DNA from: Candidatus Limnocylindrales bacterium
Lineage (GTDB): Bacteria; Chloroflexota; Limnocylindria; Limnocylindrales; CSP1-4
Reading direction: 5' to 3'
DNA length: 64,000 nt
Assembly: GCA_036504355.1 (NCBI GenBank)
Contig: DASXVG010000079.1
Span: 580 to 64,579, forward strand
Shown here: positions 1-64,000 of the stretch, piece after piece
Numbering within the stretch: position 1 is the first letter of the stretch
How the letters are laid out: each line of letters opens with the position of its first letter
Translations under genes and position numbers: made by a program
The notes under the pieces: model-generated
Database searches by the model: none
Seen by the model: the letters and a program-made list of their open reading frames with translations, nothing else
Told to the model about the DNA's origin: nothing

Positions 1-270
1 ACCGAGTGGTACGCGAGCGACGGCTCCTTCGTGCGGGCCGCCTTCAATGGCACCAGCACCAACGTCTGCGACGTGCTCGCGGACTAGCACTGGAGTCCGC
101 ACGACCGGCGGTCACCGCACATGCCCGGAAACGGGTTGCCACGACCGCATCGGACACGGGGGTCGTCGGCGCGACGACCCCCTTGTCGGCGTGCCCGGGC
201 GCGGGCACAATCGCCGTCCAACGGAGGGCGATACCCGGTGCCGACCAGCGTCCATCGCCGCAGCGCGTCC

Positions 271-2628
271 GTGCTCGGCAGAGACGCGGATCGCCAGCGG
301 GTGAGCGCGCTCCTCGACGAGTCGAGGCTCGTGACGCTCACCGGTCCGGGTGGGATCGGGAAGACGACGCTTGCGCGAGAGGTCCTCGGTGCGCACGAGG
401 GTGATGGCTGGTTCGTCGACCTCGCCCCGCTTCGCAGCTCGTCCGACGTTGCGGCGGCGGTTGCCGGCGCCATCGGGCTGGTCGGCACCCGCAACGAGGA
501 CGCCGAGGCCGCCCTCGTTGCGTTCCTCGGTCTGCGCGAGGCGCTGCTCGTCCTCGACAACCTCGAGCACCTCGACGGCGTGGGGCGCCGCGTCACCGCC
601 TGGCTGGACGCAGCACCCGCGACGCGCGTCCTCGCGACGAGCCGGATCCCCCTGCGGGTTCCCGGCGAGCGCGAGCTCCCGATCCCGGGCCTCATGCTGC
701 CCGCGACCAGAAGCCCTGCCGATGTCGAGGCCTCCCCCTCGGGCGCACTGTTCCTGCGTATCGCGCGGCTGCTCGGGGCGATCGAGGTGCTGGACGCGGC
801 GACGGCAGGGGACCTGGCCGATCTCCTGCGCCGCCTCGATGGGATGCCGCTTGCGATCGAGCTCGCGGCGGGCCGGAGCCGGATCCTCTCGCCCGGGGCG
901 ATCCTTCGCCGTCTCGATGATCCCGCGGTGGTCTCGACCCGCGACATCCTGGAGGGGGAGGAGCGGCGGCACACGTCGCTGGATGAGGTGCTCGCGATGA
1001 GCATCGACCTCGTCCCGGCGCCGGAGCGCGCGTTCCTCGGGGCGCTTGCCGTGTGCGGGCCGTCCTTCGACATCGACCTCGCGCAGGCGCTGTCGCCGGA
1101 CGTGCCCGCCGTCCCCGCGCTGGACCTGCTCGTGTCCTCGGGCCTCGTGCGCGCGCTCGGGGAGGTCGGCGGCGAGCCGCGCTTCGGACTCCTCGAGACC
1201 GTTCGTGCCCACCTCTCGCGTGGCCTTCCGCTGGCCGAACGGGAGGTCCTGCTCGAGCGGCTCGCCCGGGCGACGGTCCGAACGGCCGAACGGCTGGACG
1301 CTCGATGGGCGATGGCGGAGCGGGACGCCATGGCGGTGTTCCTCGCGGAGCTCGACGCGATCGCCCTGGCGGAGGACTGGTGCCTGCGGCACGACCCGTC
1401 ACTCGGCCTGCGGCTGCTCGCGGCGTTCGACCGGATCGCACAGACGGGTGTCCAGCTCGCGCGCTCCGTCGCCTGGTGCCGGGCGATGCTGGACGCCGCG
1501 CGGGCCGATGACCCCAACCGCCTCGCGGTGACCGGCTCGCTGTTGCGGCTGCTGACCCGGTACGCCGGCCCCGAGGAGGCGCTCCGGCTGGAGCCCGAGC
1601 TCCTCGCGGGAGTCGACGGCCTCCCCGCAGTCGACCGGCGTCGCCTGTTCCTTCAGCTCGCGCACGCGCGGTACGCCCTCGGCGATGGACCCGGACTGAG
1701 CCGCAACAACCTGCTGGCCGCGGAGGCGGCACCCGATCCGGACGACCGCGCTGCCCTGACGCTGAGCGGGCTCGCCGATGCCGCCTGGTTCGAAGACCAC
1801 GACGCCGCCACGTCGGCGACGCGCCACCTGGAGGCGGCGGCTGCGGGCGCGCGGATCGGTCGGCACGGGAACCAGGGCATCGCGCTGTTCAAGGCGGCTC
1901 TCGCGTTCCTGCGCACGGGCAGCGTCCGCGCGGCGGTGACCCAGGCCTCGTCGTCGATCGAGCTCTGCCCCCCGGGGAACGTCCGTGCCTTCGCCCGCGA
2001 CATCCTTGCCCTTGCGCTCGCTGAGGATGGGCGGCCGGAGGAAGCGCGAGCGTCGCTCACGGCGGCGTGGCCCGAAGTCGAGCGCGAGGCACGCATCGAC
2101 CGCGTGGAGGCGCTGGAAGCGGCGGTCGCGGTGCTCGCCGCTGAGGGCCGCCACGCCGAGGCGCTGACGGTCCTCGCCGTGGCCGACCGCGACCGGCCGT
2201 CGACCGGGTGGACCCGTGACGATCACGTCTCGTTCCTCCTGGAACGATGGCGCCAGCGATCCGTGAAGGTGCTCGGCCCGGTGCCGGCGCGGATCGCCGA
2301 GCTCGCCGCGGACGGCCTGTCGCTCGAGGCGGCGATGGCGCGGTCGCTGCGTCCGGCCGGGGATGCGCCGGGTCGCCGTGCGTCTCGCCGCCCCCACCCG
2401 CTGCCGCACACGCTGGACGGGCTGACCGCACGCGAGGTGGAGGTGCTGACGCTGATCGGGGAGGGACGGACCAACAACGAGATCGCGGCGAAGCTGTACA
2501 TCAGCCACAAGACGGCGTCCGTCCACGTGACGAACGTCAAGGGGAAGCTCGGCGTCGGCTCGCGGCTCGAGATCGCCCTCCGCGCCCGCGAGCTCGGCCT
2601 CGTGCGCGAGACGCCCGTCACGACCTGA
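271..2628 (+). CDS. LuxR-family transcriptional regulator with an N-terminal P-loop (STAND/AAA-like) NTPase and a long helical middle region
   Basis: Lies in the frame of ORF 121..2628. Walker A motif GPGGIGKTTLA sits near the N-terminus. C-terminal LuxR HTH: LTAREVEVLTLIGEGRTNNEIAAKLYISHKTASVHVTNVKGKLG. Start placed at GTG 271 by analogy with the paralogue (VLGRDADRQRV vs MTLLGRDDAVARL); it could lie anywhere between 121 and 271. Confidence 0.8.
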   Translation: MLGRDADRQRVSALLDESRLVTLTGPGGIGKTTLAREVLGAHEGDGWFVDLAPLRSSSDVAAAVAGAIGLVGTRNEDAEAALVAFLGLREALLVLDNLEHLDGVGRRVTAWLDAAPATRVLATSRIPLRVPGERELPIPGLMLPATRSPADVEASPSGALFLRIARLLGAIEVLDAATAGDLADLLRRLDGMPLAIELAAGRSRILSPGAILRRLDDPAVVSTRDILEGEERRHTSLDEVLAMSIDLVPAPERAFLGALAVCGPSFDIDLAQALSPDVPAVPALDLLVSSGLVRALGEVGGEPRFGLLETVRAHLSRGLPLAEREVLLERLARATVRTAERLDARWAMAERDAMAVFLAELDAIALAEDWCLRHDPSLGLRLLAAFDRIAQTGVQLARSVAWCRAMLDAARADDPNRLAVTGSLLRLLTRYAGPEEALRLEPELLAGVDGLPAVDRRRLFLQLAHARYALGDGPGLSRNNLLAAEAAPDPDDRAALTLSGLADAAWFEDHDAATSATRHLEAAAAGARIGRHGNQGIALFKAALAFLRTGSVRAAVTQASSSIELCPPGNVRAFARDILALALAEDGRPEEARASLTAAWPEVEREARIDRVEALEAAVAVLAAEGRHAEALTVLAVADRDRPSTGWTRDDHVSFLLERWRQRSVKVLGPVPARIAELAADGLSLEAAMARSLRPAGDAPGRRASRRPHPLPHTLDGLTAREVEVLTLIGEGRTNNEIAAKLYISHKTASVHVTNVKGKLGVGSRLEIALRARELGLVRETPVTT

Positions 2629-2786
2629 CCCCCGCGCCCACGAGGAGACTCGCCGGGGGAAGCCGGCGCGGTGGGGTCGAACCCCTTGTCCGGGTCGAGC
2701 TGGCCGCACACAATGGGCCGCCAGCTGGAGGAGCCACGGTTGTCGTCGAGCGTCCACGCGCCCCTGTTCGCATCGGCCCGCCCGCG

Positions 2787-5150
2787 ATGACCCTCCTCGG
2801 TCGCGACGACGCCGTCGCGAGACTTGCGCGCGTCGTCCTCCAGGACCGTATGGTGACGCTCACCGGTCCGGGCGGGGTCGGGAAGACAACGCTGGCGCGG
2901 GCGGTCCTCGACCGCCTGCGTGACGGCGGGCACGAGGCGTGGTTCGTGGACGGGGTCGCCGTGCACTCCTCGGCCGGGCTCCTCCGCGCGATCGCGGCGG
3001 CGCTCGAGCTGGTTGCCGGACCGGCGGACGAGGCGACCGCCCTGGATGACTACTTCGGACGCCGGGAGGCATGGCTGGTCCTGGACAACCTCGAGAATCT
3101 CGTCGCGGACGGCGTGGCCGCGGTCATCGAGCCACGTCTCGCGGCTGCACCCGGGCTGCACATCATCGCGACCAGCCGGGTGCCCCTGGCCATCGCGGGC
3201 GAGGTGCAGGTCCCGGTGCCGGGCCTCGAGCTCCCATCGGGCGACGACCCGGGGGCGGTTGCGGCGTCGCCGTCGGGCGCCCTGTTCCTGGCGCGTGCGC
3301 ACGCCATGGGTGCCGACCTCAAGCTCGATGCGCCCGCCGCCGCTGAGGCGTCGGCCATCCTGCGCAGGCTCGACGGCATGCCGCTGGCGATCGAGCTCGC
3401 GGCAGGGCGTACGCGGGTCTTCGGCCTGGCCGAGCTCCGCCGGCGACTCGACGATCCGCGGACGCTGGCTTCACAGACGGTCGCCGACGGCCGCCATCGC
3501 TCGCTCGCCACCGTCCTCGCATGGTCGATCGCGCTGCTCCAGGATGACGAGCGGCGGGTGCTCGATGCGGCCTCCCGTTGCCCGGGCCCATTCGACGTCG
3601 CCGTGCTCGAGGCACTCGCCCCGGGGGCGGATGTCGTGTCGGCGCTCGACGGGCTCGTGCGAGCCGGGCTCGTGACCCCCGACGCTGACGAGGATGGACG
3701 CCGCTGGTTCCGGGTGCTCGACACCATCCGCGCCGCCTGCCTCCGGTCGCTCGACCCGGGCCGCGAGGCTGAGCTCGACCGCCGTCTCGCTACGCATGTC
3801 GACGCCCTGGTGGCCGCCATCGGCCGAGACCTGTGGGGCCCGAGGCAGGCTGAGGCGACGCGTCTCGCGGGTCGGCTCAGACCCCTGATCACTGGCGTGC
3901 TCGAATGGGCGGAGGGCAACGACCCGGCCGCCGGCCTCCGGATCATCACGGCGCTCGACCGGTACTGGGGACAGAGCCCGTGGGACGCGACGCCGCTCCG
4001 CTGGCTCGATGCGCTCCTGGCCGCTGCGACCCCCGACGACCCGAGCCGCCCGTACGCGGAGGTCGTGCGGGTCGAGCAGATCCTGGTACGGGACGGCCCG
4101 GCGGCCGCGCTCGACCTCGCCCGCGGCGCGATCGAGATCGCGCGTGCGGCCGGGGTCAGGCACGTGATGCGGCGAGCCATCACGACGGCAGCGCAGGTTT
4201 GCCTCGGCAACGGCGACCGCGAGGCCGCCGGTCGATGCCTCCTCGAGGCCTCGGAGTACGTCGACGACCCGGAGGTGCGCGAGGGGCTGCGGATCGCGGG
4301 ATGGGCCCACGAGGCGATTGCCCGCGGGCTGGACGAGGACGCTCGGGCCAGCCTGCTCGCATCTGCGGCCGCGCACGAGCGGAGCGGCGACGCCTGGAAC
4401 GCCGCCGTCACCCTGCTGTGCTGCGCCCAGGTCGAGTGGCGCCTCGGCGAGGCCGAGGCGTCCGCTGCCACCGCGGTGCATGCCGATGAGCTGCTGCAGT
4501 CGGCGGGGTTTCCGGACGATCAGCGACCGGTCGTCATCGCCGCGCTCGGCAACGCCGGCCGCGTGGACGTCGCCCGGGCGGTGCTCAGGGACGCGTGGCC
4601 GGTCGTCGAGCGGGCGCATCCGGTCGCGAGGGTCGAGCTGCTCGAGGCGGCGGTCCCCCTGGTCCACGCGCAGGGCCGCATGGCGGATGCGTTGAGGATC
4701 GTCGCGGCCGCGGACCGCGCCCGAGCGGGGCTCGGGTGGGCGGTGGACGAGCTGAACGGCTGGCTGGTTGCCGAGCACCGCTCGGTGATCGAGCGGGCCC
4801 TCGACCCCGTGGCCATCGGGCTTGCGCTTCGCGATGGTGCCTCGATGGACGTCCACGAGGCGTATGCCATCGCCGTCGCGGAGCCGGACGGCACCCCGGT
4901 CACGACGACGAGCAGGACGGTTGAGCGCCTGACGACACGAGAGGTCGAGGTGCTGGCGCTCGTCGGGTCCGGGCAGTCCGACACGGAGATCGCCGAGGCG
5001 CTGTTCATCAGTCCCAAGACCGCGTCGGTCCACGTGTCCAACGTGAAAGGCAAGCTCGGAGCGGGGTCCAGGCTGGAGGTCGCCCTGCGAGCCCGCGAGA
5101 TGGGGCTCGTCGACGGTGCCGTCCGGCGGGGAGACCGCGCTCGAGGGTGA
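2787..5150 (+). CDS. LuxR-family transcriptional regulator with an N-terminal P-loop NTPase (paralogue of the upstream gene)
   Basis: Lies in the frame of ORF 2247..5150. ATG at 2787 gives MTLLGRDDAVARLARVVLQDRMVTLTGPGGVGKTTLA. C-terminal LuxR HTH: LTTREVEVLALVGSGQSDTEIAEALFISPKTASVHVSNVKGKLG. Shares blocks with gene 1, such as LDGMPLAIELAAGR. The part of the ORF upstream of 2787 is Arg/Gly-rich low-complexity sequence. Confidence 0.8.
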   Translation: MTLLGRDDAVARLARVVLQDRMVTLTGPGGVGKTTLARAVLDRLRDGGHEAWFVDGVAVHSSAGLLRAIAAALELVAGPADEATALDDYFGRREAWLVLDNLENLVADGVAAVIEPRLAAAPGLHIIATSRVPLAIAGEVQVPVPGLELPSGDDPGAVAASPSGALFLARAHAMGADLKLDAPAAAEASAILRRLDGMPLAIELAAGRTRVFGLAELRRRLDDPRTLASQTVADGRHRSLATVLAWSIALLQDDERRVLDAASRCPGPFDVAVLEALAPGADVVSALDGLVRAGLVTPDADEDGRRWFRVLDTIRAACLRSLDPGREAELDRRLATHVDALVAAIGRDLWGPRQAEATRLAGRLRPLITGVLEWAEGNDPAAGLRIITALDRYWGQSPWDATPLRWLDALLAAATPDDPSRPYAEVVRVEQILVRDGPAAALDLARGAIEIARAAGVRHVMRRAITTAAQVCLGNGDREAAGRCLLEASEYVDDPEVREGLRIAGWAHEAIARGLDEDARASLLASAAAHERSGDAWNAAVTLLCCAQVEWRLGEAEASAATAVHADELLQSAGFPDDQRPVVIAALGNAGRVDVARAVLRDAWPVVERAHPVARVELLEAAVPLVHAQGRMADALRIVAAADRARAGLGWAVDELNGWLVAEHRSVIERALDPVAIGLALRDGASMDVHEAYAIAVAEPDGTPVTTTSRTVERLTTREVEVLALVGSGQSDTEIAEALFISPKTASVHVSNVKGKLGAGSRLEVALRAREMGLVDGAVRRGDRARG

Positions 5151-5167
5151 CCCGCCCGTACATGGAA

Positions 5168-5198
5168 GCGGCCCGCCGGGAGGATCCCTGCGGGCCGC
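5168..5198. terminator. GC-rich hairpin between convergent genes (possible bidirectional terminator)
   Basis: gcggcccgc (5168-5176) pairs with gcgggccgc (5190-5198). An inner ggga/tccc pairing is also possible. No clear U-tract. Confidence 0.4.
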
Positions 5199-5217
5199 GG
5201 TATGGAGGTGAACGGAG

Positions 5218-5787
5218 CTACCCGCTCGTCGTCGGCGAGGCGGACGGGGAGGCGTCGGGCCCGATGCCCTTGTCGCCACCGAACCAGCCGCCCATGCCGT
5301 GGCCGCGGCGGCCACCACCGCCGAACAGGAACCCGCGCCCGAGGCCCTGGAGCTCCTCGATCGTGATCTTGCCGTCGTCGAGCAGCGTGGTCAGCGTGCG
5401 AAGCTGGCTGTCGGCGGGGAGCTGGTCGATCTCGGCCTGGGTGATGACGCCGTCCGCGAGGAACGACTGGAGCTGCTGGCGCTCGGCCTGTCGGGCCGCC
5501 TGACGGGCGGTGCGCTCGGCGGCGAGGGCGTCGAGGATCGCGGTCTTCTGGCCGCTGTTGATCGTTCCCTTGGTGACGAGGCTGTCGAGGACGTCCGACA
5601 GGATCGTGTCCTTGGGTTCGATGGGCGTCGTGGTCGTGCCGGTGCTCGGCGACGGGGACGCCGCAGCCGGGACCACGGCGCCCGTGCCCGACGGCGCGCT
5701 GCCGCTGGTGGCGAAGACGGCGCCCGCGCCCGCGATGACCAGGAGGCCGGCGAGCGGGAGGACGACGCTGGTGCGGTTGAGCTTCAC
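5218..5787 (-). CDS. Secreted hypothetical protein with three SHOCT-like short helical repeats and a Gly-rich C-terminus
   Basis: N-terminal signal-like sequence MKLNRTSVVLPLAGLLVIAGAGAVFA. Repeats: KGTINSGQKTAILDAL, DGVITQAEIDQL, DGKITIEELQGL. Gly-rich stretch: GFLFGGGGRRGHGMGGWFGG. Lies 51 nt downstream of the histidine kinase, so probably in the same operon. Confidence 0.6.
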   Translation of the reverse strand: MKLNRTSVVLPLAGLLVIAGAGAVFATSGSAPSGTGAVVPAAASPSPSTGTTTTPIEPKDTILSDVLDSLVTKGTINSGQKTAILDALAAERTARQAARQAERQQLQSFLADGVITQAEIDQLPADSQLRTLTTLLDDGKITIEELQGLGRGFLFGGGGRRGHGMGGWFGGDKGIGPDASPSASPTTSG

Positions 5788-5838
5788 GTTGGTCTCCGTG
5801 ATGGGTCGCGGCGGCAGGCGGCCGCCGGGGTTGATGAC

Positions 5839-7338
5839 CTAGACGATGGGCCCGGTCGCTGAACTCGGGCCGGGACCGGGCTGTGAAGTTCCTGTGAGCG
5901 GCAGCCGGACGACGAAGGTGGCGCCGCCACCCGGGGTCGCCTCGTGCCATATCCGCCCGCCCAGCGCGGCGGTGATCGAGGCGACGATGGAGAGCCCCAG
6001 GCCGGACCCGCCGCGGTCCCGCGATCGCGCCGGATCGGCGCGATAGAACCGGTCGAACACGCGGGCGCCGTGCGCGGGGTCGATCCCCGGGCCGTGGTCC
6101 ACGACCCGCACCTCCGCAGCCGGCGCCGTGTCGGCCGGATCGGCGTCTCCCCGCAGCGTGTCTCCCCGCCTCTCGGACGTGCGCCGCAGGATCACCTCCA
6201 TGGGTGTCGCCGCCGGCGTGTGGACCCGGACATTCGCGAGCAGGTTGCCGATCACCTGGCGGATCCGATCCTCGTCGCCGGTGACGACGATCCCGTCCTC
6301 GATCGTCCCGTCGACCGGTCGCCCGGGATCGACGGCGCGCGCGTCTGCGACGACCTCGAGGGCGACCCGGCTCAGATCCACCGGGTCGGCGCGGAGCGGG
6401 CGGCCCTGGTCAAGGTGGGCGAGGAGCAGGAGATCGTCGACGAGCAGCCCCATCCGCCGGCTCTCGGTTCCGATCCGCGTCATCGCCGCCTCGAGCTCAG
6501 CCGGATCCGACAGTCCGCCGGCCCGGTAGAGGTCGGCATACCCGCGGACCGCCGTCAGCGGCGTCCGGAGCTCGTGCGAGGCGTCCGCGACGAAGCGGCG
6601 CAGACGCTCCTCGCTCTGGGCCTTCGCCTCGAGCGCGGTCCGCTGGGTCGCGAAGCTGTCCTCGATCTGGTCGAGCATCGCGTCGAACGCCGTGCCCACG
6701 CGCCCGACCTCGGTCTGGTCGTGCGGGATGCCCGCGCGGTGCGACAGGTCGCCGGCCGTGATCTCCTGCGCGGCACGCTCGAGGCGCTCGAGGGGCACCA
6801 GGCTGCGGCGGATGATGACAAACGCCGTCGCTGCGAGGGCCAGGATCGCCAGCCCGCCCACGAGGACCAGCGTGCGGGCAAGCGCGCGGGTCACCTCCTC
6901 GACGCCGTCGAGCGGCGCTGCGACCGCGATGACCGCGCCCGCCCGCCCCTGGCCCATGACGACGCGGTAGTCGAGCGAGCCGTCCAGCGCCGGTCTCGTC
7001 GCGATCGTTCCGAACGCCTCGGCGGGGATCCCGCCCGGGTAGACGGGGAGGACGGGCAGGGGATCGGGGTCGTTGGCAAACCCGGACGGGAACGAGCGCA
7101 TGATGGTGCCGCGGCGGTCGAGCCGCATCACGGCGAGCCGCCGGCCGGCCTCGCCGCCACCGGTGAGGTCCTGGAGGGGGCCGATGCGGTCCGCCGTCGA
7201 CGCGAGGGTCAGCAGCTCCTGGTCCACGCGGTTCACGAGCGACTGGCGGGTCAGGCCGACCAGCGCAACCCCCGCAATGACGAGGGCCACGGCGAGCGTC
7301 GCGACGAGCGACACGACGAGGCGGGTGCGGAGGCTCAT
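5839..7338 (-). CDS. Sensor histidine kinase (two TM segments, HAMP, HisKA, HATPase_c)
   Basis: H-box ADASHELRTPLTAVRGYADL. C-terminal G-boxes: VVDHGPGI and GGSGLGLSIV. N-terminal TM segment LVVSLVATLAVALVIAGVALVGL. Confidence 0.9.
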   Translation of the reverse strand: MSLRTRLVVSLVATLAVALVIAGVALVGLTRQSLVNRVDQELLTLASTADRIGPLQDLTGGGEAGRRLAVMRLDRRGTIMRSFPSGFANDPDPLPVLPVYPGGIPAEAFGTIATRPALDGSLDYRVVMGQGRAGAVIAVAAPLDGVEEVTRALARTLVLVGGLAILALAATAFVIIRRSLVPLERLERAAQEITAGDLSHRAGIPHDQTEVGRVGTAFDAMLDQIEDSFATQRTALEAKAQSEERLRRFVADASHELRTPLTAVRGYADLYRAGGLSDPAELEAAMTRIGTESRRMGLLVDDLLLLAHLDQGRPLRADPVDLSRVALEVVADARAVDPGRPVDGTIEDGIVVTGDEDRIRQVIGNLLANVRVHTPAATPMEVILRRTSERRGDTLRGDADPADTAPAAEVRVVDHGPGIDPAHGARVFDRFYRADPARSRDRGGSGLGLSIVASITAALGGRIWHEATPGGGATFVVRLPLTGTSQPGPGPSSATGPIV

Positions 7339-7352
7339 CCCGCGCGTGGCCG

Positions 7353-8444
7353 CTACTCGGCCCGGAGCACGTAGCCGAATCCGCGGACGGTGCGCACGAG
7401 CCTCGGCTCGCCATCGTCCAGCTTCCGGCGCAGGTAGCTCACGTACGTCTCGACGACGTTGTCCTCGCCGTTGAAGTCGTACTGCCAGACGTGGTCGAGG
7501 ATCTGCTGCTTCGAGAGCACCCGCTCCGGGTTGAGCAGGAAGTAGCGCAGCAGGCGGAACTCGGTGGGGGAGAGCTCGACCTCGCGGCCGGCACGCCAGA
7601 CCTGGTGCCGGTCCTCGTCCATCTCCAGGTCGCGATAGCGAAGGCGGGCGGCCCCGTCCTCCGCGCCGCCGCGGACCCGCCGCAGGAGGGCACCGATGCG
7701 CAGCGTGAGCTCCTCCAGCGAGAAGGGCTTGGTGACGTAGTCGTCGCCACCGCGGACGAAGCCGGTCACGCGGTCGTCCTCGGAGTCGCGCGCCGACAGG
7801 AAGATCACCGGGACGAAGTCACGCTGCTCCCGCAGCCTGCGGCAGACCTCGAACCCGTCGAGGTCCGGCAGCATCACGTCCAGGACGACCAGGTCCGGGC
7901 TGGCCGTCGCCGCCGCCTCGAGGGCCGCGTTCCCGGTCGCCGCAGTCGTGACCTGGTAGCCCATGTACCGGAGCGCGGTGGACAACAGGTCGGTGATCGC
8001 CGGCTCGTCGTCGACGACGAGGACGTGCGCGCCGGTCACGGAGACGCCGGGGGACTGGGCTGCCATAGGGACATTCGACGCTTCCGACCTGAGAGGTTCC
8101 TGTGAGTGCGCCGTTAACTCGGTGTCCTCGGTGTCCACGGTGTCCTCGGCAGGCGCAGGGTCCAGGCGCCGCGCGATGTCGGTTCCGGCGAGCCAGGCGA
8201 TGACTCGCCCGGTCGCGCGGGGCTCGAGGGCGTACAGGTAGCTGCGCTCGTCGGTCGCGAAGGGGAGCATGCGGATCAGCCCTGCCTCCTCGAGGACGCG
8301 GAGATGATGGGAGATCGTCGACCGTGCCTTGCCCAGCTCGCTGGCAAGCACCGACGGACGGTACGGCCGCAAGGCGAGCCGCGCACAGATCTCCCGCCGC
8401 GACAGGTCGACGAGGACCTCGATCCCGGGGCCGCGCCCATCCAT
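7353..8444 (-). CDS. OmpR-family response regulator (REC plus winged-helix output) preceded in the same frame by an ArsR-type HTH domain
   Basis: REC domain: HVLVVDDEPAITDLL...DLVVLDVMLPDLDGFEV. OmpR-type C-terminus: LSPTEFRLLRYFLLNPERVLSKQQILDHVW...VRGFGYVL. There is no in-frame stop between this and an upstream ArsR-like segment (LSRREICARLALRPYRPSVLASELGKARSTISHHLRVLEEAGLIRM...YLYAL). Start options: ATG 8444 (three-domain protein), GTG 8486, or internal ATG 8066 (regulator alone, 237 aa). Confidence 0.75.
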   Translation of the reverse strand: MDGRGPGIEVLVDLSRREICARLALRPYRPSVLASELGKARSTISHHLRVLEEAGLIRMLPFATDERSYLYALEPRATGRVIAWLAGTDIARRLDPAPAEDTVDTEDTELTAHSQEPLRSEASNVPMAAQSPGVSVTGAHVLVVDDEPAITDLLSTALRYMGYQVTTAATGNAALEAAATASPDLVVLDVMLPDLDGFEVCRRLREQRDFVPVIFLSARDSEDDRVTGFVRGGDDYVTKPFSLEELTLRIGALLRRVRGGAEDGAARLRYRDLEMDEDRHQVWRAGREVELSPTEFRLLRYFLLNPERVLSKQQILDHVWQYDFNGEDNVVETYVSYLRRKLDDGEPRLVRTVRGFGYVLRAE

Positions 8445-8743
8445 CGCGTCACGATGACCAAGGCCCCTTACGCGCCGCTCAACCACGACCGCCCGGCCAG
8501 CGGCGCTGAGATGCCCACCGCTCCGCGCCGTGCTTCGACGTCGCCCCACGCTGTGGGTCGCCGCAGCCCGAATTGCGGAAACGCACACGGTTCGATGGCC
8601 ATCGAACGCCGATGCCCAACGCGTGTTCGATGGTGATCGAACCATCCCGAAGTGCGCCTTCGCGGGCTCCCCGCTGCCGCCGAGGAGGGCGAGCGAAGGG
8701 GATGGCGCCCGCGAGGGGACGGGGGCTGCGGCATGATTGCCGC

Positions 8744-9748
8744 ATGCACGACCTGCCCGCGACGTTCCGCGCGTATGTCGTCGACAAGCGGTCCGATGGT
8801 GCGTTCAGCCGGGGAGTGCGGGACGTTGCACCGGCCGAGCTGCCGCCGGGCGGGGTCACCGTGCGGGTCGAGTGGTCGAGCGTCAACTTCAAGGACGGGC
8901 TGGCGGCTCGCGAGGATGGCCGGGTCGCGCGGAGCTACCCGCTGATCCCGGGGATCGATCTCGCGGGCCTGGTCCTCGACAGCGACGACGACGCATTCCC
9001 GGTCGGCACCAGGGTCGTCGCCAATGGCTATGACATCGGGACCGCGCGCCATGGCGGGTTCAGCGAGCTGGCGCGCCTCCCGTCCGGCTGGACCGTCGCG
9101 CTCCCGGGAGGGCTCACGACACGCGACGCGATGGCGATCGGGACCGCGGGTTTCACGGCGGCGATGAGCGTGGAGGCCCTCGAGCGCTCCGGCGTCGTGG
9201 CTGGGGATGGCCCCGTCCTCGTGACGGGCGCCTCGGGCGGCGTCGGCAGCACCGCGGTCGCGATCCTCGCACGTCGCGGCCACGAGGTCTGGGCCGCAAC
9301 CGGCAAGCCCGACGAGCACGATCGCCTGCGCGATCTCGGCGCGACGGGGTTCCTGACGCGCGAGGAGGTCACGACCCCGGGCAGGCCGCTCGACAGCGCG
9401 CGATGGGCGGGGGCCGTGGACACGGTCGGTGCGGCGACGCTGCCGTATGTCCTGCGGACGCTGCGGATCGGTGGGGCGGTTGCGTCGTCGGGGAACGCGT
9501 CAGGCGCCGAGCTCGCGACGACCGTGTTCCCGTTCATCCTGCGGGGCGTGTCGCTGCTCGGGATGGACAGCGCGAACATGGCGATCGAGGCCCGGCGGGC
9601 GCTCTGGGCGCGGCTCGCCGACGACCTCCTCCCGCGTGGCATCGACGACGGGATCACCGAGGTCGATCTCGACACGCTGGAGCCGGCGCTGGATGCGATC
9701 GTCGAGGGCCGGGCTCGCGGCCGCTGGGTGGTCCGCGTCACCGGCTGA
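8744..9748 (+). CDS. NADPH:quinone oxidoreductase / acrylyl-CoA reductase-like MDR-family enzyme (YhdH/AcuI type)
   Basis: MHDLPATFRAYVV...VRVEWSSVNFKDGLAAREDGRVARSYPLIPGIDLAG. Nucleotide-binding motif VLVTGASGGVGSTAV. ATG at 8744 lies in the frame of ORF 8573..9748. Confidence 0.8.
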   Translation: MHDLPATFRAYVVDKRSDGAFSRGVRDVAPAELPPGGVTVRVEWSSVNFKDGLAAREDGRVARSYPLIPGIDLAGLVLDSDDDAFPVGTRVVANGYDIGTARHGGFSELARLPSGWTVALPGGLTTRDAMAIGTAGFTAAMSVEALERSGVVAGDGPVLVTGASGGVGSTAVAILARRGHEVWAATGKPDEHDRLRDLGATGFLTREEVTTPGRPLDSARWAGAVDTVGAATLPYVLRTLRIGGAVASSGNASGAELATTVFPFILRGVSLLGMDSANMAIEARRALWARLADDLLPRGIDDGITEVDLDTLEPALDAIVEGRARGRWVVRVTG

Positions 9749-9771
9749 GGGAGCGGGCCTGCGCCCGTGCG

Positions 9772-10593
9772 CTACCCGTGGAGGTCGCCCCGGAGCTGCG
9801 CGGTCGCGCGCTGGACAGGCTCGCGGGCGTCCGCCGCGGGGTAGGGGACGAGCGCGAGGACCTCCTCCATGGTGGCTTCGCCGGCGTGGACCCGGCGCGC
9901 CGCGTCCGCGACGGCACGGAACCCGGCGAGCGACGCCTCCACGAAGGCGCGACCCCCGTGGTCGCCGTGGCCCGGGACGACGACCGTCCGCTCACCGGTG
10001 AGCGCGAGCAGCGCCTCGGCGGTCGCGGGCCAGTCCATCGGGTAGCCGTCGCCGAAGAACGGCGTCGCGCCGTTCTCGAGCAGGTCGCCCGCGCACAGCA
10101 CGTCCGCATCCGCGACGCGGAGGACGATGTCGTTGTCCGTGTGGCCACGCCCGAGGTACGCCAGCTCGACCTCGCGCCCGTCGTCCATGCAGACGGTCGC
10201 GCGGTCGCGGAACGTCCGCTCCGGCGGGTCCAGGACGACCTCCGCGAGATCCGCGGCGATGTCAGGGATCTGGGCCGCGGCCCGATCGCGCTGGCGGTCG
10301 CCGGTGCGACGGATCATCTCGGCGGCGCGCTCGTGCCCCCAGATCGGAGCGGGTCGGAAGACGCTGTTGCCGAACGCATGGTCGTAGTGTCCGTGGCTGT
10401 TCACGACGATGCCCACCACGGGCGACCCGAGCGCGCGCAGGTCGTCGAGGATCTCGCGCGCCTGGCGGGCCGTCGTCCGCGTGTCGAGCAGGAGCGCCTC
10501 CTCCTGCCCGAGCACGACCACGATGTTCTGGTCGAAGAACGGGTACCTGCGCACGAACACGCGCTCGCCGATCTCCACCCAGCCTGACGCCAT
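9772..10593 (-). CDS. MBL-fold metallo-hydrolase
   Basis: Metal-binding motif VVNSHGHYDHAFGN. Later HGD motif in VVPGHGDHG. Confidence 0.8.
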   Translation of the reverse strand: MASGWVEIGERVFVRRYPFFDQNIVVVLGQEEALLLDTRTTARQAREILDDLRALGSPVVGIVVNSHGHYDHAFGNSVFRPAPIWGHERAAEMIRRTGDRQRDRAAAQIPDIAADLAEVVLDPPERTFRDRATVCMDDGREVELAYLGRGHTDNDIVLRVADADVLCAGDLLENGATPFFGDGYPMDWPATAEALLALTGERTVVVPGHGDHGGRAFVEASLAGFRAVADAARRVHAGEATMEEVLALVPYPAADAREPVQRATAQLRGDLHG

Positions 10594-10643
10594 GCGGCAA
10601 TCGTACGACGCGGCCCAGGGCGCGAAGGACTACGATCGGGCCC

Positions 10644-11549
10644 ATGGACCCCCTCGTCGTCACCCCGTCGATCGGCGCGACCCAAGTCGCCGACGGCACC
10701 AACCTCCGCACGCTCCACTGGCCCGCGGTCGGTGAGCCCGTCGCGGCTGCGCTCGTCGTCCATGGCCTGGGCGAGCACGGCGGACGCTACGACAACGTCG
10801 CCGAGGCGCTGACGGAGGCGGGGATCGACACCCATGGCTACGACCACCGGGGCCACGGTGGCTCGGGCGGGCGTCGCAACCACGTCGAGCGCTGGGCGCA
10901 GCTGCACGACGACCTCGCGGAGCAGGTGCTGCGCGTTCGTGCGGACCACCCGGAGCTGCCGCTCGTGCTCTACGGCCACTCGATGGGCGGCCTCATCTGT
11001 GCCGGCTACGTCCTGTCAGGGTCACCGCGCCCGCTGCCCGACCTGCTCGTGCTCAGCGCGCCGGGCCTCGACGCGGACCTTCCGTCCTGGAAGCGCTCGC
11101 TGGCGAGGCTGTTGACAGGCGTCGTACCCAAGCTCCGGATCGCGAACGGGCTCCCGCCGGGCGGGCTGTCACGCGACCCCGAGGTCCGGACCCGGGCCGA
11201 CGCCGATCCCCTGAACTCGAGCTCGTCCACCGTCCGCTTCGGCGCCGAGGCGTTCGACGAGCAGGACCGCGTGAACGCCGAGCTCGCGAGGATCGACGCG
11301 ATGCCGGTTCCGACGTACGTGTTCCACGGGTCCGCGGACCCGATCGTGCCGCCCCGGGCCAGCGCCGTGTTCGATGGCATCGGCAACGCGACCCGCCACG
11401 TCCACGATGGGCTCCGGCACGAGTGCCACCACGAGCCCGAGCACGAGCACGTCCTCGCCGAGGTCGTCGCGTGGATCGGCCGCCAGGGCGTCCCCGTCCA
11501 CGTGACCCGGGTCCCGCACCACGAGGCCGATCACGCCAAGGCGGTGTAG
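10644..11549 (+). CDS. Alpha/beta hydrolase (lysophospholipase / monoacylglycerol lipase-like)
   Basis: VVHGLGEHGGRY motif, nucleophile elbow GHSMGG, and a C-terminal His in GLRHECHHEPE. Confidence 0.8.
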   Translation: MDPLVVTPSIGATQVADGTNLRTLHWPAVGEPVAAALVVHGLGEHGGRYDNVAEALTEAGIDTHGYDHRGHGGSGGRRNHVERWAQLHDDLAEQVLRVRADHPELPLVLYGHSMGGLICAGYVLSGSPRPLPDLLVLSAPGLDADLPSWKRSLARLLTGVVPKLRIANGLPPGGLSRDPEVRTRADADPLNSSSSTVRFGAEAFDEQDRVNAELARIDAMPVPTYVFHGSADPIVPPRASAVFDGIGNATRHVHDGLRHECHHEPEHEHVLAEVVAWIGRQGVPVHVTRVPHHEADHAKAV

Positions 11550-11569
11550 ACTCCGGCCACAATCGCATA

Positions 11570-11670
11570 TCCGCCTCCGGGGAGCGCCCACGTGCGCTGA
11601 GAGTCTGGTGCAGACCAGAGACCCGCGGAACCTGATCCGGTTCGTACCGGTGTAGGAAGCAGGCCCGCTC
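11570..11670 (+). promoter_or_regulatory. TPP (THI-box) riboswitch
   Basis: ggggagcgcccacgtgcgCTGAGAgtctggtgcagaccagagACCCgcggAACCTGATCCGGttcgtACCGGtgtAGGAAgc matches the conserved THI-element core: GGGG..GC, CUGAGA, ACCC..AACCUGAUC.GG..AAU.CC.G.G.AGGGA. It lies about 40 nt upstream of a ThiY-like gene. Confidence 0.85.
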
Positions 11671-11708
11671 GCGTCGACGCCGTCCCGGTTCCGGAGGCGG
11701 CGTTCCTG

Positions 11709-12824
11709 TTGCCTGGAGGCTCCGACGCGTTCGTGAACATCCCGTCCCGCGCCCTCGCCGCGCTGCTCCTTGCCGTCCTCGTCGCCGCGTGCGGCTCCGG
11801 GGGCGGCGGTGTCTCGCCAGCCTCATCGGCCGCTGCGCCTGCGTCGGCCTCGCCATCGGCATCGCCGACCACGGTCTCGCCCACCGCGCTCGTCGAGCCC
11901 ATGAAGGTCCGGCTCGCCCTCGACTGGACGCCCAACACCAACCACACGGGGTTCTACGTCGCACAGGCCAAGGACTGGTACGCGGACGCGGGCATCCAGC
12001 TCGAGGTGCTGCCGTACGGCGGCACGACGCCCGAGACGATCCTTGCCGCCGGCCAGGCCGAGTGCGGCATCAGCTTCCAGGACTCGCTCACCTTCGCGGT
12101 CGCCGCCGGGGCCCCGATCACGAGCGTCATGGCGATCCTCCAGCACACGGCGCAGGAGATCGCCGTCCTCGACTCGTCGCCGATCACCCGGCCCAGGGAG
12201 CTCGACGGCAAGACGTACGCGGGCTTCGGCTACCCGAATGAGGTCCCGACGCTCAAGTCGGTGATCCAGCACGACGGCGGGACAGGTGCGTTCGACGTCG
12301 TGACGCTCGACACCGCTGCGTACGAGGCGCTGTACGCGAAGCGCGCCGACTTCGTGATCACGTTCGCCGCCTGGGAGGGGATCGAGGCGGGCCAGCGGAA
12401 GGTCCCGCTGCGCACGTTCAAGTTCACCGCCTACGGGTTCCCGGACTTCTACCAGGTCATCCTCGCCTGCAACAACGACTGGCTGGCCGCGAACCCGGCT
12501 GTGGCGAAGGCGTTCGTCGGGGCGACGGTCAAGGGGTTCGAGTTCGCGGCCGCGAACCCGGACGAGGCCGCGGGGATCCTGATTGCGCAGAACCCGGGGG
12601 TGTTCGACTCGAACGCCGAGCTGCCGCTCGCATCACAGCGCTACATGTCGGAGCAGGGCCTGCTGACCGACGCTGCCGGCGCCGTGGGCACGCAGACGCT
12701 CGCGACCTGGACCGGCTACTCGTCGTTCCTGTACGACCAGGGACTCCTGGTCGACGCGAACGGCAAGGCGCTGGCCGCCGCGCCCGACTACGCGACGCTG
12801 TTCACGACCGACTTCCTGCCGTGA
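11709..12824 (+). CDS. ABC-transporter substrate-binding lipoprotein, NMT1/THI5 (ThiY-like, pyrimidine precursor) family
   Basis: Lipobox LVAAC after the signal peptide. KVRLALDWTPNTNHTGFYVAQAKDWYADAGIQLEVLPYG is typical of NMT1/THI5-like binding proteins. Sits downstream of the TPP riboswitch. Confidence 0.8.
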   Translation: MPGGSDAFVNIPSRALAALLLAVLVAACGSGGGGVSPASSAAAPASASPSASPTTVSPTALVEPMKVRLALDWTPNTNHTGFYVAQAKDWYADAGIQLEVLPYGGTTPETILAAGQAECGISFQDSLTFAVAAGAPITSVMAILQHTAQEIAVLDSSPITRPRELDGKTYAGFGYPNEVPTLKSVIQHDGGTGAFDVVTLDTAAYEALYAKRADFVITFAAWEGIEAGQRKVPLRTFKFTAYGFPDFYQVILACNNDWLAANPAVAKAFVGATVKGFEFAAANPDEAAGILIAQNPGVFDSNAELPLASQRYMSEQGLLTDAAGAVGTQTLATWTGYSSFLYDQGLLVDANGKALAAAPDYATLFTTDFLP

Positions 12825-12837
12825 GGCGCCCCTGACG

Positions 12838-13614
12838 ATGCGGGAACGCTTGCCGACGATCGCGCTCGTTGCCGGCCTCCTGCTCGCGTGGGAGGCGTAC
12901 GTCCGGCTGGCCGGCGTCGAACCCGTCGTGCTGCCCGCGCCGACGCGGATCCTGGGGGCGCTGTGGGAGTACCGCGACGACGCGGTCCGCCATGCGCTGC
13001 CGACGCTGCTCGAGACCGTGGCGGGGTTCGCGCTGGCGGTCGTCCTCGCGATCGTCGCCGCCGTGCTCATGGACCGGACGCCGGTGGTTCGGCGCGCCGT
13101 CGAGCCGCTGCTGGTGACGTCGCAGACGATCCCGATCGTCGCGCTCGCGCCACTGTTCCTGCTGTGGTTCGGGTTCGGGCTGTTGCCCAAGGTGCTGATC
13201 GTCGTGCTGGTGACCTTCTTCCCGATCGTCGTGTCGCTGCTCGACGGGTTCCGGACGGCGGCGCTCGATGCGACCGATCTCCTGCGCTCCTACGGCGCGA
13301 CGGACTGGCAGGCGTTCCGGAAGCTGCGCTGGCCGAGCGCCCTGCCGGCGTTCTTCACCGGGCTGCGGATCAGCGTCGTGTACGCGGTCATCGGGGCGGT
13401 GTTCGGGGAATACGTCGGCGCGCGCGAGGGACTCGGGATCTGGATGCAGCTGTCGCAGAACTCGTTCCGGACGGACCTCGTGTTCGCGGCGATCGTGGTC
13501 ACGAGCGCGATCTCGCTGGTCCTCTACTGGGGGGTTGGGCTGCTGCGCCGGTTCGTCATCCCCTGGGCCCTTGGCGTCCGCCGCGAGCCCGACCTCGAGT
13601 CGCTCCCGTTCTAG
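12838..13614 (+). CDS. ABC-transporter permease (NitT/TauT-family, ThiX-like)
   Basis: Six hydrophobic segments. BPD_transp_1-like loop DATDLLRSYGATDWQAFRKLRWPSALP. Lies 13 nt after the binding-protein gene. Confidence 0.8.
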   Translation: MRERLPTIALVAGLLLAWEAYVRLAGVEPVVLPAPTRILGALWEYRDDAVRHALPTLLETVAGFALAVVLAIVAAVLMDRTPVVRRAVEPLLVTSQTIPIVALAPLFLLWFGFGLLPKVLIVVLVTFFPIVVSLLDGFRTAALDATDLLRSYGATDWQAFRKLRWPSALPAFFTGLRISVVYAVIGAVFGEYVGAREGLGIWMQLSQNSFRTDLVFAAIVVTSAISLVLYWGVGLLRRFVIPWALGVRREPDLESLPF

Positions 13615-13655
13615 CGCGCCTGGGCGCCGCCAACAGCGAGCGGGCTCGCCCGGGA

Positions 13656-13670
13656 CTGCCTCGCAGGCAG
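13656..13670. repeat. 15-bp palindrome CTGCC-N5-GGCAG (copy 1)
   Basis: Sequence ctgcctcgcaggcag. A second near-identical copy lies at 13803-13817 in the same 320-bp non-coding gap. Confidence 0.5.
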
Positions 13671-13802
13671 CGATCGAGACCGATGCTGGGTGGGATGCTG
13701 CCCGGAGAGCAGCGAAGCGACCGCGTGCGGGGTACGGACGCGCCGATCCGGCGCCATTTCCTGTCCAGGGGGCAGAAGCGCGACGCCGGAGTGCCCGATT
13801 TG

Positions 13803-13817
13803 CTGCCTCGGAGGCAG
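13803..13817. repeat. 15-bp palindrome CTGCC-N5-GGCAG (copy 2), about 120 nt upstream of the glycosyltransferase gene
   Basis: Sequence ctgcctcggaggcag. Confidence 0.5.
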
Positions 13818-13936
13818 GAGGGTGCGGGCTGCGTCACCGTGGGCAGGCCGCGGGCACGGTCGTCGAATGCTCGGCGACAGCGAGCGCCGAGATGCGATCA
13901 TCGGGCCCCTGAGCGAGCGATGATTGAGGTGGAGCG

Positions 13937-15250
13937 GTGGCGGACGGCCGGACGATCGTGTTCTTCCCAGAGGGCGCCTACGGCCCGACGAACAACTGCG
14001 TCGGCATCGGCCAGGTCCTCCGCGAGCGCGGCCACCGGGTGGTGTTCATCGTCGAGGAGAGCTTCGCCGGCAACCTGGAGGCGAAGGGGTTCGAGGAGCG
14101 GCTGATGCGCCTGGGGCCGGCGCCCGAGGAGCCGGAGATTCCCGGCCAGTTCTGGATCGACTTCATCCGCGACACGGCGCCGGTCTTCCGGAAGCCGACG
14201 ATCGAGCAGCTGGGCGAGTTCATCGCGCCAACCTTCCAGGCCCTCATCGACGGCGCGAAGTACGTGCAGCCGCGGCTCGAGGCGATCATCGGCGAGCTCG
14301 AGCCGGATGTCATCGTCGAGGACAACGTCGTCAGCTTCCCGGCGATCATGTCGACGCGCCACCCGTGGGTCCGCCTCCTGTCGTGCAACCCGGCCGAGAT
14401 CAAGGACCCGCTCGTCGCGCCGTTCTCGTCCGGCTACCCGGCGGCGGACCGCAGCGCCTGGCCCGCGTTCCTCGAGGAGGTCGAGCGGACGCATCGCGAG
14501 CTGTGGGACGACTTCGACGCGTTCTGCCGCGACGCCGGCGCCGGCGGGCTCGCGTGGACGAGCACGGGACCCGACTTCATGCACGAGAGCCCGTACCTCA
14601 ACGCGTACTCGTACCCGGCCGAGGTCGACTACGCCCGCTCGACGCCGCTGGGTCCCACGTGGCACCAGCTCGACTCCACCGTCCGCGCCGCCGACACGAC
14701 GTGGGAGCTCCCGGATCACCTCGTGGGCCGTGGCGGAGCCCTGATCTACCTGAGCCTGGGCAGCCTCGGCTCCGCGGACGTGGGCCTGATGCAGCGGCTC
14801 GTCGACCTGCTTGGGCGGACCTCGCACCGCATCATCGTGTCCAAGGGACCCCTCGCGGACCAGATCACGCTCCACGACAACATGACCGGCGAGAGCTTCC
14901 TGCCGCAGCCCGCGATCCTGCCGCAGGTCGACCTCGTGATCACCCACGGCGGGAACAACACGGTCGTGGAGTCGTTCCACCACGGCAAGCCGATGATCGT
15001 GCTGCCGCTGTTCTGGGACCAGGTCGACAACGCCCAGCGCGTCGACGAGACGGGATTCGGAACACGGCTCGCGACGTACGACTTCGAGGATCGCGAGCTC
15101 ACCGGCGCCATCGACCGGCTCCTCGACGACCAGGCGCTCAGGACACGCCTCGCCGCGGTGTCCGCCCGCCTCCAGTCGACGCGCGGGACGGTGCGCGCCG
15201 CCGACCTCATCGAACGGGTCGCGGTGACCCAGGCGCCGGTGACTCGCTGA
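13937..15250 (+). CDS. GT1-family (MGT / UDP-glycosyltransferase-like) glycosyltransferase
   Basis: C-terminal nucleotide-sugar motif ITHGGNNTVVESFHHGKPMIVLPLFWDQVDNAQRV. GTG start is preceded by gaggtggag. Confidence 0.8.
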   Translation: MADGRTIVFFPEGAYGPTNNCVGIGQVLRERGHRVVFIVEESFAGNLEAKGFEERLMRLGPAPEEPEIPGQFWIDFIRDTAPVFRKPTIEQLGEFIAPTFQALIDGAKYVQPRLEAIIGELEPDVIVEDNVVSFPAIMSTRHPWVRLLSCNPAEIKDPLVAPFSSGYPAADRSAWPAFLEEVERTHRELWDDFDAFCRDAGAGGLAWTSTGPDFMHESPYLNAYSYPAEVDYARSTPLGPTWHQLDSTVRAADTTWELPDHLVGRGGALIYLSLGSLGSADVGLMQRLVDLLGRTSHRIIVSKGPLADQITLHDNMTGESFLPQPAILPQVDLVITHGGNNTVVESFHHGKPMIVLPLFWDQVDNAQRVDETGFGTRLATYDFEDRELTGAIDRLLDDQALRTRLAAVSARLQSTRGTVRAADLIERVAVTQAPVTR

Positions 15251-16020
15251 TGGGCGAGTCGTCCGAGCCCCCCGAGCCGCCGGCGCCCCCTCCGCCTCCG
15301 GCCCCGCCGCCCGCGAGCGCTCCGCCGCCCGGCCCGGTCGCGCCCCCGCCGCCGCCCGGCACCGCCCCGGGCGTCAACCCCCTGCGCGAGCTCCTGTTCG
15401 CCGACCTCGAGCCGGCCGAGGTCAGGGCCGTGTTCACGAAGGGCGGTGCCGCGACCGCGTACCTCCTCGAGCTCGCCGACGCCGCCGAGCGACTGGACGC
15501 GGCCGCCGCCCGGGCCGCGCTCGCCAAGGCGCCGGCCTGGGACACGGAGGCGCGCCTCCACCTGCAGGCGTGGACGCTCGCACGGCAGGCGGGCGTGGAC
15601 CCGGGCGAGCACGCCAAGGACGTGCTCGGCGTCGTCGTGGACATGGGGCTGGACGATGGCCTCGACACGCTCGCGGGGTTCGCCGACGGCTCCGCGCGAT
15701 ACCTCAACCACGCCGGGTCGGGGATCGTGTGGGAGGTCCCCGACGTGGCGATCGGCCAGCTCGTGCGGGCGCTCCTCGACGAGGCGGCGATCGTCGTCAG
15801 CATGGGCGCCGCACTCGACGGGCCGCGCCTCGCGGCGCCACCTCGGGGCAACACGATGCTGTCCGTCCTCACCCGCGGCGGGATCTACGTGGGCGTGGGT
15901 CCGATCGCGGCGATCAGCGCGGACCCGCGCGGTGGCCCGGTCATCGCGGCGGCGACGGAGCTCGTGCGGGTGCTCGTCCAGCGGGCGGACCAGGCACAGG
16001 CGGCGAACGAGCCGCGCTGA
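15250..16020 (+). CDS. Hypothetical protein with a proline-rich N-terminus
   Basis: Its ATG overlaps the glycosyltransferase stop (cTGATGg). MGESSEPPEPPAPPPPPAPPPASAPPPGPVAPPPPPG is followed by a roughly 210-aa globular-looking region. No motif recognised. Confidence 0.55.
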   Translation: MGESSEPPEPPAPPPPPAPPPASAPPPGPVAPPPPPGTAPGVNPLRELLFADLEPAEVRAVFTKGGAATAYLLELADAAERLDAAAARAALAKAPAWDTEARLHLQAWTLARQAGVDPGEHAKDVLGVVVDMGLDDGLDTLAGFADGSARYLNHAGSGIVWEVPDVAIGQLVRALLDEAAIVVSMGAALDGPRLAAPPRGNTMLSVLTRGGIYVGVGPIAAISADPRGGPVIAAATELVRVLVQRADQAQAANEPR

Positions 16021-16126
16021 TCACCCGTCCCGGCGTCGCACGCGGTGGGCCACGCTGGATCGGACGGAGCGGTTGGCGCACAATCGGCGGACGCATCCCG
16101 TCCTGCGGTCTGATTCGCCAGCAGGC

Positions 16127-17599
16127 ATGCCCGTGGAGGCCCCCGTGACCGAGACCCTCGATCGAACCAGGACGTACCAGCAGTTCATCGGCGGCCAGTG
16201 GGTCGACGCCGCGTCCGGCGAGACCATCGCCGTGGAGAACCCCGCCGACGGGACGGTCGTGGCACATGTGCCGTCCTCGGGCCAGGTCGACGTGGATCGC
16301 GCGGTCGACGCGGCCGAGGCCGCGTTCGAGACCTGGAGCCTCACGACGCCCCAGACGCGCAGCCTCGCGCTGCTCAAGATCGCCGACATCCTCGACGCGA
16401 ACGCGGACGAGCTCGGGCGGCTCGAGTCCAGCCAGACGGGAAAGCCCGTTGGCGCCGCCATCGACGAGATGGCCGTGAGCTCGGACCTGTTCCGCTTCTT
16501 CGCCGGGGCGTGCCGGGTGATGGAGGGCCTCGCGGTCACGGAGTACCTCGAGGGCCACACGTCGATGGTTCGCCGCGACCCCGTGGGCGTCGTCGCGAGC
16601 ATCGCGCCGTGGAACTACCCCCTGTACATGGCCGCCTGGAAGCTCGGCCCGGCGCTCGCGACCGGGAACACCTGCGTGCTCAAGCCGTCGGCGCGGACAC
16701 CACTGTCCGCGCTGCGCTTCGCGGAGCTCATCGCGGACGAGCTGCCCGCGGGCGTGCTCAACGTCCTGTCCGGGTCGGGCGGGGCGATGGGCGACATGCT
16801 CGTCGCGCACCCCAAGGTCCGGATGGTCTCCATCACGGGCGACACGGTCACCGGCAAGCACATCGCCGAGGTGGCCGCAGGCACGGTCAAGCGGCTCCAC
16901 CTGGAGCTGGGCGGCAAGGCCCCGGTCATCGTGTTCGACGACGCCGACGTGGCGCTCGCGGCCGAGATCCTCAAGAGCGCGAGCTACTGGAACGCGGGGC
17001 AGGACTGCACGGCGGCCTGTCGCGTCATCGTCGGTCCAGGCGTCTACGACAAGTTCGTGTCCGCGCTCTCGGACCAGGTGAAGAGCATCAAGTGGGGCAA
17101 CCCGGCCGACGCGGACGACCTCGACATGGGCTCGCTCATAGCGCAGGCGCAGGCCGACAAGGTCGAGGGCATGGTCAACCGGGCCCTCGAGGCGAAGGCC
17201 GAGCTGGTGCTCGGCGGCAGCCGCCCGGATCGCCCGGGCGCCTACTTCGAGCCGACGATCATCGCCAACCCGGACCAGCGCTCCGAGATCGTCCAGGACG
17301 AGGTGTTCGGGCCGGTCGTCACGGTCCAGCGCTTCACGGACGAGGAGCAGGCGATCGCCTGGGCCAATGACGTGAAGTTCGGCCTCGCGAGCTCCGTGTT
17401 CACGGGCTCGATCGGCAAGGCGATGCGCACGGCGCGTCGCCTCCAGTTCGGGACCGTCTGGATCAACGAGCACTTCACGCTGGCGTCCGAGACCCCGCAC
17501 GGCGGCGTCAAGGAGTCAGGCTGGGGCAAGGACGGCTCCAAGTACGCCCTCGAGGACTACACGGTCATCAAGCACATCACGATCAACACCGGCGTCTGA
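16127..17599 (+). CDS. NAD(P)+-dependent aldehyde dehydrogenase (aminobutyraldehyde/betaine-aldehyde dehydrogenase-like)
   Basis: ELGGKAP glutamate motif, catalytic Cys region NAGQDCTAACR, and the C-terminal motif PHGGVKESGWG. Confidence 0.85.
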   Translation: MPVEAPVTETLDRTRTYQQFIGGQWVDAASGETIAVENPADGTVVAHVPSSGQVDVDRAVDAAEAAFETWSLTTPQTRSLALLKIADILDANADELGRLESSQTGKPVGAAIDEMAVSSDLFRFFAGACRVMEGLAVTEYLEGHTSMVRRDPVGVVASIAPWNYPLYMAAWKLGPALATGNTCVLKPSARTPLSALRFAELIADELPAGVLNVLSGSGGAMGDMLVAHPKVRMVSITGDTVTGKHIAEVAAGTVKRLHLELGGKAPVIVFDDADVALAAEILKSASYWNAGQDCTAACRVIVGPGVYDKFVSALSDQVKSIKWGNPADADDLDMGSLIAQAQADKVEGMVNRALEAKAELVLGGSRPDRPGAYFEPTIIANPDQRSEIVQDEVFGPVVTVQRFTDEEQAIAWANDVKFGLASSVFTGSIGKAMRTARRLQFGTVWINEHFTLASETPHGGVKESGWGKDGSKYALEDYTVIKHITINTGV

Positions 17600-17629
17600 T
17601 CCGTCGCCCCTTGAACCTCGTGCCGGCTC

Positions 17630-17664
17630 GCAGCCGCCGGCCCAGCCGGCGGCTGCTCCGCTTT
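17630..17664 (+). terminator. Rho-independent-type terminator hairpin after the aldehyde dehydrogenase gene
   Basis: gcagccgccggc-cca-gccggcggctgc forms a 12-bp perfect stem with a 3-nt loop, followed by tccgctttcc. Confidence 0.55.
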
Positions 17665-17678
17665 CCGGGCAGCCGCCG

Positions 17679-19187
17679 ATGACGCCCGAGCGATCCGCGA
17701 TCGCTGCCGCCGTCCGGGCGCTCGACCCGGACGACATCGCCGGGCGTCGCTGGTATGCCGCCAAGGGCGCGACGCCGTCGTCCTTCTCCTTGGCCCACGC
17801 GTTCGCGCTGGCGGACGACGCGGTCCTCGCGCTCGTCGACGTGCGGACCGGGGAGCACGACGGACGGGACGAGCACGCGGATCGCTATGCGATCGCGTTC
17901 GTCGGGGGCACCGACGGCGGGTGGCGCGAGGCAGTCGAGGGTGACGGCGCGTGGCGCGCCCTCGCGGCCGCGATCGCCGAGGGCCGAACCATCGCCGCGC
18001 TCACCAAGGACGGGCTGCCGCCGATCGGATCATCGGGCAGCGGCGCGGGGCAGGTCGGGGCGGCGCTCGTGTGCCGGCCATCGCCGGGGCTGGCCGCGCT
18101 GTGGCCCGTGAGCGCGGGACCACTCCGCGCGGCTGCCGAGGCTGAGCTCGGCCGTGACCAGTCGAACACCTCGGTCGTGCTGGGTGACCGCCTGCTCCTC
18201 AAGGGCTACCGGCGGATCCAGCCCGGGCTCAACCCCGACCTCGAGCTCACGGCGTTCCTGTCCGAGGAGGCCGGATTTCCGGGCGTGCCGCGACTCGCCG
18301 GCTACGCGGAGGTCGTGACGCGCGACGCCGGGGTACCGACCGTGGCCATGCTCCAGGAGTTCGTCGCGACCGCGGCGGACGCGTACGAGCAGACCGCGGA
18401 GTTCCTCACGGACCTGGTCGCGGCGCCCGGGACGGCGAGCCTCGAGTGGGCGACGGAGGTCGCCGCGGACCTGGGCACGCTCACCGCGGGGCTCCATGCA
18501 GCACTGGCGTCGGCGCCGCCCGACGCGCCGGACCTCGCTCCGCGCGAGGCGACGCGAGAGGAGCTCAAAGCATGGCGGTTGGACGCGCATCGGCAGCTCA
18601 GCCTGGCCCTCCCGGCCGTGGCCGCGGTCGACCGCGAGACCGCAGACGAGCTGCGCGAGGAGGCGGCCGCGATCGCCGCACGCGTCTCGCGCTTCGAGGC
18701 CGTCGCGACGACGCCGCTGGTCATGCGCATCCACGCGGACCTCCACCTCGGGCAGATCCTCGTGGGCGAGGACGGCTACCGGGTCATCGACTTCGAGGGT
18801 GAGCCGCTGCGGTCGATCGAGGACCGGCGCCGGCCTGATTCTCCGCTGCGCGACGTCGCGTCGCTGCTCCGAAGCCTGGACCACGTCGCCCGGTCCGCGA
18901 GGCGGCGAGCGGAACGGCGAGCCATCGACGCCGGCGGGCGGCTCGAGCGGCCCGGACTCGACGTCGACGCATGGATCGAGCGGGCCCGCGAGCGGTTCCT
19001 CGCGGCGTACGTCGCGGGGCTGCGCCAGGCGGGCGCGCCGTTCACTGTGGACCGCGACCTCCTCGACGCGTTCGAGGTCGCCAAGGAATCGTACGAGTTC
19101 GTGTACGCGGCGACCGTGCTGCCATCGTGGCTGTGGGCGCCGCGCGAAGGGATGCGCTGGCTGCTGGCGCACGGGGAGGCGGGATGA
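17679..19187 (+). CDS. Maltokinase-like (Pep2/Mak family) phosphotransferase
   Basis: N-terminal RRWYAAKG cap motif. Catalytic region IHADLHLGQILVGEDGYRVIDFEGEP, typical of Mak/aminoglycoside-phosphotransferase-fold kinases. Confidence 0.65.
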   Translation: MTPERSAIAAAVRALDPDDIAGRRWYAAKGATPSSFSLAHAFALADDAVLALVDVRTGEHDGRDEHADRYAIAFVGGTDGGWREAVEGDGAWRALAAAIAEGRTIAALTKDGLPPIGSSGSGAGQVGAALVCRPSPGLAALWPVSAGPLRAAAEAELGRDQSNTSVVLGDRLLLKGYRRIQPGLNPDLELTAFLSEEAGFPGVPRLAGYAEVVTRDAGVPTVAMLQEFVATAADAYEQTAEFLTDLVAAPGTASLEWATEVAADLGTLTAGLHAALASAPPDAPDLAPREATREELKAWRLDAHRQLSLALPAVAAVDRETADELREEAAAIAARVSRFEAVATTPLVMRIHADLHLGQILVGEDGYRVIDFEGEPLRSIEDRRRPDSPLRDVASLLRSLDHVARSARRRAERRAIDAGGRLERPGLDVDAWIERARERFLAAYVAGLRQAGAPFTVDRDLLDAFEVAKESYEFVYAATVLPSWLWAPREGMRWLLAHGEAG

Positions 19188-20206
19188 CCACCGATGCCGA
19201 TGGCGGGACCACGCGCTTCGACGAGTTCGTCGCCGACATCCTCGCGGGCCCCGACGAGCTGGCGCGCGCGATCGACCAGCACGGCCGCAAGATCGGGGAG
19301 CTGCCGGCCGAGGTGCTCGCGCGGCCGCGCTGGCGCTTCAGCGGGATGGGCTCCTCGCGGTTCGCGGCGCTCGACGCGGCGGCGTTGCTGCGGGCCGCGG
19401 GCAGGGACGCGGTCGCCGAGCGGGCATCGGCATCCTCGTGGTCCCCTGCGGCCGATGACACGCTGCTCGTCGCGATCTCGAGCTCGGGTCGCACGCCCGA
19501 GGTCGTTGCGGCGGCCGCGCATCACCGGGGCGTGTCGTTCGTGCTGGGGCTGACGGCCCGCGTGGACTCACCGCTCGCCGCGGGCGCGGACGCCGTCATG
19601 CCGCTCGTCGCCGTGCGCGCGGAGGCATCGGGGATCGCCTCGCTCTCGTACCGCTCCACGGTCGCAGCGTTGTCGCTGCTCGTCGGAGCGGAGAACCCGG
19701 CCCTCACCGGCACGGGGATCGCGGCCGCGGTGCCCGCGCTCGAGGCCCTGCTCCGCGACCGCGCCGCGTGGCTGGCCGGAACCGCCGACCTCGTCGACAC
19801 GGGCCGCGGGATCCACGTCCTGGGCGACGGGGCGCGCATCGGGACGGTCGAGCAGGCCGCGCTCATGCTCCGGGAGGGCCCGCGGATCGAGGCGACCGCC
19901 TGGGACACGGGCGACTGGCTCCACGTCGGGTTGTATACGCTGTTCCCGGGCGACGCGGCGCTCCTGCTCACGGGCTCGCCCGCGGACGGGGAGGCGATCG
20001 CGACGATCCACGCGCGAGCAGGGCTGGTCGTCGCCGTGGGGGAGCCCCATCCCGATGCCGACCTCCATGTCCCGCTCCCGGATGCCGCGCTCGCGGACCC
20101 GGCGATCCGCGCCCTCGTCGAGCCCACGGTCGCGGAGCTGCTTGCCGCCGAGCTCTGGCGTCGCACCGATGCGCGCCTGGTCCGGGAGGCGCCCGGCGGG
20201 GAGTGA
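19184..20206 (+). CDS. SIS-domain sugar phosphate isomerase/aminotransferase-like protein
   Basis: Its ATG overlaps the upstream stop (ATGA). Motifs FSGMGSSRFAA and LLVAISSSGRTPEVV are classic SIS motifs. A second SIS-like half follows. Confidence 0.7.
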   Translation: MTTDADGGTTRFDEFVADILAGPDELARAIDQHGRKIGELPAEVLARPRWRFSGMGSSRFAALDAAALLRAAGRDAVAERASASSWSPAADDTLLVAISSSGRTPEVVAAAAHHRGVSFVLGLTARVDSPLAAGADAVMPLVAVRAEASGIASLSYRSTVAALSLLVGAENPALTGTGIAAAVPALEALLRDRAAWLAGTADLVDTGRGIHVLGDGARIGTVEQAALMLREGPRIEATAWDTGDWLHVGLYTLFPGDAALLLTGSPADGEAIATIHARAGLVVAVGEPHPDADLHVPLPDAALADPAIRALVEPTVAELLAAELWRRTDARLVREAPGGE

Positions 20207-20276
20207 GCGCACGACGGGGGTGCGCGCCCCGCGGGGAGTCCGCGCCCCGCGGGGAGTCCGCGCGTCGCGGGGAGCG
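20189..20276. repeat. 18-bp tandem repeat CGCGCCCCGCGGGGAGTC (two perfect copies plus flanking degenerate copies), each with a CCCCGCGGGG palindrome
   Basis: Perfect copies at 20223-20240 and 20241-20258. Degenerate copies at 20189-20206 (overlapping the end of the SIS gene) and 20259-20276. Confidence 0.8.
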
Positions 20277-20404
20277 GTGACCGTTGCGTTCTCGCCCCCG
20301 ACGCGCCGGCTATTCCGTCGCGGACTCAACGGTTCTGTGATGGACGATCTCAGTCATCCTGGGAATGGCCTGTTGCGCCGGCACGGTCCCAGACGGAACA
20401 GACG

Positions 20405-20469
20405 AGTCGGCCGGGGAATATTCCGTTGAGCGACGCAACCGTAGAGTCGGTGGCGGAATATCCGTCCCG
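20405..20469. repeat. Direct repeat AGTCGG-N-GGNGGAATAT(T)CCGT in two copies spaced about 40 nt; the first contains the perfect palindrome GGAATATTCC
   Basis: agtcggccggggaatattccgt (20405-20426) and agtcggtggcggaatatccgt (20445-20465). A related ggctattccgtcgcgg occurs at 20308-20323. A further 11-nt direct repeat ccgagcccggc occurs at 20483 and 20507. Confidence 0.6.
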
Positions 20470-20529
20470 TGGCGAACCCGGGCCGAGCCCGGCAGGCGAA
20501 CCCGCTCCGAGCCCGGCGTCGACGGCCTC

Positions 20530-21618
20530 CTAGTCCTCGCCGGCCACCGTGGGCAGGGGCGCTCCCCGTGGGTTCGCGCAGCAGCCGCGGGCGCAGACAG
20601 CCGGCCAGGGCCCGAGCTCGCTCAGCGCCTCGGCCGGGCCGCCGCGGACCCGCTCCGCGACGAGGTCCACGATCCCCTGGACGAACGCGGGGTGGGTCCC
20701 CGGCGTCGCGACTCGCACCATCCGCACGCCGAGGTTCTCGCACGTCTCGCGCGCCTCGTTGTCGAGGTCCCAGATCACCTCGACGTGGTCGCTCACGAAC
20801 CCGACCGGGACCACGACGGCGGCCGTCATCCCGGCATCCGCGGCCGACCGCAGGGCATCGTTGACGTCCGGCTCCAGCCACGGGGTGTGCGGCGATCCGC
20901 TGCGGGACTGGTACACCAGCTGCCACGCGGGCACGTCGACCCCTCTCGCCCGCACGGCGGCGAGCACCGCCTCGATCGCGGCGAGGTGCTGGGCGACGTA
21001 CGCCCCGTTCGCGTCGAACCGTCCGGGCGGGCCGGAGGCGGCGGCCATCGCCGTCGGGATCGAGTGGGTCGTGAACAGGAGCCGCGTCGCCTCCACCGGC
21101 ATGCCTTCGCCCGCCAGCGCCTCGAGCGCAGCCGCGACGCCCTCTGCGAACGGCTCGACGAACCCAGGGTGGTCGAAGTAGTGCCTGACCTTGTCGATCA
21201 CGAGCTCGTCGCCCAGGCCCGTCTCGGCCAACGCCATGCCGAGGTCCTCGCGGTACTGCCGGCACCCGGAGTACGAGGCGTACGCGCTGGTCGCGATCGC
21301 GAGCACCCGCCGGTGCCCGTCCGCGTGGATCCGCCGAAGCTCCGGCACGAGGAACGGGTCCCAGTTGCGGTTCCCCCAGTACACGGGCAGATCGAGGCCG
21401 CGATCGGCCAGGGCCGGCCGCAGCGCATCGAGCAGCGCCCGGTTCTGCGCGTTGATCGGGCTCACGCCGTCCAGGGCCAGGTAGTGGTGCGCGACGGCCT
21501 CGAGCCGCTCCGGCGGGATGCCCCGGCCGTGGGTCACGTTCTCCAGGAAGGGCATCACGTCGTCGGGCCCCTCCGGACCGCCGAACGAGACGAGGAGCAG
21601 TGCGTCGTACGCGCTCAA
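20530..21618 (-). CDS. hemH: Ferrochelatase (coproporphyrin ferrochelatase type), long form with Cys ligands for a probable [2Fe-2S] cluster
   Basis: SAYDALLLVSFGGPEG, FTTHSIPTAM, SDHVEVIWDLDNEA. Four Cys residues: SGCRQY plus the C-terminal VCARGCC. Proposed TTG start at 21618 overlaps the hemQ stop (TTGA). The rest of the 676-aa ORF upstream is an out-of-frame shadow of hemQ. Confidence 0.85.
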   Translation of the reverse strand: MSAYDALLLVSFGGPEGPDDVMPFLENVTHGRGIPPERLEAVAHHYLALDGVSPINAQNRALLDALRPALADRGLDLPVYWGNRNWDPFLVPELRRIHADGHRRVLAIATSAYASYSGCRQYREDLGMALAETGLGDELVIDKVRHYFDHPGFVEPFAEGVAAALEALAGEGMPVEATRLLFTTHSIPTAMAAASGPPGRFDANGAYVAQHLAAIEAVLAAVRARGVDVPAWQLVYQSRSGSPHTPWLEPDVNDALRSAADAGMTAAVVVPVGFVSDHVEVIWDLDNEARETCENLGVRMVRVATPGTHPAFVQGIVDLVAERVRGGPAEALSELGPWPAVCARGCCANPRGAPLPTVAGED

Positions 21619-22358
21619 CGCAGGATCTCGACGACTCCCGCCGCGTCGATCCGCCTGCCGGTGTAGAACGGGATCTCCTCGCGGACGTGTCGGCGGGCGG
21701 CGGTCGACCGCAGGTCGCGCATCAGGTCCACGAGGTCGTGGAGGTCGTCCGCCTCCAGCGCGAGGATCCACTCGTAGTCGTTGAGCGCGAACGCGGCGAC
21801 GGTGTTCGCCTGCACCCGTGGGAACGCTCGACCGGCCACGCCGTGCTCGCGGAGCATCTCGCCGCGCTCCTCCTCGGGCAGCAGGTACCACTCGTAGGAG
21901 CGCACGAACGGGTAGACGCACAGCCAGTCCAGCGCGTCGGTCCCGCGCATGAACGACGGGACGTGGTCCCGGCTGAACTCGGCAGGTCGGTGCGTGCCCA
22001 TGAGGCTGAAGGCGAGCCGGGTCGTCACGCCGGCCGCGGTCCGCCGGAACCCGCGGAGCGCGGCCTGGAGCGACTCCGCGCTCGGTCCGTGGAGCCACAG
22101 CATCACGTCCGCGTCTGCGCGCATCCCCGAGACGTCGTACATGCCCCGCACGACGACGTCCTGCTCGGCCAGGTCTGCGGTCCACGCGTCCAGGGCGCCC
22201 GAGGGGTGCCCGTAGGCGGCCATCGCCTGCGTGCTCGCATCGCGGGCGTAGACCGCCCAGACCGTGTACCGGACGACGGCGTTGAGGTCCGGCGTCGACG
22301 CAACGTCGGGGGCTGGTTCGGACGCGGATCCAGGTTCGGTCACGGCGGTCCTCGACAC
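21615..22358 (-). CDS. hemQ: Coproheme decarboxylase HemQ/ChdC (chlorite-dismutase family)
   Basis: VRYTVWAVYARD..., VVVRGMYDVSGMRADADVMLWLHG, YPFVRSYEWYLLPEEERGEMLREHG and FALNDYEWILALEADDLHDLVDLMRDLR are typical of actinobacterial HemQ. Confidence 0.85.
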   Translation of the reverse strand: MSRTAVTEPGSASEPAPDVASTPDLNAVVRYTVWAVYARDASTQAMAAYGHPSGALDAWTADLAEQDVVVRGMYDVSGMRADADVMLWLHGPSAESLQAALRGFRRTAAGVTTRLAFSLMGTHRPAEFSRDHVPSFMRGTDALDWLCVYPFVRSYEWYLLPEEERGEMLREHGVAGRAFPRVQANTVAAFALNDYEWILALEADDLHDLVDLMRDLRSTAARRHVREEIPFYTGRRIDAAGVVEILR

Positions 22359-22459
22359 GGTCAGTGCAGATCTGGGGTGATGCCGTCACGGTAGCGCGAG
22401 CGGCGCCCAGATTCGCGCAGGTTCCACGCGGCGCACGTCGGGGCGGGGCTGGGATCCGC

Positions 22460-24439
22460 TCAGGCGATCCCGAACAACCGCGCGAGGAACGCCCCCACGC
22501 CGATGGCGAGCGCGAGCGACCCGGCGCTGATCCCGACCGCCGCCCGAGTGCCGAGCTCACCGCGCAGCGCGGCCAGGGTGGCCACGCACGGGATCGACAA
22601 CGACGTCACGACGGCGTACACGAACAGCTGCGGCGGGCTGAGCAGCTCGCCGAGCCCCGCCTGGTAGCCGAGCTCGACGGCCGCGAACGCGATCAGCAGC
22701 TGGAGGGCGAGCTCCTTGCGCAGGAAGGCGAACGCGATCGCGACGCCCGCGATCGCGGGCAGCCCGAGGAGCCACTCGACCGACGGTCCGATCGCGCCGG
22801 CGATGCCCTGCCAGAGGCCCGCCTCGTAGATCAGCCCGAGCACGAATGACCCCGCCAGCATGATCGGCGTCGCCGTCACCACGAACGCCCGGAAGCGCCA
22901 CCACGCCTTCGTGGCGACGAACCGCGGGACGGGGGCCCGCAGCGGCGCGAGCTCGAGCACGAGCGACGGCTGGCGCCCCGGGATCATCGCGTTGGCGCCG
23001 AGCCCCGCTCCGATCGTCGCGACGGCGACGACCCCGAACGCGGCGAGCGCGGCACCGAGGCCCACGAACGGCGCGAGGGCGGCGATGACGACGGCCGAGC
23101 GAGCCGAGCACGGCGTGAGCGTCACGAGGAACGAGGCGAGGACCCGCTCGCGCCGGGTGCGCAGGACGCGCGTCCCGTAGATGGCCGGGACGTTGCAGCC
23201 CGCCGCCGCGAGCAGCGGGATCGCGGCGCGGCCGGGCAGCCCGAGCGTGCCGAACACCCGGTCCATGAGCACGGCGGCGCTGGTGAGGTACCCGGAGTCC
23301 TCGAGGACGGCGAGCAGCAGGTAGAACGTGAGGACGTACGGGACGCCGACGGAGAGCATCCCCAGCATCCCGCCGTCGAGCGCCCACAGGGTCGCGCCGG
23401 CCAGCACGGGGACCGGGATGACCGCGGGCAGGGCCGCGGCGAGGAATGGCGAGACGGTCGCGGCCCAGGCCTGACCGAGCGCCGCGGCGAGCCAGCCGCC
23501 CACGAGGATCACGGCGAAGAACGCGGCGAAGCTGACGCCGAGGAACAGCGGGATCCCCGGCCACGGCGAGGTGCTCCAGCGGCCGATGCGGTCCGCGAGC
23601 GGCTCGGCGACGTCCCGCCGCAGCTCGACCTGCGTCGCCCACGTGGCGGCAGTCTCCCAGCGGATCGGCTCCAGGTCGCGGCCAAGCCGGATCGAGGCCC
23701 CGCCGCGCGGCGAGATCCGGCCCGCGAACACCCCGGCCTGGAGCGGCTCGAGGACGGCGGCCGCACCGAGCGAGCGCGGCTCGAGGGCCAGGGACGCGGC
23801 GGCGTCGGCGAGGCGGCCCTGGAGCTGGTACGGGTACATCGGGGCGGGGACGGTGCCACGCGGCGACCGGTCGCCCGCCGCGACCGCACGGCGCTGGGTG
23901 GCGAGCCGCACGGCCTCGCGCAGCGTGACGTCGACGCCCTCGCCCGTCCGGCCGCACGTCGCGTGCGCCGGGACGTTGAGCACCTGGCCCAGGCGTCCCG
24001 TATCGACCGTGATGCCGCGCTTGGCCGCTTCGTCGGTGAGGTTGACCGCCAGGACGACCGGCAGCCCGAGGTCCCGACACGCGATCGCGAGCGGCAGGTG
24101 GCGCGCCAGGTTCCCGGCGTCCGCCACGACGAGGATGGCGTCGGGCGCGGCCCCGAGCAGCAGCTCCCAGAACGGCGCGTCGCCCGCGGGCTGGTCGTCG
24201 AGCGAGCGGGTGCCGGGCAGGTCCACGAGCCACGCGTCGGTACCGTCGACGGTGACCGGAAGGCGCTCGAGCGAGACGGTGGTCCCCGGCGCGTTCGCGG
24301 TCTCGACGAAGCGCCTGCTCGCGCGGGCCACGAACGTGGACTTGCCGACGTTGGGCCGGCCGACGAGGGCGATGACGGGCCGCTCGGCGGAAGTTCCCGC
24401 GGCGGCAACGCCCGCGGGATGGCACCCGGCGGCCGCCAT
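22460..24439 (-). CDS. feoB: Ferrous iron transporter FeoB (G-domain plus polytopic permease)
   Basis: G1 motif VIALVGRPNVGKST, followed by DLPG and more than 8 hydrophobic segments. ATG 24439 overlaps the feoA stop (TGATG). Confidence 0.9.
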   Translation of the reverse strand: MAAAGCHPAGVAAAGTSAERPVIALVGRPNVGKSTFVARASRRFVETANAPGTTVSLERLPVTVDGTDAWLVDLPGTRSLDDQPAGDAPFWELLLGAAPDAILVVADAGNLARHLPLAIACRDLGLPVVLAVNLTDEAAKRGITVDTGRLGQVLNVPAHATCGRTGEGVDVTLREAVRLATQRRAVAAGDRSPRGTVPAPMYPYQLQGRLADAAASLALEPRSLGAAAVLEPLQAGVFAGRISPRGGASIRLGRDLEPIRWETAATWATQVELRRDVAEPLADRIGRWSTSPWPGIPLFLGVSFAAFFAVILVGGWLAAALGQAWAATVSPFLAAALPAVIPVPVLAGATLWALDGGMLGMLSVGVPYVLTFYLLLAVLEDSGYLTSAAVLMDRVFGTLGLPGRAAIPLLAAAGCNVPAIYGTRVLRTRRERVLASFLVTLTPCSARSAVVIAALAPFVGLGAALAAFGVVAVATIGAGLGANAMIPGRQPSLVLELAPLRAPVPRFVATKAWWRFRAFVVTATPIMLAGSFVLGLIYEAGLWQGIAGAIGPSVEWLLGLPAIAGVAIAFAFLRKELALQLLIAFAAVELGYQAGLGELLSPPQLFVYAVVTSLSIPCVATLAALRGELGTRAAVGISAGSLALAIGVGAFLARLFGIA

Positions 24440-24750
24440 CAGTCGGTCTCTGCCGCCGGGAACGGCGTGCCGATGGGATCGGTCCACGGTTCCGTGGCGA
24501 CGCGACGGGCGATGCTCGCGGACAGCGCCAGCCGCGCACGTCCCAGCTCCACGACGACGGGACCACCGAGCGGCGTGCGCGCGGTCACGACGACGACGGC
24601 GCCGGGCATGAGGCCCTCGCGCTCCAGCTCGTCGCGCGCCACGTCGTCGATCGCGACGACGCGGCGGCGCCAGCCGATCGGGGCGCGGGCGAGGGACGAG
24701 GGCTCATCGGAAGTCGCGGGTCGGCGGGGGGCGAGGAGGGACGGCGTCAT
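24439..24750 (-). CDS. feoA: FeoA-family small protein
   Basis: VVAIDDVARDELEREGLMPGAVVVVTARTPLGGPVVVELGRARLALSASIARRVAT resembles the FeoA SH3-like fold. Start at ATG 24750; the N-terminal limit is uncertain. Confidence 0.7.
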   Translation of the reverse strand: MTPSLLAPRRPATSDEPSSLARAPIGWRRRVVAIDDVARDELEREGLMPGAVVVVTARTPLGGPVVVELGRARLALSASIARRVATEPWTDPIGTPFPAAETD

Positions 24751-25043
24751 GCCTGCAGTAGGCGCAAGCGGGGCGGCGCCGTGGAAGGGAGAAACCGCCC
24801 GACGTTCGCGGGACCTGGGGACCGGCCGTCCCGAGGAGGCAGGCCGGGTGGCGGGTCCGGCGGCCGTCGCCGAGCGTGAATTGCCCAGATTCGGGCCGCC
24901 GGACATGGCCGTGGCCAGGGGTAGGGCCCGGTCCATTTGGGGACGAACCCGGGCCGGAATGCCCTGTCGGCAGGCCCCGCACCTTCCACAGGATGGTGCT
25001 ACCTTCCGCGAGGATTGGTAGATTTGGGAGGTTTTCCCCGGCA

Positions 25044-25742
25044 ATGAGCATGCGTCCCGCACCCAAGGATCCCGGCTGGGTGACGCTCACCGAGGCCTGT
25101 CGCCTGCTCGGCGTCTCCCCGTCGACGATCCGCCGCTGGGGCGACACCGGCATGGTCCGGACGTTCGTCACGCCCGGGGGCCATCGCCGCTTCTCGCGCG
25201 CGGGCCTCGACGCCCTGCTGCCGGAGCGCCCCACCGCACGCCCCTCGCTCATCGACCTCGGCGAGACGGCGGGCCGGATGGCACGGGGCTACCGACGCGC
25301 CGCCGAGACGGTGCCCGGACACATGCCCTGGATCGACGACCTGGACGAGGGCCAGCGCGAACGCTTCCGCGGCTACGGTCGGGGGATCGTGGTCGCGCTC
25401 GTGGCCGCGCTCGACAGCGACGACCCGGTGCGGCGCCGGGAGCTCCTCCGCGACGCCGACGACGCCTGCACGGAATACGGACGGATCGCCGGTCGCGAGG
25501 GTCTCGCCTCCGCCACGACCGCGGACCTGTTTCTCCGCTTCCGGTTGCCGTTCCTCACCGAGCTCGGCTCGCTCGCCCGCCGGCGCGAGTTCGATGCCGC
25601 CGCAACGGCGTCGCTCATGGCCGATGCCAACGCGGCCCTCGACGGTCTGCTCCTCGCCACGCTCCGTGGCTGGGAGGCGGCGGCGATGGGCCTGGGCCGA
25701 CAGTCCCGGCGACCCGCCGCAGCGGCCGGGAGCCGGTCGTGA
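25044..25742 (+). CDS. HTH (MerR/excisionase-type, HTH_17-like) DNA-binding protein with an uncharacterised helical C-terminal domain
   Basis: gggagg lies 12 nt upstream of ATG 25044. WVTLTEACRLLGVSPSTIRRWGDTGMVRTFVTPGGHRRFSRAGLDALL. Its stop overlaps the hemA start (GTGA). Confidence 0.7.
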   Translation: MSMRPAPKDPGWVTLTEACRLLGVSPSTIRRWGDTGMVRTFVTPGGHRRFSRAGLDALLPERPTARPSLIDLGETAGRMARGYRRAAETVPGHMPWIDDLDEGQRERFRGYGRGIVVALVAALDSDDPVRRRELLRDADDACTEYGRIAGREGLASATTADLFLRFRLPFLTELGSLARRREFDAAATASLMADANAALDGLLLATLRGWEAAAMGLGRQSRRPAAAAGSRS

Positions 25743-26983
25743 TCGACGCTCCGCACGTAGCCGCACCCGCGGACCCGGCCATCGGCGTCGGCCTCGTCGC
25801 GCTCGTCGCGCACGCACGCTTCGTCCCGAGCGAGGAGCGCGAGGCCTTCGGGGATGCCGCCGCAGCGCTCGCCTCGGACCCGCGGGCGATCCTCCTGCGC
25901 ACCTGCCATCGCATCGAGCTGTACGCGATCGATGCGGCCGCGCACGGGCTGCCGCCGCTCACGCTCCCGACCCTCCCCCACGGCGCCCGGCGCCTCGAGG
26001 GCATCGCGGCCGCACGCCACGTGTTCACGGTCGCTGCGGGCCTGGACAGCGTCGTCGTGGGCGAGGACCAGATCCTCCACCAGCTCCGGGAGTGCCTCTC
26101 GGACCGCCATGTCCCGGCCGCCGACAGGTGCCCCGTCGACATCGGTTCGCACAGCGCCGGCGCCATCGGCCTGCACCCGGCGATCGAGCGGCTGTTCCAG
26201 ATTGCGCTCCACCTCGGGCGCGAGACGCGCTCCTGGCGTGAGGGGCCGCCGCGCTCGCTGGCGGACGTGGCGCTCGACCGGATCGTCCCCGTGACCGGTC
26301 CACTGCTGGGCCGGCGCGTGCTCGTGGTCGGCGCGGGTCGAATGGCCCGCCTCGCGGCGCTCGCGACCGCTCGCCAGGGCGCTCGCGTCCTCGTTGCGAA
26401 CCGCAGCTCCGATCGCGCGGCCGCGCTCGCCTTCGACGCCAACGGCGAGCCCGCCGCGTTCGGCGCCGAGGTCGCCCTCCCGGGCGCGGACGCGTACATC
26501 CTCGCGATCTCCGCCCGATGGCCGCTCTCGGAGGAGGCGCGGGCCACGCTCCTCGCCGGATCCCAGCCCGTCATCGACCTGTCCTCGCCGCCGGCGCTCG
26601 ACGCCGAGACCCGCGAGGCCCTGGGCACCCGGTACACGAGCGTGGACGACCTTGCCCGGAGCCCCCAGGACGAGCTGCGCAAGCGCCTCCGCGTCCGCTT
26701 CGAGCGGGTCCTCGACGACGCCGAGCAGCGCTACGCGCAGTGGGTCCGGGCCCGCGGGTCCGTCCCCGCCATCCAGGCCCTCACCGACCAGGCCGAGGCG
26801 CGTCGCGCCGAGGAGCTGGATCGCCTGTTCCGTCGCGCCGACCTGGCCGATGCCGACCGCGAGCTCATCGTCCAGATGAGCCATCGCCTCGTCGCCGGCC
26901 TGCTCCACGCCCCGCTCGTCAAGCTGCGTGACGACGACACGGGCGAGCTGGAGCGTGCCGCCCGGGACCTGTTCGCCCTGTAG
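25739..26983 (+). CDS. hemA: Glutamyl-tRNA reductase
   Basis: Catalytic Cys segment LLRTCHRIELYAID, then VVVGEDQILHQL, then the NADPH-binding motif VLVVGAGRMARLAA, and a C-terminal dimerisation helix region. Confidence 0.85.
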   Translation: MIDAPHVAAPADPAIGVGLVALVAHARFVPSEEREAFGDAAAALASDPRAILLRTCHRIELYAIDAAAHGLPPLTLPTLPHGARRLEGIAAARHVFTVAAGLDSVVVGEDQILHQLRECLSDRHVPAADRCPVDIGSHSAGAIGLHPAIERLFQIALHLGRETRSWREGPPRSLADVALDRIVPVTGPLLGRRVLVVGAGRMARLAALATARQGARVLVANRSSDRAAALAFDANGEPAAFGAEVALPGADAYILAISARWPLSEEARATLLAGSQPVIDLSSPPALDAETREALGTRYTSVDDLARSPQDELRKRLRVRFERVLDDAEQRYAQWVRARGSVPAIQALTDQAEARRAEELDRLFRRADLADADRELIVQMSHRLVAGLLHAPLVKLRDDDTGELERAARDLFAL

Positions 26984-26990
26984 CCAGGTG

Positions 26991-28760
26991 ATGCGTCCCA
27001 TGACCCGAACCCTCCGCATCGGCACTCGCGGCAGCCAGCTCGCGCTCGTCCAGGCGCACTGGGTCGCCGATCGCCTTGCCGAGCACGGCGTCACCACCGA
27101 GATCACGATCATCCGGACCGAAGGCGATGACCGCCCGATCGATACCGCGTGGGGCGAGGGCGCATTCGTGGGCCGGATCGTCGGCGCGCTCCTCGAGGGC
27201 ACCGTTGACCTCGCGGTCCACAGCGCGAAGGACGTCCCCACCGACGAGCACCCGCAGCTCGTCATCGCGGCCTACCCGCCGCGCGAGGACCCCCGTGACG
27301 CACTCGTCTGCCGGGTCCGTGGCACCACCCTCGACGCGCTCCCCCCGTGCGCGCGTGTCGGCACCGACAGCCCGCGCCGCATCGCGTTCCTGCGGGCCGT
27401 CCGTCCCGACCTCGAGCTCCACCCGCTCCACGGGAACGTGGACACGCGCCTCGCCAAGCTCGACCGCGGCGACTCCGACGCGCTGGTGCTCGCGGTCGCG
27501 GGCCTGACCCGCCTCGGGCGCGCAGATCGCATCGACGACATCCTGCCGACGTCCATGCTCGCCTCCGCGCCCGGGCAGGGGAGCCTCGCGCTCCAGGTCC
27601 GAAGCGACGACGACGAGGCCATCGGCGCGGTCGGCCTCCTCGACGACCCGGCGACGCGCGCCGCCGTCCAGGCCGAGCGGGCGCTGCTCAACGGGACCGG
27701 GGGCGGCTGCCGCTCGCCGATCGGGGCGCTGGGCCGGCTTCGCCCGGACGGCCGGCTCGAGGTCGTCGCGGCGGCGGAGCGGACCTGGTCCCCGCTCGCC
27801 CACGCGCCGCTCGCCGACGCGACCGCGCCCATCGCCTGGGTGCGCGGCGACGCTGACCCGTCCGCGAACCTCGCCCTTGCCGCCCGCCTCGCTGACCGGA
27901 TCGTCACGCTTCGCCAGCGGCCACGGGTGCTCACGTGCCGGACCGACGCGCAGGCGACGCACCTCCTGCGGGCGCTCGACGCCCACGACATCGAAGCCGT
28001 CAACGTGCCGGCCATCGAGATCGTCGCGGCCCCCGCGGGCGCCGACCTCGATGCCGCTCTGCGCGAGCTCGCGCCGGGCGAGCGGATCGTCGTGACCAGC
28101 GGCAATGCCGCGCGCGCAACCCTCGCCGCGCTTGGCCGCATCGCGGTCCCCGCCGACGTCCCGTCCTGGGCGGCGGTGGGGGACGGCTCCGCCGCCGTCC
28201 TGGCGGCTGCGGGCATCGACGACCCGTTCATCCCGTTCGTTGCCGACGCCGCGACGCTTGCCCGCGACCTCCCGCTGATCCCGGGCGAGCGCGTCCTGCT
28301 GCCGCGCAGCGACATCGCCGACGACGCCCTGCCGGCCGCCCTCCGCGAGCGCGGCGCCGCGGTCACCGAGGTCGTCGCCTACCGCACGGTCGAGGCGCCG
28401 GACGCCTCCCGGCCGCGTCTCGCCGCCGCCTTCGACGACGGGCCCCTGGACGCCGTCGTCCTGACCAGCGGCTCCACGGCCCGAGGCATCCTCGCGCTGG
28501 CGGCCGACGGTGAGGCCCGGGCGCGACTGCTCGCGGCGCCAGTGATCGCGATCGGTGAGCCGTCCGCGGCCGCCGCGCGCGAGGCCGGCTTCGCGCGGAT
28601 CGTCATCGCCCCGGGACCCGAGCCGTCCGCGGTCGCCGCGTTCACGGCGATCGCCCTCGGGACCCGCGAGGCGCCACACCCGCTCGCGCATCGCCACCTG
28701 CCGCCGACGCTCGAGGCAGCGGCGTCTCGCGAGCCCGCCACCACCGGAGGAGCCAGATGA
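26991..28760 (+). CDS. hemCD: Bifunctional hydroxymethylbilane synthase (HemC) / uroporphyrinogen-III synthase (HemD) fusion
   Basis: N-terminal half: LRIGTRGSQLALVQA, AVHSAKDVPT, GGGCRSPIGA (cofactor Cys). C-terminal ~250 aa: RVLTCRTDAQATHLLRALDAHDIEAVNVPAIEI...VVTSGNAARA...VVLTSGSTARG (HemD fold). A single uninterrupted frame. Confidence 0.85.
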   Translation: MRPMTRTLRIGTRGSQLALVQAHWVADRLAEHGVTTEITIIRTEGDDRPIDTAWGEGAFVGRIVGALLEGTVDLAVHSAKDVPTDEHPQLVIAAYPPREDPRDALVCRVRGTTLDALPPCARVGTDSPRRIAFLRAVRPDLELHPLHGNVDTRLAKLDRGDSDALVLAVAGLTRLGRADRIDDILPTSMLASAPGQGSLALQVRSDDDEAIGAVGLLDDPATRAAVQAERALLNGTGGGCRSPIGALGRLRPDGRLEVVAAAERTWSPLAHAPLADATAPIAWVRGDADPSANLALAARLADRIVTLRQRPRVLTCRTDAQATHLLRALDAHDIEAVNVPAIEIVAAPAGADLDAALRELAPGERIVVTSGNAARATLAALGRIAVPADVPSWAAVGDGSAAVLAAAGIDDPFIPFVADAATLARDLPLIPGERVLLPRSDIADDALPAALRERGAAVTEVVAYRTVEAPDASRPRLAAAFDDGPLDAVVLTSGSTARGILALAADGEARARLLAAPVIAIGEPSAAAAREAGFARIVIAPGPEPSAVAAFTAIALGTREAPHPLAHRHLPPTLEAAASREPATTGGAR

Positions 28761-29812
28761 GCCTCACGGTCGACCGCCTCGGTGCCCCCGGCGACGACGC
28801 GCCCGGCCGCGCCGACCAGATGGGCGCCGTCACCCCGGAACCCGCCCACCGCCTCAGGCGAACCCGCCGGACCGAGACCCTGCGCGCGTTCGTGCGCGAG
28901 ACCCGGATCCACCCTCGCCAGCTCGTCGCGCCGCTGTTCGTGTACCCGGGGCTGGGCGGCCGCCAGCCGGTCGGCTCGATGCCCGGCGTCGAGCGGGTCA
29001 CCCCCGACGAGGCGCTCAAGGACGCCCGCGCGCTCGAGGCGCTCGGCATCGGCGGCGTGATCCTGTTCGGCCTGCCGGCCGAGAAGGACGCGATCGGGAC
29101 CGGCGGCTGGGTCGCCGACGGGATCGTCCAGGAGACGCTGCGCCGGTTCCGCGACGCGGACCTGGACCTCGCCCTCATCGCCGACCTGTGCCTGTGCGAG
29201 TACACCGACCACGGCCATTGCGGCCCGCTCCTCGCCGACGGCAGCGTGGACAACGACGCCACGATCGAGCTGTACGCCCGCACGGCGCAGAGCCAGGCCG
29301 AGGCCGGGGCCGACATCGTGGCACCGTCCGGGATGATGGACGGCCAGGTGCGCGCGATCCGCGCGGGCCTCGACGCCGCGGGGCACCACGAGACCGCGAT
29401 CTTGGCCTACGCGGCGAAGACCGCGTCCGCGTTCTACGGCCCGTTCCGGGACGCCGCGGGCTCGACGCCCAGCTTCGGCGACCGGCGCGGCTACCAGATG
29501 GATCCGGCGAACGGCCGCGAGTCGCTGCGCGAGATGCAGGTCGACGTGGACGAGGGCGCGGACATGCTGCTCGTCAAGCCGGCGCTGCCGTCGCTCGACA
29601 TCCTGGCCTCAGCGCGCGCCCGGTTCGACCTGCCGATCGGCGCCTACCAGGTGAGCGGGGAGTACGCCTCGATCGAGGCCGCGGCGGCCAACGGCTGGCT
29701 GGACCGCCGGCGCGCCCTCACCGAGTCAACCACCGCGATCCTGCGCGCCGGTGCCGGGTTCGTGATCACGTATGCGGCCGCGGACCTCGCGACCTGGTCA
29801 CGGGAGGCCTGA
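28757..29812 (+). CDS. hemB: Porphobilinogen synthase (delta-aminolevulinate dehydratase), Zn-type
   Basis: Cys-rich metal site DLCLCEYTDHGHCG. Active-site Lys regions MLLVKPAL and SGEYA. ATGA overlap with hemCD. Confidence 0.9.
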   Translation: MSLTVDRLGAPGDDAPGRADQMGAVTPEPAHRLRRTRRTETLRAFVRETRIHPRQLVAPLFVYPGLGGRQPVGSMPGVERVTPDEALKDARALEALGIGGVILFGLPAEKDAIGTGGWVADGIVQETLRRFRDADLDLALIADLCLCEYTDHGHCGPLLADGSVDNDATIELYARTAQSQAEAGADIVAPSGMMDGQVRAIRAGLDAAGHHETAILAYAAKTASAFYGPFRDAAGSTPSFGDRRGYQMDPANGRESLREMQVDVDEGADMLLVKPALPSLDILASARARFDLPIGAYQVSGEYASIEAAAANGWLDRRRALTESTTAILRAGAGFVITYAAADLATWSREA

Positions 29813-29816
29813 ACCG

Positions 29817-31106
29817 ATGCCCGTCACCGCCCCCGGCCGCCAGGCCGACCTCCGCGCGCGCGCCGAGGACCTGTTCCCGGGCGGCGTGAACAGCCCGGTC
29901 CGGGCGTTCCGCTCCGTCGGGCGCGCACCGCTCGTCCTCGACGCGGGGTCCGGCCCGCGGGTCCGCGACGCCGACGGCAGGTGGTACCTCGACTACATCT
30001 CGTCCTGGGGCCCGGCGATCCTGGGTCACGGCCACCCCGCGGTCATCGAGGCGGTCCGCGAGGCGGTGCTCGACGGGTTCGCGCTCGGAGCCACCTCGCC
30101 TCGCGAGGTCGAGCTCGGGGAGCGGATCCGGGCCGCGATGCCGTCGATGGAGCGACTGCGCTTCACGTCCTCGGGCACCGAGGCGGTGATGAGCGCGATC
30201 CGGCTCGCCCGCGGCGCGACGGGACGGGAGCTCATCGTCAAGTTCGCGGGCGGCTACCACGGCCACGGCGACAGCCTCCTCGTCGAGGCGGGCTCGGGGC
30301 TCGCGACGCTCGCGATGCCCGGGTCCGCGGGCGTCACCGCAGCTGCAGCACGGGACACGATCGTCGTGCCGTACAACGACCCGCTGGCACTCGCCCGCGC
30401 GTTCGAGGCGCACCCGGACCGGATCGCGGCGGTGATCGTGGAGCCGGTTGCCGCCAACGTCGGCGTCGTGCCGCCGGCGCCGGGCTTCCTGGAGACGCTC
30501 CGCGAGCTCACGGCGATCAACGGCGCGCTGCTCATCTTCGACGAGGTCATCACCGGGTTCCGGCTCGCGCGGGGCGGCGCCCAGGAGCGCTACGGCGTCC
30601 GGCCCGACCTCACCACGCTGGGCAAGATCATCGGCGGCGGGATGCCCGTCGGGGCGTACGGTGGCCGCGCGGACCTCATGCGCCAGGTCGCACCCGAGGG
30701 CCCCGTCTACCAGGCGGGGACGCTGTCGGGCCACCCGCTCATTATGGCCGCGGGCGTCGCGACGCTCGACCTGCTCACGCCCGGTCTCTACGCCACGCTC
30801 GAGGCCACCGGCGCCGCGCTCGAGGCCGGGCTCCGCGAGGCGGCTGCGCACACGGGTCGCACGGACGTCTGGATCAACCGGGTCGGCTCCCTGCTCACGG
30901 TGTTCTTCCTCGCCGAGGCGCCGCGGGACGGGGCCGAGGCGCTCGCCGCCGACCGGGACGCCTATGCGCGCTTCTTCGGTTCGATGCTGGACCAGGGCGT
31001 CCTCCTGGCGCCGTCGCAGTTCGAGGCGTGGTTCGTCGGCGCCGCCCACGGCGAGGCCGAGGTCCGCGAGACGATCGCCGCCGCACGAACGGCGTTTGCG
31101 GCATGA
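29817..31106 (+). CDS. hemL: Glutamate-1-semialdehyde 2,1-aminomutase
   Basis: LFPGGVNSPVRAF, LIFDEVITGFR and TLGKIIGGGMPVGAYGG (PLP Lys). gggagg precedes ATG 29817. Confidence 0.9.
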   Translation: MPVTAPGRQADLRARAEDLFPGGVNSPVRAFRSVGRAPLVLDAGSGPRVRDADGRWYLDYISSWGPAILGHGHPAVIEAVREAVLDGFALGATSPREVELGERIRAAMPSMERLRFTSSGTEAVMSAIRLARGATGRELIVKFAGGYHGHGDSLLVEAGSGLATLAMPGSAGVTAAAARDTIVVPYNDPLALARAFEAHPDRIAAVIVEPVAANVGVVPPAPGFLETLRELTAINGALLIFDEVITGFRLARGGAQERYGVRPDLTTLGKIIGGGMPVGAYGGRADLMRQVAPEGPVYQAGTLSGHPLIMAAGVATLDLLTPGLYATLEATGAALEAGLREAAAHTGRTDVWINRVGSLLTVFFLAEAPRDGAEALAADRDAYARFFGSMLDQGVLLAPSQFEAWFVGAAHGEAEVRETIAAARTAFAA

Positions 31107-32176
31107 GCGCTCCGATGCCCGCCCCGGCCCCGGAGCGCGTCCCGGCCCCACGGCTCGACGCACGCTTCCTGCGCGCGGCGCGCGGGCTGCCCGTCGACGC
31201 GACCCCCGTGTGGTTCATGCGCCAGGCCGGCCGTGCGCTCCCCGAGTACCGCAAGGTGCGCGAGACGGCGACGCTGCTCGAGATCACCCGGGACGCCGAC
31301 CTGTGCGCGGAGGTCACGCTCCAGCCCGTCCGCCGGCTCGGCGTCGACGCGGCGATCATGTTCGCCGACATCACGACCCCGCTGGCGGGCCTCGGCATCG
31401 CGTTCGACATCAAGGAGGGCGTCGGCCCCGTCATCGAGCAGCCGATCCGCACGCTCGCCGACCTCGCGCGGTTCCGCCCGTTCGAGCCGGAGGTCGCCGT
31501 CGCCCCCCTGCTGGACGCCATCCGGATCGTCCGCCGCGAGTCACCGGTGCCGCTCATCGGGTTCGCGGGCGCGCCGTTCACGCTCGCCTGCTACCTCGTG
31601 GAGGGCGGCCCGTCGCGCGACTTCGTCAACACCAAGAAGCTCATGCACGCGCAGCCCGAGACGTGGGCGGGCCTGCTCGACATCCTCGTCGAGGCGACGC
31701 TCCGGTACCTCCGGGCGCAGGTCGAGGCCGGCGCGGAGGCCGTCCAGCTGTTCGACTCGTGGGTCGGCGGCCTGAGCCCGCTCGACTACGAGAAGCGCCT
31801 CATGCCGTGGATGACCCGCCTGCTCGACGGGATGGCCGAGCTCGGCGTGCCACGCACGCACTTCGGCGTGGGCACGGCCGGGCTGCTCGGGCTCCAGGCC
31901 GCCGCCGGCGGGGACGTCATCGGGCTCGACTGGCGGATCGCCCTGTCCGAGGGCCGGCGGATCGTCGGCGACCGCGCGGTGCAGGGCAATCTCGATCCCG
32001 TCCTGCTGCTGGGCCCCTGGTCCGGCGTCGAGGAGGGCGCCCGCTGGGTGCTCCAGCAGAACGACCGCCGACCCGGCCACATCTTCAACCTGGGGCACGG
32101 CGTGCTCCCGTCCACCAACCCGGACCACCTCGCGCGCCTCGTCGACCTGGTCCACGACTTCGGAGCCTCACGATGA
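31103..32176 (+). CDS. hemE: Uroporphyrinogen decarboxylase
   Basis: PVWFMRQAGRALPEYR signature, and the C-terminal region GHIFNLGHGV. ATGA overlap with hemL. Confidence 0.9.
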   Translation: MSAPMPAPAPERVPAPRLDARFLRAARGLPVDATPVWFMRQAGRALPEYRKVRETATLLEITRDADLCAEVTLQPVRRLGVDAAIMFADITTPLAGLGIAFDIKEGVGPVIEQPIRTLADLARFRPFEPEVAVAPLLDAIRIVRRESPVPLIGFAGAPFTLACYLVEGGPSRDFVNTKKLMHAQPETWAGLLDILVEATLRYLRAQVEAGAEAVQLFDSWVGGLSPLDYEKRLMPWMTRLLDGMAELGVPRTHFGVGTAGLLGLQAAAGGDVIGLDWRIALSEGRRIVGDRAVQGNLDPVLLLGPWSGVEEGARWVLQQNDRRPGHIFNLGHGVLPSTNPDHLARLVDLVHDFGASR

Positions 32177-33108
32177 CCCGCGACGCGGTCCTGCTCATGG
32201 CCTATGGCTCGCCCGACCGGCTCGACCAGGTCGAGGCGTACTACACCGACATCCGCCGTGGCTCGCCGCCCCCGCCGCACCTCCTCGCGGAGCTCACGGC
32301 ACGCTACGCGGCCATCGGCGGCGGCTCGCCGCTGTCGCTTGTCGTCGAGGCACAGCGTGCGGCCCTCCATGCGGAGCTCGCGTCACGCGGGACGCCCATG
32401 CCGGTGTACGCGGGGATGCGCCACATCGCGCCGCGGATCGGCGACATCGTCAAGGGCATGGCCGCGGACGGCGTGGAGCGCATGGTCGCGATCGCGATGG
32501 CGCCGCAGGCGTCGTCGAACGCCGCCGGCTACCGGCGGGCGGTCGATGGCGCGCTCGCCGACATCGAGGCGGCGGGCGGCACGCCGCCGCGTGTCGAGTA
32601 CGTCGCCTCGTGGCACGACGAGCCGCGGTTCATCGAGGCACTCGCGACCACGACCCGCGAGGCCCTCGCGCGCTTCGACGACCCGTCCGCGCCGCTCGTC
32701 ATGTTCACCGCCCACAGCCTTCCCGCTCGTGTCCTGGCGGACGGGGACCCGTACCCGGACGAGCTTGCCGCGACGGCATTCCTCGTGGCCGAGGCGCTGG
32801 GCCTGGAGCGGTACACGTTCAGCTTCCAGAGCGCCGGCCGGACCGGCGAGGAGTGGCTGGGCCCGGACATCCTCGCGGAGCTGCGCCGCCTCGGGGCGGA
32901 CGGCGTCCGCGAGCTCGTCGTCCGGCCGGTCGGCTTCACGGCGGACCACCTCGAGGTGCTCTACGACATCGACATCGAGGCCCAGGCCGTCGCCCGCGAG
33001 GCGGGGATCCACCTGGAACGCGCCCGTTCGATGAACACCGATCCGATCTTCATCGCCGCCCTCGCGGACGTCGCGACGTCGGCGCTCACCCCCGTCCCCG
33101 TCGCCTGA
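32173..33108 (+). CDS. hemH: Ferrochelatase, short Cys-free form (second paralogue; coproporphyrin ferrochelatase-like)
   Basis: AVLLMAYGSPD, FTAHSLPARV (catalytic His) and TADHLEVLYDIDIEA. No cysteine anywhere in the 311-aa product. ATGA overlap with hemE. Confidence 0.85.
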   Translation: MTRDAVLLMAYGSPDRLDQVEAYYTDIRRGSPPPPHLLAELTARYAAIGGGSPLSLVVEAQRAALHAELASRGTPMPVYAGMRHIAPRIGDIVKGMAADGVERMVAIAMAPQASSNAAGYRRAVDGALADIEAAGGTPPRVEYVASWHDEPRFIEALATTTREALARFDDPSAPLVMFTAHSLPARVLADGDPYPDELAATAFLVAEALGLERYTFSFQSAGRTGEEWLGPDILAELRRLGADGVRELVVRPVGFTADHLEVLYDIDIEAQAVAREAGIHLERARSMNTDPIFIAALADVATSALTPVPVA

Positions 33109-33130
33109 CGCGACCCGAGGAGCCACCGTC

Positions 33131-34336
33131 ATGTCCGCATCGATCGATCCCGTCCCCGCGGCCCGCCAGACCGGCCATCCCGGCGGCCATCCCGGTGGTC
33201 ACCCGGGTGGGATCACCGGCGTCGGCGCCGTCCGCGCCGAGGGCTATGTATACGACCGCGCGCCGATGCTCGTGTACTGGGAGACGACGCTCGCCTGCGG
33301 GCTGGCCTGCCGCCACTGCCGCGCCACCGCGCAGGCCGAGCGCAACCCGCTCGAGCTCACGACCGACGAGGGCTACGCGCTCCTCGACGAGATCACCAAG
33401 TTCGGCCGCCCCTACCCGCATGTCGTGTTCACCGGCGGCGACCCGCTCAACCGGCCCGACCTCCACGAGCTCGTCCGGGCGGCCACCGCCCGCGGCATCG
33501 GCGCGTCCCTTGCCCCGGCGGCGACGCCGCTCCTCACCCGGGAGGTCATGGAGAGCCTTCGTGACGCCGGCATCCAGAACATCAGCCTGAGCCTCGACGG
33601 CTCGAACGCGGAGCGCCACGACGGCTTCCGGATGGTGCCGGGCACCTTCGACAAGACGCTCCAGGCCGCGAGGTGGGCGCGGGCCGCCGGGCTGCCGATC
33701 CAGGTCAACACCCTCGTCACCGACGAGACGCTGGAGGACCTGCCGGCCGTCTACGAGCTCCTGAAGGGCATGGACATCATGCGCTGGAGCCTGTTCATGC
33801 TGATCACGACCGGCCGGGGCGCCGGCCTCCGGGAGGTCACGCCCGGCCAGAGCGAGAAGCTCCACGGATGGCTGTTCGAGCTGGCGAAGACCGCGCCGTT
33901 CCAGGTCAAGACGACCGAGGCGACGCACTACCGGCGTCTCGCCATCCGCTCCTGGCTCGCCGAGGGCAAGACCGAGGAGGAGATCCTCGCCACGTCCGTG
34001 GGCCGCGGGTTCGGGATCCGGGACGGCAACGGCATCGTGTTCATCAACCACGACGGGACGATCAACCCGTCGGGCTTCCTGCCGATCCCGCTGGGCAACG
34101 TCAGGACCGGGTCGATCGTGGACATCTATCGCGACCACCCGGTCATGCGCGATCTCCGGGCGCCCGAGGCGTTCAAGGGCCGCTGCGGGGCCTGCGAGTA
34201 CGGCCGCGTCTGCGGCGGGTCCCGGGCGCGCGCGTACGCGTGGACGGGCGACCCGCTCGAGGCCGACCCGCTCTGCCCGTACGTCCCGTCCGGCGACGTG
34301 CCCGCGTACGGCATGCCCGTCGCGGTCACCGCGTAG
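33131..34336 (+). CDS. Radical SAM/SPASM-domain protein, AhbD/NirJ-like (candidate oxygen-independent coproheme decarboxylase)
   Basis: CGLACRHC is a CxxxCxxC triad, followed by VVFTGGDPL. C-terminal SPASM-type Cys motif: GRCGACEYGRVCGGSRARAY...DPLCPY. The N-terminus carries an HPGGHPGGHPGG repeat. Confidence 0.7.
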   Translation: MSASIDPVPAARQTGHPGGHPGGHPGGITGVGAVRAEGYVYDRAPMLVYWETTLACGLACRHCRATAQAERNPLELTTDEGYALLDEITKFGRPYPHVVFTGGDPLNRPDLHELVRAATARGIGASLAPAATPLLTREVMESLRDAGIQNISLSLDGSNAERHDGFRMVPGTFDKTLQAARWARAAGLPIQVNTLVTDETLEDLPAVYELLKGMDIMRWSLFMLITTGRGAGLREVTPGQSEKLHGWLFELAKTAPFQVKTTEATHYRRLAIRSWLAEGKTEEEILATSVGRGFGIRDGNGIVFINHDGTINPSGFLPIPLGNVRTGSIVDIYRDHPVMRDLRAPEAFKGRCGACEYGRVCGGSRARAYAWTGDPLEADPLCPYVPSGDVPAYGMPVAVTA

Positions 34337-34350
34337 CGGTCCCTCCGGCA

Positions 34351-35784
34351 ATGGGCGTCCTCGTCGTCGGTGGCGGCATCAGCGGTCTGGCGGCCGCGCG
34401 TGCGCTCGCGGGTGAGGGCGTCCCGGTCACCCTCGTCGATGCTGCGCTGCGGCTCGGCGGCAAGGTCGACACGGAGCGTGTCGACGGGCTCGTCATCGAG
34501 CGCGGCCCCGACTCGTTCCTCGCCACGCGTCCCGCGGCGGTGACGCTCGCGAGCGAGCTTGGCCTCGGCGACGAGCTCGTGGGCACGAGGGACCCGCGCG
34601 CCGTGTTCATCCGCCACCGCGGTCGGCTGGTACCGATGCCCGAGGGCCTCGGCCTGGTGCTCCCGACGCGCGCCATGCCGTTCGCGCGGACACGCCTGTT
34701 CTCGCTGCCCGAGAAGCTCCGGATGGCGAAGGACGTCGTGTGGCCGCGGATCCTCCCCCCCGACGACGTCGCCGTTGGCACGTTCCTGCGCGAGCGGCTG
34801 GGCTCGCCGCTGGTGGACCGGCTCGCCGGGCCCCTCGTGGGTGGGGTCTACGGGACGCCGATCGACGAGCTGAGCCTGGACGCGGTCGTGCCCACGCTGC
34901 GCACGGCCGAGCGCGAGCACCGGAGCCTGCTGTTCGCCGGGCTTGCCGACGGCCGGAAGATGCGAGCTGCGATGGCGGCGCGACCCGCCGGGCCGAAGCG
35001 CCTCGGCGCCTTCGCGTCGCTGGCGCACGGGATGGACACGCTGGTCGGCGCGCTCGAGGCCTCGCTCCAGGAGCGGGGCGTCGACGTCCGGACCGGCCTC
35101 GGGGTGCGCACGCTGCTGCGAGCCGGGACCGGCGTCGCGGCGCGCTTCAGTGACGGAAGCCTCGACCGCTTCGACGCCGTCGTGATCGCCGCGCCGGCGC
35201 CCGTCGCCGCCACGCTCCTCGCCGACGAGGTCCCGGGCGCATCGACCGCCCTCCGCGAGATCCCGCACGGCACGTCGATCCTTGTGACACTGGCATACCC
35301 GCGCGAGCGCGTCGCGCACCCCCTCGTGGGGCACGGCTACCTCGTCCCGGCAGCGGAGGGTGGCGCCATCTCCGCCTGCACCTGGACCTCCGAGAAGTGG
35401 GCCGGCCGGGCGCCGGACCACACCGTCCTGCTCCGGATGTTCGTCCGCGACGAGGGCGCCTGGACGTCGCTCCCGGACGATCAGCTGGTGGCTGCCGCAC
35501 GGGCCGACGCGGAACGGACGCTCGGGATCAGCGGTGAGCCGGTGCTCGTCCGTGTCGCGCGGTGGGCGGGCTCGATGCCGCGCTACACCGTGGGGCACCT
35601 CTCGCGGATCGCCGCCGTCGACGAGGCGATGACCGCGTGGCCCGCGGTGGTCCTCGCCGGCTCGTCGTACCGGGGGGTTGGGCTACCGGACTGCGTGACG
35701 GGCGGCCTCGCGGCGGCCAGCGCGGTCACCGCACGGCTCGGCGGGCTGGCCGAGGAGACCCCGGAGACGGCCCTCGTCGGCTGA
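34351..35784 (+). CDS. hemY: Coproporphyrinogen III oxidase / protoporphyrinogen oxidase HemY (CgoX), FAD-dependent
   Basis: Dinucleotide fold VLVVGGGISGLAAA, RGPDSF, and the C-terminal motif RWAGSMPRYTVGH...AGSSYRGVGLPDC. Confidence 0.85.
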   Translation: MGVLVVGGGISGLAAARALAGEGVPVTLVDAALRLGGKVDTERVDGLVIERGPDSFLATRPAAVTLASELGLGDELVGTRDPRAVFIRHRGRLVPMPEGLGLVLPTRAMPFARTRLFSLPEKLRMAKDVVWPRILPPDDVAVGTFLRERLGSPLVDRLAGPLVGGVYGTPIDELSLDAVVPTLRTAEREHRSLLFAGLADGRKMRAAMAARPAGPKRLGAFASLAHGMDTLVGALEASLQERGVDVRTGLGVRTLLRAGTGVAARFSDGSLDRFDAVVIAAPAPVAATLLADEVPGASTALREIPHGTSILVTLAYPRERVAHPLVGHGYLVPAAEGGAISACTWTSEKWAGRAPDHTVLLRMFVRDEGAWTSLPDDQLVAAARADAERTLGISGEPVLVRVARWAGSMPRYTVGHLSRIAAVDEAMTAWPAVVLAGSSYRGVGLPDCVTGGLAAASAVTARLGGLAEETPETALVG

Positions 35785-35794
35785 CGGCTGACGC

Positions 35795-36715
35795 TCAGCC
35801 AAGGGCGGCGCGGAGCTCCGGGAGGCGGTCCATCGTCTCCAGGTCGAACGGCGTCCGGAAGATGAGCACCGGGTGATCGAAGCCCACGGCGCGGTAGCGG
35901 TCGAGCTGATCGGCGACGTCCGCGACTGTCCCGTAGGCGGTGAGCCGGTCCTCGCCGGCCTGCGGGAGGTGGCCCTCGACCCAGCCTGTCCACGCGCGCT
36001 CTGCCTCCTCGCGCGTCCCACGGATGACGACGTTCGCGTTGTACGTGCGCTCGATCTCGCGCTGGTCCCGCCCGACGGCGTCGCAGGCGGCACGCAGGAT
36101 CGTGTCCGAGGCAGCGAGCTCGTCCGGGGTGCCGTACGCATTCCACAGGGCGCCCGAGCGCGCGATGAGCGGGAGCGTCTTCGTCGGGCCCGAGCCGCCG
36201 ATGAGGATCGGCAGGTGCGGCTGGATCGGGCGGGGTGCACAGATCGCGTCGTCGAACCGGTAGAACCGGCCCGCGTGGGTGACGCGCTCGCCGTCGAGCA
36301 GCCGGCGGATGAGGGGCACCGCCTCCGCCAGGCGGTCGAGCCGCTCCCCGAAGCCGGTGCCGAAGTCGAGCCCGAATGCCTCGTGCTCGCGGGCGAACCA
36401 GCCCGCGCCGATGCCGAGGATCGCGCGCCCGTCGCTCAGGTGGTCGAGCGTCGCCGCGAGCTTCGCCGTGAGTCCCGGGTTACGGAACGTGTTCGCGGCG
36501 ACCATGAGGCCGAGCCGCGGCCGGTTCGTCACCGCGGCGACCGCGGCGAGCGTGGACCAGCCCTCGAGCTTGGGGTCCCGCCACGCGCCCTCGTCGGAGA
36601 GCAGGTGGTCGTCGATCCACAGGTCGTCGAACCCGCACGTCTCCGCGTGGAGGGCCGCCTCCCGGAGCTCGGGCCACCCCGTCCGCTGCACCCAGTACGC
36701 CGCCCCGAACCGCAT
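35795..36715 (-). CDS. LLM-class (luciferase-like) F420/flavin-dependent oxidoreductase
   Basis: MRFGAAYW..., LWIDDHLL, GRAILGIGAGWFAREHEAFG, PILIGGSGPTKTL. The rest of the 906-aa ORF upstream is a low-complexity shadow. Confidence 0.8.
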   Translation of the reverse strand: MRFGAAYWVQRTGWPELREAALHAETCGFDDLWIDDHLLSDEGAWRDPKLEGWSTLAAVAAVTNRPRLGLMVAANTFRNPGLTAKLAATLDHLSDGRAILGIGAGWFAREHEAFGLDFGTGFGERLDRLAEAVPLIRRLLDGERVTHAGRFYRFDDAICAPRPIQPHLPILIGGSGPTKTLPLIARSGALWNAYGTPDELAASDTILRAACDAVGRDQREIERTYNANVVIRGTREEAERAWTGWVEGHLPQAGEDRLTAYGTVADVADQLDRYRAVGFDHPVLIFRTPFDLETMDRLPELRAALG

Positions 36716-36733
36716 GCGCCCTATCGTAGGGGC

Positions 36734-37648
36734 GTGGACCTCGCCGTCGACGCCCCACAGCCCCTCCCGCCCGCGCTGCGGGACGCGATCCTCGCCTGGT
36801 ACGACGCGACCGGCCGCGAGCTCGCCTTCCGTGCCACCACGGACCCGTACGCGGTGCTCGTGAGCGAGCTCATGGCGCAGCAGACGCAGGCGCTCCGCGC
36901 CGCAGCTTCGTGGACCTCGTGGATGGCGCGCTTCCCCTCCGTCGAGGCATTGGCAGCGGCGCCGATCGCGGACGTCCTCCGGGCGTGGGCGGGGCTGGGG
37001 TACAACCGCCGGGCGGTGCACCTCCATCGGGCGGCAAAGGTCATCGTCGCAGAGCACGGCGGACGGGTTCCGTCGTCGGTCTCCGAGCTCGAGGCGCTGC
37101 CGGGCGTCGGGCCGTACACGGCGCGCGCCGTCGCCGCCATCGCGTTCGGGGTGCCGGTCGGCGCGGTGGACGTCAACGTGAAGCGGGTGCTCGGACGGAT
37201 CGCGGCCGGCGGGCCCGAGGCGTTGACGCCCGGGGCGATCCAGGCGCTCGCGGACGCGTCCGTCCCTGTCGACAGGGCAGGGGAGTGGACCCACGCGCTC
37301 ATGGACGTGGGCCAGCGGGTCTGCAGGCCGTCGAAGCCGAACTGCGCGGACTGTCCCGCGATCGCGTGGTGCCGCTACGCGGCCGGGGAGCGGCCGACAC
37401 CGGGTGCAGCGGATGCGTCGGCGACGCGCGCGCGCCGGTCGGAGCCCGCATTCGAGGCGACGAACCGCTGGCTCCGGGGCAGGATCGTCGATCGGGCACG
37501 CGAGGCCCCAGGGTGGGTACCGTTCGCCGACGGCATTGGCGACCATGGGCCGGGCGCCGTCCGTGCCGCGATCATCGCGCTCTCGCGCGACGGGCTCCTC
37601 GAGGTGCGCGAGACGCCGACGGGGGTCGAGGCTCGTCTGCCCCGCTGA
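36734..37648 (+). CDS. mutY: A/G-specific adenine DNA glycosylase (MutY, short actinobacterial type)
   Basis: VLVSELMAQQTQ and LPGVGPYTARAVAAIAFGVPVGAVDVNVKRV (HhH-GPD with Asp). Cluster motif CRPSKPNCADCPAIAWC, i.e. C-x6-C-x2-C-x5-C for a [4Fe-4S] cluster. The GTG 36734 start is uncertain. Confidence 0.75.
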   Translation: MDLAVDAPQPLPPALRDAILAWYDATGRELAFRATTDPYAVLVSELMAQQTQALRAAASWTSWMARFPSVEALAAAPIADVLRAWAGLGYNRRAVHLHRAAKVIVAEHGGRVPSSVSELEALPGVGPYTARAVAAIAFGVPVGAVDVNVKRVLGRIAAGGPEALTPGAIQALADASVPVDRAGEWTHALMDVGQRVCRPSKPNCADCPAIAWCRYAAGERPTPGAADASATRARRSEPAFEATNRWLRGRIVDRAREAPGWVPFADGIGDHGPGAVRAAIIALSRDGLLEVRETPTGVEARLPR

Positions 37649-37757
37649 CACGCTCGCCGCGCCATCCGCCGCGTGGTCTCGCAGGGGGGGTTGCCCGGCG
37701 ACGGCCGACCGGGCACCCACGGTCCGGCGACGGCCCGCTCGCGATACCCTCTCCGAC

Positions 37758-38540
37758 GTGCCGACCCGATCCGTCCCCCCGCCCGCCGACGACCCGACGC
37801 TGGCGACCGCCAGCCTCGACGAGCTGGCCCTGCGTTGGGCGGACGTCGCCTCCCGAGGCGCCATCTCGGCCGAGGCGATGACGGGGCTCGACCGCAAGGC
37901 CCAGGGCCTCGGAACGACCGGTGCGACGCTCATGGAGCATGCGGGCACCGCGGTCGCGGCCGCCGCTCGGGCGCTGCTCGCGCACAACGACCGGCTCGAT
38001 CGCCCGGTGCTGATCCTCGCCGGGCCAGGGAACAACGGCGGCGACGGGTTCGTGGCGGCGCGCAAGCTCGACGAGTGGGGGATCGCGTCGATCGCGGTGC
38101 TCGTCGCCGCGGACGAGCGTCCGCGTACGCCCGACGCGGCGCGCAACTGGAAGCGTCTCGAGGGGCTGCCGAACGTCCAGATGATCCATGCTCCCGTCGC
38201 CCGAGACCTCGCGATGCTCGGCCAGGGAATCGACAAGGCGGGCATCGTCGTCGACGCGCTCCTTGGCACCGGGGTCCGCGGCCAGCTCCGCGACCCGGTC
38301 CGGGAGGCCGTCGGCGTGATCCGTCGCGCTCGCGAGGCCGGCGTCCCGGTCCTCGCGGTCGACACGCCAACGGCCGTCGACCTCACGAGTGGCGACGCGT
38401 CGGATCCCGTCGTTCGCGCGGACCTCACGATCACCTTCCACCGGCCCAAGACCGGGCTCCGGGCGCGGGTCGGCAGGGCGCTCGCCGGCCGGATCCTCGT
38501 GGCGCCGATCGGCATCCCGCCGGAGGTGGACCGTGGCTGA
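37758..38540 (+). CDS. NAD(P)H-hydrate epimerase (YjeF N-terminal domain only)
   Basis: ILAGPGNNGGDGFVAAR and VDALLGTGV are signatures of YjeF_N. The GTG 37758 start is uncertain. Confidence 0.7.
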   Translation: MPTRSVPPPADDPTLATASLDELALRWADVASRGAISAEAMTGLDRKAQGLGTTGATLMEHAGTAVAAAARALLAHNDRLDRPVLILAGPGNNGGDGFVAARKLDEWGIASIAVLVAADERPRTPDAARNWKRLEGLPNVQMIHAPVARDLAMLGQGIDKAGIVVDALLGTGVRGQLRDPVREAVGVIRRAREAGVPVLAVDTPTAVDLTSGDASDPVVRADLTITFHRPKTGLRARVGRALAGRILVAPIGIPPEVDRG

Positions 38541-38751
38541 CGCCCGCCAGATCGGCATCCGCGAGGTCCTGCTGGTGGCGGCAGCGGTGGTGATCACCGT
38601 CCTGGTGGCCGCCGGCGTGACGGCCCTGCTCCCGCGGGAGGGCCAGGGCGTCGTGTTCCACACGCCGCTGCTCATCGTCGTTCTCATCGCGGGGACGGGG
38701 CTGGTGCTGTGGCGGATCCTCCGGTCGCAGGGACCGGGCCCGGACGCCTGA
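38533..38751 (+). CDS. Small two-TM membrane protein (hypothetical)
   Basis: GTG 38533 overlaps the end of the upstream gene by 8 nt. Hydrophobic segments: VLLVAAAVVITVLVAAGVTALL and LLIVVLIAGTGLVLW. Confidence 0.4.
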   Translation: MADARQIGIREVLLVAAAVVITVLVAAGVTALLPREGQGVVFHTPLLIVVLIAGTGLVLWRILRSQGPGPDA

Positions 38752-38764
38752 CCCGGCAGCAGCG

Positions 38765-40435
38765 ATGACCATCCCGGCCGGTCTGCACGACTCGCGGCCG
38801 CCCCTCGCGCGCCGGGGCGCCGACCTCGAGCGCCTCGCGAACGAGCACTGGGACCTGCTCATCGTCGGCGGCGGGATCGTCGGCGCCGGCGCGCTCCTCG
38901 ATGCCGCCAGCCGGGGGATGCGGGTGGCGCTCGTGGAGCAGGAGGACATCGCGGCCGGCACGTCGTCTCGCAGCTCGCGGCTCATCCACGGCGGCCTGCG
39001 CTACCTCCAGCGGCTCGAGGTGGGACTCGTCCGGGAGGCCCTCGTCGAGCGGGCACGGCTCCTGCGGCTCGCGCCGCACCTCGTCAGGCTCGAGGCGTTC
39101 CTGTTCCCGCTCTACGGCCCGCCCGCCGTCACCCGCGCGTTCTACGAGGCGGGGCTGACCATGTACGACCTGCTCGGCAGCCGGAGGACCGGCGGCGGCC
39201 ACCGCCACCTCGGCCTGGACGAGACGCTCGCGTACGCACCGAGCCTCGTGCCTACGAACCTCCGCGGCTCGCTCCTGTACCACGACGCGATGGAGGACGA
39301 CGCCCGGTTCGCGCTCGCGGTCGTGCGCACCGCGCAGGCGCGCTTCGGGGAGCACGCCGTCGCGGTCACGCGGGTGCGCGCGCTCGGCCCGCTGCGCGGC
39401 GGGAGCCGCAACGGCGATCCAGTCGCGGGTGCGCGGGTCGAGGACCGCCTCACCGGCGAGTCGTTCGACGTCCGGGCACCAACGGTGCTGGACGCGACCG
39501 GCGTGTGGGGTGCCCTCCCGGCCCGTCCATTCGGGGCAGGCAGCTTCTCCGTGCTGCCGTCGCGCGGCGCCCACCTCGTCGTCCCGCGCGACCGGATCCC
39601 CGCGAGGGGCGGCATGACCCTCCGGATCCCCGGCCGCGTCGGGTTCCTCGTCCCGTGGCCGCGCCACTGGATCGTCGGCACGACGGACACCCCGCACCAC
39701 GGGCCCGTCGAGCGGATCGCGGCAACGAGCGAGGACGTGGACGGGATCCTGGCCACGGTGAACGGCGCACTGGACGTGGAGCTGACGCGCGACGACCTCG
39801 TCGGCACGTACGCCGGGCTGCGGCCCCTCGTCGCGCCATCGGATGCCACGTCGTCGGTGAGGATCAGCCGCGAGCACCGGGTCAGCGTCGAAGGTCGGGG
39901 CCTCGTCCGCGTGAGCGGCGGCAAGTACACGACCTACCGGGTCATGGCCCGCGACGCGGTGGACGCGGCCCTGGGCCCGGATGCCCTCGTGCGGCCGAGC
40001 AGGACCCTCCAGCTCCCGATCCACGGCGCCGCCCGCCGCGAACAGCTCGACGCGCTGGCGGACCGCCTCGCGTCGGGCGAGCACCGCCTCGGCCCGGAGG
40101 TCGCGCAGAGCCTGGTCGACCGCCATGGCACGGACGCGGACGCGGTCCTCGCGTACGGCGCCGAGCACGACCTCATTCGTCGGCTCGTGGACGGCGCGCC
40201 GTTCCTCGAGGCCGAGATCGCGTGGGCGGTCGAGCGCGAGATGGCCCTCACGCTCGACGACCTGCTCGCCCGCCGGATGCGCCTCGCCCCGACGCTCCCC
40301 GACCGCGGCGCCACGATCGCGCCGCGCGCCGCCCAGATCGCCGGACACGTGCTCGGCTGGGACCGGGACCGCCAGGCGAGCGAGGTCGCGGCCTACCTCG
40401 AGACGGCCCGCGGGGAGTACGGGATCCCGGCCTGA
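38765..40435 (+). CDS. glpD: FAD-dependent glycerol-3-phosphate dehydrogenase
   Basis: DLLIVGGGIVGAGALLDAASRGMRVALVE and GTSSRSSRLIHGGLRYL. Length and C-terminal domain are typical of GlpD. Confidence 0.85.
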   Translation: MTIPAGLHDSRPPLARRGADLERLANEHWDLLIVGGGIVGAGALLDAASRGMRVALVEQEDIAAGTSSRSSRLIHGGLRYLQRLEVGLVREALVERARLLRLAPHLVRLEAFLFPLYGPPAVTRAFYEAGLTMYDLLGSRRTGGGHRHLGLDETLAYAPSLVPTNLRGSLLYHDAMEDDARFALAVVRTAQARFGEHAVAVTRVRALGPLRGGSRNGDPVAGARVEDRLTGESFDVRAPTVLDATGVWGALPARPFGAGSFSVLPSRGAHLVVPRDRIPARGGMTLRIPGRVGFLVPWPRHWIVGTTDTPHHGPVERIAATSEDVDGILATVNGALDVELTRDDLVGTYAGLRPLVAPSDATSSVRISREHRVSVEGRGLVRVSGGKYTTYRVMARDAVDAALGPDALVRPSRTLQLPIHGAARREQLDALADRLASGEHRLGPEVAQSLVDRHGTDADAVLAYGAEHDLIRRLVDGAPFLEAEIAWAVEREMALTLDDLLARRMRLAPTLPDRGATIAPRAAQIAGHVLGWDRDRQASEVAAYLETARGEYGIPA

Positions 40436-40680
40436 GCCGGCCCCTTCAAGCGCCCCGCCGGGACCCCGTCCGGTGTCCCACGACCACGGCCAAAGGTCAC
40501 CCCCGGGTTGCGAAATTGGGTATCGCCACGGTTGCGCTTTGTGCGTAGACTGCGCCCGTGCGCGGCGACCGCGCACGTGCTCACACTCGATCGCACGTTC
40601 GACACTTGGTCTCCTCCGGACGGCACACGCAACTCGAAGGACCCGGGCAAGAGGCGGCGACACACGGAGGAGATCGGCAC

Positions 40681-41091
40681 GTGGCCGACAAGACCCTGAC
40701 CTGTTCCGACTGCGGGATGGAATTCGCCTTCACGGAGCGCGAGCAGGCCTTCTACGCCGAGAAGGGTTTCTCGGAGCCCCGGCGGTGCCCCTCGTGCCGC
40801 GCCAGCCGCAAGGCAGCGCGCGCGGGTGACAGCGGCGGCTATGGCGGCGGCAGCTCGTACTCGAGCGGCGGCGGCTACGACTCCGGGTACGCCGGTGGCG
40901 GCGGCTATTCCGCCGGCGGGTATGGCGGTGGCGGCGGGGGCGGTGGCTACGGCCAGCGCAGCAGCGCACCGCGCGAGATGTTCGACGCGACATGCTCGAA
41001 CTGCGGCAAGGACGCTCGCGTCCCGTTCCGCCCGACCAACGGCAAGCCGGTCTACTGCTCGGACTGCTTCCGCTCGATGCGGGGCAACTGA
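40681..41091 (+). CDS. Double zinc-ribbon protein with a central Gly/Tyr/Ser-rich low-complexity linker
   Basis: GTG start with ggagga 9-10 nt upstream. N-terminal CSDCG...CPSC and C-terminal CSNCG...CSDCF CxxC pairs. Linker: GGYGGGSSYSSGGGYDSGYAGGGGYSAGGYGGGGGGGGYG. Confidence 0.7.
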   Translation: MADKTLTCSDCGMEFAFTEREQAFYAEKGFSEPRRCPSCRASRKAARAGDSGGYGGGSSYSSGGGYDSGYAGGGGYSAGGYGGGGGGGGYGQRSSAPREMFDATCSNCGKDARVPFRPTNGKPVYCSDCFRSMRGN

Positions 41092-41112
41092 CCCGAGGCA
41101 CACGCAGCACGG

Positions 41113-41141
41113 ACCGGGCCGCGGCAACCGCGGCCCGGTTT
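41113..41141. terminator. Bidirectional terminator-type hairpin between convergent genes
   Basis: accgggccgcgg-caa-ccgcggcccggt forms a 12-bp perfect stem, followed by ttt. It abuts the stop of the minus-strand radical SAM gene. Confidence 0.6.
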
Positions 41142-42697
41142 CATGTTGGTCGGGGAGCGTTCACCAACCGCTCCGTGGGCGCCATCCCGCGGCCGGCCCG
41201 GGCGTACAGGCCGGGCACGACGTTCCGGGCGCAGAACGGGATGCGGACAGGCCCGGCCCCGTCCTCGATCGTGCCCACGTGGACGCAGCATTGGCGGAGA
41301 CGCTCCACGTTGAGCGTCCAGGCGTCCATGAACCCCTTGACGCTGATGCGCTTCACGCGCAGCGCGGCGTCCTCGATCCCGTCCCGGCCGCCCAGCACGG
41401 AGCGGGCGAGGGTGCGCACGAACCCCCCGACGTCCAGTCGACACGCACCCGCGAGTCCGACGAGATGCTCGACCATCTCCGTCCGGGAGACGGACATCGA
41501 GCCGCTCAGCAGGGCCGAGAGATCGCTCCACATCGCGTCGTCCGGGATGAGGCGGTTGCTGGCCAGCCCCAGGTGCTCCCGCATCCGGTCCCTGCCCAGC
41601 AGGTCGGGCAGCGACCGCCATGCCCCATGGTCATCACGCACCAGGAAGGTGAGCGCCGTGCAGTCCGGATGGCTGCAGGGCAGGGCCACGAAGTCGTCGG
41701 CCTTGATGACCTCCGGCGCCTGCAGCGCGAGGCGGCGGATGACCCCGGTCGTGGTCGCACGAGCCACGGGATCCACCGAGCCCGCCCCGAACAGGGGCTG
41801 GAACACGACGCCGCCGACATAGCGCGTCTCGAGCGCCGTGCGCAGCACGTCCCCGACGTCGCGGTCGTTGATGCCCGCACCGACCGCGCACGCAAGCGTG
41901 ACGAACAGCCGCTCGCCGGTGGCGCGCTCCAGCGCCCGACGCCGGAGGTCCACGAGGTCGGCGCCGCGGAGCTGCCGCGTCGCCCCGGTCGAGGGCCCGT
42001 CCCACTGGAGGTACAGCTCGATCCGCGGCCGGGCGGCGACGAGGCGCGCGAGGAGCTGGTCGTCGCGCGCGAGCCGCAGCCCGTTGGTGTTGAGCACGAT
42101 CCGCCGGACGGGCCGCTCGAGGAGCCCGTCGAGGACCTCGTCGAGCCGAGGGTGGAGGGTCGGCTCGCCGCCGCTCAGCATCACGAGGTCGAGGGCCCCG
42201 CCCTCGCGGGCGGTGGCGGCATCCACGGATGCCAGGACGGACGCGACAGGCGCGTACCGGTCGCGGCCCGGTCGGCTCGACGCGAAGCACGGGGGGCACG
42301 CCAGGTTGCAGTCCTCGGTCAGGTCGATGAGCAGGATGCAGGTGTGCTGCTCCTGGAGCGGGCCCAGGCCGTCGACGTAGCCCATCGGGATCGGGAGGCA
42401 ATCGGCCGAGTCAGGCGCGACCCACTTCGCGGGTGCCCGCCAGGTCTGCAGGTCCGCCCACAGGCTCGCGTCCTCCTCGTACAGGCTGACGACCTCCCCG
42501 TGTCCCCGGCGGCACACCCGGCGGAGCCAGATCGCCCCGTCCTGCTCCGCGAGGACGCCCTGGAGCACGTCGCGCTCGTACTCGAGCTCGAGGTCGGGGT
42601 GCTCGCGCAGGCACTCGCCGCACAACGTGAGCACCATGCGTCGGAGCAGGTACGGCCGCTCCGCGCCGACGACCGGATGCATCGCTGGCTCAGCCAT
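41141..42697 (-). CDS. Radical SAM enzyme with an N-terminal zinc ribbon (Tes / MJ0619-like family)
   Basis: N-terminal CGEC...VCRRGHGEV. Radical SAM triad DCNLACPPC, then VMLSGGEPTL. C-terminal Cys motifs PCSHPDC, RQCCVHV, IPFCARN. GGAG lies 7 nt before ATG 42697. Confidence 0.75.
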   Translation of the reverse strand: MAEPAMHPVVGAERPYLLRRMVLTLCGECLREHPDLELEYERDVLQGVLAEQDGAIWLRRVCRRGHGEVVSLYEEDASLWADLQTWRAPAKWVAPDSADCLPIPMGYVDGLGPLQEQHTCILLIDLTEDCNLACPPCFASSRPGRDRYAPVASVLASVDAATAREGGALDLVMLSGGEPTLHPRLDEVLDGLLERPVRRIVLNTNGLRLARDDQLLARLVAARPRIELYLQWDGPSTGATRQLRGADLVDLRRRALERATGERLFVTLACAVGAGINDRDVGDVLRTALETRYVGGVVFQPLFGAGSVDPVARATTTGVIRRLALQAPEVIKADDFVALPCSHPDCTALTFLVRDDHGAWRSLPDLLGRDRMREHLGLASNRLIPDDAMWSDLSALLSGSMSVSRTEMVEHLVGLAGACRLDVGGFVRTLARSVLGGRDGIEDAALRVKRISVKGFMDAWTLNVERLRQCCVHVGTIEDGAGPVRIPFCARNVVPGLYARAGRGMAPTERLVNAPRPT

Positions 42698-42710
42698 GGT
42701 GTCTCCGCCG

Positions 42711-43199
42711 TCAGCGGAACGGATCCGTCGTGGCGACGCAGGTCCCCGCGATGATGACGAGGAACACGAACGGGATCGCAAGCACCGCGACGATTGCGCC
42801 GGTCACCCCGCGCTTGAGCCGCCCGCTGATCCGGATGGCTGCCAGGCCGAGCAGGAGGACCGGCAGCAGCAGCGCCCCGAGGATCAGAGCCGCGGGCGCG
42901 CCGGAGTTGTAGATCGCCTGCTGGTCGCCGGTCACCAGGGCAAGGCTGATCGCGCCCCACACGGCAAGGAACATCACGACCAGGATCGCTGCGGCGCGGC
43001 CGCGGAGGTCCGACCCGGGTGGTAGTGCGGCGTCGAGCTCCGCGCGCCGGGCAGCCATCGCGGCAGTGATCTCGGGTTCCGCGTACCCGGCGTCGAGCAG
43101 CGCCTGGCGGAGCCCGCCCGGCGACAGCCGTGGGTCCTGTTCCCGGAGCCAGGACAGGATCTTCTCGACGACCTCAGGCCGTGGTTGCGGCCAGCCCAT
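42711..43199 (-). CDS. Membrane protein of unknown function (soluble helical N-domain plus three TM segments; one Cys near the C-terminus)
   Basis: A strong Shine-Dalgarno sequence (ggagggagggg) precedes ATG 43199. Hydrophobic segments: AAILVVMFLAVWGAISLALV, APAALILGALLLPVLLLGLAAI, GAIVAVLAIPFVFLVIIAG. The only Cys is in IIAGTCVATTDPFR. Confidence 0.6.
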   Translation of the reverse strand: MGWPQPRPEVVEKILSWLREQDPRLSPGGLRQALLDAGYAEPEITAAMAARRAELDAALPPGSDLRGRAAAILVVMFLAVWGAISLALVTGDQQAIYNSGAPAALILGALLLPVLLLGLAAIRISGRLKRGVTGAIVAVLAIPFVFLVIIAGTCVATTDPFR

Positions 43200-44019
43200 T
43201 GTCCCCTCCCTCCTGGACGACGAGCGGTGACGGCGGCGGAGCGGCGACGTGCCACAGCCCGGAGCGCGCCTCACGAACGAAGTGGACGACGAGGAGCGCC
43301 GTCATGGGGATCAGCACCAGCTGTGGCCCGGACAGGCCGAACGCCTGCGGCTCGTTGCCGCGGACGAACTCCACCAGGAAGCGAAACGTGAACGCCGCAA
43401 GCAGGTAGGCCTTGAGCAGGTCGCCGTCGATCGGGACCCGCCCGCCCCACACGACGATCGCCCCGATCGCGGCGAGGTTGAAGGCGACCTCGTACAGCAT
43501 GCTCGGGTGCATCGGGCCATCGCAGCCCGGACACCACGGGAACGCGCCAGCGGCACTGGCCGGCACCGTCACCCCCCAGGGCATGGTGGTCGGCGTCCCG
43601 AGCGGCAGCTCGGACAGGTAGCAGCCGACCCGGCCCACGGCGACGGCGACCGGGATCGCGAGGGCGTAGCAGTCTCCGGTCGAGAACGGGTAGCGCAACG
43701 CCCGCTTGGTGACCACCGCCGCGACCCAGCCGCCGGCGATCGCCCCCAGCAGGCTCTTGCCACTGTGCTCGATGACCCAGGTCAGCGGCGCGGATCCGAG
43801 GTCCTCGTACGCCTCGAGATGCTCCCACGACAGGAGCAGCCGCCCGCCCACCCCGCCGCCGATGAGGACCGCGACCGAGATCAGCGCGATCCGCTCGTCC
43901 AGCATGCCTCGCCGCTGGAGCGCCAGGAAGTAGAGCGCGATCCCGAGCGCGATCCCCGCCGTCGAGAACAGGTCATGGGTCCCGACCGCGATGTCGCCGA
44001 CCCGCAGCACCGGCAGCAT
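43174..44019 (-). CDS. Lgt-family (prolipoprotein diacylglyceryl transferase-like) membrane protein, divergent paralogue
   Basis: LIGGGVGGRL. VGRVGCYLSELPLG aligns to the canonical GRxGNFxNxE motif. HPSMLYEVAFN aligns to the HPtQLYE motif. About 7 hydrophobic segments. Confidence 0.7.
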   Translation of the reverse strand: MLPVLRVGDIAVGTHDLFSTAGIALGIALYFLALQRRGMLDERIALISVAVLIGGGVGGRLLLSWEHLEAYEDLGSAPLTWVIEHSGKSLLGAIAGGWVAAVVTKRALRYPFSTGDCYALAIPVAVAVGRVGCYLSELPLGTPTTMPWGVTVPASAAGAFPWCPGCDGPMHPSMLYEVAFNLAAIGAIVVWGGRVPIDGDLLKAYLLAAFTFRFLVEFVRGNEPQAFGLSGPQLVLIPMTALLVVHFVREARSGLWHVAAPPPSPLVVQEGGDNGLAATTA

Positions 44020-44032
44020 GGGTGGCGCCCGC

Positions 44033-44590
44033 TCAGGCTCCGGGCGCGACAGTCGTCGAGGGTCGCGGGCGAGCGGGCAGCATCCGGTGCGTCACCTCTG
44101 TCATGTAGGTGCGGTAGGCCGGGTAGGCGGCGAGCAGCGTCTGCTCCTCGCGGGCGAGCTTGTAGCGGTCGAGGTACCAGGCGACCACCGGGACGAGCAG
44201 CAGGGCGACGAGGCTCGCACAGGCAAGGGCCCAGCCTGCGACCAGCAGGACCTGGGCGCTGCAGACGGGGTGCCGGCTGTACCGGTAGGGCCCGGACGTG
44301 ACCAGCCGGGCGGCCCGGCGGGGGACGACCCAGACCGAGAAGCTGTGCCCGAGGTGGGCGGCACCCCAGGCGAACACGAGCACCCCGGCGACCATGACCA
44401 CCGTCCCCGTGACGCCGAGGACGGTGCGGGGCCACCCGGCGATTGCCGGGCCGGTCAGCGGCGCCACGACGAGCGCCCCGATCTCGAGCAGCATCTGGAG
44501 CCCGATCCAGCCCTCGCCGCGCGTCCCCAGGGGCGGAAGCCGTGCCTCCGCTGCCTGCCGACCGCCCGATCCAGCCGCCGCGATCCCCAT
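44033..44590 (-). CDS. ICMT/PEMT-family membrane methyltransferase
   Basis: LVTSGPYRYSRHPVCSAQVLLVAGWAL followed by EEQTLLAAYPAYRTYMTEV is the C-terminal signature of the isoprenylcysteine carboxyl / phospholipid methyltransferase family. Start ATG 44590 is tentative. Confidence 0.65.
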   Translation of the reverse strand: MGIAAAGSGGRQAAEARLPPLGTRGEGWIGLQMLLEIGALVVAPLTGPAIAGWPRTVLGVTGTVVMVAGVLVFAWGAAHLGHSFSVWVVPRRAARLVTSGPYRYSRHPVCSAQVLLVAGWALACASLVALLLVPVVAWYLDRYKLAREEQTLLAAYPAYRTYMTEVTHRMLPARPRPSTTVAPGA

Positions 44591-44762
44591 GGCGCATCTC
44601 CCACGCGGAGCCTTGGCGTGTGAGCATGATCGAGCCCCCGGGCGACGCACAGGGCCAAGCGGCCCGCCGCGGGGCCGCGCCCGTGCGGCCCTGGGGCTTG
44701 TGAAGGACCTAGACTTCCCGCACTGCCCGCGTCCGACGCCGGGCCCAGTCCGCGGAGTCGCC

Positions 44763-47042
44763 GTGCCCGCTCGCATCCAGGTCCAGCGGCTCGCCACCTG
44801 GCTGCTGCTCGGCGCTGCCCTGACCGCGGCGATCGGGTACGCGGTTCTTCGTGGCAGCCTGCCCTCCGACGGCGCCCGCGTCGCGTTCTACGGGGATGCC
44901 TGGTCGGACCGAGGCATCCGGATCGAGCCGATCGATGCACCGGCTCCCGGGCTGCTGGCCGGCGACGTGATAGTCGCGGTTGCCGGACGCCCCATGGAGG
45001 CCTGGATGCGCGAGGTCGCGACCGGAGCGATCGCCGACCCCGGGGGTGGCAGGCCGATGGACTACCTGCTCGAGCGGGACGGCACTGCTGCCGGCGTCAC
45101 CGTCGCCTGGGCTGCGCCCGCAATCGGCGCCACGCTGCTCGCAGGCTGGAGCGTGCTGCTGTTCTCGATCGCGACTGCCGCGATCGCCGCATACGTCTAC
45201 GCCCGGAGGCCGCACGAGCCAGCCGCCTCGGCGCTGATGATCCTCGCGTCCGGCGCCGCTGGCAGCAGCATTCCCTGGTTCCTCGGAACGACCGTGAGCG
45301 ACGTCGTCCTCGGACCGCCGTTCCTGCTGCACATCCTGCTCACCGGGCCGCTGTACATGCTCATGTGGCCGGCAGGCCTGCACCTTGCGCTGGTGTTCCC
45401 AACCCGGTCGACCGCGGTCCGACGATGGCGCTGGCTGGTCGCGGCCGTGTACGGATCGGGGCTCGGTGCGTACCTCGCCGTCATGGGACTCGCGCTTGCG
45501 ATGAGCTCGTCCGCCCTGGACTGGGTCGGTCGCTGGCCCACGGTCCAGCTGGCGATCGTCGCGCCGACCGTGCTCACCACGATCGTCATCGTTGTCATCA
45601 GGTACCTGCGCACGACCGACCCGGCCGCACGGGCGAGGGTGCGACTCGTGACAGTCAGCGTCGTCGCGAGCGCCGTCGTCGGCCTGGTGCTGTTCCAGGG
45701 CCCGGAGCTCCTGTTCGGGCGTGCGATCCTGCCGGTCGAGGCGGTCGGCCTCATCGCCCTCCCGCTGCCGCTGGGGTTCGCCGCCGCCATCCTCCGCGAT
45801 CACCTGTTCGAGATCGATGTCGTCATTCGGCGCACGGTGGTCTACGGCGGGATGACCCTGGGCGTGCTCGCCGCCTACGTGGCGACGGTCTACGCCGTCA
45901 CCAGGCTGGCCGGCCAGGAGCCTGGCTTCGCGGGCTCGCTCCTCGCCACGGGGGTCGCCGCGCTCGTCGCCCTCCCGCTGCGGGACGGGCTCCAGCGGGT
46001 CGTGAGCCGGGCGATCTACGGCTCGCGCGACGAGCCGTGGCGGGCGATGCGGCGGCTCGGCGCGCGGCTCGAGTGGGCCGTGGACCCGGAGCGGGCGTTC
46101 CCCGCGGTCGCCGAGATCGTCGCCGACGCGCTCCGGCTGCCGTACGTGGGGGTCGAGGTCGTGGACGAAGTCGGTCGGGCGGAGATCGTGGCGGAGCACG
46201 GCAGCGCCCCGGCCACGGTGGAGGCCGTGCCGCTCGTCCACGGCGGTGAGGCGGTCGGGCGCCTCCTCATGGGGGTCCGCTCGGGCGAAGACGGGTTCCA
46301 GCCCGCCGAGCTCGCGCTGCTCCGGGACCTCGCCCGCCAGGCGGGCGCCGCGATCCACGCCCAGCGGCTGCGCGACGACCTCGCCCGCTCTCGCGAACGT
46401 CTCGTCGTCGCGCGGGAGGAGGAGCGGCGCCGGCTCCGGCGGGACCTCCACGATGGCCTCGGGCCGACGCTCGCCGCGATCGGGATGCGCGCCGAGGCAG
46501 CCGAGACGCTGCTCGACGATGGCGTCTCGGCAACACGACCCCAGCTCGAGGCGCTGCGCGCCGAGGTGGCGACCGCGCTCGCCGACGTGCGGCGGCTCGT
46601 GGACGGCCTGCGGCCGCCGGCGCTCGACGAGCTCGGCCTCGTGGGGGCCATCGGCCAGCAGGCGGCGCGGCTCGATGCGGGCACCGGCGACGGGACGGGC
46701 CTCGCAGCGATCCAGGTCGAGAGCGACCCCACGACGCTGCCCGACCTTCCCGCGGCGGTGGAGGTTGCCGCGTACAGGATCACGGTGGAGGCAATGACCA
46801 ACGTCGTCCGTCACGCCGGTGCGCGGCTGTGCAGGGTGCGCCTCGTGGCCGGGGCCCAGCTCACCATCGAGGTGACCGACGACGGACGCGGCCTGCCGGT
46901 GCCGGTCCGAGCCGGCACGGGCCTCGAGTCCATGCGCGAGCGAGCGGAGGAGCTGGGCGGCCACGTCGTCTTCGAGCGGATCCCCGACGGCGGCACGCGC
47001 GTCGTCGCCCGCCTGCCACTCGAGCGGGGAGTCCCGGCGTGA
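44763..47042 (+). CDS. Sensor histidine kinase: N-terminal extracytoplasmic segment, polytopic membrane region, GAF-like domain, HisKA_3, HATPase_c
   Basis: PDZ-like stretch GLLAGDVIVAVAGRPMEAW, then 8 or more hydrophobic segments. GAF-like region FPAVAEIVADALRLPYVGVEVVD...GRLLMG. H-box EERRRLRRDLHDGLGPTLAAI. ATP-binding region VTDDGRGL...GTGLESMRERAEELGG. Start uncertain (GTG 44700 or 44763). Confidence 0.8.
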   Translation: MPARIQVQRLATWLLLGAALTAAIGYAVLRGSLPSDGARVAFYGDAWSDRGIRIEPIDAPAPGLLAGDVIVAVAGRPMEAWMREVATGAIADPGGGRPMDYLLERDGTAAGVTVAWAAPAIGATLLAGWSVLLFSIATAAIAAYVYARRPHEPAASALMILASGAAGSSIPWFLGTTVSDVVLGPPFLLHILLTGPLYMLMWPAGLHLALVFPTRSTAVRRWRWLVAAVYGSGLGAYLAVMGLALAMSSSALDWVGRWPTVQLAIVAPTVLTTIVIVVIRYLRTTDPAARARVRLVTVSVVASAVVGLVLFQGPELLFGRAILPVEAVGLIALPLPLGFAAAILRDHLFEIDVVIRRTVVYGGMTLGVLAAYVATVYAVTRLAGQEPGFAGSLLATGVAALVALPLRDGLQRVVSRAIYGSRDEPWRAMRRLGARLEWAVDPERAFPAVAEIVADALRLPYVGVEVVDEVGRAEIVAEHGSAPATVEAVPLVHGGEAVGRLLMGVRSGEDGFQPAELALLRDLARQAGAAIHAQRLRDDLARSRERLVVAREEERRRLRRDLHDGLGPTLAAIGMRAEAAETLLDDGVSATRPQLEALRAEVATALADVRRLVDGLRPPALDELGLVGAIGQQAARLDAGTGDGTGLAAIQVESDPTTLPDLPAAVEVAAYRITVEAMTNVVRHAGARLCRVRLVAGAQLTIEVTDDGRGLPVPVRAGTGLESMRERAEELGGHVVFERIPDGGTRVVARLPLERGVPA

Positions 47043-47731
47043 CGGCGGACGGACAGCGCACGGACAGCGTGGCAACCCGGGTGCTCATCGCGGACGACCA
47101 CGCCGCCTTCCGAGGCGGCCTCCGGGCGCTGCTCGACACCGTCGGCGACATCGTCGTGGTGGGCGAGGCCGACACCGGTGACGCAACGGTCGAGGCGGCA
47201 CGGGCGCTCCAGCCGGACGTCGTGATGATGGACATCAACATGCCCGGGATCGACGGGGTGGAGGCGACCCGCCGCATCGTCGACGCCGAGCCGCACGTCG
47301 CGATCCTCGTCCTGACCATGCACGACGACGACGAGACGGTCTTCGCCGCCGTGCGTGCCGGTGCCCGGGGCTATCTCCTGAAGGGCGCCCAGCGAGCGGA
47401 ACTGGTGCGGGCCGTACGATCGGTCGCGGCCGGCGAGGCGATCTTCGGACCCGGCGTGGCCCGGCGGCTGATGTCCTACTTCGCCCGTCCCGCGCCGCGA
47501 TCCGACCCGGAGGCCTTCCCGGAGCTCACGGAGCGCGAGCGCGAGATCCTCGACATGGTGGCGGCCGGCAGGTCGAACGGCGAGATCACGGCGACGCTCG
47601 TCCTCTCGCCAAAGACGGTGCGCAACCACGTCTCGAACATCTTCGCGAAGCTCCAGGTGCGTGACCGCTCCGAGGCGATCGTTCGCGCCCGGGAGGCGGG
47701 CTTGGGCGGCGAGAGCGGCACCGCGGGCTGA
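47039..47731 (+). CDS. NarL/LuxR-family response regulator
   Basis: GTGA overlap with the kinase stop. REC domain: RVLIADDHAAFRGGL...DVVMMDINMPGIDG. LuxR HTH: LTEREREILDMVAAGRSNGEITATLVLSPKTVRNHVSNIFAKLQV. Confidence 0.9.
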   Translation: MTADGQRTDSVATRVLIADDHAAFRGGLRALLDTVGDIVVVGEADTGDATVEAARALQPDVVMMDINMPGIDGVEATRRIVDAEPHVAILVLTMHDDDETVFAAVRAGARGYLLKGAQRAELVRAVRSVAAGEAIFGPGVARRLMSYFARPAPRSDPEAFPELTEREREILDMVAAGRSNGEITATLVLSPKTVRNHVSNIFAKLQVRDRSEAIVRAREAGLGGESGTAG

Positions 47732-47745
47732 GGCGTCCAGTCCGT

Positions 47746-47787
47746 GATCGGGACACCGATCGGGACACCGATCGGGACCACGGTCCC
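47746..47787. repeat. Three tandem 12-bp direct repeats GATCGGGACACC ending in the palindrome GGGACCACGGTCCC (candidate regulator binding site)
   Basis: gatcgggacacc (47746-57), gatcgggacacc (47758-69), gatcgggaccac (47770-81), then ggtccc (47782-87). Lies between the response regulator stop (47731) and the next gene start (47874). Confidence 0.6.
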
Positions 47788-47873
47788 ATGACGGCGGGAC
47801 GGCCCACGAGGGAGGCTGCGGGAGCCGGCCAAGGGATGCGCTCGCAGTCCCCGGCGACAGGAGGCCCGATCCG

Positions 47874-48281
47874 ATGCGCGTCCTCGCCCGGAGCATCGCG
47901 CTCGCACTGGCGCTCACGACCGTGCCGCTGGCCGCGGTCGCCGCCCACGAGTGCATCGTCGTCAACCGGTCGGATACCGGCAACCAGCATGCGAGCGGTT
48001 CGGGCCGCTGGATGACGATCACGCTCGCTGACCTCTACGCCTCCACCGAGGAGCACGGGCTGCCGGACCTCACCGCGGCGCAGGTCGCGTATGCCGTGGA
48101 CGCCGCGTCTGCCGCGGGCGTCCCGGACAGCTTCACGTTCCGCAGCGACAAGCTGCTGCCTCCCTCAGACGCGTGGGACGCGAGCGGCCTCGCCACTGAC
48201 GGCAAGGGCATCGACCACTTCTTCGACGTCTACGGCGATCGGATCATCGGGGCGCTGTTCGCCGCGCTCGCGAACGCCTGA
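47874..48281 (+). CDS. Secreted hypothetical protein
   Basis: Signal peptide MRVLARSIALALALTTVPLAAVAA. No motif recognised. Confidence 0.55.
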   Translation: MRVLARSIALALALTTVPLAAVAAHECIVVNRSDTGNQHASGSGRWMTITLADLYASTEEHGLPDLTAAQVAYAVDAASAAGVPDSFTFRSDKLLPPSDAWDASGLATDGKGIDHFFDVYGDRIIGALFAALANA

Positions 48282-48307
48282 TTGGCCGTGGTTGCGGAGG
48301 GATCGAG

Positions 48308-48742
48308 ATGATCACGACCGGCGCCCGGCGCGGCCACGCGATCGTCGTCGCAGCGTTCGCGGCGTGCGGCGTCATCCAGGTGTTCCTGGCGGGTCTTGGC
48401 GTGTTCGCAGACCCCGGCGCGTTCGTCAGCCACCGCGAGTTCGGGTACCTGTTCGGCTGGCTCACGCTCGTCGCGCTCGTGCTCGCGCTCGTCGGCCGGC
48501 TGCCGCGTCGGCTCATCGGGGCGACCGTCCTGCTGCTGGTGCTGTTCGCGATGCAGTCCGTGCTCGTGGCGCTGCGCGCCGAGATGCCGGCTGTCGCGGC
48601 GCTCCACCCGGTGAACGGGTTCGCCATCATCGGCCTGGCGGTCGCCACGGCCCGTGCGTCGTGGCGTGTACGCGACGCCCCTGCACCCGCCGCCGTCGCG
48701 GCCGCCGACCTCGGCGCGCCCGCCCCGTCCGGCATCGATTGA
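48308..48742 (+). CDS. Small polytopic membrane protein (hypothetical)
   Basis: Four hydrophobic segments, e.g. AIVVAAFAACGVIQVFLAGLGVF and LIGATVLLLVLFAMQSVLVAL. Confidence 0.55.
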   Translation: MITTGARRGHAIVVAAFAACGVIQVFLAGLGVFADPGAFVSHREFGYLFGWLTLVALVLALVGRLPRRLIGATVLLLVLFAMQSVLVALRAEMPAVAALHPVNGFAIIGLAVATARASWRVRDAPAPAAVAAADLGAPAPSGID

Positions 48743-48762
48743 GCGAAGAGGAGTCGCGCCCC

Positions 48763-49350
48763 ATGATCGACCTGCGTTCCCGGCCGGGGCCGGACCCGCT
48801 CCTCGCGGCCAGCGCGATGCGCGCCAGCGGAATCGTCGGCGGGATCGGGCTGGTGTTCCTTGTCGGCATGTACACGGCGTTCGCCGCCGGCGCCCGCTCC
48901 CTGGGCATGACGCTTGGGTTCGTGAACGACCTCACCGGGGTCATCACGCTCCCGATGGCGCTGCCCGGCGTCCTGGCCCTCCACGCGCGCGTGCGCCCCT
49001 ACGCCGGTCGACCCGCCGACGCGTTGCTCGTCGTCGGCATCGGGGCCGGGGGCGCGATCGTCGTCCTCCAGGTCCTGCTGGTCACGAAGGCGCTGACCTT
49101 CGAGGAGCAGATCGGGCCGGTCTCGGCCGCGTTCCTCGTGCTGGGCGCCTGGTTCGTGCTGAGCGGACGCCTCGCGGCGCGTGCGGGTGTCCTCCCCGGT
49201 GGGACGCGCCTGGGGGTCCTCGCCGCCAGCTACGCGGGCTACCCCGTGTGGGCATTCCGGATCGCCCGGGCGCTCGAAGGGGACGCCCCGAACATCGCCG
49301 CGGACGCTGCCGCGACCAGCGCAGACGCCGGCAGGCCCGCCCACGCCTGA
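48763..49350 (+). CDS. Polytopic membrane protein (hypothetical)
   Basis: gaagaggag lies upstream of ATG 48763. Hydrophobic segments: GIVGGIGLVFLVGMYTAFAAG, VVGIGAGGAIVVLQVLLV, AAFLVLGAWFVLSG. Confidence 0.55.
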   Translation: MIDLRSRPGPDPLLAASAMRASGIVGGIGLVFLVGMYTAFAAGARSLGMTLGFVNDLTGVITLPMALPGVLALHARVRPYAGRPADALLVVGIGAGGAIVVLQVLLVTKALTFEEQIGPVSAAFLVLGAWFVLSGRLAARAGVLPGGTRLGVLAASYAGYPVWAFRIARALEGDAPNIAADAAATSADAGRPAHA

Positions 49351-49401
49351 TCGGCGCATGCCCGCGCCGCCGGCGGCCGCCGGCCCACCCCGGAGGTTCG
49401 C

Positions 49402-49866
49402 GTGTATCCCTGGCTCGTGACACTCCACCTGCTCGGCATGGTCCTGTTCCTGCTCGCCCATGGCGTGTCGATTTGGGTCGCCTTCGCGGTCCGCGGCGAG
49501 CGACGACGCGACACCGTGGTGGCCCTGCTCGACCTGTCGCGCCGCGCGGCGCAGGTCATCTACCTCGGCCTCGCGCTGCTCGGCATCGGCGGCCTGGGTG
49601 CGGCCTGGTCCGCCGGCCTCCTCACCGCGCCCTGGGTCGTCATGTCCTATGCCGTGGTGGTCGTGATCCTGGTCGCGATGTTCGCGACCGCCTCCCCGTA
49701 CTACCACGGCCTGCGCGCGGCCATCGCCGGGACGGCAGGCGAGCCGCCGATCGACGACGATGCGCTCGATCGCCGGCTCCGGACGCGGCGCCCGGAGCTG
49801 CTGGCCACACTCGGGGGGGTCGGGCTCGTGAGCCTGGTCGTCCTGATGACCGTCAAGCCGGGCTGA
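49402..49866 (+). CDS. Small polytopic membrane protein (hypothetical, DUF2269-like topology)
   Basis: WLVTLHLLGMVLFLLAHGVSIWVAF plus three further hydrophobic segments. Confidence 0.55.
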   Translation: MYPWLVTLHLLGMVLFLLAHGVSIWVAFAVRGERRRDTVVALLDLSRRAAQVIYLGLALLGIGGLGAAWSAGLLTAPWVVMSYAVVVVILVAMFATASPYYHGLRAAIAGTAGEPPIDDDALDRRLRTRRPELLATLGGVGLVSLVVLMTVKPG

Positions 49867-49895
49867 GCCGTGGCCCGCATCGCACTGCCCGGAGG

Positions 49896-50531
49896 ATGCC
49901 CGTGACGCTCGACGCTCGCACGCTCGCCGCCGCCCTGCTGGTGCTCACCCCGCTGGTCGGCGGGATCCCGATCGGCTATCCGCCGCTGCTGCCGGTCTGG
50001 TCCGCCACGAGGGAGCGGCACATCGAGATCATCGCGGCGCATCGGCGCTCGTGGCTGCTCCTCAACGCCGGGTTCTGCCTGGCGACCCTGGGCACGGGGG
50101 CCGGCCTCGTTGCGCTCGCGGTGGACCTGGCCGATGACGCCGGCGTGAGCGCAGCCGTCGGGGCGCTCGCGGCGGTGTACCTGGCGGCAGGCGTGCTGTG
50201 GTGCGCGGTGCTCGCGATCCGCGCCCGTACGACGCCGGCCTTGTTCGACCTCGGCGCGACGCACGCCGAACCAAGCCCGGCCGAGGTGCTCCTCGGCGCG
50301 GCGACCGGGGGGATGTTCGTGGTGTTCGTGCTCGCGACCGCCGTCACGCTCGTGTGCCTGTTCGCGGTCCTCGCGCTCGGGGGCGTCGTCCCGGTCGTCG
50401 TGGCGATCGTCGGCGGGCTGATCGCAGCCGTCGCGCTCGTCGGCCAGCTCGTCACCGGCGACACGATCCCGGCCGTCCTCTACCTGCCGACGCTGCTCGT
50501 CGGGATCTCGCTGCTGGCGGGCTGGAGCTGA
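49896..50531 (+). CDS. Polytopic membrane protein (hypothetical)
   Basis: ggagg lies upstream; the start is ATG 49896 or GTG 49902. Six hydrophobic segments. Confidence 0.5.
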   Translation: MPVTLDARTLAAALLVLTPLVGGIPIGYPPLLPVWSATRERHIEIIAAHRRSWLLLNAGFCLATLGTGAGLVALAVDLADDAGVSAAVGALAAVYLAAGVLWCAVLAIRARTTPALFDLGATHAEPSPAEVLLGAATGGMFVVFVLATAVTLVCLFAVLALGGVVPVVVAIVGGLIAAVALVGQLVTGDTIPAVLYLPTLLVGISLLAGWS

Positions 50532-50666
50532 CGTCCTCGGGTCGGCCGCATCGGCGGGCGGAGCCGCCCGCAAGGGGGCCGGGTCGGGCCGCCCACGGGG
50601 TGTACGATCGACCGGCTGTCCCTTTCCGCGCGCCCGCGCGAGACCGCAACGGAGACCTCCTGACCG

Positions 50667-52106
50667 ATGGCCGTCGGCTCGTCCAACGATTTCGATCTCG
50701 TCGTCCTCGGCGCGGGCACCGGCGGCTATGCCGCCGCCTTCCGCGCCAGCCAGCTCGGTCTCAAGGTCGCCCTGGTGGACGAGGACAAGCTCGGCGGCAC
50801 GTGCCTCCATCGCGGCTGCATCCCCACCAAGGCGCTGCTCGAGAGCGCAGCGTTCAACGAGCGCCTGCGCCACGCCGCGGACTTCGGGCTCAACCTCGCG
50901 GGCGACACCACCATCGACTACGCGAAGATCGCCGCCCGGCGCGACATGGTCGTCAACCGCATGTGGAAGGGCGTCCAGTCGCTGGTCAAGAAGTACGACG
51001 TCACATGGGTCGCGGGCCGCGGGCGGCTCGACGGGGCGCACAAGGTCCGGGTGAGCATGACCCGCGAGGACGGCACGCCTGGCGGCGGCGAGCGGACGCT
51101 CAACGCGAACGACGTCATCCTCGCGACCGGCTCGCGGGTCAAGAGCCTGCCCGGCATCGAGCCCGACGGGACGCGGATCGTGACCTCGGACGACGTGCTC
51201 CGGATGGACACCCTGCCGTCGTCGGTGATCGTCATCGGGGCGGGCGCGGTCGGGGTGGAGTTCGCGTCCATGTACCACGACCTCGGCGTGACGGTGACCC
51301 TGCTCGAGTACCTGCCGGCGATCGTGCCGCTCGAGGACCGCGACGTGAGCAAGGAGCTCGAGCGCAGCTTCACGCGGCGCGGGATCAAGGTCATCACGAA
51401 CGCGCGGTTCGACGCGGCGTCGGTCAAGGCCGACGACGCGGGCGTCCGGATCACCGTCGGGGCGGAGGGCAAGGACGCGACCGAGATCACCGCCGAGCTG
51501 CTGCTCGTCGCCGCGGGTCGGGCAACCAACATCGAGGACGTCGGCCTCGAGACCACGTCCGCCGTGGTTGACCGCGGGTTCGTCACGGTCGACGACCACA
51601 TGCGCACCGCCGAGCCGCACCTGTACGCGATCGGCGACATCGTGGGCGGGCTGATGCTCGCGCACACGGCCGCGCACGAGGGGATCACGGCCGCGCACAC
51701 GATCGCCGGCGACCCGGACGTCCACGGGATGGACTATGTGAAGCAGCCCAAGGCCACGTACTGCCGGCCCGAGATCGCGTCGGTCGGCCTGACCGAGCAG
51801 GAGTGCGAGAAGCAGGGCCTGCCGACCAAGATCGCGAAGATCCCGTTCCAGGCCATCGGCAAGGCGCTCATCGGCGGCGAGTACGAGGGGTTCGCGAAGA
51901 TCATCGCGAACAAGGAGACCGAGGAGACGCTCGGGATCCACCTCATCGGCCCGCATGCCACGGACCTCATCGCCGAGGCGAGCCTCGCGCTCACCCTCGA
52001 GGCGGTCCCGTGGGAGATCGGGCTGACGACGCATGCGCATCCCACGCTCTCGGAGATCCTGGGCGAGACCGCGATGGCCGTCGACGGACGGTCGATCAAC
52101 TTCTGA
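50667..52106 (+). CDS. lpdA: Dihydrolipoyl dehydrogenase (E3)
   Basis: DLVVLGAGTGGYAAA, redox-active disulfide GGTCLHRGCIPTK, and the C-terminal motif HAHPTLSE. Confidence 0.9.
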   Translation: MAVGSSNDFDLVVLGAGTGGYAAAFRASQLGLKVALVDEDKLGGTCLHRGCIPTKALLESAAFNERLRHAADFGLNLAGDTTIDYAKIAARRDMVVNRMWKGVQSLVKKYDVTWVAGRGRLDGAHKVRVSMTREDGTPGGGERTLNANDVILATGSRVKSLPGIEPDGTRIVTSDDVLRMDTLPSSVIVIGAGAVGVEFASMYHDLGVTVTLLEYLPAIVPLEDRDVSKELERSFTRRGIKVITNARFDAASVKADDAGVRITVGAEGKDATEITAELLLVAAGRATNIEDVGLETTSAVVDRGFVTVDDHMRTAEPHLYAIGDIVGGLMLAHTAAHEGITAAHTIAGDPDVHGMDYVKQPKATYCRPEIASVGLTEQECEKQGLPTKIAKIPFQAIGKALIGGEYEGFAKIIANKETEETLGIHLIGPHATDLIAEASLALTLEAVPWEIGLTTHAHPTLSEILGETAMAVDGRSINF

Positions 52107-52173
52107 ACCGGGCGGCGTCGGCGGCGTGGCCGCCGGGCGCGCACCCGGCACCGCTCCGGCTACGGAGGACGCG

Positions 52174-53268
52174 ATGACGGTCACGGACCGCGGCGGCGAC
52201 GCCGCCACGAGCCCCCTCGCCGCGTCGGTCGGCCTGACCGATGCGGACCTTCTCGCGATGTACCGCACCCTTGCGCTCGCCCGCGCCGTCGACGAGCGGA
52301 TGTGGATCCTCAACCGGGCCGGCCGGATCCCGTTCGTGATCAGCGGGCAGGGGCACGAGGGGGCGCAGGTCGGCCTGGCGTGGCCGCTCCGCCACGCCCA
52401 CGACTGGGTCGCGCCGTACTACCGCTCGATCGCGACCTGTCTCGCCTTCGGGATGAGCGCGCGCGACCTGATGCTCGCCCAGTACGCGAAGGCGATCGAC
52501 CCCTCGTCGGGCGGGCGCCAGATGCCGGGTCACTACGGACACCCGTCAGGGCACCTGGTGTCGGTCTCCTCGCCGGTGGCCACCCAGATCCTGCACGCGG
52601 TGGGGATCGCGCTCGCGGCGAAGATCCGCAAGCTCGACCAGGTTGCCGTCGCGATCATGGGCGAGGGCAGCTCCAACCAGGGCGACGTCCACGAGGCGCT
52701 CAACTTCGCCGCGATCCACCGGCTGCCGTTCGTGTTCATCGTGGAGAACAACGGCTACGCGATCTCCGTCCCGGCCGAGAAGGAGATCTCCGTCAAGGAT
52801 GTCGCCATGCGCGCGTCGGGCTACGGGATGCCGGGCGTCATCGTGGACGGAACCGACGTGCTCGCCTGCTACGCGGCGGGACGCGAGGCCGTGGACCGGG
52901 CGCGCACCGGCGGCGGCCCGACGCTGATCGAGGCCAAGGTCACCCGCCTCACCGCCCACAGCTCCGACGACCAGCAGACGAAGTACCGGAGCGAGGACGA
53001 CCTTGCCGAGGGTCGGGCCCACGACCCACTGCCGATCTTCCGGGAGCAGCTCCGCGGCGCCGGCATCCTCGCCGACCCGGTCGAGGCGGCGCTGAGCGCC
53101 GAGATCACGGCGCTCGTCGAGGATGCGACCGACTACGCCGAGGCGCAGCCCGACCCCGACCCGTTCACGGCCGTGGATCACGTGTATGCCGAGTCCTGGC
53201 CGTCCGAGGCGCCGCCGCCATGGCACCCGTCCGGGCCCGGCGTCGTGCCTGCCGGGGGCGCCCACTGA
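52174..53268 (+). CDS. 2-oxoacid (branched-chain type) dehydrogenase E1 alpha subunit, TPP-dependent
   Basis: FVISGQGHEGAQVG, TPP motif GEGSSNQGDVHEALNFAAIHRLPFVFIVENNGYAIS, and RLTAHSSDD. Confidence 0.85.
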   Translation: MTVTDRGGDAATSPLAASVGLTDADLLAMYRTLALARAVDERMWILNRAGRIPFVISGQGHEGAQVGLAWPLRHAHDWVAPYYRSIATCLAFGMSARDLMLAQYAKAIDPSSGGRQMPGHYGHPSGHLVSVSSPVATQILHAVGIALAAKIRKLDQVAVAIMGEGSSNQGDVHEALNFAAIHRLPFVFIVENNGYAISVPAEKEISVKDVAMRASGYGMPGVIVDGTDVLACYAAGREAVDRARTGGGPTLIEAKVTRLTAHSSDDQQTKYRSEDDLAEGRAHDPLPIFREQLRGAGILADPVEAALSAEITALVEDATDYAEAQPDPDPFTAVDHVYAESWPSEAPPPWHPSGPGVVPAGGAH

Positions 53269-54251
53269 TGCCGATCCGGACGTTCATCGAGGCCATCCGC
53301 GACGGCATGGCCGAGGAGATGCGGCGCGACGAGTCCGTCATCGTCCTGGGCGAGGACGTGGGCAAGAAGGGCGGCGTGTTCCTCGCCACGGACGGCCTGT
53401 GGGCGGAGTTCGGCGACGACCGCGTCATCGACACGCCGCTCACCGAGTCGATGATCGTGGGCGCCTCGATCGGGGCGTCGCTCAATGGTCTCCGGCCCAT
53501 CGCCGAGATCCAGTTCGCGGACTTCATCCACCCCGCGTTCAACCAGATCGTGTCCGAGGCGGCGCGGCTGCGCTATCGCACGAACGGCGGCGTCGGCGTG
53601 CCGATGGTGATCCGTGCCCCGTACGGCGGCGGGGTCCACGGGGCGCTGTACCACTCGCAGTCCGTGGAGGCGTTCTTCACCCACGTTCCGGGCCTCAAGG
53701 TCGTGATCCCGTCCACCCCGTACGACGCCAAGGGCCTGCTCCGGACGGCGATCCGGGACGACGATCCGGTCCTGTACTTCGAGCACAAGAAGATGTACCG
53801 CTCCGTCCGCGGCGAGGTCCCGGCGGGTGACTACACGGTGCCCCTGGGCCGGGCACAGGTCCGGCGGGCCGGACGCCAGGTGTCGGTCGTCGCCTACGGG
53901 CTGATGGTCCAGTACGCGCTCGAGGCCGCGGAGCGCGTGGCGGGGGAGGGGATCGACTGCGAGGTCATCGACCTGCGCTCGCTCCGGCCGCTCGACCGCG
54001 ACACGCTGCTGTCCTCGGTGCGCAAGACGGGCAAGTGCCTCGTCGCGTACGAGGACAACCGGTTCGGCGGGTACGGGGCGGAGATCGCGGCGATCGTCGC
54101 CGAGGAGGCGTTCGACTACCTCGACGGCCCGGTGTCCCGCATCGCCGGCCCGGACGTGCCGGGTGTGCCGTACAACCACGCGCTCGAGGACTGGTTCATG
54201 CTCAACCCGGCGAAGATCGCGGACGCGATTCGCAAGCTGGCGGCGTACTGA
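53268..54251 (+). CDS. 2-oxoacid dehydrogenase E1 beta subunit
   Basis: TGATG overlap with E1 alpha. VIVLGEDVGKKGGVF, RVIDTPLTE, YGGGVHGALYHSQS. Confidence 0.85.
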   Translation: MPIRTFIEAIRDGMAEEMRRDESVIVLGEDVGKKGGVFLATDGLWAEFGDDRVIDTPLTESMIVGASIGASLNGLRPIAEIQFADFIHPAFNQIVSEAARLRYRTNGGVGVPMVIRAPYGGGVHGALYHSQSVEAFFTHVPGLKVVIPSTPYDAKGLLRTAIRDDDPVLYFEHKKMYRSVRGEVPAGDYTVPLGRAQVRRAGRQVSVVAYGLMVQYALEAAERVAGEGIDCEVIDLRSLRPLDRDTLLSSVRKTGKCLVAYEDNRFGGYGAEIAAIVAEEAFDYLDGPVSRIAGPDVPGVPYNHALEDWFMLNPAKIADAIRKLAAY

Positions 54252-54262
54252 GGAGCCGGGCG

Positions 54263-54619
54263 ATGGCGGCGCCGACGGCGGACGAGCTGGTCGCGATCGA
54301 GGCTCGCCTCCAGCGGGTCCTGGACCCGTATCGCGACCGCCTGGAGCTCGCGACGATCTACGGGAACCCGGCCCTCCGCAAGGCGGGGGCGAACGCGCAC
54401 AACTGGTTCGCGTTCGTGAAGCCGCAGGCGAAGCACGTCGGGTTCTACCTGCTCCCGATCCATACCGACGAAGCGCTGCGGGCGTCGATCCCGCCGGCGC
54501 TGCGAAAGCGGCTCACCGGCCGCTCGGCGTTCACCTTCGTCGCCATCGACGAGCCGCTGCTCGCGGAGCTCGACGCGCTCGTCGCGCGGGCGTTCGAGGC
54601 CTACACGCGGACGGGCTAG
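54263..54619 (+). CDS. Hypothetical small protein (possibly DUF1801-like)
   Basis: gaggag lies upstream of ATG 54263. 118 aa with no firm motif. Its stop overlaps the stop of the convergent gene at a CTAG. Confidence 0.45.
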   Translation: MAAPTADELVAIEARLQRVLDPYRDRLELATIYGNPALRKAGANAHNWFAFVKPQAKHVGFYLLPIHTDEALRASIPPALRKRLTGRSAFTFVAIDEPLLAELDALVARAFEAYTRTG

Positions 54620-55773
54620 GACGGTTCGGCGATGGTCAGCTGGACGGGGTTGCCCGGCGCGAGGAACTCGCCGATCCGTCCGACCTCCGCCTGGACCGTC
54701 GCGAGCTCGGCCCGTTTCAGGCGCCGCCACGGCGCCACCTCGACGATCGTCGTCCGTGGTCGGACCTCGTGTGTCCACGTCCCGGCGACCGCGCCACCCG
54801 AGAGCAGGACGGCGCTGATCCAGCCTGCCGTGCGACTCACGAGCGCCCGCCGGGCGATCGGCAGCAGCGGCTCGGCCTCCTTCTGGAGCGACAGCGTGTA
54901 GGGGTCGAAGCCGCCGAGCAGGCGGATCGTCGCGTCGGGCTCCGGCTCGGCGCTTTCGAGCTCGTCGAGGTCCTCCGTGAGCACGATCGCCTTCGTGCCC
55001 TCGATGTCGACCTCCGTGAGCGTGTCGCCGAGCCGCTTGTGCGCGCCGGTCAGCTTGCCCCGCGTCACGCCCCACCAACGCGCGAGCTCCTGCTTCGATC
55101 CGCCCGGAAACGCGCGCAGGTGGCGGACCATCGCGGGGTCGACGCCCTCCGGCGCGGGCTCGGGCATCGGGACGCCCAGCCACGCAGCGGGGTTGACGAA
55201 CGTCACGTTGCGCCCGCGGTTTGGGCCGAAGACGAGCCTGCCGCTGGAGGCAGCGGGCTTGAGGAACGTGCCCCAGCCCGAGGCCACGCGGTCGGCGAAC
55301 GCGGGCTTGCTCAGGCGGGTCGCGAGCGCCTGCGCCAGCTCGCCGCGCGTCATGGGCTCGTCCGTGAAGATCTCGCCGATCGCCTCCTGGAGCGCAAGCA
55401 TCTCGGCCCGGGTCACCTTGAAGTAGCGCAGCCAGACCGGCGTCAGCCAGCTCAGCCGGCTGCCAAGCCCGCGGACGAGCTCCGGCAGCTCCTCGGCCGC
55501 CACGAGGTGGAGCGTCCCGCGCATCGCCCACGTCTTCACGAGGGCGCGCTCCTCCCACAGCGCCTGCCCAACGTCGGCGCGCGTGAGACCGGCCACCCGC
55601 GCCTGCAGCGCAAGCTCCGCGGAGCTCATCACCTGCGCCTGGATCCCGACGTGCTCGCGAACGACCTCGACCATGTCCCGCGCCGGCACACGCTCGAGGA
55701 GGTGCTGTCGACGCATGCGCAGGGCGGCGACCTGGCGCCAGGTGACGACGGGCGTTGCGTGCATGCCGCGCAC
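54616..55773 (-). CDS. Winged-helix HTH_42 superfamily protein (AlkZ/YcaQ-like DNA glycosylase family)
   Basis: WRQVAALRMRRQHLL...VREHVGIQAQVMSSAELALQARV...WEERALVKTWAMRGTLHLV is typical of the family. GIQAQ fits the recalled Q-hydrophobic-Q catalytic motif. Confidence 0.65.
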   Translation of the reverse strand: MRGMHATPVVTWRQVAALRMRRQHLLERVPARDMVEVVREHVGIQAQVMSSAELALQARVAGLTRADVGQALWEERALVKTWAMRGTLHLVAAEELPELVRGLGSRLSWLTPVWLRYFKVTRAEMLALQEAIGEIFTDEPMTRGELAQALATRLSKPAFADRVASGWGTFLKPAASSGRLVFGPNRGRNVTFVNPAAWLGVPMPEPAPEGVDPAMVRHLRAFPGGSKQELARWWGVTRGKLTGAHKRLGDTLTEVDIEGTKAIVLTEDLDELESAEPEPDATIRLLGGFDPYTLSLQKEAEPLLPIARRALVSRTAGWISAVLLSGGAVAGTWTHEVRPRTTIVEVAPWRRLKRAELATVQAEVGRIGEFLAPGNPVQLTIAEPS

Positions 55774-56026
55774 CGTAGCGCCGAATCCGGTCGCGACGTG
55801 TCAGGTATCGGCGGCCACCGGACAGCGAAGCGGGGCTGCCGGTGTGGGCAGGTCATCGCACCCGCAGTGGCCGAGCCGACGATCCAGGCCTGCTGACGGC
55901 GGCGACCGGTCCGCGTCGCAACCCAATCGCAAGCTCCGCTCGTGCGCGCGCTCTGGCGCGGGATGCGCAACACTAGGATCCGACGAACCCGGCGTCCCGC
56001 AGCGCCCCATCGGAGGAACAGACCCA

Positions 56027-57478
56027 GTGGCCAAGGTGACGATGCCGCAGCTCGGCGAGAGCGTCGCGGAAGGGACGATCGGGCGCTGGCTCAAGCAGCC
56101 GGGTGACACGGTGGCCAAGTACGAGCCGCTGCTCGAGGTCATCACGGACAAGGTGAACGCCGAGGTCCCGAGCCCGTTCGCCGGCGTCCTCAGGGAGATT
56201 CTCGCGGCCGAGGGCGACACCGTCCCCAACAACGCCGAGATCGCGGTGATCGAGACCGAGGACGAGGCTCTCTCCGGCGGCACCGCACCCGCGGGCGCGA
56301 CGCCCGTCGCGGCATCGGCGGCCACCGAGGCCGAAGGGAGCCCCGCAGCCGAGGGCACGGTGCAGGTCGAGCCCGCGAGCTCCCAGCCCGCGGCGCCGAC
56401 ACCCGAGAATGGCCCTGCCGGCTCGGACGAGCGCGCCGCGGCGAGCGTCGCGAACACCGCGCCGACTACAGCCGCGCCGGCTGAGGGAGACGGCGACGGC
56501 AACGCCCGCATGACCCCCGCCGTTCGCCGTCTCCTGCGGGAGCACGGCCTCGAGGCCATCCAGATCCCGGGCACGGGTGGCGGCGGCCGAATCACGCGGG
56601 AGGACGTCCTCGGCTACGTCGAGGCGATCCGCACCGGCCAGACGCCGGCGGCCCCCGCCGCAGCCACGCCGGCCGCCCCCGTCGCGGCCGCGTCACCCGT
56701 ACCGGCGGCACCCGCCGCTCGCCCGGCCCCAGCCGCGGCGACCAATGCCGGGATCGCGTTCCCCGCGGGCGCGGACGAGGTCCTCGTCCCGATGACTCAG
56801 ATGCGCAAGGGCATCGCCGCGCAGATGACGCGCGCGCTGAGCGCGCCGCACGCGTACGTCCAGATGGAGATCGACGCGACGCGGCTCGTGAAGCTCCGCG
56901 AGAGCCTCAAGAAGGGGTACCAGGCCAAGGAGGGGATCGGCCTCTCATTCGTTCCGTTCGTGGTGAAGGCGAGCGCCGAGGCTCTCAAGAGGAACCCGAC
57001 GTTCAATGCCCACTGGACCGACCAGGGGCTGCTCGCGAAGCGACGCGTGAACATCGGCGTGGCGGTCGCGGTCGACGAGGGCCTCATCGTCCCGGTCATC
57101 CGCGACGCGGACACGCTGTCGATCCACGGCCTCAACGCCGCGATCGCCGACGTCGCGACCCGCGCCCGGCTGAACAAGCTCCGCCTCGACGACTTTGGCG
57201 GCGGCACGTTCACTGTCGACAACACCGGGTACCTCGGCACGAACCTCGTGATGCCGATCATCAACGTGCCCGAGGTCGGCATCGTCACGATGGAGGCGAT
57301 CACCAAGCGCCCGGTCGTCGTGACCACCGACGACGGCGACGTGATCGCGATTCGACCCGTGATGAACATGGTCCTGGGCGTCGACCATCGCGCCAACGAC
57401 GGCGCCGGCGGCGCCGCGCTCCTGCGCGACATCAAGGCCTGGCTCGAGGGCGTCGGCCCGGACACGGCGATCTACTAG
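56027..57478 (+). CDS. Dihydrolipoamide acyltransferase (E2) with lipoyl, E1/E3-binding and catalytic domains
   Basis: Lipoyl domain: TMPQLGESVAEGTIGRWLK...LLEVITDKVNAEVPSP. Binding domain: MTPAVRRLLREHGL. Catalytic domain: MVLGVDHRANDGAGGA. ggagga lies 9 nt before GTG 56027. Confidence 0.9.
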   Translation: MAKVTMPQLGESVAEGTIGRWLKQPGDTVAKYEPLLEVITDKVNAEVPSPFAGVLREILAAEGDTVPNNAEIAVIETEDEALSGGTAPAGATPVAASAATEAEGSPAAEGTVQVEPASSQPAAPTPENGPAGSDERAAASVANTAPTTAAPAEGDGDGNARMTPAVRRLLREHGLEAIQIPGTGGGGRITREDVLGYVEAIRTGQTPAAPAAATPAAPVAAASPVPAAPAARPAPAAATNAGIAFPAGADEVLVPMTQMRKGIAAQMTRALSAPHAYVQMEIDATRLVKLRESLKKGYQAKEGIGLSFVPFVVKASAEALKRNPTFNAHWTDQGLLAKRRVNIGVAVAVDEGLIVPVIRDADTLSIHGLNAAIADVATRARLNKLRLDDFGGGTFTVDNTGYLGTNLVMPIINVPEVGIVTMEAITKRPVVVTTDDGDVIAIRPVMNMVLGVDHRANDGAGGAALLRDIKAWLEGVGPDTAIY

Positions 57479-57480
57479 TC

Positions 57481-57930
57481 GTGCGCCAGGGGATCGCCGT
57501 CATGGCGATCGCCGTCGCGCTGGGCGTGGCGGGCTGCGGACTGCTGCCAGTCGACACGCGCTCCATCGGCACGAGCGTCGAGCAGGGCGTGGAGGACGGC
57601 ATCACGACGTTCCATGTCGCGCCGTGGCCGCTCGACCTCGCCGAGACCGTCGCGTACGTGTGCGACGACAAGCCCGGCCCGGAGTTCACGGTCGACACGC
57701 CCGTGCCGCGGTCCGAAGCCGGGTGCGTCGAGCTCCAGCCCGACGTTGCCGGGGGCAGGCTCACCCTCCAGCTGGCACTCGACGGGCAGGACGCCGCGTC
57801 CCGCGCCCGCCTCGAGTCGTCGGTTTCGCCGTGGTACCTCGCCCTGCGAGGACGGCGAGGCGCGACCGCCCTGACGCTCGTGACGCAGGTCGTCAACTCG
57901 CCGATCCCGTCCGATCCGGGGCCCAGCTGA
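57481..57930 (+). CDS. Hypothetical lipoprotein
   Basis: Signal plus lipobox: MRQGIAVMAIAVALGVAGC. Confidence 0.55.
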   Translation: MRQGIAVMAIAVALGVAGCGLLPVDTRSIGTSVEQGVEDGITTFHVAPWPLDLAETVAYVCDDKPGPEFTVDTPVPRSEAGCVELQPDVAGGRLTLQLALDGQDAASRARLESSVSPWYLALRGRRGATALTLVTQVVNSPIPSDPGPS

Positions 57931-58901
57931 TGCGCGTCGTCGTCACCGGCGGGGCCGGGTTCGTCGGTCGGGCGGTGGTGGAGCGACTGCGGGACCGTGG
58001 CGATGACGTGATCGCGCTTGTCCGTGACCCCGGCGCTGCGACCCACCTCGTGCACGAGCGAGTCACGCCCATCCGCTCGAGCCTCGCCGACCCTGGGTCG
58101 ATGCGCGACGCGATGCGCGGGGCCGACGCCGTGATCCACATCGCCGGCATGTACCGCATCGGCATCGCGAAGGCCGATCGGCCAGCGATGTGGGACGCGA
58201 ACGTCGGGGTGACCGAGCGCGTGCTCGACGCCGCGATCGCCGAGCGCGTCGGGCGGATCCTCTACGTGAGCACGGTCAACGTGTTCGGCGACACGAAGGG
58301 TGCCGTCGTGGACGAGACGTACCACCGCGACCTCGCCCAAGGCTTCACGAGCTGGTACGACGAGACGAAGTTCCGCGCCCACGAGGCCGCCGAGGCGCGG
58401 ATCGCGGCCGGCGCACCGATCGTCATCGTCATGCCCAGCCAGGTCTACGGCCCGCACGACCACTCGCTCACGAGCGAGCAGCTCCACCGCGCGTTCCACG
58501 GCACCATGCGCTACCTGGTCCTCACCAGCGTCGGGCTCGGCTGGGTCCACGTCCACGACCTCGCGGACGGGATGCTCTCGGCCCTGGACCGCGGCCGCGC
58601 AGGTGACCTCTACTGCCTGTCCGGCCCCAACCACACGCTCGCGGAATCGATCGCCATCGCCGCCGGGCTGGGCGGCACGCGGCCGCCGCGGTTCTCGATG
58701 CCCACCGCCCTCGCACGGCTCGTGGCGCCCCTCAACGATGCCCTCGGCGGCCTCCCGGGGAGTCCGCCCAACCTCGCCGAGACGATCCGGTCCGCCGACG
58801 GCGTGACGTACTACGCGACGGCAGCGAAGGCGCACCGGGAGCTCGGGTTCATGCCGCGCAGCCTGGAGCAGGGGATCGTCGACACCTGGGGGCGGCACTG
58901 A
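57930..58901 (+). CDS. NAD-dependent epimerase/dehydratase-family (SDR) protein
   Basis: TGATG overlap with the upstream gene. MRVVVTGGAGFVGRAVV, and YDETK (a YxxxK catalytic motif). Confidence 0.8.
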   Translation: MRVVVTGGAGFVGRAVVERLRDRGDDVIALVRDPGAATHLVHERVTPIRSSLADPGSMRDAMRGADAVIHIAGMYRIGIAKADRPAMWDANVGVTERVLDAAIAERVGRILYVSTVNVFGDTKGAVVDETYHRDLAQGFTSWYDETKFRAHEAAEARIAAGAPIVIVMPSQVYGPHDHSLTSEQLHRAFHGTMRYLVLTSVGLGWVHVHDLADGMLSALDRGRAGDLYCLSGPNHTLAESIAIAAGLGGTRPPRFSMPTALARLVAPLNDALGGLPGSPPNLAETIRSADGVTYYATAAKAHRELGFMPRSLEQGIVDTWGRH

Positions 58902-58939
58902 CGGGGCGCCCCGCCCCGACCGGCCGTACACTCCTGCTC

Positions 58940-59986
58940 ATGGCCCGCGAGCTCCCGATCTTCGACCCCACGCCCGGCCACGGGCAGGCACCCGCACACG
59001 CGATCTCGATCGCGCTCGGCGCGGGGAACGCGTTCGAGCCCGCGGCGGACGGGAGCAAGGCGCTTCGCCGCCACCCCGACTGGATCAAGGCCAGGATGCC
59101 GTCGGGCGAGAACTATCACGACCTCAAGGGTCTGTTGTCAGGGCTGAACCTGAACACGGTCTGCGAGGAGGCCCGCTGCCCCAACGTCGGCGAGTGCTGG
59201 GACCAGCGCACCGCAACGGTGATGATCCTGGGTGACACGTGCACCCGCGCCTGCGGCTTCTGCGCCATCAAGACCGGCAAGCCCACCTGGTTCGACGACG
59301 ACGAGCCGCGCCGCGTCGCCGAGGCCGTGGCCGGGATGAACCTCGATCACGTCGTGGTCACGAGCGTCGCCCGCGACGACCTGCCCGACGGCGGGGCCGG
59401 CGCCTTCGCCGCGACGATCCGAGAGCTGCGCGCGCGCAAGCCGCTGATGGGCGTGGAGGTCCTGATCCCGGACTTCAACGGCGAGGAGACCCCCCTGCGG
59501 ACGGTCATGGCGGCGGGGCCGGACATCCTCAACCACAACCTCGAGACGGTGAGGCGACTGCAGAAGCCCGTCCGCAAGCGCGCGCGCTGGGACCGGACGC
59601 TCGGGGTCCTCGAGCGGGCGAAGGGCTACGCCGCCGAGTACGGGCAGGACGTCCACACGAAGAGCAGCCTCATGGTCGGCCTGGGCGAGACGCGCGACGA
59701 GATGACCGAGGCCTTCGAGGCGCTGCGCGCCGTGGACTGCGACATCCTCACGATCGGCCAGTATTTGCGGCCGACGCTGGACCACCTGCCGCTCGAGCGC
59801 TACTACCATCCCGACGAGTTCGCGTCGATGAAGGATGAGGCGGTCGCGCTCGGGTTCAAGCACGTCGAGTCGGGGCCGCTCGTCCGGTCCAGCTACCACG
59901 CACGGGACCAGGTCCCCGGCGCCGAGCTGCGCAGGCTGCGCCGCCAGGCGACGCTCGACCTCGAGGGGCGCGTCGTCCCCGGCTGA
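58940..59986 (+). CDS. lipA: Lipoyl synthase
   Basis: CEEARCPNVGEC (auxiliary cluster) and CTRACGFC (radical SAM triad), followed by the typical LipA C-terminal SSY motif. Confidence 0.9.
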   Translation: MARELPIFDPTPGHGQAPAHAISIALGAGNAFEPAADGSKALRRHPDWIKARMPSGENYHDLKGLLSGLNLNTVCEEARCPNVGECWDQRTATVMILGDTCTRACGFCAIKTGKPTWFDDDEPRRVAEAVAGMNLDHVVVTSVARDDLPDGGAGAFAATIRELRARKPLMGVEVLIPDFNGEETPLRTVMAAGPDILNHNLETVRRLQKPVRKRARWDRTLGVLERAKGYAAEYGQDVHTKSSLMVGLGETRDEMTEAFEALRAVDCDILTIGQYLRPTLDHLPLERYYHPDEFASMKDEAVALGFKHVESGPLVRSSYHARDQVPGAELRRLRRQATLDLEGRVVPG

Positions 59987-60012
59987 GCGATGCGACCGGA
60001 TAGACTGCAGGC

Positions 60013-61068
60013 GTGCCGTCCGTCCTCTCGCGCAAGGTCCCGCTCGCCGAGCTCCACTGCCACCTCGGCGCCGCGGTCACCCCGGCGATCATGTGGTCGA
60101 TCGCCCACGCGCAGGGGATCAAGCTCCCGACCCGCGACTATTGGGAGTTCCGCGACCTGATCACGGTCCACCCCCGACGGCCCAAGAGCTTCGACGGCTA
60201 CCTCCAGCTGTTCCACTGGACGGAGCTCATCCAGTCGAGCCCGATCGCCGTGGAGCGCGCGGTCTACGAGGTCGTCGGCGGGGCGTACCGCAAGAACAAC
60301 ATCACGACGATGGAGCTGCGCTTCAACCCGATGAAGCGGAACCGGGGCGGCGAGCAGGACGTGGACCACATCGTGGCCGCGGCGGTCCGGGGCATGGACC
60401 GCGCGACGCTCGAATACCCGGTCAAGCCCGGGCTCATCTTCTGCCTCGACCGCGCGTTCCCGTACGAGCTCAACGAGATCCTCGTGGAGAAGGCGATCGC
60501 GTGGCGCGACCGGGGCGTCGTCGGCATCGACATCGCGGGCCCGGAGAGCGCGACGTTCCGGGTCGCCGACTATCGGCGCATCTTCCGCAAGGCCCGCCAG
60601 CACGGCCTGGGGATCACGGTCCACACCGGCGAGTCCGGCCCGGTCGAGGAGGTCGCGCGAGTCATCACGCAGCTCGAGCCGGACCGGATCGGCCACGGCG
60701 TGAAGGCGGCCTACGACCCGCGGACCATGGCGATGCTGCGTGAGCGCGGGATCGTGCTCGAGATCTGTCCGACGTCGAACCTGAACACGGGTGTCGTGGC
60801 GAGCTGGGAGGAGTTCCGCTGGATCTTCGACCAGTTCCACCGCAACGGCGTGCGCTACGCGATCAGCACCGACGGCCCGGAGATGCTCAAGACGTACATC
60901 CGCGATGAGCTCGCCACGCTCAGCCGCCTCGGGATCCTGTCGCTCGAGCAGCAGCAGCAGGTCGCGGCGACCGCGCTGGCGGCGTCGTTCGTGCCCAACG
61001 TGTCAGACGTGCCGGTCGCCGTCCGCGAGCCCGCGCGGCGCCAGGTCGTGGAGCGCGAGGAGGGCTGA
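60013..61068 (+). CDS. add: Adenosine/adenine deaminase-family metallohydrolase
   Basis: LAELHCHLGAAV, ITVHTGESG, DRIGHG, ICPTSN, ISTDGP. Confidence 0.75.
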   Translation: MPSVLSRKVPLAELHCHLGAAVTPAIMWSIAHAQGIKLPTRDYWEFRDLITVHPRRPKSFDGYLQLFHWTELIQSSPIAVERAVYEVVGGAYRKNNITTMELRFNPMKRNRGGEQDVDHIVAAAVRGMDRATLEYPVKPGLIFCLDRAFPYELNEILVEKAIAWRDRGVVGIDIAGPESATFRVADYRRIFRKARQHGLGITVHTGESGPVEEVARVITQLEPDRIGHGVKAAYDPRTMAMLRERGIVLEICPTSNLNTGVVASWEEFRWIFDQFHRNGVRYAISTDGPEMLKTYIRDELATLSRLGILSLEQQQQVAATALAASFVPNVSDVPVAVREPARRQVVEREEG

Positions 61069-62235
61069 TCAGCCCCCGGGGCGGGTAGCCATCACGGCGA
61101 CGCGGTCCGCCCCACCGGTGACCTCGATCTCGTACCGGTCCGGGATGGCCGTGGCGCCCGGGGTCTCGATCCGCCCGCCGGTCCATGTTCCGACGCCGTC
61201 GAGGGTCGCCTTGCGGGAGCCGCCGGCCACGCGCAGCGTCGCCGCCACGCCGGACGGCCGCGCGATCGTGACGTCCCTCGCGCCTCCCTCGAGCCTGATA
61301 CGGACGACGCCGGCGGGGACGCCGAGACGCAGCTGCACGTTTCCGGCACCGCCCGAGACGACGACCTCGCCGAGGCGGATCGAGCGCAGGTCGGCGTCGA
61401 TGGCCGTGGCGCCGCCCCGGAATTCGATCGTCCACGGCAGCCGGTCGTTGAGGACGAGCTCCGTGCGGTCCTTGCGCCAGTGCGCCGAGGCGTCGACCCA
61501 CTGGTCCGCGATCCGCGTCCGGAAGTCGAACCATGCGAAACGGGGATAGCGGATCGTGATGACGCCGTCGCGGACCCTCGCGCTGGGGACCGCGCCGCTG
61601 AACCGAGCGCGGTACAGGTCCGGCCCGAGCGCCGGGTCGGTGGTGATGGCGACGGTCGGGACCGCGGTCACGAAGACCAGACGTCCGTGGGTTGCGGCGG
61701 CGACCGGTCCGCTCGACGCCGATCCCGCGGCCCCGCCGGCGACCGAGGCGGCGATGCCTGCGGCGCCCGGTTCTCGCGCGAGCGCGATCGCGTCGCGCGA
61801 CCCGGCGACCGTGGTCTCGAGGAACAGGCGGATGGCCCGGATGTCGCCGTAGGGCGCCGGGGACAGCGCCCCGCGGACAGCCTGGTCGAGTGGGTCGAAG
61901 GCACGCGCCACGGCGAGTGTGCGTTCGGCGACGGGCTCGACGATCACGCGCCGCCGATCGGCGGGGTCGGCAACCCGGCGCACGTATCCGGCCTGCTCGA
62001 GCCGGTCGACCATGCGTGTCGTGGCCCCGGTCGTCAGGGCGGTCAGCTCGCCCAGGCGACCGACGGCCATCGCCCCCTCGGAGGAGAGGAGGCCAAGGCA
62101 CTCGACGTCGGTGGCCGCGAGGCCGAACCGCTCGGCGACGACCTGGGTGAAGGCGGCGCGGCCGGCGCTCAACTCGGTCGTCGCGCGGAGGATCGCGGCG
62201 ACCAGCTCGTCCCGGTCGGAATCGGGGGTTGACAC
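61069..62235 (-). CDS. MarR-family HTH regulator fused to a ~230-aa beta-rich C-terminal domain (LiaG/DUF4097 'toastrack'-like)
   Basis: N-terminal region: VECLGLLSSEGAMAVGRLGELTALTTGATTRMVDRLEQAGYVRRVADPADRRRVIV (MarR wHTH). C-terminal repetitive beta-type segments: VVVSGGAGNVQLRLG..VRIRLEGGARDVTIARP..ATLRVAGGSRKATLDG..YEIEVTGGADRVAV. Confidence 0.7.
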   Translation of the reverse strand: MSTPDSDRDELVAAILRATTELSAGRAAFTQVVAERFGLAATDVECLGLLSSEGAMAVGRLGELTALTTGATTRMVDRLEQAGYVRRVADPADRRRVIVEPVAERTLAVARAFDPLDQAVRGALSPAPYGDIRAIRLFLETTVAGSRDAIALAREPGAAGIAASVAGGAAGSASSGPVAAATHGRLVFVTAVPTVAITTDPALGPDLYRARFSGAVPSARVRDGVITIRYPRFAWFDFRTRIADQWVDASAHWRKDRTELVLNDRLPWTIEFRGGATAIDADLRSIRLGEVVVSGGAGNVQLRLGVPAGVVRIRLEGGARDVTIARPSGVAATLRVAGGSRKATLDGVGTWTGGRIETPGATAIPDRYEIEVTGGADRVAVMATRPGG

Positions 62236-62259
62236 CGTTGCTCCCTGTCAGGCTAATAT
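62229..62259 (+). promoter_or_regulatory. Candidate sigma-70-type promoter for the small ORF / ABC transporter, overlapping the MarR gene start
   Basis: TTGACA (62229-34) is followed 17-19 nt later by gCTAATAT (62252-59). The surroundings are unusually AT-rich for this sequence. The heptamer AGCGCAG is repeated immediately downstream. Confidence 0.45.
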
Positions 62260-62361
62260 CTGCACAGCGCAGAGACATGTTAGCGCAGCAGATGAGCCGC
62301 GGCAAGACTACCCGGCGCCGGAACGCCAGGCAAGGGGACGCGGCCCCATGGAGGATCGATC

Positions 62362-62535
62362 GTGACACTCAATCGGCAGCAGGCCGACATCGTGGCCCCC
62401 GGGGCGTGGCTGGCGTTCATCGTGACGCTGGTCTGCTTCGCCCGGCCCGCGCTCGTCGGGGGAGCGGTCATCGGGACGCTCCTGCTCGGGATCTACTACG
62501 CGGCCCGTGACGCCGCGGGGCAAGACCATGACTGA
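62362..62535 (+). CDS. Small (57 aa) two-TM membrane protein, not in the supplied ORF track
   Basis: ggagga lies 6 nt before GTG 62362. Translation: VTLNRQQADIVAPGAWLAFIVTLVCFARPALVGGAVIGTLLLGIYYAARDAAGQDHD. Its stop overlaps the ABC ATPase start region. Confidence 0.4.
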   Translation: MTLNRQQADIVAPGAWLAFIVTLVCFARPALVGGAVIGTLLLGIYYAARDAAGQDHD

Positions 62536-63487
62536 ACCGGTCATCGTGACGGAGTCGCTGCGACGGACCTTCGGCACGCAGGACGACGTCGTGGAAGCTG
62601 TCGCAGGCGTCGACCTGCGCGTGGAGGCGGGCACGATCTTTGGCTTCCTGGGGCCCAACGGCGCCGGCAAGACCACGACCCTCCGGATCCTCGCGACGCT
62701 GCTCCCCCCGACATCCGGCATGGCGCGGGTCGCAGGCCTCGACGTCGCCACCGAGGCCGCAGCCGTCCGGCGGCGGATCGGATATGTCGCGCAGACCGGC
62801 GGCACCGACCCCCGGATGAGCGGCCGCGGCGAGCTCGTGATGCAGGGCCGGCTGTTCGGCCTGTCGGGCGCGGACGCCCATGCCCGTGCCGCCGAGCTGC
62901 TCGATGCCCTCGAGCTCGCGGACGCTGCAGACCGCCCGATCGAGACCTACTCCGGCGGCATGCGCCGCCGGCTCGACGTCGGCCTCGGCATGGTCCATCG
63001 ACCCGTCGTCCTGTTCCTGGACGAGCCCACGACGGGCCTCGACCCCCAGGCCCGGGTCCGGATGTGGGACGAGGTGCGCCGCCTCCGGGACGGCGGCACG
63101 ACGGTCTTCCTCACCACCCACTATCTCGAGGAGGCGGACGCCCTGTGCGACCGACTCGCGATCATCGACCACGGCCGGATCGTCGCCGGCGGGACCGGCG
63201 CGGAGCTCAAGCACGCCATCGCGGGCGATGTGATCACGGTCGGCGTCGCCGAGTCCGCGGAGCTCGTTCGGCACCTGCTCGCCGCACAGCCGTTCGTGCG
63301 CGAGGCCACCGTCACCGATGGCCTCGTGCGGCTCTACGTCACCGACGGCGAGGCCAGCCTCCCGGCCGTCCTCCGCCTCCTCGACGCCCAGGGCCTCGCG
63401 CCCCAGACGCTGTCGCTCCACCGGCCGAGCCTCGACGACGTGTTCCTGCGCCAGACCGGCCGCTCGCTGCGGGAGGAGGCGGCATGA
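62528..63487 (+). CDS. ABC transporter ATP-binding protein (DrrA / ABC-2 exporter type)
   Basis: Walker A GPNGAGKTTT, signature YSGGMRRRL, Walker B VLFLDEPTTGLD, and H-loop TTHYLEEA. Confidence 0.9.
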   Translation: MTEPVIVTESLRRTFGTQDDVVEAVAGVDLRVEAGTIFGFLGPNGAGKTTTLRILATLLPPTSGMARVAGLDVATEAAAVRRRIGYVAQTGGTDPRMSGRGELVMQGRLFGLSGADAHARAAELLDALELADAADRPIETYSGGMRRRLDVGLGMVHRPVVLFLDEPTTGLDPQARVRMWDEVRRLRDGGTTVFLTTHYLEEADALCDRLAIIDHGRIVAGGTGAELKHAIAGDVITVGVAESAELVRHLLAAQPFVREATVTDGLVRLYVTDGEASLPAVLRLLDAQGLAPQTLSLHRPSLDDVFLRQTGRSLREEAA

Positions 63488-64000
63488 CCGCAACCGCCAT
63501 CGCCCGGCCCCTCGAGAACGGATCCTCCTCCGTGCGCGTGCTCCACGACACCTGGCTTGTGTTCCGCCGCTCGCTCGGGCTCACCGTGCGCCAGCCGGCG
63601 TGGCTCATCGCGGGCGTCATGCAGCCGTTCGTCTATCTCATCCTGTTCGGCCCGCTGCTCGACAGCCTGTCGTCCATGCCGGGCTTCCCGGCGGGCGGCG
63701 CGTTCAACACGTTCGTGCCGGGCCTGCTCGTCATGACGGCGCTGTTCGGCTCGACGTTCGTCGGCTTCGGCTTCATCGGCGAGATGCGCTCGGGCGTGGT
63801 GGAGCGGATGCGGGTCACGCCGATGAGCCGGACCGCCGCGGTCCTTGGCCGGACGCTCCGCGACGTCGTCGTGTTCATGGTCCAGGGGCTCATCCTGGTC
63901 GTCGTGTCCGTCCCGCTGGGCCTGCGCATCGACCCGGTCGGCCTGCTCGTCGCGTTCGCGCTGCTGGCGCTCATCGGGCTCGTCCTCGGCCCGGTCAGCT
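63484..64000 (+). CDS. ABC-2 type transporter permease (5' part; runs off the window end)
   Basis: ATGA overlap with the ATPase gene. The frame stays open to the window end. FRRSLGLTVRQPAWLIAGVMQPFVYLILFG and EMRSGVVERMRVTPMSR are typical of ABC-2 permeases. Confidence 0.75.
   Translation, partial: MTATAIARPLENGSSSVRVLHDTWLVFRRSLGLTVRQPAWLIAGVMQPFVYLILFGPLLDSLSSMPGFPAGGAFNTFVPGLLVMTALFGSTFVGFGFIGEMRSGVVERMRVTPMSRTAAVLGRTLRDVVVFMVQGLILVVVSVPLGLRIDPVGLLVAFALLALIGLVLGPVS

Follow-up and report, generated by a model that had tools for sequence, protein, structure and literature searches.

The AhbD proteins of M. barkeri and D. vulgaris are biochemically characterized coproheme decarboxylases, and a CX2CX5CX20-38C motif is common to all AhbDs (Fix et al. 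2023). In H. volcanii, deletion of ahbD impairs anaerobic growth only and is rescued by haem, while deletion of pitA, the gene for ChdC, impairs aerobic growth. Not every AhbD homologue belongs to haem synthesis, as illustrated by the GMGT synthase Gms, which is 36% identical to M. barkeri AhbD and carries a folded N-terminal COG4001 domain of ~100 aa. How coproporphyrin-pathway bacteria synthesize haem anaerobically is only partly settled. Reviews citing Dailey et al. 2015 state that ahbD is found together with hemY/hemH/hemQ and that it may take the place of ChdC under anaerobic conditions, and other reviews assume that the anaerobic decarboxylase is AhbD. The 2024 paper in which CgoN was found calls this decarboxylase "yet unknown". 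The arrangement described below, and the proposal that the enzyme substitutes for HemQ under anoxia, are thus already in the literature, and our analysis is a sound rediscovery of both.

The gene of interest lies in a 64,000-nt stretch of DNA from a Candidatus Limnocylindrales bacterium (the window, GC 73%). It belongs to an operon with the order hemA-hemCD-hemB-hemL-hemE-hemH-radical SAM-hemY, the upstream part of which spans 24876..32176 on the plus strand, and whose gene set is complete from glutamyl-tRNA to coproheme (Table 1). The ferrochelatase gene hemH1, also called in an identical JGI contig (L001), overlaps hemE by 4 nt and is followed after 22 nt by the radical SAM gene, the stop codon of which precedes the hemY ATG by 14 nt. 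ORF coordinates and profile libraries therefore bear out the position given in the preliminary description, and the same holds for the claim that hemQ is encoded separately. This gene, 11 kb away from the radical SAM gene, is part of a divergent minus-strand cluster, feoA-feoB-hemQ-hemH2 (20533..24741), in which the adjoining second ferrochelatase is 31% identical to the first and has a Cys-rich C-terminus. Among the ORFs of the window that we scanned, there were no sirohaem genes, no nir genes and no ahbA/B/C. Another radical SAM gene, 7 kb downstream (41141-42802), was considered as HemN/HemW-like, which we rejected; it is Tes/TrsS-like.

Table 1. Coordinates of the genes and protein motifs discussed in the text
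Feature	Position	Strand	Basis or remark
hemH2 (second ferrochelatase)	about 20533-21615	-	NF000689, 456.8 bits (cut-off 408)
hemQ/ChdC	21615-22358	-	HemQ_actino, 323 bits (cut-off 235); Chlor_dismutase Pfam
feoB	22460-24487	-	profile match
feoA	about 24439-24741	-	FeoA Pfam match
MerR/BldC-like HTH regulator	24876-25742	+	upstream operon part
hemA	25739-26983	+	GlutR domains
hemC-hemD fusion	about 27012-28760	+	profile libraries
hemB	28757-29812	+	profile libraries
hemL	29817-31106	+	profile libraries
hemE	31115-32176	+	URO-D, 405 bits
hemH1 (ferrochelatase)	32173..33108	+	TIGR00109, 221 bits (cut-off 125)
Radical SAM gene (AuxI-less AhbD type, TIGR04053 family)	33131..34336	+	401 aa, ATG start, TAG stop
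GHPGGHPGGHPGG repeat (residues 15-27)	33173..33211	+	within the tail of residues 1-43, predicted disordered
CX3CX2C motif, C56-x3-C60-x2-C63 (ACGLACRHC)	33296..33319	+	radical-SAM [4Fe-4S] cluster ligands
E263 (KTTEATHYRR) and S314 (NPSGFLP)	33917..34072	+	at the M. barkeri AhbD AuxI ligand positions C223 and C274
CX2CX5CX20C motif, C352, C355, C361, C382 (GRCGACEYGRVCGGSRARAY...DPLCPY)	34184..34276	+	predicted single-auxiliary-cluster (AuxII) ligands
hemY (CgoX-type coproporphyrinogen/protoporphyrinogen oxidase)	34351..35784	+	TIGR00562, 255.8 bits (cut-off 97.85); Pfam Amino_oxidase

The radical SAM ORF is no chance match, because it hits TIGR04053 with E = 2e-136 and has a GC3 of 0.94 in frame. 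A GGAG lies 8 nt 5' of its ATG. Its product clearly belongs to the Radical SAM superfamily, scoring 81.5 bits with PF04055 for a gathering score of 29.5. Within the superfamily, the best NCBIfam model is TIGR04053, which it matches from residue 41 over model positions 3-366 of 366, with 454.9 bits against a curated cut-off of 395. The next model is TIGR04545 ("heme b synthase"), which defines AhbD sensu stricto and gives only 302.8 bits against a curated cut-off of 500, followed by NirJ2. The closest database proteins (93% identity) come from metagenome-assembled genomes of "Candidatus Limnocylindrales" (Chloroflexota) and are named TIGR04053, a radical SAM/SPASM family that has no functional name at NCBI; we found no relevant literature under the names TIGR04053 or BA_1875.

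The CGLACRHC triad noted in the preliminary description is present in the 401-residue translation as C56, C60 and C63, and both it and the C-terminal CX2CX5CX20C motif, which conforms to the pattern of all AhbDs, are invariant in our three alignments (A1, A2 and A3). There are four C-terminal cysteines and none between C63 and C352, and therefore the AuxII site alone is present. The "SPASM-like" motif described earlier is present, but the SPASM is incomplete: members of the subfamily with two auxiliary clusters conserve seven or eight cysteines near the C-terminus as ligands of both AuxI and AuxII, and the Pfam SPASM score of 19.8 bits lies below the cut-off of 21.5. Where M. barkeri AhbD has AuxI ligands, our protein has E263 and S314, at least 90% conserved in alignment A3, and S364 (the position of C324). 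With its x2, x5, x20 spacing and these three aligned residues, it falls in the AuxI-less AhbD subgroup of Fix et al. (2023). The same E/S/S-type pattern occurs in most of 111 representatives, the full cysteine set being found in 14. A neighbour-joining tree computed from BLOSUM distances bears out the full-cysteine AhbDs as a group, but no finer division.

For direct comparison, we reconstructed AhbD sequences by machine reading of the alignment in the supplement of Fix et al.; about 100 residues are missing from their N-termini and some letters were misread, and the identities and truncated-sequence scores that follow are approximate for this reason. Identity of the radical SAM protein is 46-47% with haloarchaeal AhbDs and 36-39% with the pair whose biochemistry has been studied. 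TIGR04053 is the best model for truncated haloarchaeal and crenarchaeal AhbDs too, Hlac_1215 scoring 342 and PAE0596 368 bits, and our protein, likewise truncated, 342 bits. TIGR04545 is best for truncated DVU_0855 (528 bits) and Mbar_A1458 (483 bits). The result was confirmed with a clean sequence, that of a haloarchaeal orthologue from Natrinema: it is 44.5% identical to our protein over 346 aa and 64-66% identical to published haloarchaeal AhbDs, and its NCBI name is "TIGR04053 family".

For structural comparison, we used an AlphaFold2 (AF2) model built from a 56-sequence alignment (pLDDT 78); one built from 12 sequences (pLDDT 56.7) was discarded as too poor. In Foldseek, the nearest solved folds are the SPASM/Twitch enzymes SkfB (6EFN), PqqE (6C8V), SuiB (5V1Q), anSME (4K36) and BlsE (7VOB), with E values of 7e-17 to 1e-10 and TM-scores of up to 0.65. 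These enzymes resemble the radical SAM protein in fold but share only 15-22% identity with it and act on other substrates. A sequence search of the PDB similarly returned BlsE, PqqE and similar enzymes, and no AhbD structure. The first 43 residues (pLDDT <50) are of low complexity and without a Pfam match, and contain an HPGG repeat that lies outside the TIGR04053 model. The number of repeats varies from 1 to >5 among relatives, Propionibacteriales having a single HPxG. We considered the repeat as a family-wide feature and rejected this, since it is confined to the clade of our protein, with similar tails sporadic elsewhere. Some AhbDs of sulfate reducers also have His/Pro/Gly-rich N-termini.

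The preliminary description had singled out synteny with haem genes in relatives as a point to survey, and it is kept, in two phyla and down to 58% identity. Across Chloroflexota and Propionibacteriales, hemY lies directly downstream of the radical SAM gene in 70 of the 76 testable loci, and the previous gene is hemH (58 loci) or hemE (8 loci) in 66/70. The genomic association with coproheme-making genes expected of an AhbD is thus present. Sixty-odd of the syntenic loci are from Chloroflexota/Limnocylindria, and together with the nearest proteins they led us to reject an actinobacterial host, to which the 73% GC and the HemQ_actino match had pointed. The Propionibacteriaceae genome of locus L082 is a candidate for carrying the radical SAM gene but no hemQ. 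The upstream operon order is the same in one relative (L002) and in most Limnocylindria loci, while the other hem genes are arranged differently between the two phyla that share the adjacency with hemY. The most conserved partner of the radical SAM gene is hemY, and not hemQ or hemH. Elsewhere the neighbors change. In Acidobacteriota, homologues adjoin a qNOR norB, a ScdA/hemerythrin gene and a Crp/Fnr-type regulator (4/4 loci), and at a fifth locus, whose taxon is unassigned, the homologue adjoins a molybdopterin-oxidoreductase cluster with Nitrate_red_del and EB_dh genes.

The best-supported reading, resting on family membership, cysteine pattern, synteny and the H. volcanii precedent, is that the gene encodes an AuxI-less AhbD-type haem synthase, likely to convert coproheme to haem b independently of oxygen beside HemQ (probability about 0.75). 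The preliminary description had already inferred a possible parallel step of this kind. Our data show the family, the cysteine and Glu/Ser/Ser pattern, the place in the operon and the conserved synteny, from which we infer substrate, activity and use under anoxia. By analogy with the M. barkeri and D. vulgaris enzymes, the cluster bound by C56/C60/C63 would reductively cleave SAM, and the resulting 5'-deoxyadenosyl radical would remove hydrogen from one of the propionates of coproheme. CO2 would then be lost, the remaining electron leaving via the C352/C355/C361/C382 auxiliary cluster, and two such cycles would yield the two vinyl groups. The cell would thereby possess, in addition to HemQ/ChdC, which depends on peroxide, a terminal step that does without O2 and H2O2. 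Several points count against this reading. The protein scores below the cut-off of TIGR04545, the curated equivalog model for AhbD, and similarity of this degree does not settle function, the Gms enzymes being lipid synthases. Moreover, perturbation of AuxI in M. barkeri AhbD stalls the reaction at a monovinyl intermediate, and completion of both decarboxylations by an enzyme lacking AuxI would call for an explanation. A role at the oxidase step would also fit hemY being the top neighbor. Finally, Limnocylindria are regarded mainly as aerobes, and hence a physiological need for an oxygen-independent step can only be presumed.

The preference for hemY may be accommodated in two ways. In a more elaborate version of the AhbD reading, which we consider doubtful, hemH1, the radical SAM gene and hemY would form a self-contained oxygen-independent module parallel to an "aerobic" feoAB-hemQ-hemH2 set. 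Electrons from porphyrinogen oxidation by CgoX would feed SAM cleavage by the AuxI-less AhbD, the near-invariant adjacency of the two genes would reflect this redox coupling, and the variable HPGG repeat would serve as a haem or iron hand-off element. Alternatively, the enzyme might serve the HemY step itself, as an oxygen-independent coproporphyrinogen III oxidase/dehydrogenase, a HemN-like porphyrinogen decarboxylase or a redox partner of HemY without O2. Besides the adjacency to hemY across two phyla with differing hem arrangements, it is in favor of such a role that an anaerobic coproporphyrin pathway needs an oxidase step too and that CgoN, as far as known, hardly occurs outside Bacillaceae. 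It is nevertheless unlikely, since the closest characterized relatives all act on side chains of iron tetrapyrroles, and the Acidobacteriota and haloarchaeal homologues have no hemY nearby. In addition, Pfam gives Radical_SAM and a weak SPASM but no HemN_C domain, and no HemN-family model is among the best 25 NCBIfam matches. CgoX of S. aureus is also reported, in a 2025 review and in the title of PMC6620371, to be active with as well as without oxygen, and by itself in the latter case. The preliminary description had been concerned that no oxygen-independent HemY is visible in the window, which stands as an observation but weighs less than thought given this report.

It is very unlikely that the enzyme is NirJ/AhbC-like and acts on a sirohaem-derived tetrapyrrole, in the sirohaem route or on the way to haem d1, or that it is a radical SAM enzyme which modifies or degrades haem. 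While the NirJ2, NirJ, AhbC and NirJ1 models match significantly, with 149-194 bits (NirJ2 194), these scores are far below curated cut-offs of 500-650 bits, the genes that such a route calls for were not detected among the scanned ORFs of the window, and the operon covers all steps from glutamyl-tRNA to coproheme. Recruitment of an AhbD homologue to a non-tetrapyrrole substrate, as a Gms-like lipid synthase or a peptide-modifying SPASM maturase, is hardly credible: although the identity of Gms to M. barkeri AhbD is near the 39% of our protein, peptide maturases are the solved enzymes closest in fold and a Tes/TrsS-like radical SAM gene lies downstream, the Gms-defining COG4001 domain is missing, its place being taken by the predicted disordered tail, peptide-maturase models score <=117 bits against cut-offs of >=265, and in two phyla the gene has its place within a hem operon.

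What does the locus add? Since one operon has every step and HemQ is present as well, it offers a clean test case for the assumption that the anaerobic decarboxylase is AhbD. The hem-operon-linked enzymes are of the AuxI-less type (TIGR04053) common to haloarchaea and Crenarchaeota, not of the studied type with two auxiliary clusters; hemY is their most conserved partner gene; and this lineage has two ferrochelatases, one beside each candidate decarboxylase. These points leave the specialist picture unchanged.

Compared with known systems, AhbD sensu stricto (Mbar_A1458, DVU_0855) is homologous to our protein over its full length and has the same radical-SAM and AuxII motifs, but its eight-cysteine SPASM binds two auxiliary clusters where ours would bind AuxII only. 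HemQ/ChdC, encoded in the same window, has the same proposed overall reaction, from coproheme to haem b, but an unrelated chlorite-dismutase-family fold and peroxide-dependent chemistry rather than radical SAM chemistry. The closest match is with the AhbDs of non-methanogenic archaea, among them the haloarchaeal HVO_2144 (H. volcanii), Hlac_1215 and NP_1546A and the crenarchaeal PAE0596 and APE_1655. They share with our protein the CX3CX2C and CX2CX5CX20-38C motifs, Glu/Ser/Ser in place of AuxI ligands, 44-47% identity and near-identical KTTEA.HYRR, PSGFLP and CGGSRARA blocks; in the published alignment, haloarchaeal AhbDs read KTTEAPHYRR and YPSGFLP, and M. barkeri KATCAPHY and FPCGYLP. In the archaea, where ahbA/B/C are present, the enzymes catalyze the last step of the sirohaem-dependent route and are encoded near denitrification genes, whereas our gene lies in a coproporphyrin-pathway hem operon and its product adds an N-terminal HPGG tail. 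The Acidobacteriota and fifth-locus contexts parallel H. volcanii, in which ahbD lies next to nirK and norB. In that organism, ChdC, used in air, and an AuxI-less AhbD, used without oxygen, coexist.

The preliminary description placed a 401-aa AhbD-like radical SAM gene inside a hemA-to-hemY operon, 22 nt after a ferrochelatase gene and 14 nt before hemY, with hemQ encoded separately, and all of this is borne out. The ORF begins with an ATG that has GGAG 8 nt on its 5' side, and 94% of its third codon positions are G+C, in keeping with a genuine gene given the window's 73% GC. Its product carries the reported radical SAM triad (C56-x3-C60-x2-C63) and C-terminal motif (GRCGACEYGRVCGGSRARAY...DPLCPY, that is, C352-x2-C355-x5-C361-x20-C382). 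Both gaps hold, the upstream ferrochelatase ORF ending at 33108 and the hemY ATG lying at 34351, and the neighbors were confirmed by profile searches. The hemC-hemD fusion, a single ORF of about 580 aa with an HMBS domain followed by uroporphyrinogen-III synthase, also occurs in a relative (locus L002).

Features of the window around the radical SAM gene
Feature	Position	Strand	Remark
feoA		-	profile search
feoB		-	profile search
hemH2 (second ferrochelatase)	20533-21615	-	directly downstream of hemQ
hemQ	21615-22358	-	profile search
MerR/BldC-like HTH gene	24876-25742	+	profile search
hemA	25739-26983	+	profile search
hemC-hemD fusion	about 27012-28760	+	profile search
hemB	28757-29812	+	profile search
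hemL	29817-31106	+	profile search
hemE	31115-32176	+	profile search
hemH1 (ferrochelatase)	32173-33108	+	profile search; directly before radical SAM gene
Radical SAM gene	33131-34336	+	AhbD-like
(G)HPGG repeat	33173-33211	+	residues 15-27 of radical SAM protein
hemY	34351-35784	+	profile search; directly after radical SAM gene
F420-dependent luciferase-like oxidoreductase	35795-36730	-	convergent with hemY
Second radical SAM protein	41141-42802	-	up to 553 aa
lgt	43174-44091		close to the second radical SAM gene, with a small unassigned ORF between the two

The protein scores 454.9 bits against the NCBIfam model TIGR04053, above the curated cut-off of 395, and 302.8 bits, below the cut-off of 500, against the narrow AhbD model TIGR04545 ("heme b synthase"). 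The NirJ2, NirJ, AhbC and NirJ1 models come next (149-194 bits), peptide maturases score lower still, and Pfam detects Radical_SAM plus a SPASM domain below threshold. Cysteines are absent from the stretch separating C63 from C352, which leaves room for a single auxiliary cluster only, at the AuxII position. According to Fix et al. (2023), two auxiliary clusters and a set of eight SPASM cysteines occur in the AhbDs of methanogens and sulfate reducers; those of non-methanogenic archaea retain CX2CX5CX20-38C only, and one Glu and two Ser replace C223, C274 and C324 of the Methanosarcina barkeri enzyme. Here, these positions are occupied by E263 (KTTEATHYRR), S314 (NPSGFLP) and S364 (CGGSRARA), all conserved in alignments of the protein's relatives. 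The complete cysteine set is found in 14 of 111 full-length sequences representing the wider family, and these 14 cluster together in a neighbor-joining tree; most of the others display the AuxI-less E/S/S-type pattern.

Partial AhbD sequences were rebuilt from the alignment in the supplement to Fix et al.; they are machine-read, with some errors, and about 100 residues are absent from their N termini. Against TIGR04053 and TIGR04545, respectively, the truncated haloarchaeal Hlac_1215 scores 342 and 221 bits and the truncated crenarchaeal PAE0596 368 and 175 bits, and our protein, truncated alike, scores 342 and 231 bits. The likewise truncated biochemically studied enzymes score 279 and 528 bits (Desulfovibrio vulgaris DVU_0855) and 268 and 483 bits (M. 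barkeri Mbar_A1458). With these rebuilt partial sequences, our protein shares 46-47% identity with haloarchaeal AhbDs and 36-39% with the two studied AhbDs. A clean full-length control, Natrinema WP_006186691.1, which shares 64-66% identity with Hlac_1215 and NP_1546A, is named "TIGR04053 family" by NCBI and is 44.5% identical to our protein over 346 residues, confirms the archaeal assignment. Judging from these scores and identities, the protein belongs to the AuxI-less type of AhbD, which upholds the AhbD-like identity originally claimed.

A structural model built from 56 sequences, a shallower alignment having given an unusable one, has a pLDDT of 78 and a pTM of 0.79 and leaves residues 1-43 disordered. 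The solved folds closest to it are those of SkfB, PqqE, SuiB, BlsE and anSME (TM-scores up to 0.65), in agreement with the SuiB-like model published for M. barkeri AhbD; a sequence search of the PDB returned no AhbD structure. The (G)HPGG repeat lies in this segment of predicted disorder, and its copy number varies from one to more than five among Limnocylindria relatives. Propionibacteriales homologues retain a single HPxGIGSVKP, His/Pro/Gly-rich N termini also occur in some sulfate-reducer AhbDs (Ddes_0287, DEB50_09370), and one NCBI annotation (P0063) has the protein start at M46 and hence omits the repeat.

The high GC content and a HemQ of actinobacterial type would suggest an actinobacterial host. 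The closest proteins contradict this: from 93% identity downward, they are encoded in metagenome-assembled genomes of "Candidatus Limnocylindrales" and other Chloroflexota. A JGI metagenome contig carries an identical copy in unchanged gene order, and an 82%-identity relative on a 2.2-Mb contig has the same feoAB/MerR-like HTH/hemA...hemH-rSAM-hemY arrangement (rSAM, the radical SAM gene). We scanned one genome per species, used the best 80 of more than 600 matching stretches and located hem genes by tblastn with the window's own proteins. The synteny is present in relatives: in 70 of 76 testable loci the radical SAM gene is immediately followed by hemY, and in 66 of 70 the preceding gene is hemH (58 loci) or hemE (8). 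The order is hemA-hemCD-hemB-hemL-hemE-hemH-rSAM-hemY in Chloroflexota and hemA-hemE-rSAM-hemY-hemQ-hemH-hemC in Propionibacteriales, so that the rSAM-hemY pair forms a conserved core across two phyla. The luciferase-like gene is found at this place in nearly every relative sharing more than about 80% identity but is not there at greater distances, which probably reflects plain synteny rather than a functional link. In Propionibacteriaceae UBA7704 (L082), the operon (6939-11472) reads hemE-rSAM-hemY-hemH, sister loci having hemQ between hemY and hemH; no hemQ occurs anywhere within this 17-kb locus, and the lineage may rely on the radical SAM enzyme alone. Four homologues at 58-63% identity (L073, L075, L076 and L081) adjoin no hem gene: two from Micropruina and one each from bins labeled Acidobacteriaceae and Brevundimonas, the Brevundimonas contig perhaps being a binning error.

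Family, motifs and context together indicate that the original finding is real and was correctly interpreted: the protein most likely performs an oxygen-independent conversion of coproheme to haem b. The propionates of rings A and B would be decarboxylated without oxygen, SAM being cleaved by the C56/C60/C63 cluster and the electron carried off by the C352/C355/C361/C382 cluster. We infer this chemistry by analogy with the AhbDs of M. barkeri and D. vulgaris, our own observations being family membership, motifs and context. A non-tetrapyrrole role deserves mention, since proteins homologous to AhbD, with 36% identity to that of M. barkeri, proved to be GMGT lipid synthases. However, the hallmark of these synthases is a folded COG4001 domain of about 100 residues at the N terminus, and our protein has only its disordered 43-residue tail. 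Adjacency to hemY suggests instead action at the HemY step, but no homology favors this, and the homologues located away from hemY speak against it. A NirJ- or AhbC-like role fails, as scores are too low and the expected neighbor genes are missing among the window ORFs scanned. The second radical SAM protein, whose best matches (TrsS, 191 bits; tetraether lipid synthase Tes, 161 bits) are far under cut-offs, bears no relation to tetrapyrroles and may be an enzyme that modifies membrane lipids.

The preliminary description worried that no oxygen-independent replacement for HemY is visible in the window; the concern is softened by a 2025 review reporting that Staphylococcus aureus CgoX acts in both aerobic and anaerobic conditions. 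The interpretation of an AhbD-type enzyme as anaerobic terminal step is already published (Layer et al. among others), making this a rediscovery. A passage of a 2023 review, citing Dailey et al. (2015), describes ahbD as co-localized with hemY/hemH/hemQ or with ahbA/B/C, and JGI labels several homologues "AdoMet-dependent heme synthase." A 2024 CgoN paper still calls the anaerobic decarboxylase "yet unknown," and our literature search found no biochemical test of such a coproporphyrin-pathway bacterial enzyme. The locus retains value as a clean test case, and three details are added: a second ferrochelatase gene next to hemQ, the HPGG repeat, and the rank of hemY as most constant neighbor.

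HemH2 scores 457 bits against NF000689 (cut-off 408) and is 31% identical to HemH1. In the window, HemQ and the AhbD-type enzyme are thus each encoded next to a different ferrochelatase. The C terminus of HemH2 is Cys-rich (ETCENLG...WPAVCARGCCANPRG) and resembles that of the [2Fe-2S] ferrochelatases of actinobacteria. In two further loci (L014 and L017), a HemQ-HemH2 pair immediately follows hemY.

Distant members found by profile search are mostly from Acidobacteriota (44-49% identity). In four of four Acidobacteriota loci (L083, L084, L086 and one more), the homologue lies outside a hem operon and adjoins a quinol-type NO reductase gene (norB, qNOR), a ScdA/hemerythrin gene and a Crp/Fnr-type regulator; in L085, which has no assigned taxon, it lies beside a molybdopterin-oxidoreductase cluster with Nitrate_red_del and EB_dh genes. 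These neighborhoods are consistent with a function during anaerobiosis or NO stress, and both they and the hem operons point to haem supply under scarce oxygen. When AuxI of M. barkeri AhbD is perturbed, the reaction stops at the monovinyl intermediate; the type described here lacks AuxI altogether. The Acidobacteriota and L085 settings resemble that of Haloferax volcanii, whose ahbD, also of the AuxI-less type, adjoins nirK and norB; its deletion harms anaerobic growth only and is rescued by haem, and deletion of the ChdC gene pitA impairs aerobic growth.

Follow-up and report, generated by a model that had tools for sequence, protein, structure and literature searches.

A conserved bacterial gene cassette in which an Lgt-like membrane protein and small Cys-tailed membrane proteins accompany a Tes-like radical SAM enzyme

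The radical SAM enzyme GDGT-MAS binds ordinary E. coli phospholipids, and its reaction passes through a lipid C-S(cluster) intermediate (PMC9433317). MJ0619 is GDGT-MAS itself, and its assignment as a methylase could not be corroborated (Lloyd 2022, PMC9433317); a sequence-only reading of the DNA analysed here, which had listed MJ0619-type C-methylases as a separate branch of the family, was thus in error on this point. Among diacylglyceryl transferases (Lgt), N146C variants can keep partial function, as in L. interrogans (PMC13251419). In M. smegmatis, MSMEG_3222 is the major Lgt and MSMEG_5408 a non-essential second homologue. A strain without MSMEG_3222 retains residual lipoprotein labelling, and the study authors suggested that MSMEG_5408 prefers a different lipid; redundancy of the two homologues has also been suggested. 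Our literature search found no paper describing the linkage of an Lgt-like protein, a small membrane protein (here called mid) and a radical SAM enzyme, in agreement with the sequence-only reading, which knew of no characterised pathway joining methyltransferase, Lgt and radical SAM activities.

The window, by which we mean the whole 64-kb stretch of DNA that was analysed, carries the following features.

44033..44590, minus strand: ICMT/PEMT-like membrane methyltransferase, 185 aa
43174..44019, minus strand: integral membrane protein with predicted Lgt fold, N146C type, 281 aa
42711..43199, minus strand: small single-Cys membrane protein mid, 162 aa
42738..42740, minus strand: codon of the single Cys of mid (residue 154), the proposed acceptor, read directly from the sequence
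41141..42697, minus strand: radical SAM enzyme of the Tes/GDGT-MAS/TrsS superfamily, 518 aa
41113..41141, no strand assigned: hairpin with a 12-bp G+C stem, from folding against shuffles

The ORF coordinates bear out the earlier description of four co-directional genes on the minus strand, which with these starts are spaced by 13 nt at the first and third junctions and overlap by 26 nt at the second. The motifs that had been picked out (SGPYRYSRHPVCSAQ, VGRVGCYLSELPLG and HPSMLYE, as well as CGEC...CRRGH, CNLACPPC, PCSHPDC, QCCVH and PFCARN) are all present in the translations, and the third protein, read from the Met at 43199, does carry exactly one Cys. A Shine-Dalgarno sequence lies 5-7 nt ahead of three of the four starts: GGGAG for the ICMT-like ATG at 44590, GGAGGGAGG for the mid ATG at 43199, and GGAGA for the radical SAM ATG at 42697. 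Reading the sequence upstream of the Lgt-like start revealed no obvious one. Folding confirmed the hairpin, which lies between the radical SAM gene and a convergent zinc-finger gene; its stem is perfect (dG -32 kcal/mol, z = -4.1 versus shuffles), and 0 of 200 shuffles folded equally well. A consensus terminator scan did not call it, there being no T-run after it on the minus strand; the transcription unit probably ends at the hairpin. On the other side, the divergent neighbours have the Pfam domains expected of the sensor kinase (HisKA_3/HATPase_c) and response regulator (Response_reg/GerE) that had been proposed. GlpD is encoded near the cassette both in the window and in L001, the closest relative.

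Comparative genomics revealed a core consisting of the Lgt-like protein, at least one polytopic mid protein and the Tes-like radical SAM enzyme, present in Chloroflexota, Eremiobacterota, Thermoanaerobaculia and Actinomycetota. In 75 of 84 loci the Lgt-like gene precedes the radical SAM gene in the same orientation, and mid homologues occur in 52 loci. In most lineages the radical SAM gene is followed by a gene for a small membrane protein, dn, in which exactly two Cys are invariant, with basic residues flanking them. An independent test seeded with dn on metagenome contigs found the radical SAM gene directly upstream in 63/64 loci and the Lgt-like gene in 9/9; dn almost never occurs without the radical SAM gene. 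It is absent from the window and from the window's subclade, so the sequence-only reading could not have seen this fourth conserved component. M. goodii and M. smegmatis both carry the genes in the order Lgt-like, mid, radical SAM, dn, with 4-nt overlaps at most junctions, and the genes of L068 are likewise tightly packed. We conclude that the cassette is conserved in at least four bacterial phyla, including Mycobacterium smegmatis, and that the association of its genes exceeds chance, since the order recurs across phyla. Most of the checks by which the sequence-only reading could have been refuted turned out in its favour. The idea that a dedicated membrane module is encoded here holds for the conserved Lgt paralogue, Cys protein and Tes-like enzyme, and is not borne out for two other parts, the ICMT-like gene and two-component control. 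In L001, pyruvate-dehydrogenase genes occupy the place of the two-component system, and two-component genes recur beside the cassette only in Nonomuraea L083, with a kinase-like match downstream on the opposite strand in L041; control by the adjacent pair, as had been suggested, finds no backing in this pattern.

The ICMT-like protein matches Pfam ICMT (1.8e-12) and PEMT (4.6e-10), reaches 48 bits against a cut-off of 160 for the NCBIfam isoprenylcysteine methyltransferase equivalog, and has weak PDB sequence matches to 8XKU and to ICMT 4A2N. Where ICMT has RHPxY, the cassette's protein has an invariant RHP[VI]C. Its gene precedes the Lgt-like gene in every one of the 9 loci of the window's subclade (defined by a radical SAM protein at least 57% identical to that of the window), a group without the dn gene of most lineages, and was found in none of more than 150 other loci. 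It is a clade-specific accessory outside the conserved core.

The radical SAM protein matches Pfam Radical_SAM (2.2e-17) and, under the gathering score, Zn_ribbon_HMPTM (4e-4). It has a rubredoxin-like N-terminus, the CNLACPPC motif, and C-terminal Cys motifs PCSHPDC, CC and FC. With 191 bits for TrsS (cut-off 490) and 161 bits for Tes (cut-off 450), it falls outside both NCBIfam equivalogs. A phmmer search matched it to 7TOL at 1.3e-30, and its AF2 model (pTM 0.72) matched 7TOL/7TOM with E 6.8e-25 and TM 0.67-0.70, the next match being at 4.6e-8. In sequence as in fold, 7TOL is by far its best match, along the whole protein. Judged by this model, it is a full-length structural relative of the archaeal tetraether and macrocyclic-archaeol synthase GDGT-MAS (7TOL). 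However, when the invariant Cys and His were mapped in the clade, the three N-terminal [4Fe-4S]N Cys of GDGT-MAS were missing, H118 and C120 were kept, and additional conserved Cys (PCSHPDC, C419) were present. Given the missing ligands and the extra Cys, its chemistry may differ from that of Tes.

The Lgt-like protein matches Pfam LGT (2.6e-28) while scoring under all NCBIfam lgt equivalog cut-offs (e.g., 52 bits versus 118.9 for TIGR00544). Its NCBI name is no more specific than 'prolipoprotein diacylglyceryl transferase family protein'. A profile of its family matches E. coli Lgt 5AZB over the full length (2.3e-18), and 5AZB was the sole significant PDB match of its AF2 model (pLDDT 81.5; E 6.6e-6, TM 0.59), from which we assign it the Lgt fold. 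The signature GRxGN is replaced by GRVGC, Cys133 is kept in all 22 sequences compared, which come from four phyla, and a CPGC is conserved in the predicted head domain. R143, G154, HPxxxYE and RFxxEFxR are retained. Relative to E. coli Lgt, however, four of the six essential residues are changed (Y26H, H103L, N146C, R239M), N146C being invariant in these proteins, so the protein may be something other than a diacylglyceryl transferase.

No family in Pfam or NCBIfam matches mid. The protein of the window has a soluble N-terminal domain and three predicted TM helices, the last of which carries the protein's single Cys at its outer end (RLKRG-TM-IIAGTC-VATTDPFR). A C-terminus in which basic residues precede a TM helix, a Cys and a short tail was found in 61/76 cassettes versus 6/76 on the control strand; the tail after the Cys has a median of 10 aa, and Gly stands at -2 of the Cys in 55/78 sequences. 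The Cys is equivalent across the mid proteins of Chloroflexota, Actinomycetota and Eremiobacterota, whereas the N-terminal domain varies by phylum (a helical YTxEALR domain, a Pro-rich region or a zinc ribbon), such that the sole universal feature is the C-terminal basic loop, TM helix, x-G-x-Cys and tail of about 10 residues. Paralogues frequently stand in tandem, in 2-3 copies. The mid motif also goes with the subtype of its partner: GxC accompanies Lgt-like proteins with GRxGC...E, and [TS][AL][LI]C or PWPC accompanies those with GRFGCFFAGCC. As in lipoprotein tethers, the Cys of long variants is followed by a Pro-rich linker and a two-Cys domain; the proposed acceptor motif, with its bulky residue at -1, is unlike a lipobox. 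The Lgt signature motif faces the periplasmic side, and the positive-inside rule, with topologies read by eye from the charge distribution, predicts the mid Cys at the outer leaflet, on that same side. The shared C-terminus, often in tandem copies, suggests that this Cys is a putative acceptor.

Taken together, the cassette looks like a dedicated lipid or protein-lipidation pathway. In the reading that we favor, at a probability of roughly 0.4, the radical SAM enzyme would remodel a lipid that the Lgt paralogue then transfers to the mid Cys. At the cytoplasmic face, the enzyme would extract a glycerophospholipid and, as GDGT-MAS does, perform radical chemistry on an unactivated acyl-chain carbon, possibly tail-to-tail C-C coupling, macrocyclisation or formation of a C-S intermediate on the C-terminal cluster. 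Either dn or the ICMT-like enzyme, the latter using cytoplasmic SAM, might help or further tailor this step; these two roles are guesses. At the outer leaflet, the Lgt paralogue with its altered active site would take this non-standard lipid, or just some lipid different from the housekeeping substrate, and would move the glyceryl-lipid onto the thiol of the mid Cys, where the last TM helix ends on the extracytoplasmic side. The mid proteins would be dedicated acceptors, or carriers, and the outcome a specialised lipid-modified membrane protein apart from the housekeeping Lgt/LspA lipoprotein pathway. That the cytoplasmic half-reaction (radical SAM and ICMT-like enzymes) is linked to the one outside at the mid Cys is purely our conjecture.

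It is also conceivable, if rather unlikely, that the pathway concerns lipids only. The radical SAM enzyme would then make bacterial membrane-spanning or macrocyclic lipids, the Lgt-fold protein would be a glyceryl or head-group transferase or a hydrolase working through Cys133, and mid and dn would be structural or scaffolding subunits rather than acceptors. The kinship of the enzyme to Tes/GDGT-MAS agrees with this, as does the proposal that bacterial Tes homologues are brGDGT synthases (PMC8941075; PMC11868695). To judge by its altered catalytic residues, the Lgt-like protein would carry out a different reaction, PlsY adjoins the cassette in L165, and GlpD is the neighbor already mentioned. 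However, such a pathway leaves unexplained why the mid proteins, whose N-termini vary and whose genes often stand in tandem, share nothing universally but a Cys ending a signal-peptide-like helix. To our knowledge, no membrane-spanning lipids are known from the fast-growing mycobacteria that carry the cassette, and no ether-lipid genes were noticed in an incidental reading of the gene tables of some loci.

The ICMT family methylates the carboxyl of a C-terminal S-lipidated Cys, and the short tail of mid and its tandem genes, which resemble precursor genes, would suit a CAAX-like or RiPP-like maturation. The Cys would be lipidated, the short stretch following (or preceding) it cleaved off and, in the window's subclade, the new C-terminal Cys methyl-esterified to give a lipopeptide or carboxymethylated lipoprotein. 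In L166, genes for an Rce1-like CAAX protease and an M48 peptidase lie co-directionally and directly upstream of ICMT, Lgt-like, mid and radical SAM genes. However, the Rce1-like gene occurs in only 1 of 168 sequences, most cassettes have no ICMT-like gene, the tail is no CAAX box, and the SAM that the ICMT active site requires is cytoplasmic, while prediction places the Cys and tail outside the cytoplasm, all of which makes such a maturation improbable.

We give equally little credence to the radical SAM enzyme acting directly on protein cysteines with the Lgt-fold protein as only a membrane platform, whether by forming a thioether between an unactivated lipid carbon and a dn or mid Cys, or by using the two Cys of dn with H118 and C120 to rebuild the missing [4Fe-4S]N site. 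The C-S(cluster) intermediate of GDGT-MAS, the invariance of H118 and C120 in a clade that lacks the three [4Fe-4S]N Cys, the two invariant Cys of dn and its almost exclusive occurrence with the radical SAM gene are consistent with this. Yet the window's subclade keeps H118 and C120 without dn, the mid Cys is predicted across the membrane from the enzyme, and the conserved Lgt active-site residues (R130, C133, HP..YE, RF..E..R) would have no role.

Finally, that the Lgt-like gene is the organism's ordinary lgt or a redundant copy beside unrelated neighbors, as its Pfam match and fold, its public annotation, the lack of a further lgt in the 64-kb window and the suggested redundancy in M. smegmatis might imply, is highly improbable and largely refuted by synteny, the gene order with overlapping genes being conserved across four phyla, and the subthreshold equivalog scores and altered essential residues also count against it. 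The major Lgt of M. smegmatis is a different gene, MSMEG_3222; from the gene order and the match to the reported Y26H/N146C, we infer that the cassette-type gene in that species is the non-essential MSMEG_5408, and the Lgt-like protein of the window is of the same type (N146C, Y26H, H103L, R239M).

Four co-directional open reading frames lie at 41141-44590 of the minus strand and, with the starts used here, are joined by a 13-nt gap, a 26-nt overlap and a 13-nt gap, as the sequence-only reading had described:

44033-44590, minus strand, ICMT/PEMT-like methyltransferase (185 aa from the Met at 44590)
43174-44019, minus strand, Lgt-like protein (281 aa)
42711-43199, minus strand, single-Cys membrane protein, here called mid (162 aa)
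41141-42697, minus strand, radical SAM protein (518 aa)

Three of the four genes carry a Shine-Dalgarno sequence 5-7 nt upstream of the start codon. The window has a G+C content of ~73% and matches a 112-kb JGI contig. All of the motifs first quoted from these genes were present in the translated proteins, and Pfam profile searches bore out the families proposed for them (ICMT and PEMT, LGT, and Radical_SAM), with the third protein falling in no family. NCBIfam gave no equivalog assignment for any of the four. The divergent pair beside the operon is indeed a HisKA_3/HATPase_c kinase and a Response_reg/GerE regulator. The hairpin reported at 41113-41141 was also recovered, with a perfect 12-bp stem (dG -32 kcal/mol, z -4.1); it is real, but no T-run follows it and it is not a canonical U-tract terminator. 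A scan of 40900-45200 for consensus promoters and terminators returned no call. PADLOC defence models found no component among the cassette proteins: the radical SAM protein gave only a generic radical SAM/viperin-domain match (7.6e-8 over 88 residues) and the others none. A defence-system reading was rejected.

Close relatives of the radical SAM protein are abundant in Chloroflexota MAGs, and three contexts (82%, 58% and 51% identity) all retain the Lgt-like, small-protein and radical SAM genes. A scan of one genome per species yielded at least 518 loci, each from a species-level genome, with a radical SAM protein of this clade. The best 80 of these at least 518 loci, nearly all of them with the cassette, are from Chloroflexota (Limnocylindria, Chloroflexia), Eremiobacterota, Thermoanaerobaculia and cultured Actinomycetota; the cassette is also present in M. 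smegmatis and M. fortuitum. A co-directional Lgt-like gene was found upstream of the radical SAM gene at 75 of 84 loci, with most exceptions cut by contig ends. The gene neighbourhood is conserved for the Lgt-like, mid and radical SAM genes, which recur across phyla, and this core differs from the four genes of the window. The methyltransferase does not belong to it: the ICMT-like gene occurs in exactly nine loci, those with a radical SAM protein at least 57% identical to that of the window, and at no other locus, so that it is limited to one subclade.

A single-sequence phmmer search of the PDB with the Lgt-like protein found no match, and we therefore used a family profile. Built from 22 members, it matched E. 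coli Lgt (5AZB) over the full length at 2.3e-18, and Pfam LGT matched the protein at 2.6e-28. The AlphaFold model (pLDDT 81.5), built on a shallower alignment of database homologues, had 5AZB as its sole significant match (E 6.6e-6, TM 0.59). It has the seven-TM fold of E. coli Lgt (5AZB/5AZC) and, like that enzyme, an active site predicted to lie at the outer leaflet. Scores for the Lgt equivalogs were all below cut-off (52 bits versus 118.9 for TIGR00544, 54 bits versus 334 for NF000778), as were those of the mycobacterial and Eremiobacterota members.

Six residues of E. coli Lgt are absolutely required: Y26, H103, R143, N146, G154 and R239 (mBio 2026, PMC13251419). The Lgt-like protein retains R143 and G154, while the other four positions are changed. 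The N146 position is an invariant Cys in the family (GRxGC), the H103 position is Leu/Ile, and the Y26 position is His or not kept; at R239 the window protein has Met and its relatives Leu or Gln, with Arg only in the Eremiobacterota type. G142/G145, HPxxxYE and RFxxEFxR are also retained. An N146C substitution is present in 'distantly related' Lgts, including the partly functional Leptospira Lgt and, in M. smegmatis, the second homologue MSMEG_5408, which is 'presumed low activity' (Y26H, N146C; PMC13251419). The 64-kb window held no second lgt and no lspA. One feature that differs from E. coli Lgt is a CxxC motif, CPGC, in the predicted extracytoplasmic head domain just before HPSMLYE (residues 163-166, window 43510-43530). 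It is invariant in Chloroflexota, present in Actinomycetota and absent from the Eremiobacterota type, and might be a disulfide close to the active site, with either a redox or a structural role.

In the reaction of Lgt, phosphatidylglycerol donates diacylglyceryl and the lipobox Cys of an N-terminal signal peptide accepts it. In contrast to this N-terminal lipobox, the putative acceptor here is an xGxC that follows the last TM helix of a polytopic protein and is internal or C-terminal. Clustering of flanking ORFs placed the third gene of the window in a mid family found at 52 loci. The N-terminal parts of these proteins vary by phylum: Chloroflexota have a helical YTxEALRxxLxxAGY domain, mycobacteria a Pro-rich region and some Eremiobacterota zinc ribbons. 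What the proteins of all phyla share is the C-terminus, in which a basic loop leads into a hydrophobic helix (~20 residues) that is followed by a Cys and a short tail. In a regular-expression test, an ORF with this C-terminal Cys tail was found on the coding strand of 61 of 76 cassettes, compared to 6 of 76 on the control strand; most cassettes that failed carry a long mid variant (GGSCYAL, a Pro-rich linker and a two-Cys domain of ~140 aa). When 78 mid sequences were aligned on the Cys, Gly was at -2 in 55, -1 was L/I/T/V, and the median tail length was 10 residues. Tandem paralogues (two or three) are common, and the Cys motif varies together with the Lgt-like subtype. By our own reading of the positive-inside rule, rather than by computation, the Cys is predicted to sit where the last helix reaches the outer leaflet. 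A lipobox Cys is positioned likewise, and the Lgt signature motif faces that side.

Neither mid nor dn, a small two-Cys protein encoded after the radical SAM gene in most lineages, matched a Pfam or NCBIfam family when representatives from several phyla were searched. The long mid variants (seven comparison loci: L020, L026, L032, L033, L038, L039 and L045; e.g. L033:2237-3109) continue after LLIGGSCYAL with a poly-Pro linker and the ~140-aa domain, which ends in ISGTITWxCE and had no Pfam or NCBIfam family; the layout recalls a lipoprotein whose N-terminal anchor is unusually long. The TM-Cys segment of a mycobacterial mid protein, GLGIGLMVGWALMSLFTAGFCTGVNP (residues 186-211 of L079:5321-5971), gave a weak, sub-threshold match to PF24191, 'Mycobacteriophage protein with transmembrane helix' (E 0.005, 17.8 bits versus a cut-off of 31).

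The radical SAM protein contains Pfam Radical_SAM and a sub-threshold HMPTM zinc ribbon. Its only PDB sequence match was GDGT-MAS or Tes, the archaeal synthase of tetraether lipids and macrocyclic archaeol (M. jannaschii MJ0619, 7TOL), over the full length (phmmer 1.3e-30), and its AlphaFold model (pTM 0.72) matched 7TOL/7TOM over the full length as well (Foldseek E 6.8e-25, TM 0.67-0.70), with the next fold match seventeen orders of magnitude weaker. With 7TOL at the top by both sequence and fold, the protein has the overall four-domain fold of GDGT-MAS. The sequence-only reading had listed MJ0619-type C-methylases beside the tetraether synthases; MJ0619 is GDGT-MAS itself (PMC9433317), and these are therefore not a separate family.

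Four metal sites have been described in GDGT-MAS (Lloyd et al., PMC9433317), and the clade shares three of its motifs, a rubredoxin-like CxxC...CxxxH N-terminus, the CX3CX2C radical SAM cluster and a C-terminal CC...FC motif. The cluster motif, CNLACPPC, is invariant in the clade. So is the rubredoxin-like site (C26xxC29...C62xxxH66), although its spacing differs slightly from the CX2CX20CX2H of GDGT-MAS (PMC9433317), with CX3H and 32 residues between the pairs. The CC...FC motif (C470, C471, C489) is also invariant and aligns with 7TOL in a region where the model is of low confidence; in GDGT-MAS, the C-terminal auxiliary cluster is the site of the C-S intermediate (PMC9433317). The ligands of the [4Fe-4S]N cluster of GDGT-MAS, C73, C77, C80 and a His (PMC9433317), are absent from the clade, and none of 15 aligned members has Cys at the C73/C77/C80 positions. 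The aligned segment in the radical SAM protein is GYVDGLGPLQEQHTC. Conversely, an invariant PCSHPDC and C419 are extra relative to GDGT-MAS, the additional Cys including C341, C346 and C419.

Against the Tes model NF045702, the protein scored 161 bits (relatives 147-158), below the equivalog cut-off of 450. The top-scoring NCBIfam model for every clade member tested (190-203 bits) was TrsS, an uncharacterised radical SAM (seleno)protein (NF045646), for which the window protein, at 191 bits, is likewise below the cut-off of 490; unlike this (seleno)protein family, the radical SAM gene here has no selenocysteine codon. The hosts also differ: Tes couples the ends of saturated isoprenoid chains in archaeal lipids, and the hosts of the clade are bacteria, whose lipids are ester-linked with straight or branched acyl chains. 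Finally, the radical SAM gene of the clade is partnered with an Lgt-fold gene, and no such pairing has been reported for Tes.

The dn family was found at 41 loci, directly after the radical SAM gene, as proteins of 90-110 aa with two invariant Cys in the motifs YE[RG]xAFTFC[KR] and [KR]C[FW]. In an independent test, in which metagenome contigs were searched starting from dn, a radical SAM gene was directly upstream at 63 of the 64 loci with sufficient upstream sequence, and an Lgt-like gene was upstream too at all 9 that had more than 3.2 kb of it. No dn is present in the window or its subclade, the nine loci with the ICMT-like gene. Apparent dn candidates at ~14.45-14.71 kb of the window (E 0.003) were spurious, representing an alternative frame of a 437-aa ORF at 13937-15250 (plus strand) that is glycosyltransferase-like by eye.

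The ICMT-like protein has in common with ICMT (Ma-ICMT, 4A2N) and PEMT both the domains (Pfam ICMT 1.8e-12, PEMT 4.6e-10) and the C-terminal SAM-binding region, in which GPYRxxRHP and EE...Y...Y are conserved among five ICMT-like sequences. It has RHPxC in place of RHPxY, which we take to be the ICMT motif, and is below the cut-off of the isoprenylcysteine methyltransferase equivalog NF040696 (48 bits versus 160).

Among the Mycolicibacterium species with the actinobacterial clade are M. fortuitum, M. peregrinum, M. septicum, M. mageritense, M. wolinskyi and M. goodii. The cassettes of M. goodii and M. smegmatis encode, in this order, an Lgt-like protein of 261 aa, a mid protein of 205-212 aa, a radical SAM protein of 522 aa and a dn protein of 86 aa; most junctions are 4-nt overlaps, and ppx, DUF501, divIC and eno lie alongside. 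The mycobacterial cassette differs from that of the window in the presence of dn and the absence of the ICMT-like gene. At ~37% identity to its counterpart in the window, the Lgt-like protein of M. smegmatis carries VH, with His in place of Y26, as well as GRIGC (N146C) and AMHPS. This agrees with the published Y26H/N146C of MSMEG_5408 (PMC13251419), and the subtype is that of the window protein; together with the eno/ppx gene order, these substitutions suggest that the M. smegmatis gene is probably MSMEG_5408. A recent preprint reports that MSMEG_5408 is non-essential, that the major Lgt is MSMEG_3222 and that lipoprotein labelling is residual without MSMEG_3222, and its authors speculate that MSMEG_5408 differs in lipid preference.

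A conserved, tightly packed cassette brings together an Lgt-fold protein whose active site is altered, a full-length GDGT-MAS relative whose set of clusters is altered, and Cys-tailed small proteins. We propose three steps, to which we give overall a probability of roughly 40%. The radical SAM protein would act at the cytoplasmic face on a glycerophospholipid, modifying unactivated acyl-chain carbons; E. coli phospholipids have been found bound to GDGT-MAS (PMC9433317). At the outer leaflet, the Lgt paralogue would transfer this remodelled lipid, or another non-standard one, to the mid Cys. On the cytoplasmic side, dn, or in the window the SAM-dependent ICMT-like enzyme, would be the partner of the radical SAM protein. 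A more far-reaching version, possible but rather unlikely in our estimation, is that of a widespread and previously unrecognised protein-lipidation pathway, in which the mid Cys would receive a Tes-like-remodelled glycerolipid through the N146C-type Lgt paralogue and C-C coupling of unactivated carbons in the acyl chains would give a macrocyclic or membrane-spanning anchor.

Alternatively, the genes could serve a lipid-only pathway for membrane-spanning lipids, which we consider doubtful. The chemistry proposed here, in which a radical SAM enzyme couples bacterial acyl chains tail to tail, is of the kind proposed for Mss (the Thermotoga synthase of membrane-spanning lipids) and for brGDGT formation in bacteria; Lgt-like or Cys-tailed partners have not been reported for Mss, which the literature sets apart as an enzyme distinct from Tes.

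Cleavage and methyl-esterification of a CAAX-like or RiPP-like kind appears improbable. In one locus (L166:1-4654, ENA contig_112119), genes for an M48 peptidase, two unknown proteins and an Rce1-like CAAX protease (PF02517, 8e-17) lie on the same strand immediately upstream of the ICMT-like, Lgt-like, mid and radical SAM genes, making a complete 'CAAX-processing-like' set. However, this arrangement is unique to that locus, and we rejected both proteases as conserved partners. We give just as little credence to a radical SAM protein that acts directly on a protein Cys or shares a cluster with dn; dn has two invariant Cys, and the window cassette has no dn. That these are housekeeping genes placed together by coincidence is very hard to credit given their recurrence across phyla.

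Returning to the lipidation proposal, the component superfamilies are already known, and the N146C Lgt subtype has already been noticed in the literature. In the literature searched, we found no description of an obligate Lgt-like/radical SAM linkage, of the Cys-tail signal of the third gene, of the dn family or of the loss of the radical SAM N-terminal cluster. The searches, one query of which was unspecific, also returned no paper linking the cassette components or mentioning the radical SAM neighbour in M. smegmatis. There is a real chance that the cassette represents a new lipidation pathway, and this is directly testable in M. smegmatis. Because the cassette is present in tractable, fast-growing mycobacteria, its function is answerable by standard methods.

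Bacterial tetraether-synthase homologues serve as genomic markers for producers of brGDGTs, the palaeoclimate-proxy lipids, although none has been functionally confirmed; earlier work counts them as possible sources of brGDGTs (PMC8941075, PMC11868695). A large clade of them is tied to an Lgt-like gene and Cys-tailed proteins, which changes the meaning of the marker: if the more far-reaching version of the proposal is correct, many of those counted in Chloroflexota and Actinomycetota would serve a lipidation pathway instead. MSMEG_5408 has so far been treated as a weak or redundant Lgt, and the genes in its operon assign it a specific role that can be tested; they may also account for the lipoprotein labelling that persists in MSMEG_3222 mutants. 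If the mid Cys is lipidated, it would represent a bacterial protein lipidation signal of a new kind, located C-terminally behind a polytopic anchor and with G at -2, and the lipid might be tailored by the radical SAM protein.

Control by the adjacent two-component system, as had been suggested for the operon, found no support by tblastn, since the pair is not conserved beside the cassette. A related kinase and regulator occur together only in Nonomuraea corallina (L083:2756-4735), where a histidine kinase and a NarL-type regulator 48% identical to that of the window are directly upstream and co-directional; there is also an opposite-strand kinase-like match downstream at a further locus (L041). 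We thus rejected the pair as a conserved regulator. At the Nonomuraea locus, mid comes before the Lgt-like gene in the cassette.

Upstream, the window and its 82%-identical relative (L001) differ, with pyruvate-dehydrogenase genes in L001 in the position of the two-component system. Downstream, gene order is kept (window 38765-41091; L001:9601-12832): a double treble-clef zinc-finger protein (window 40630-41091) is followed by a GlpD-type glycerol-3-phosphate dehydrogenase (38765-40435), and the next position in the relative is a YjeF_N gene, for which the corresponding window ORF is 37404-38540. This link of the cassette to glycerol-3-phosphate metabolism may be a coincidence. In a 73%-identical relative (L165:7589-8227), the radical SAM gene is followed at once, in the same orientation, by a gene for a PlsY-type glycerol-3-phosphate acyltransferase (PF02660, 2.6e-41); the cassette genes of this long-read contig appear frameshifted. 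In M. goodii (L168:4857-5558) and M. smegmatis (L169:2309-3010), a 233-aa multi-TM protein with no Pfam match, ZIP/ZupT-like by eye, is encoded directly upstream of the Lgt-like gene; ahead of it are genes for a P-type ATPase and an HTH regulator of the ArsR/SmtB type. Under zinc starvation, the nearby MSMEG_5406 was listed as ~9-fold down-regulated (PMC7174638).
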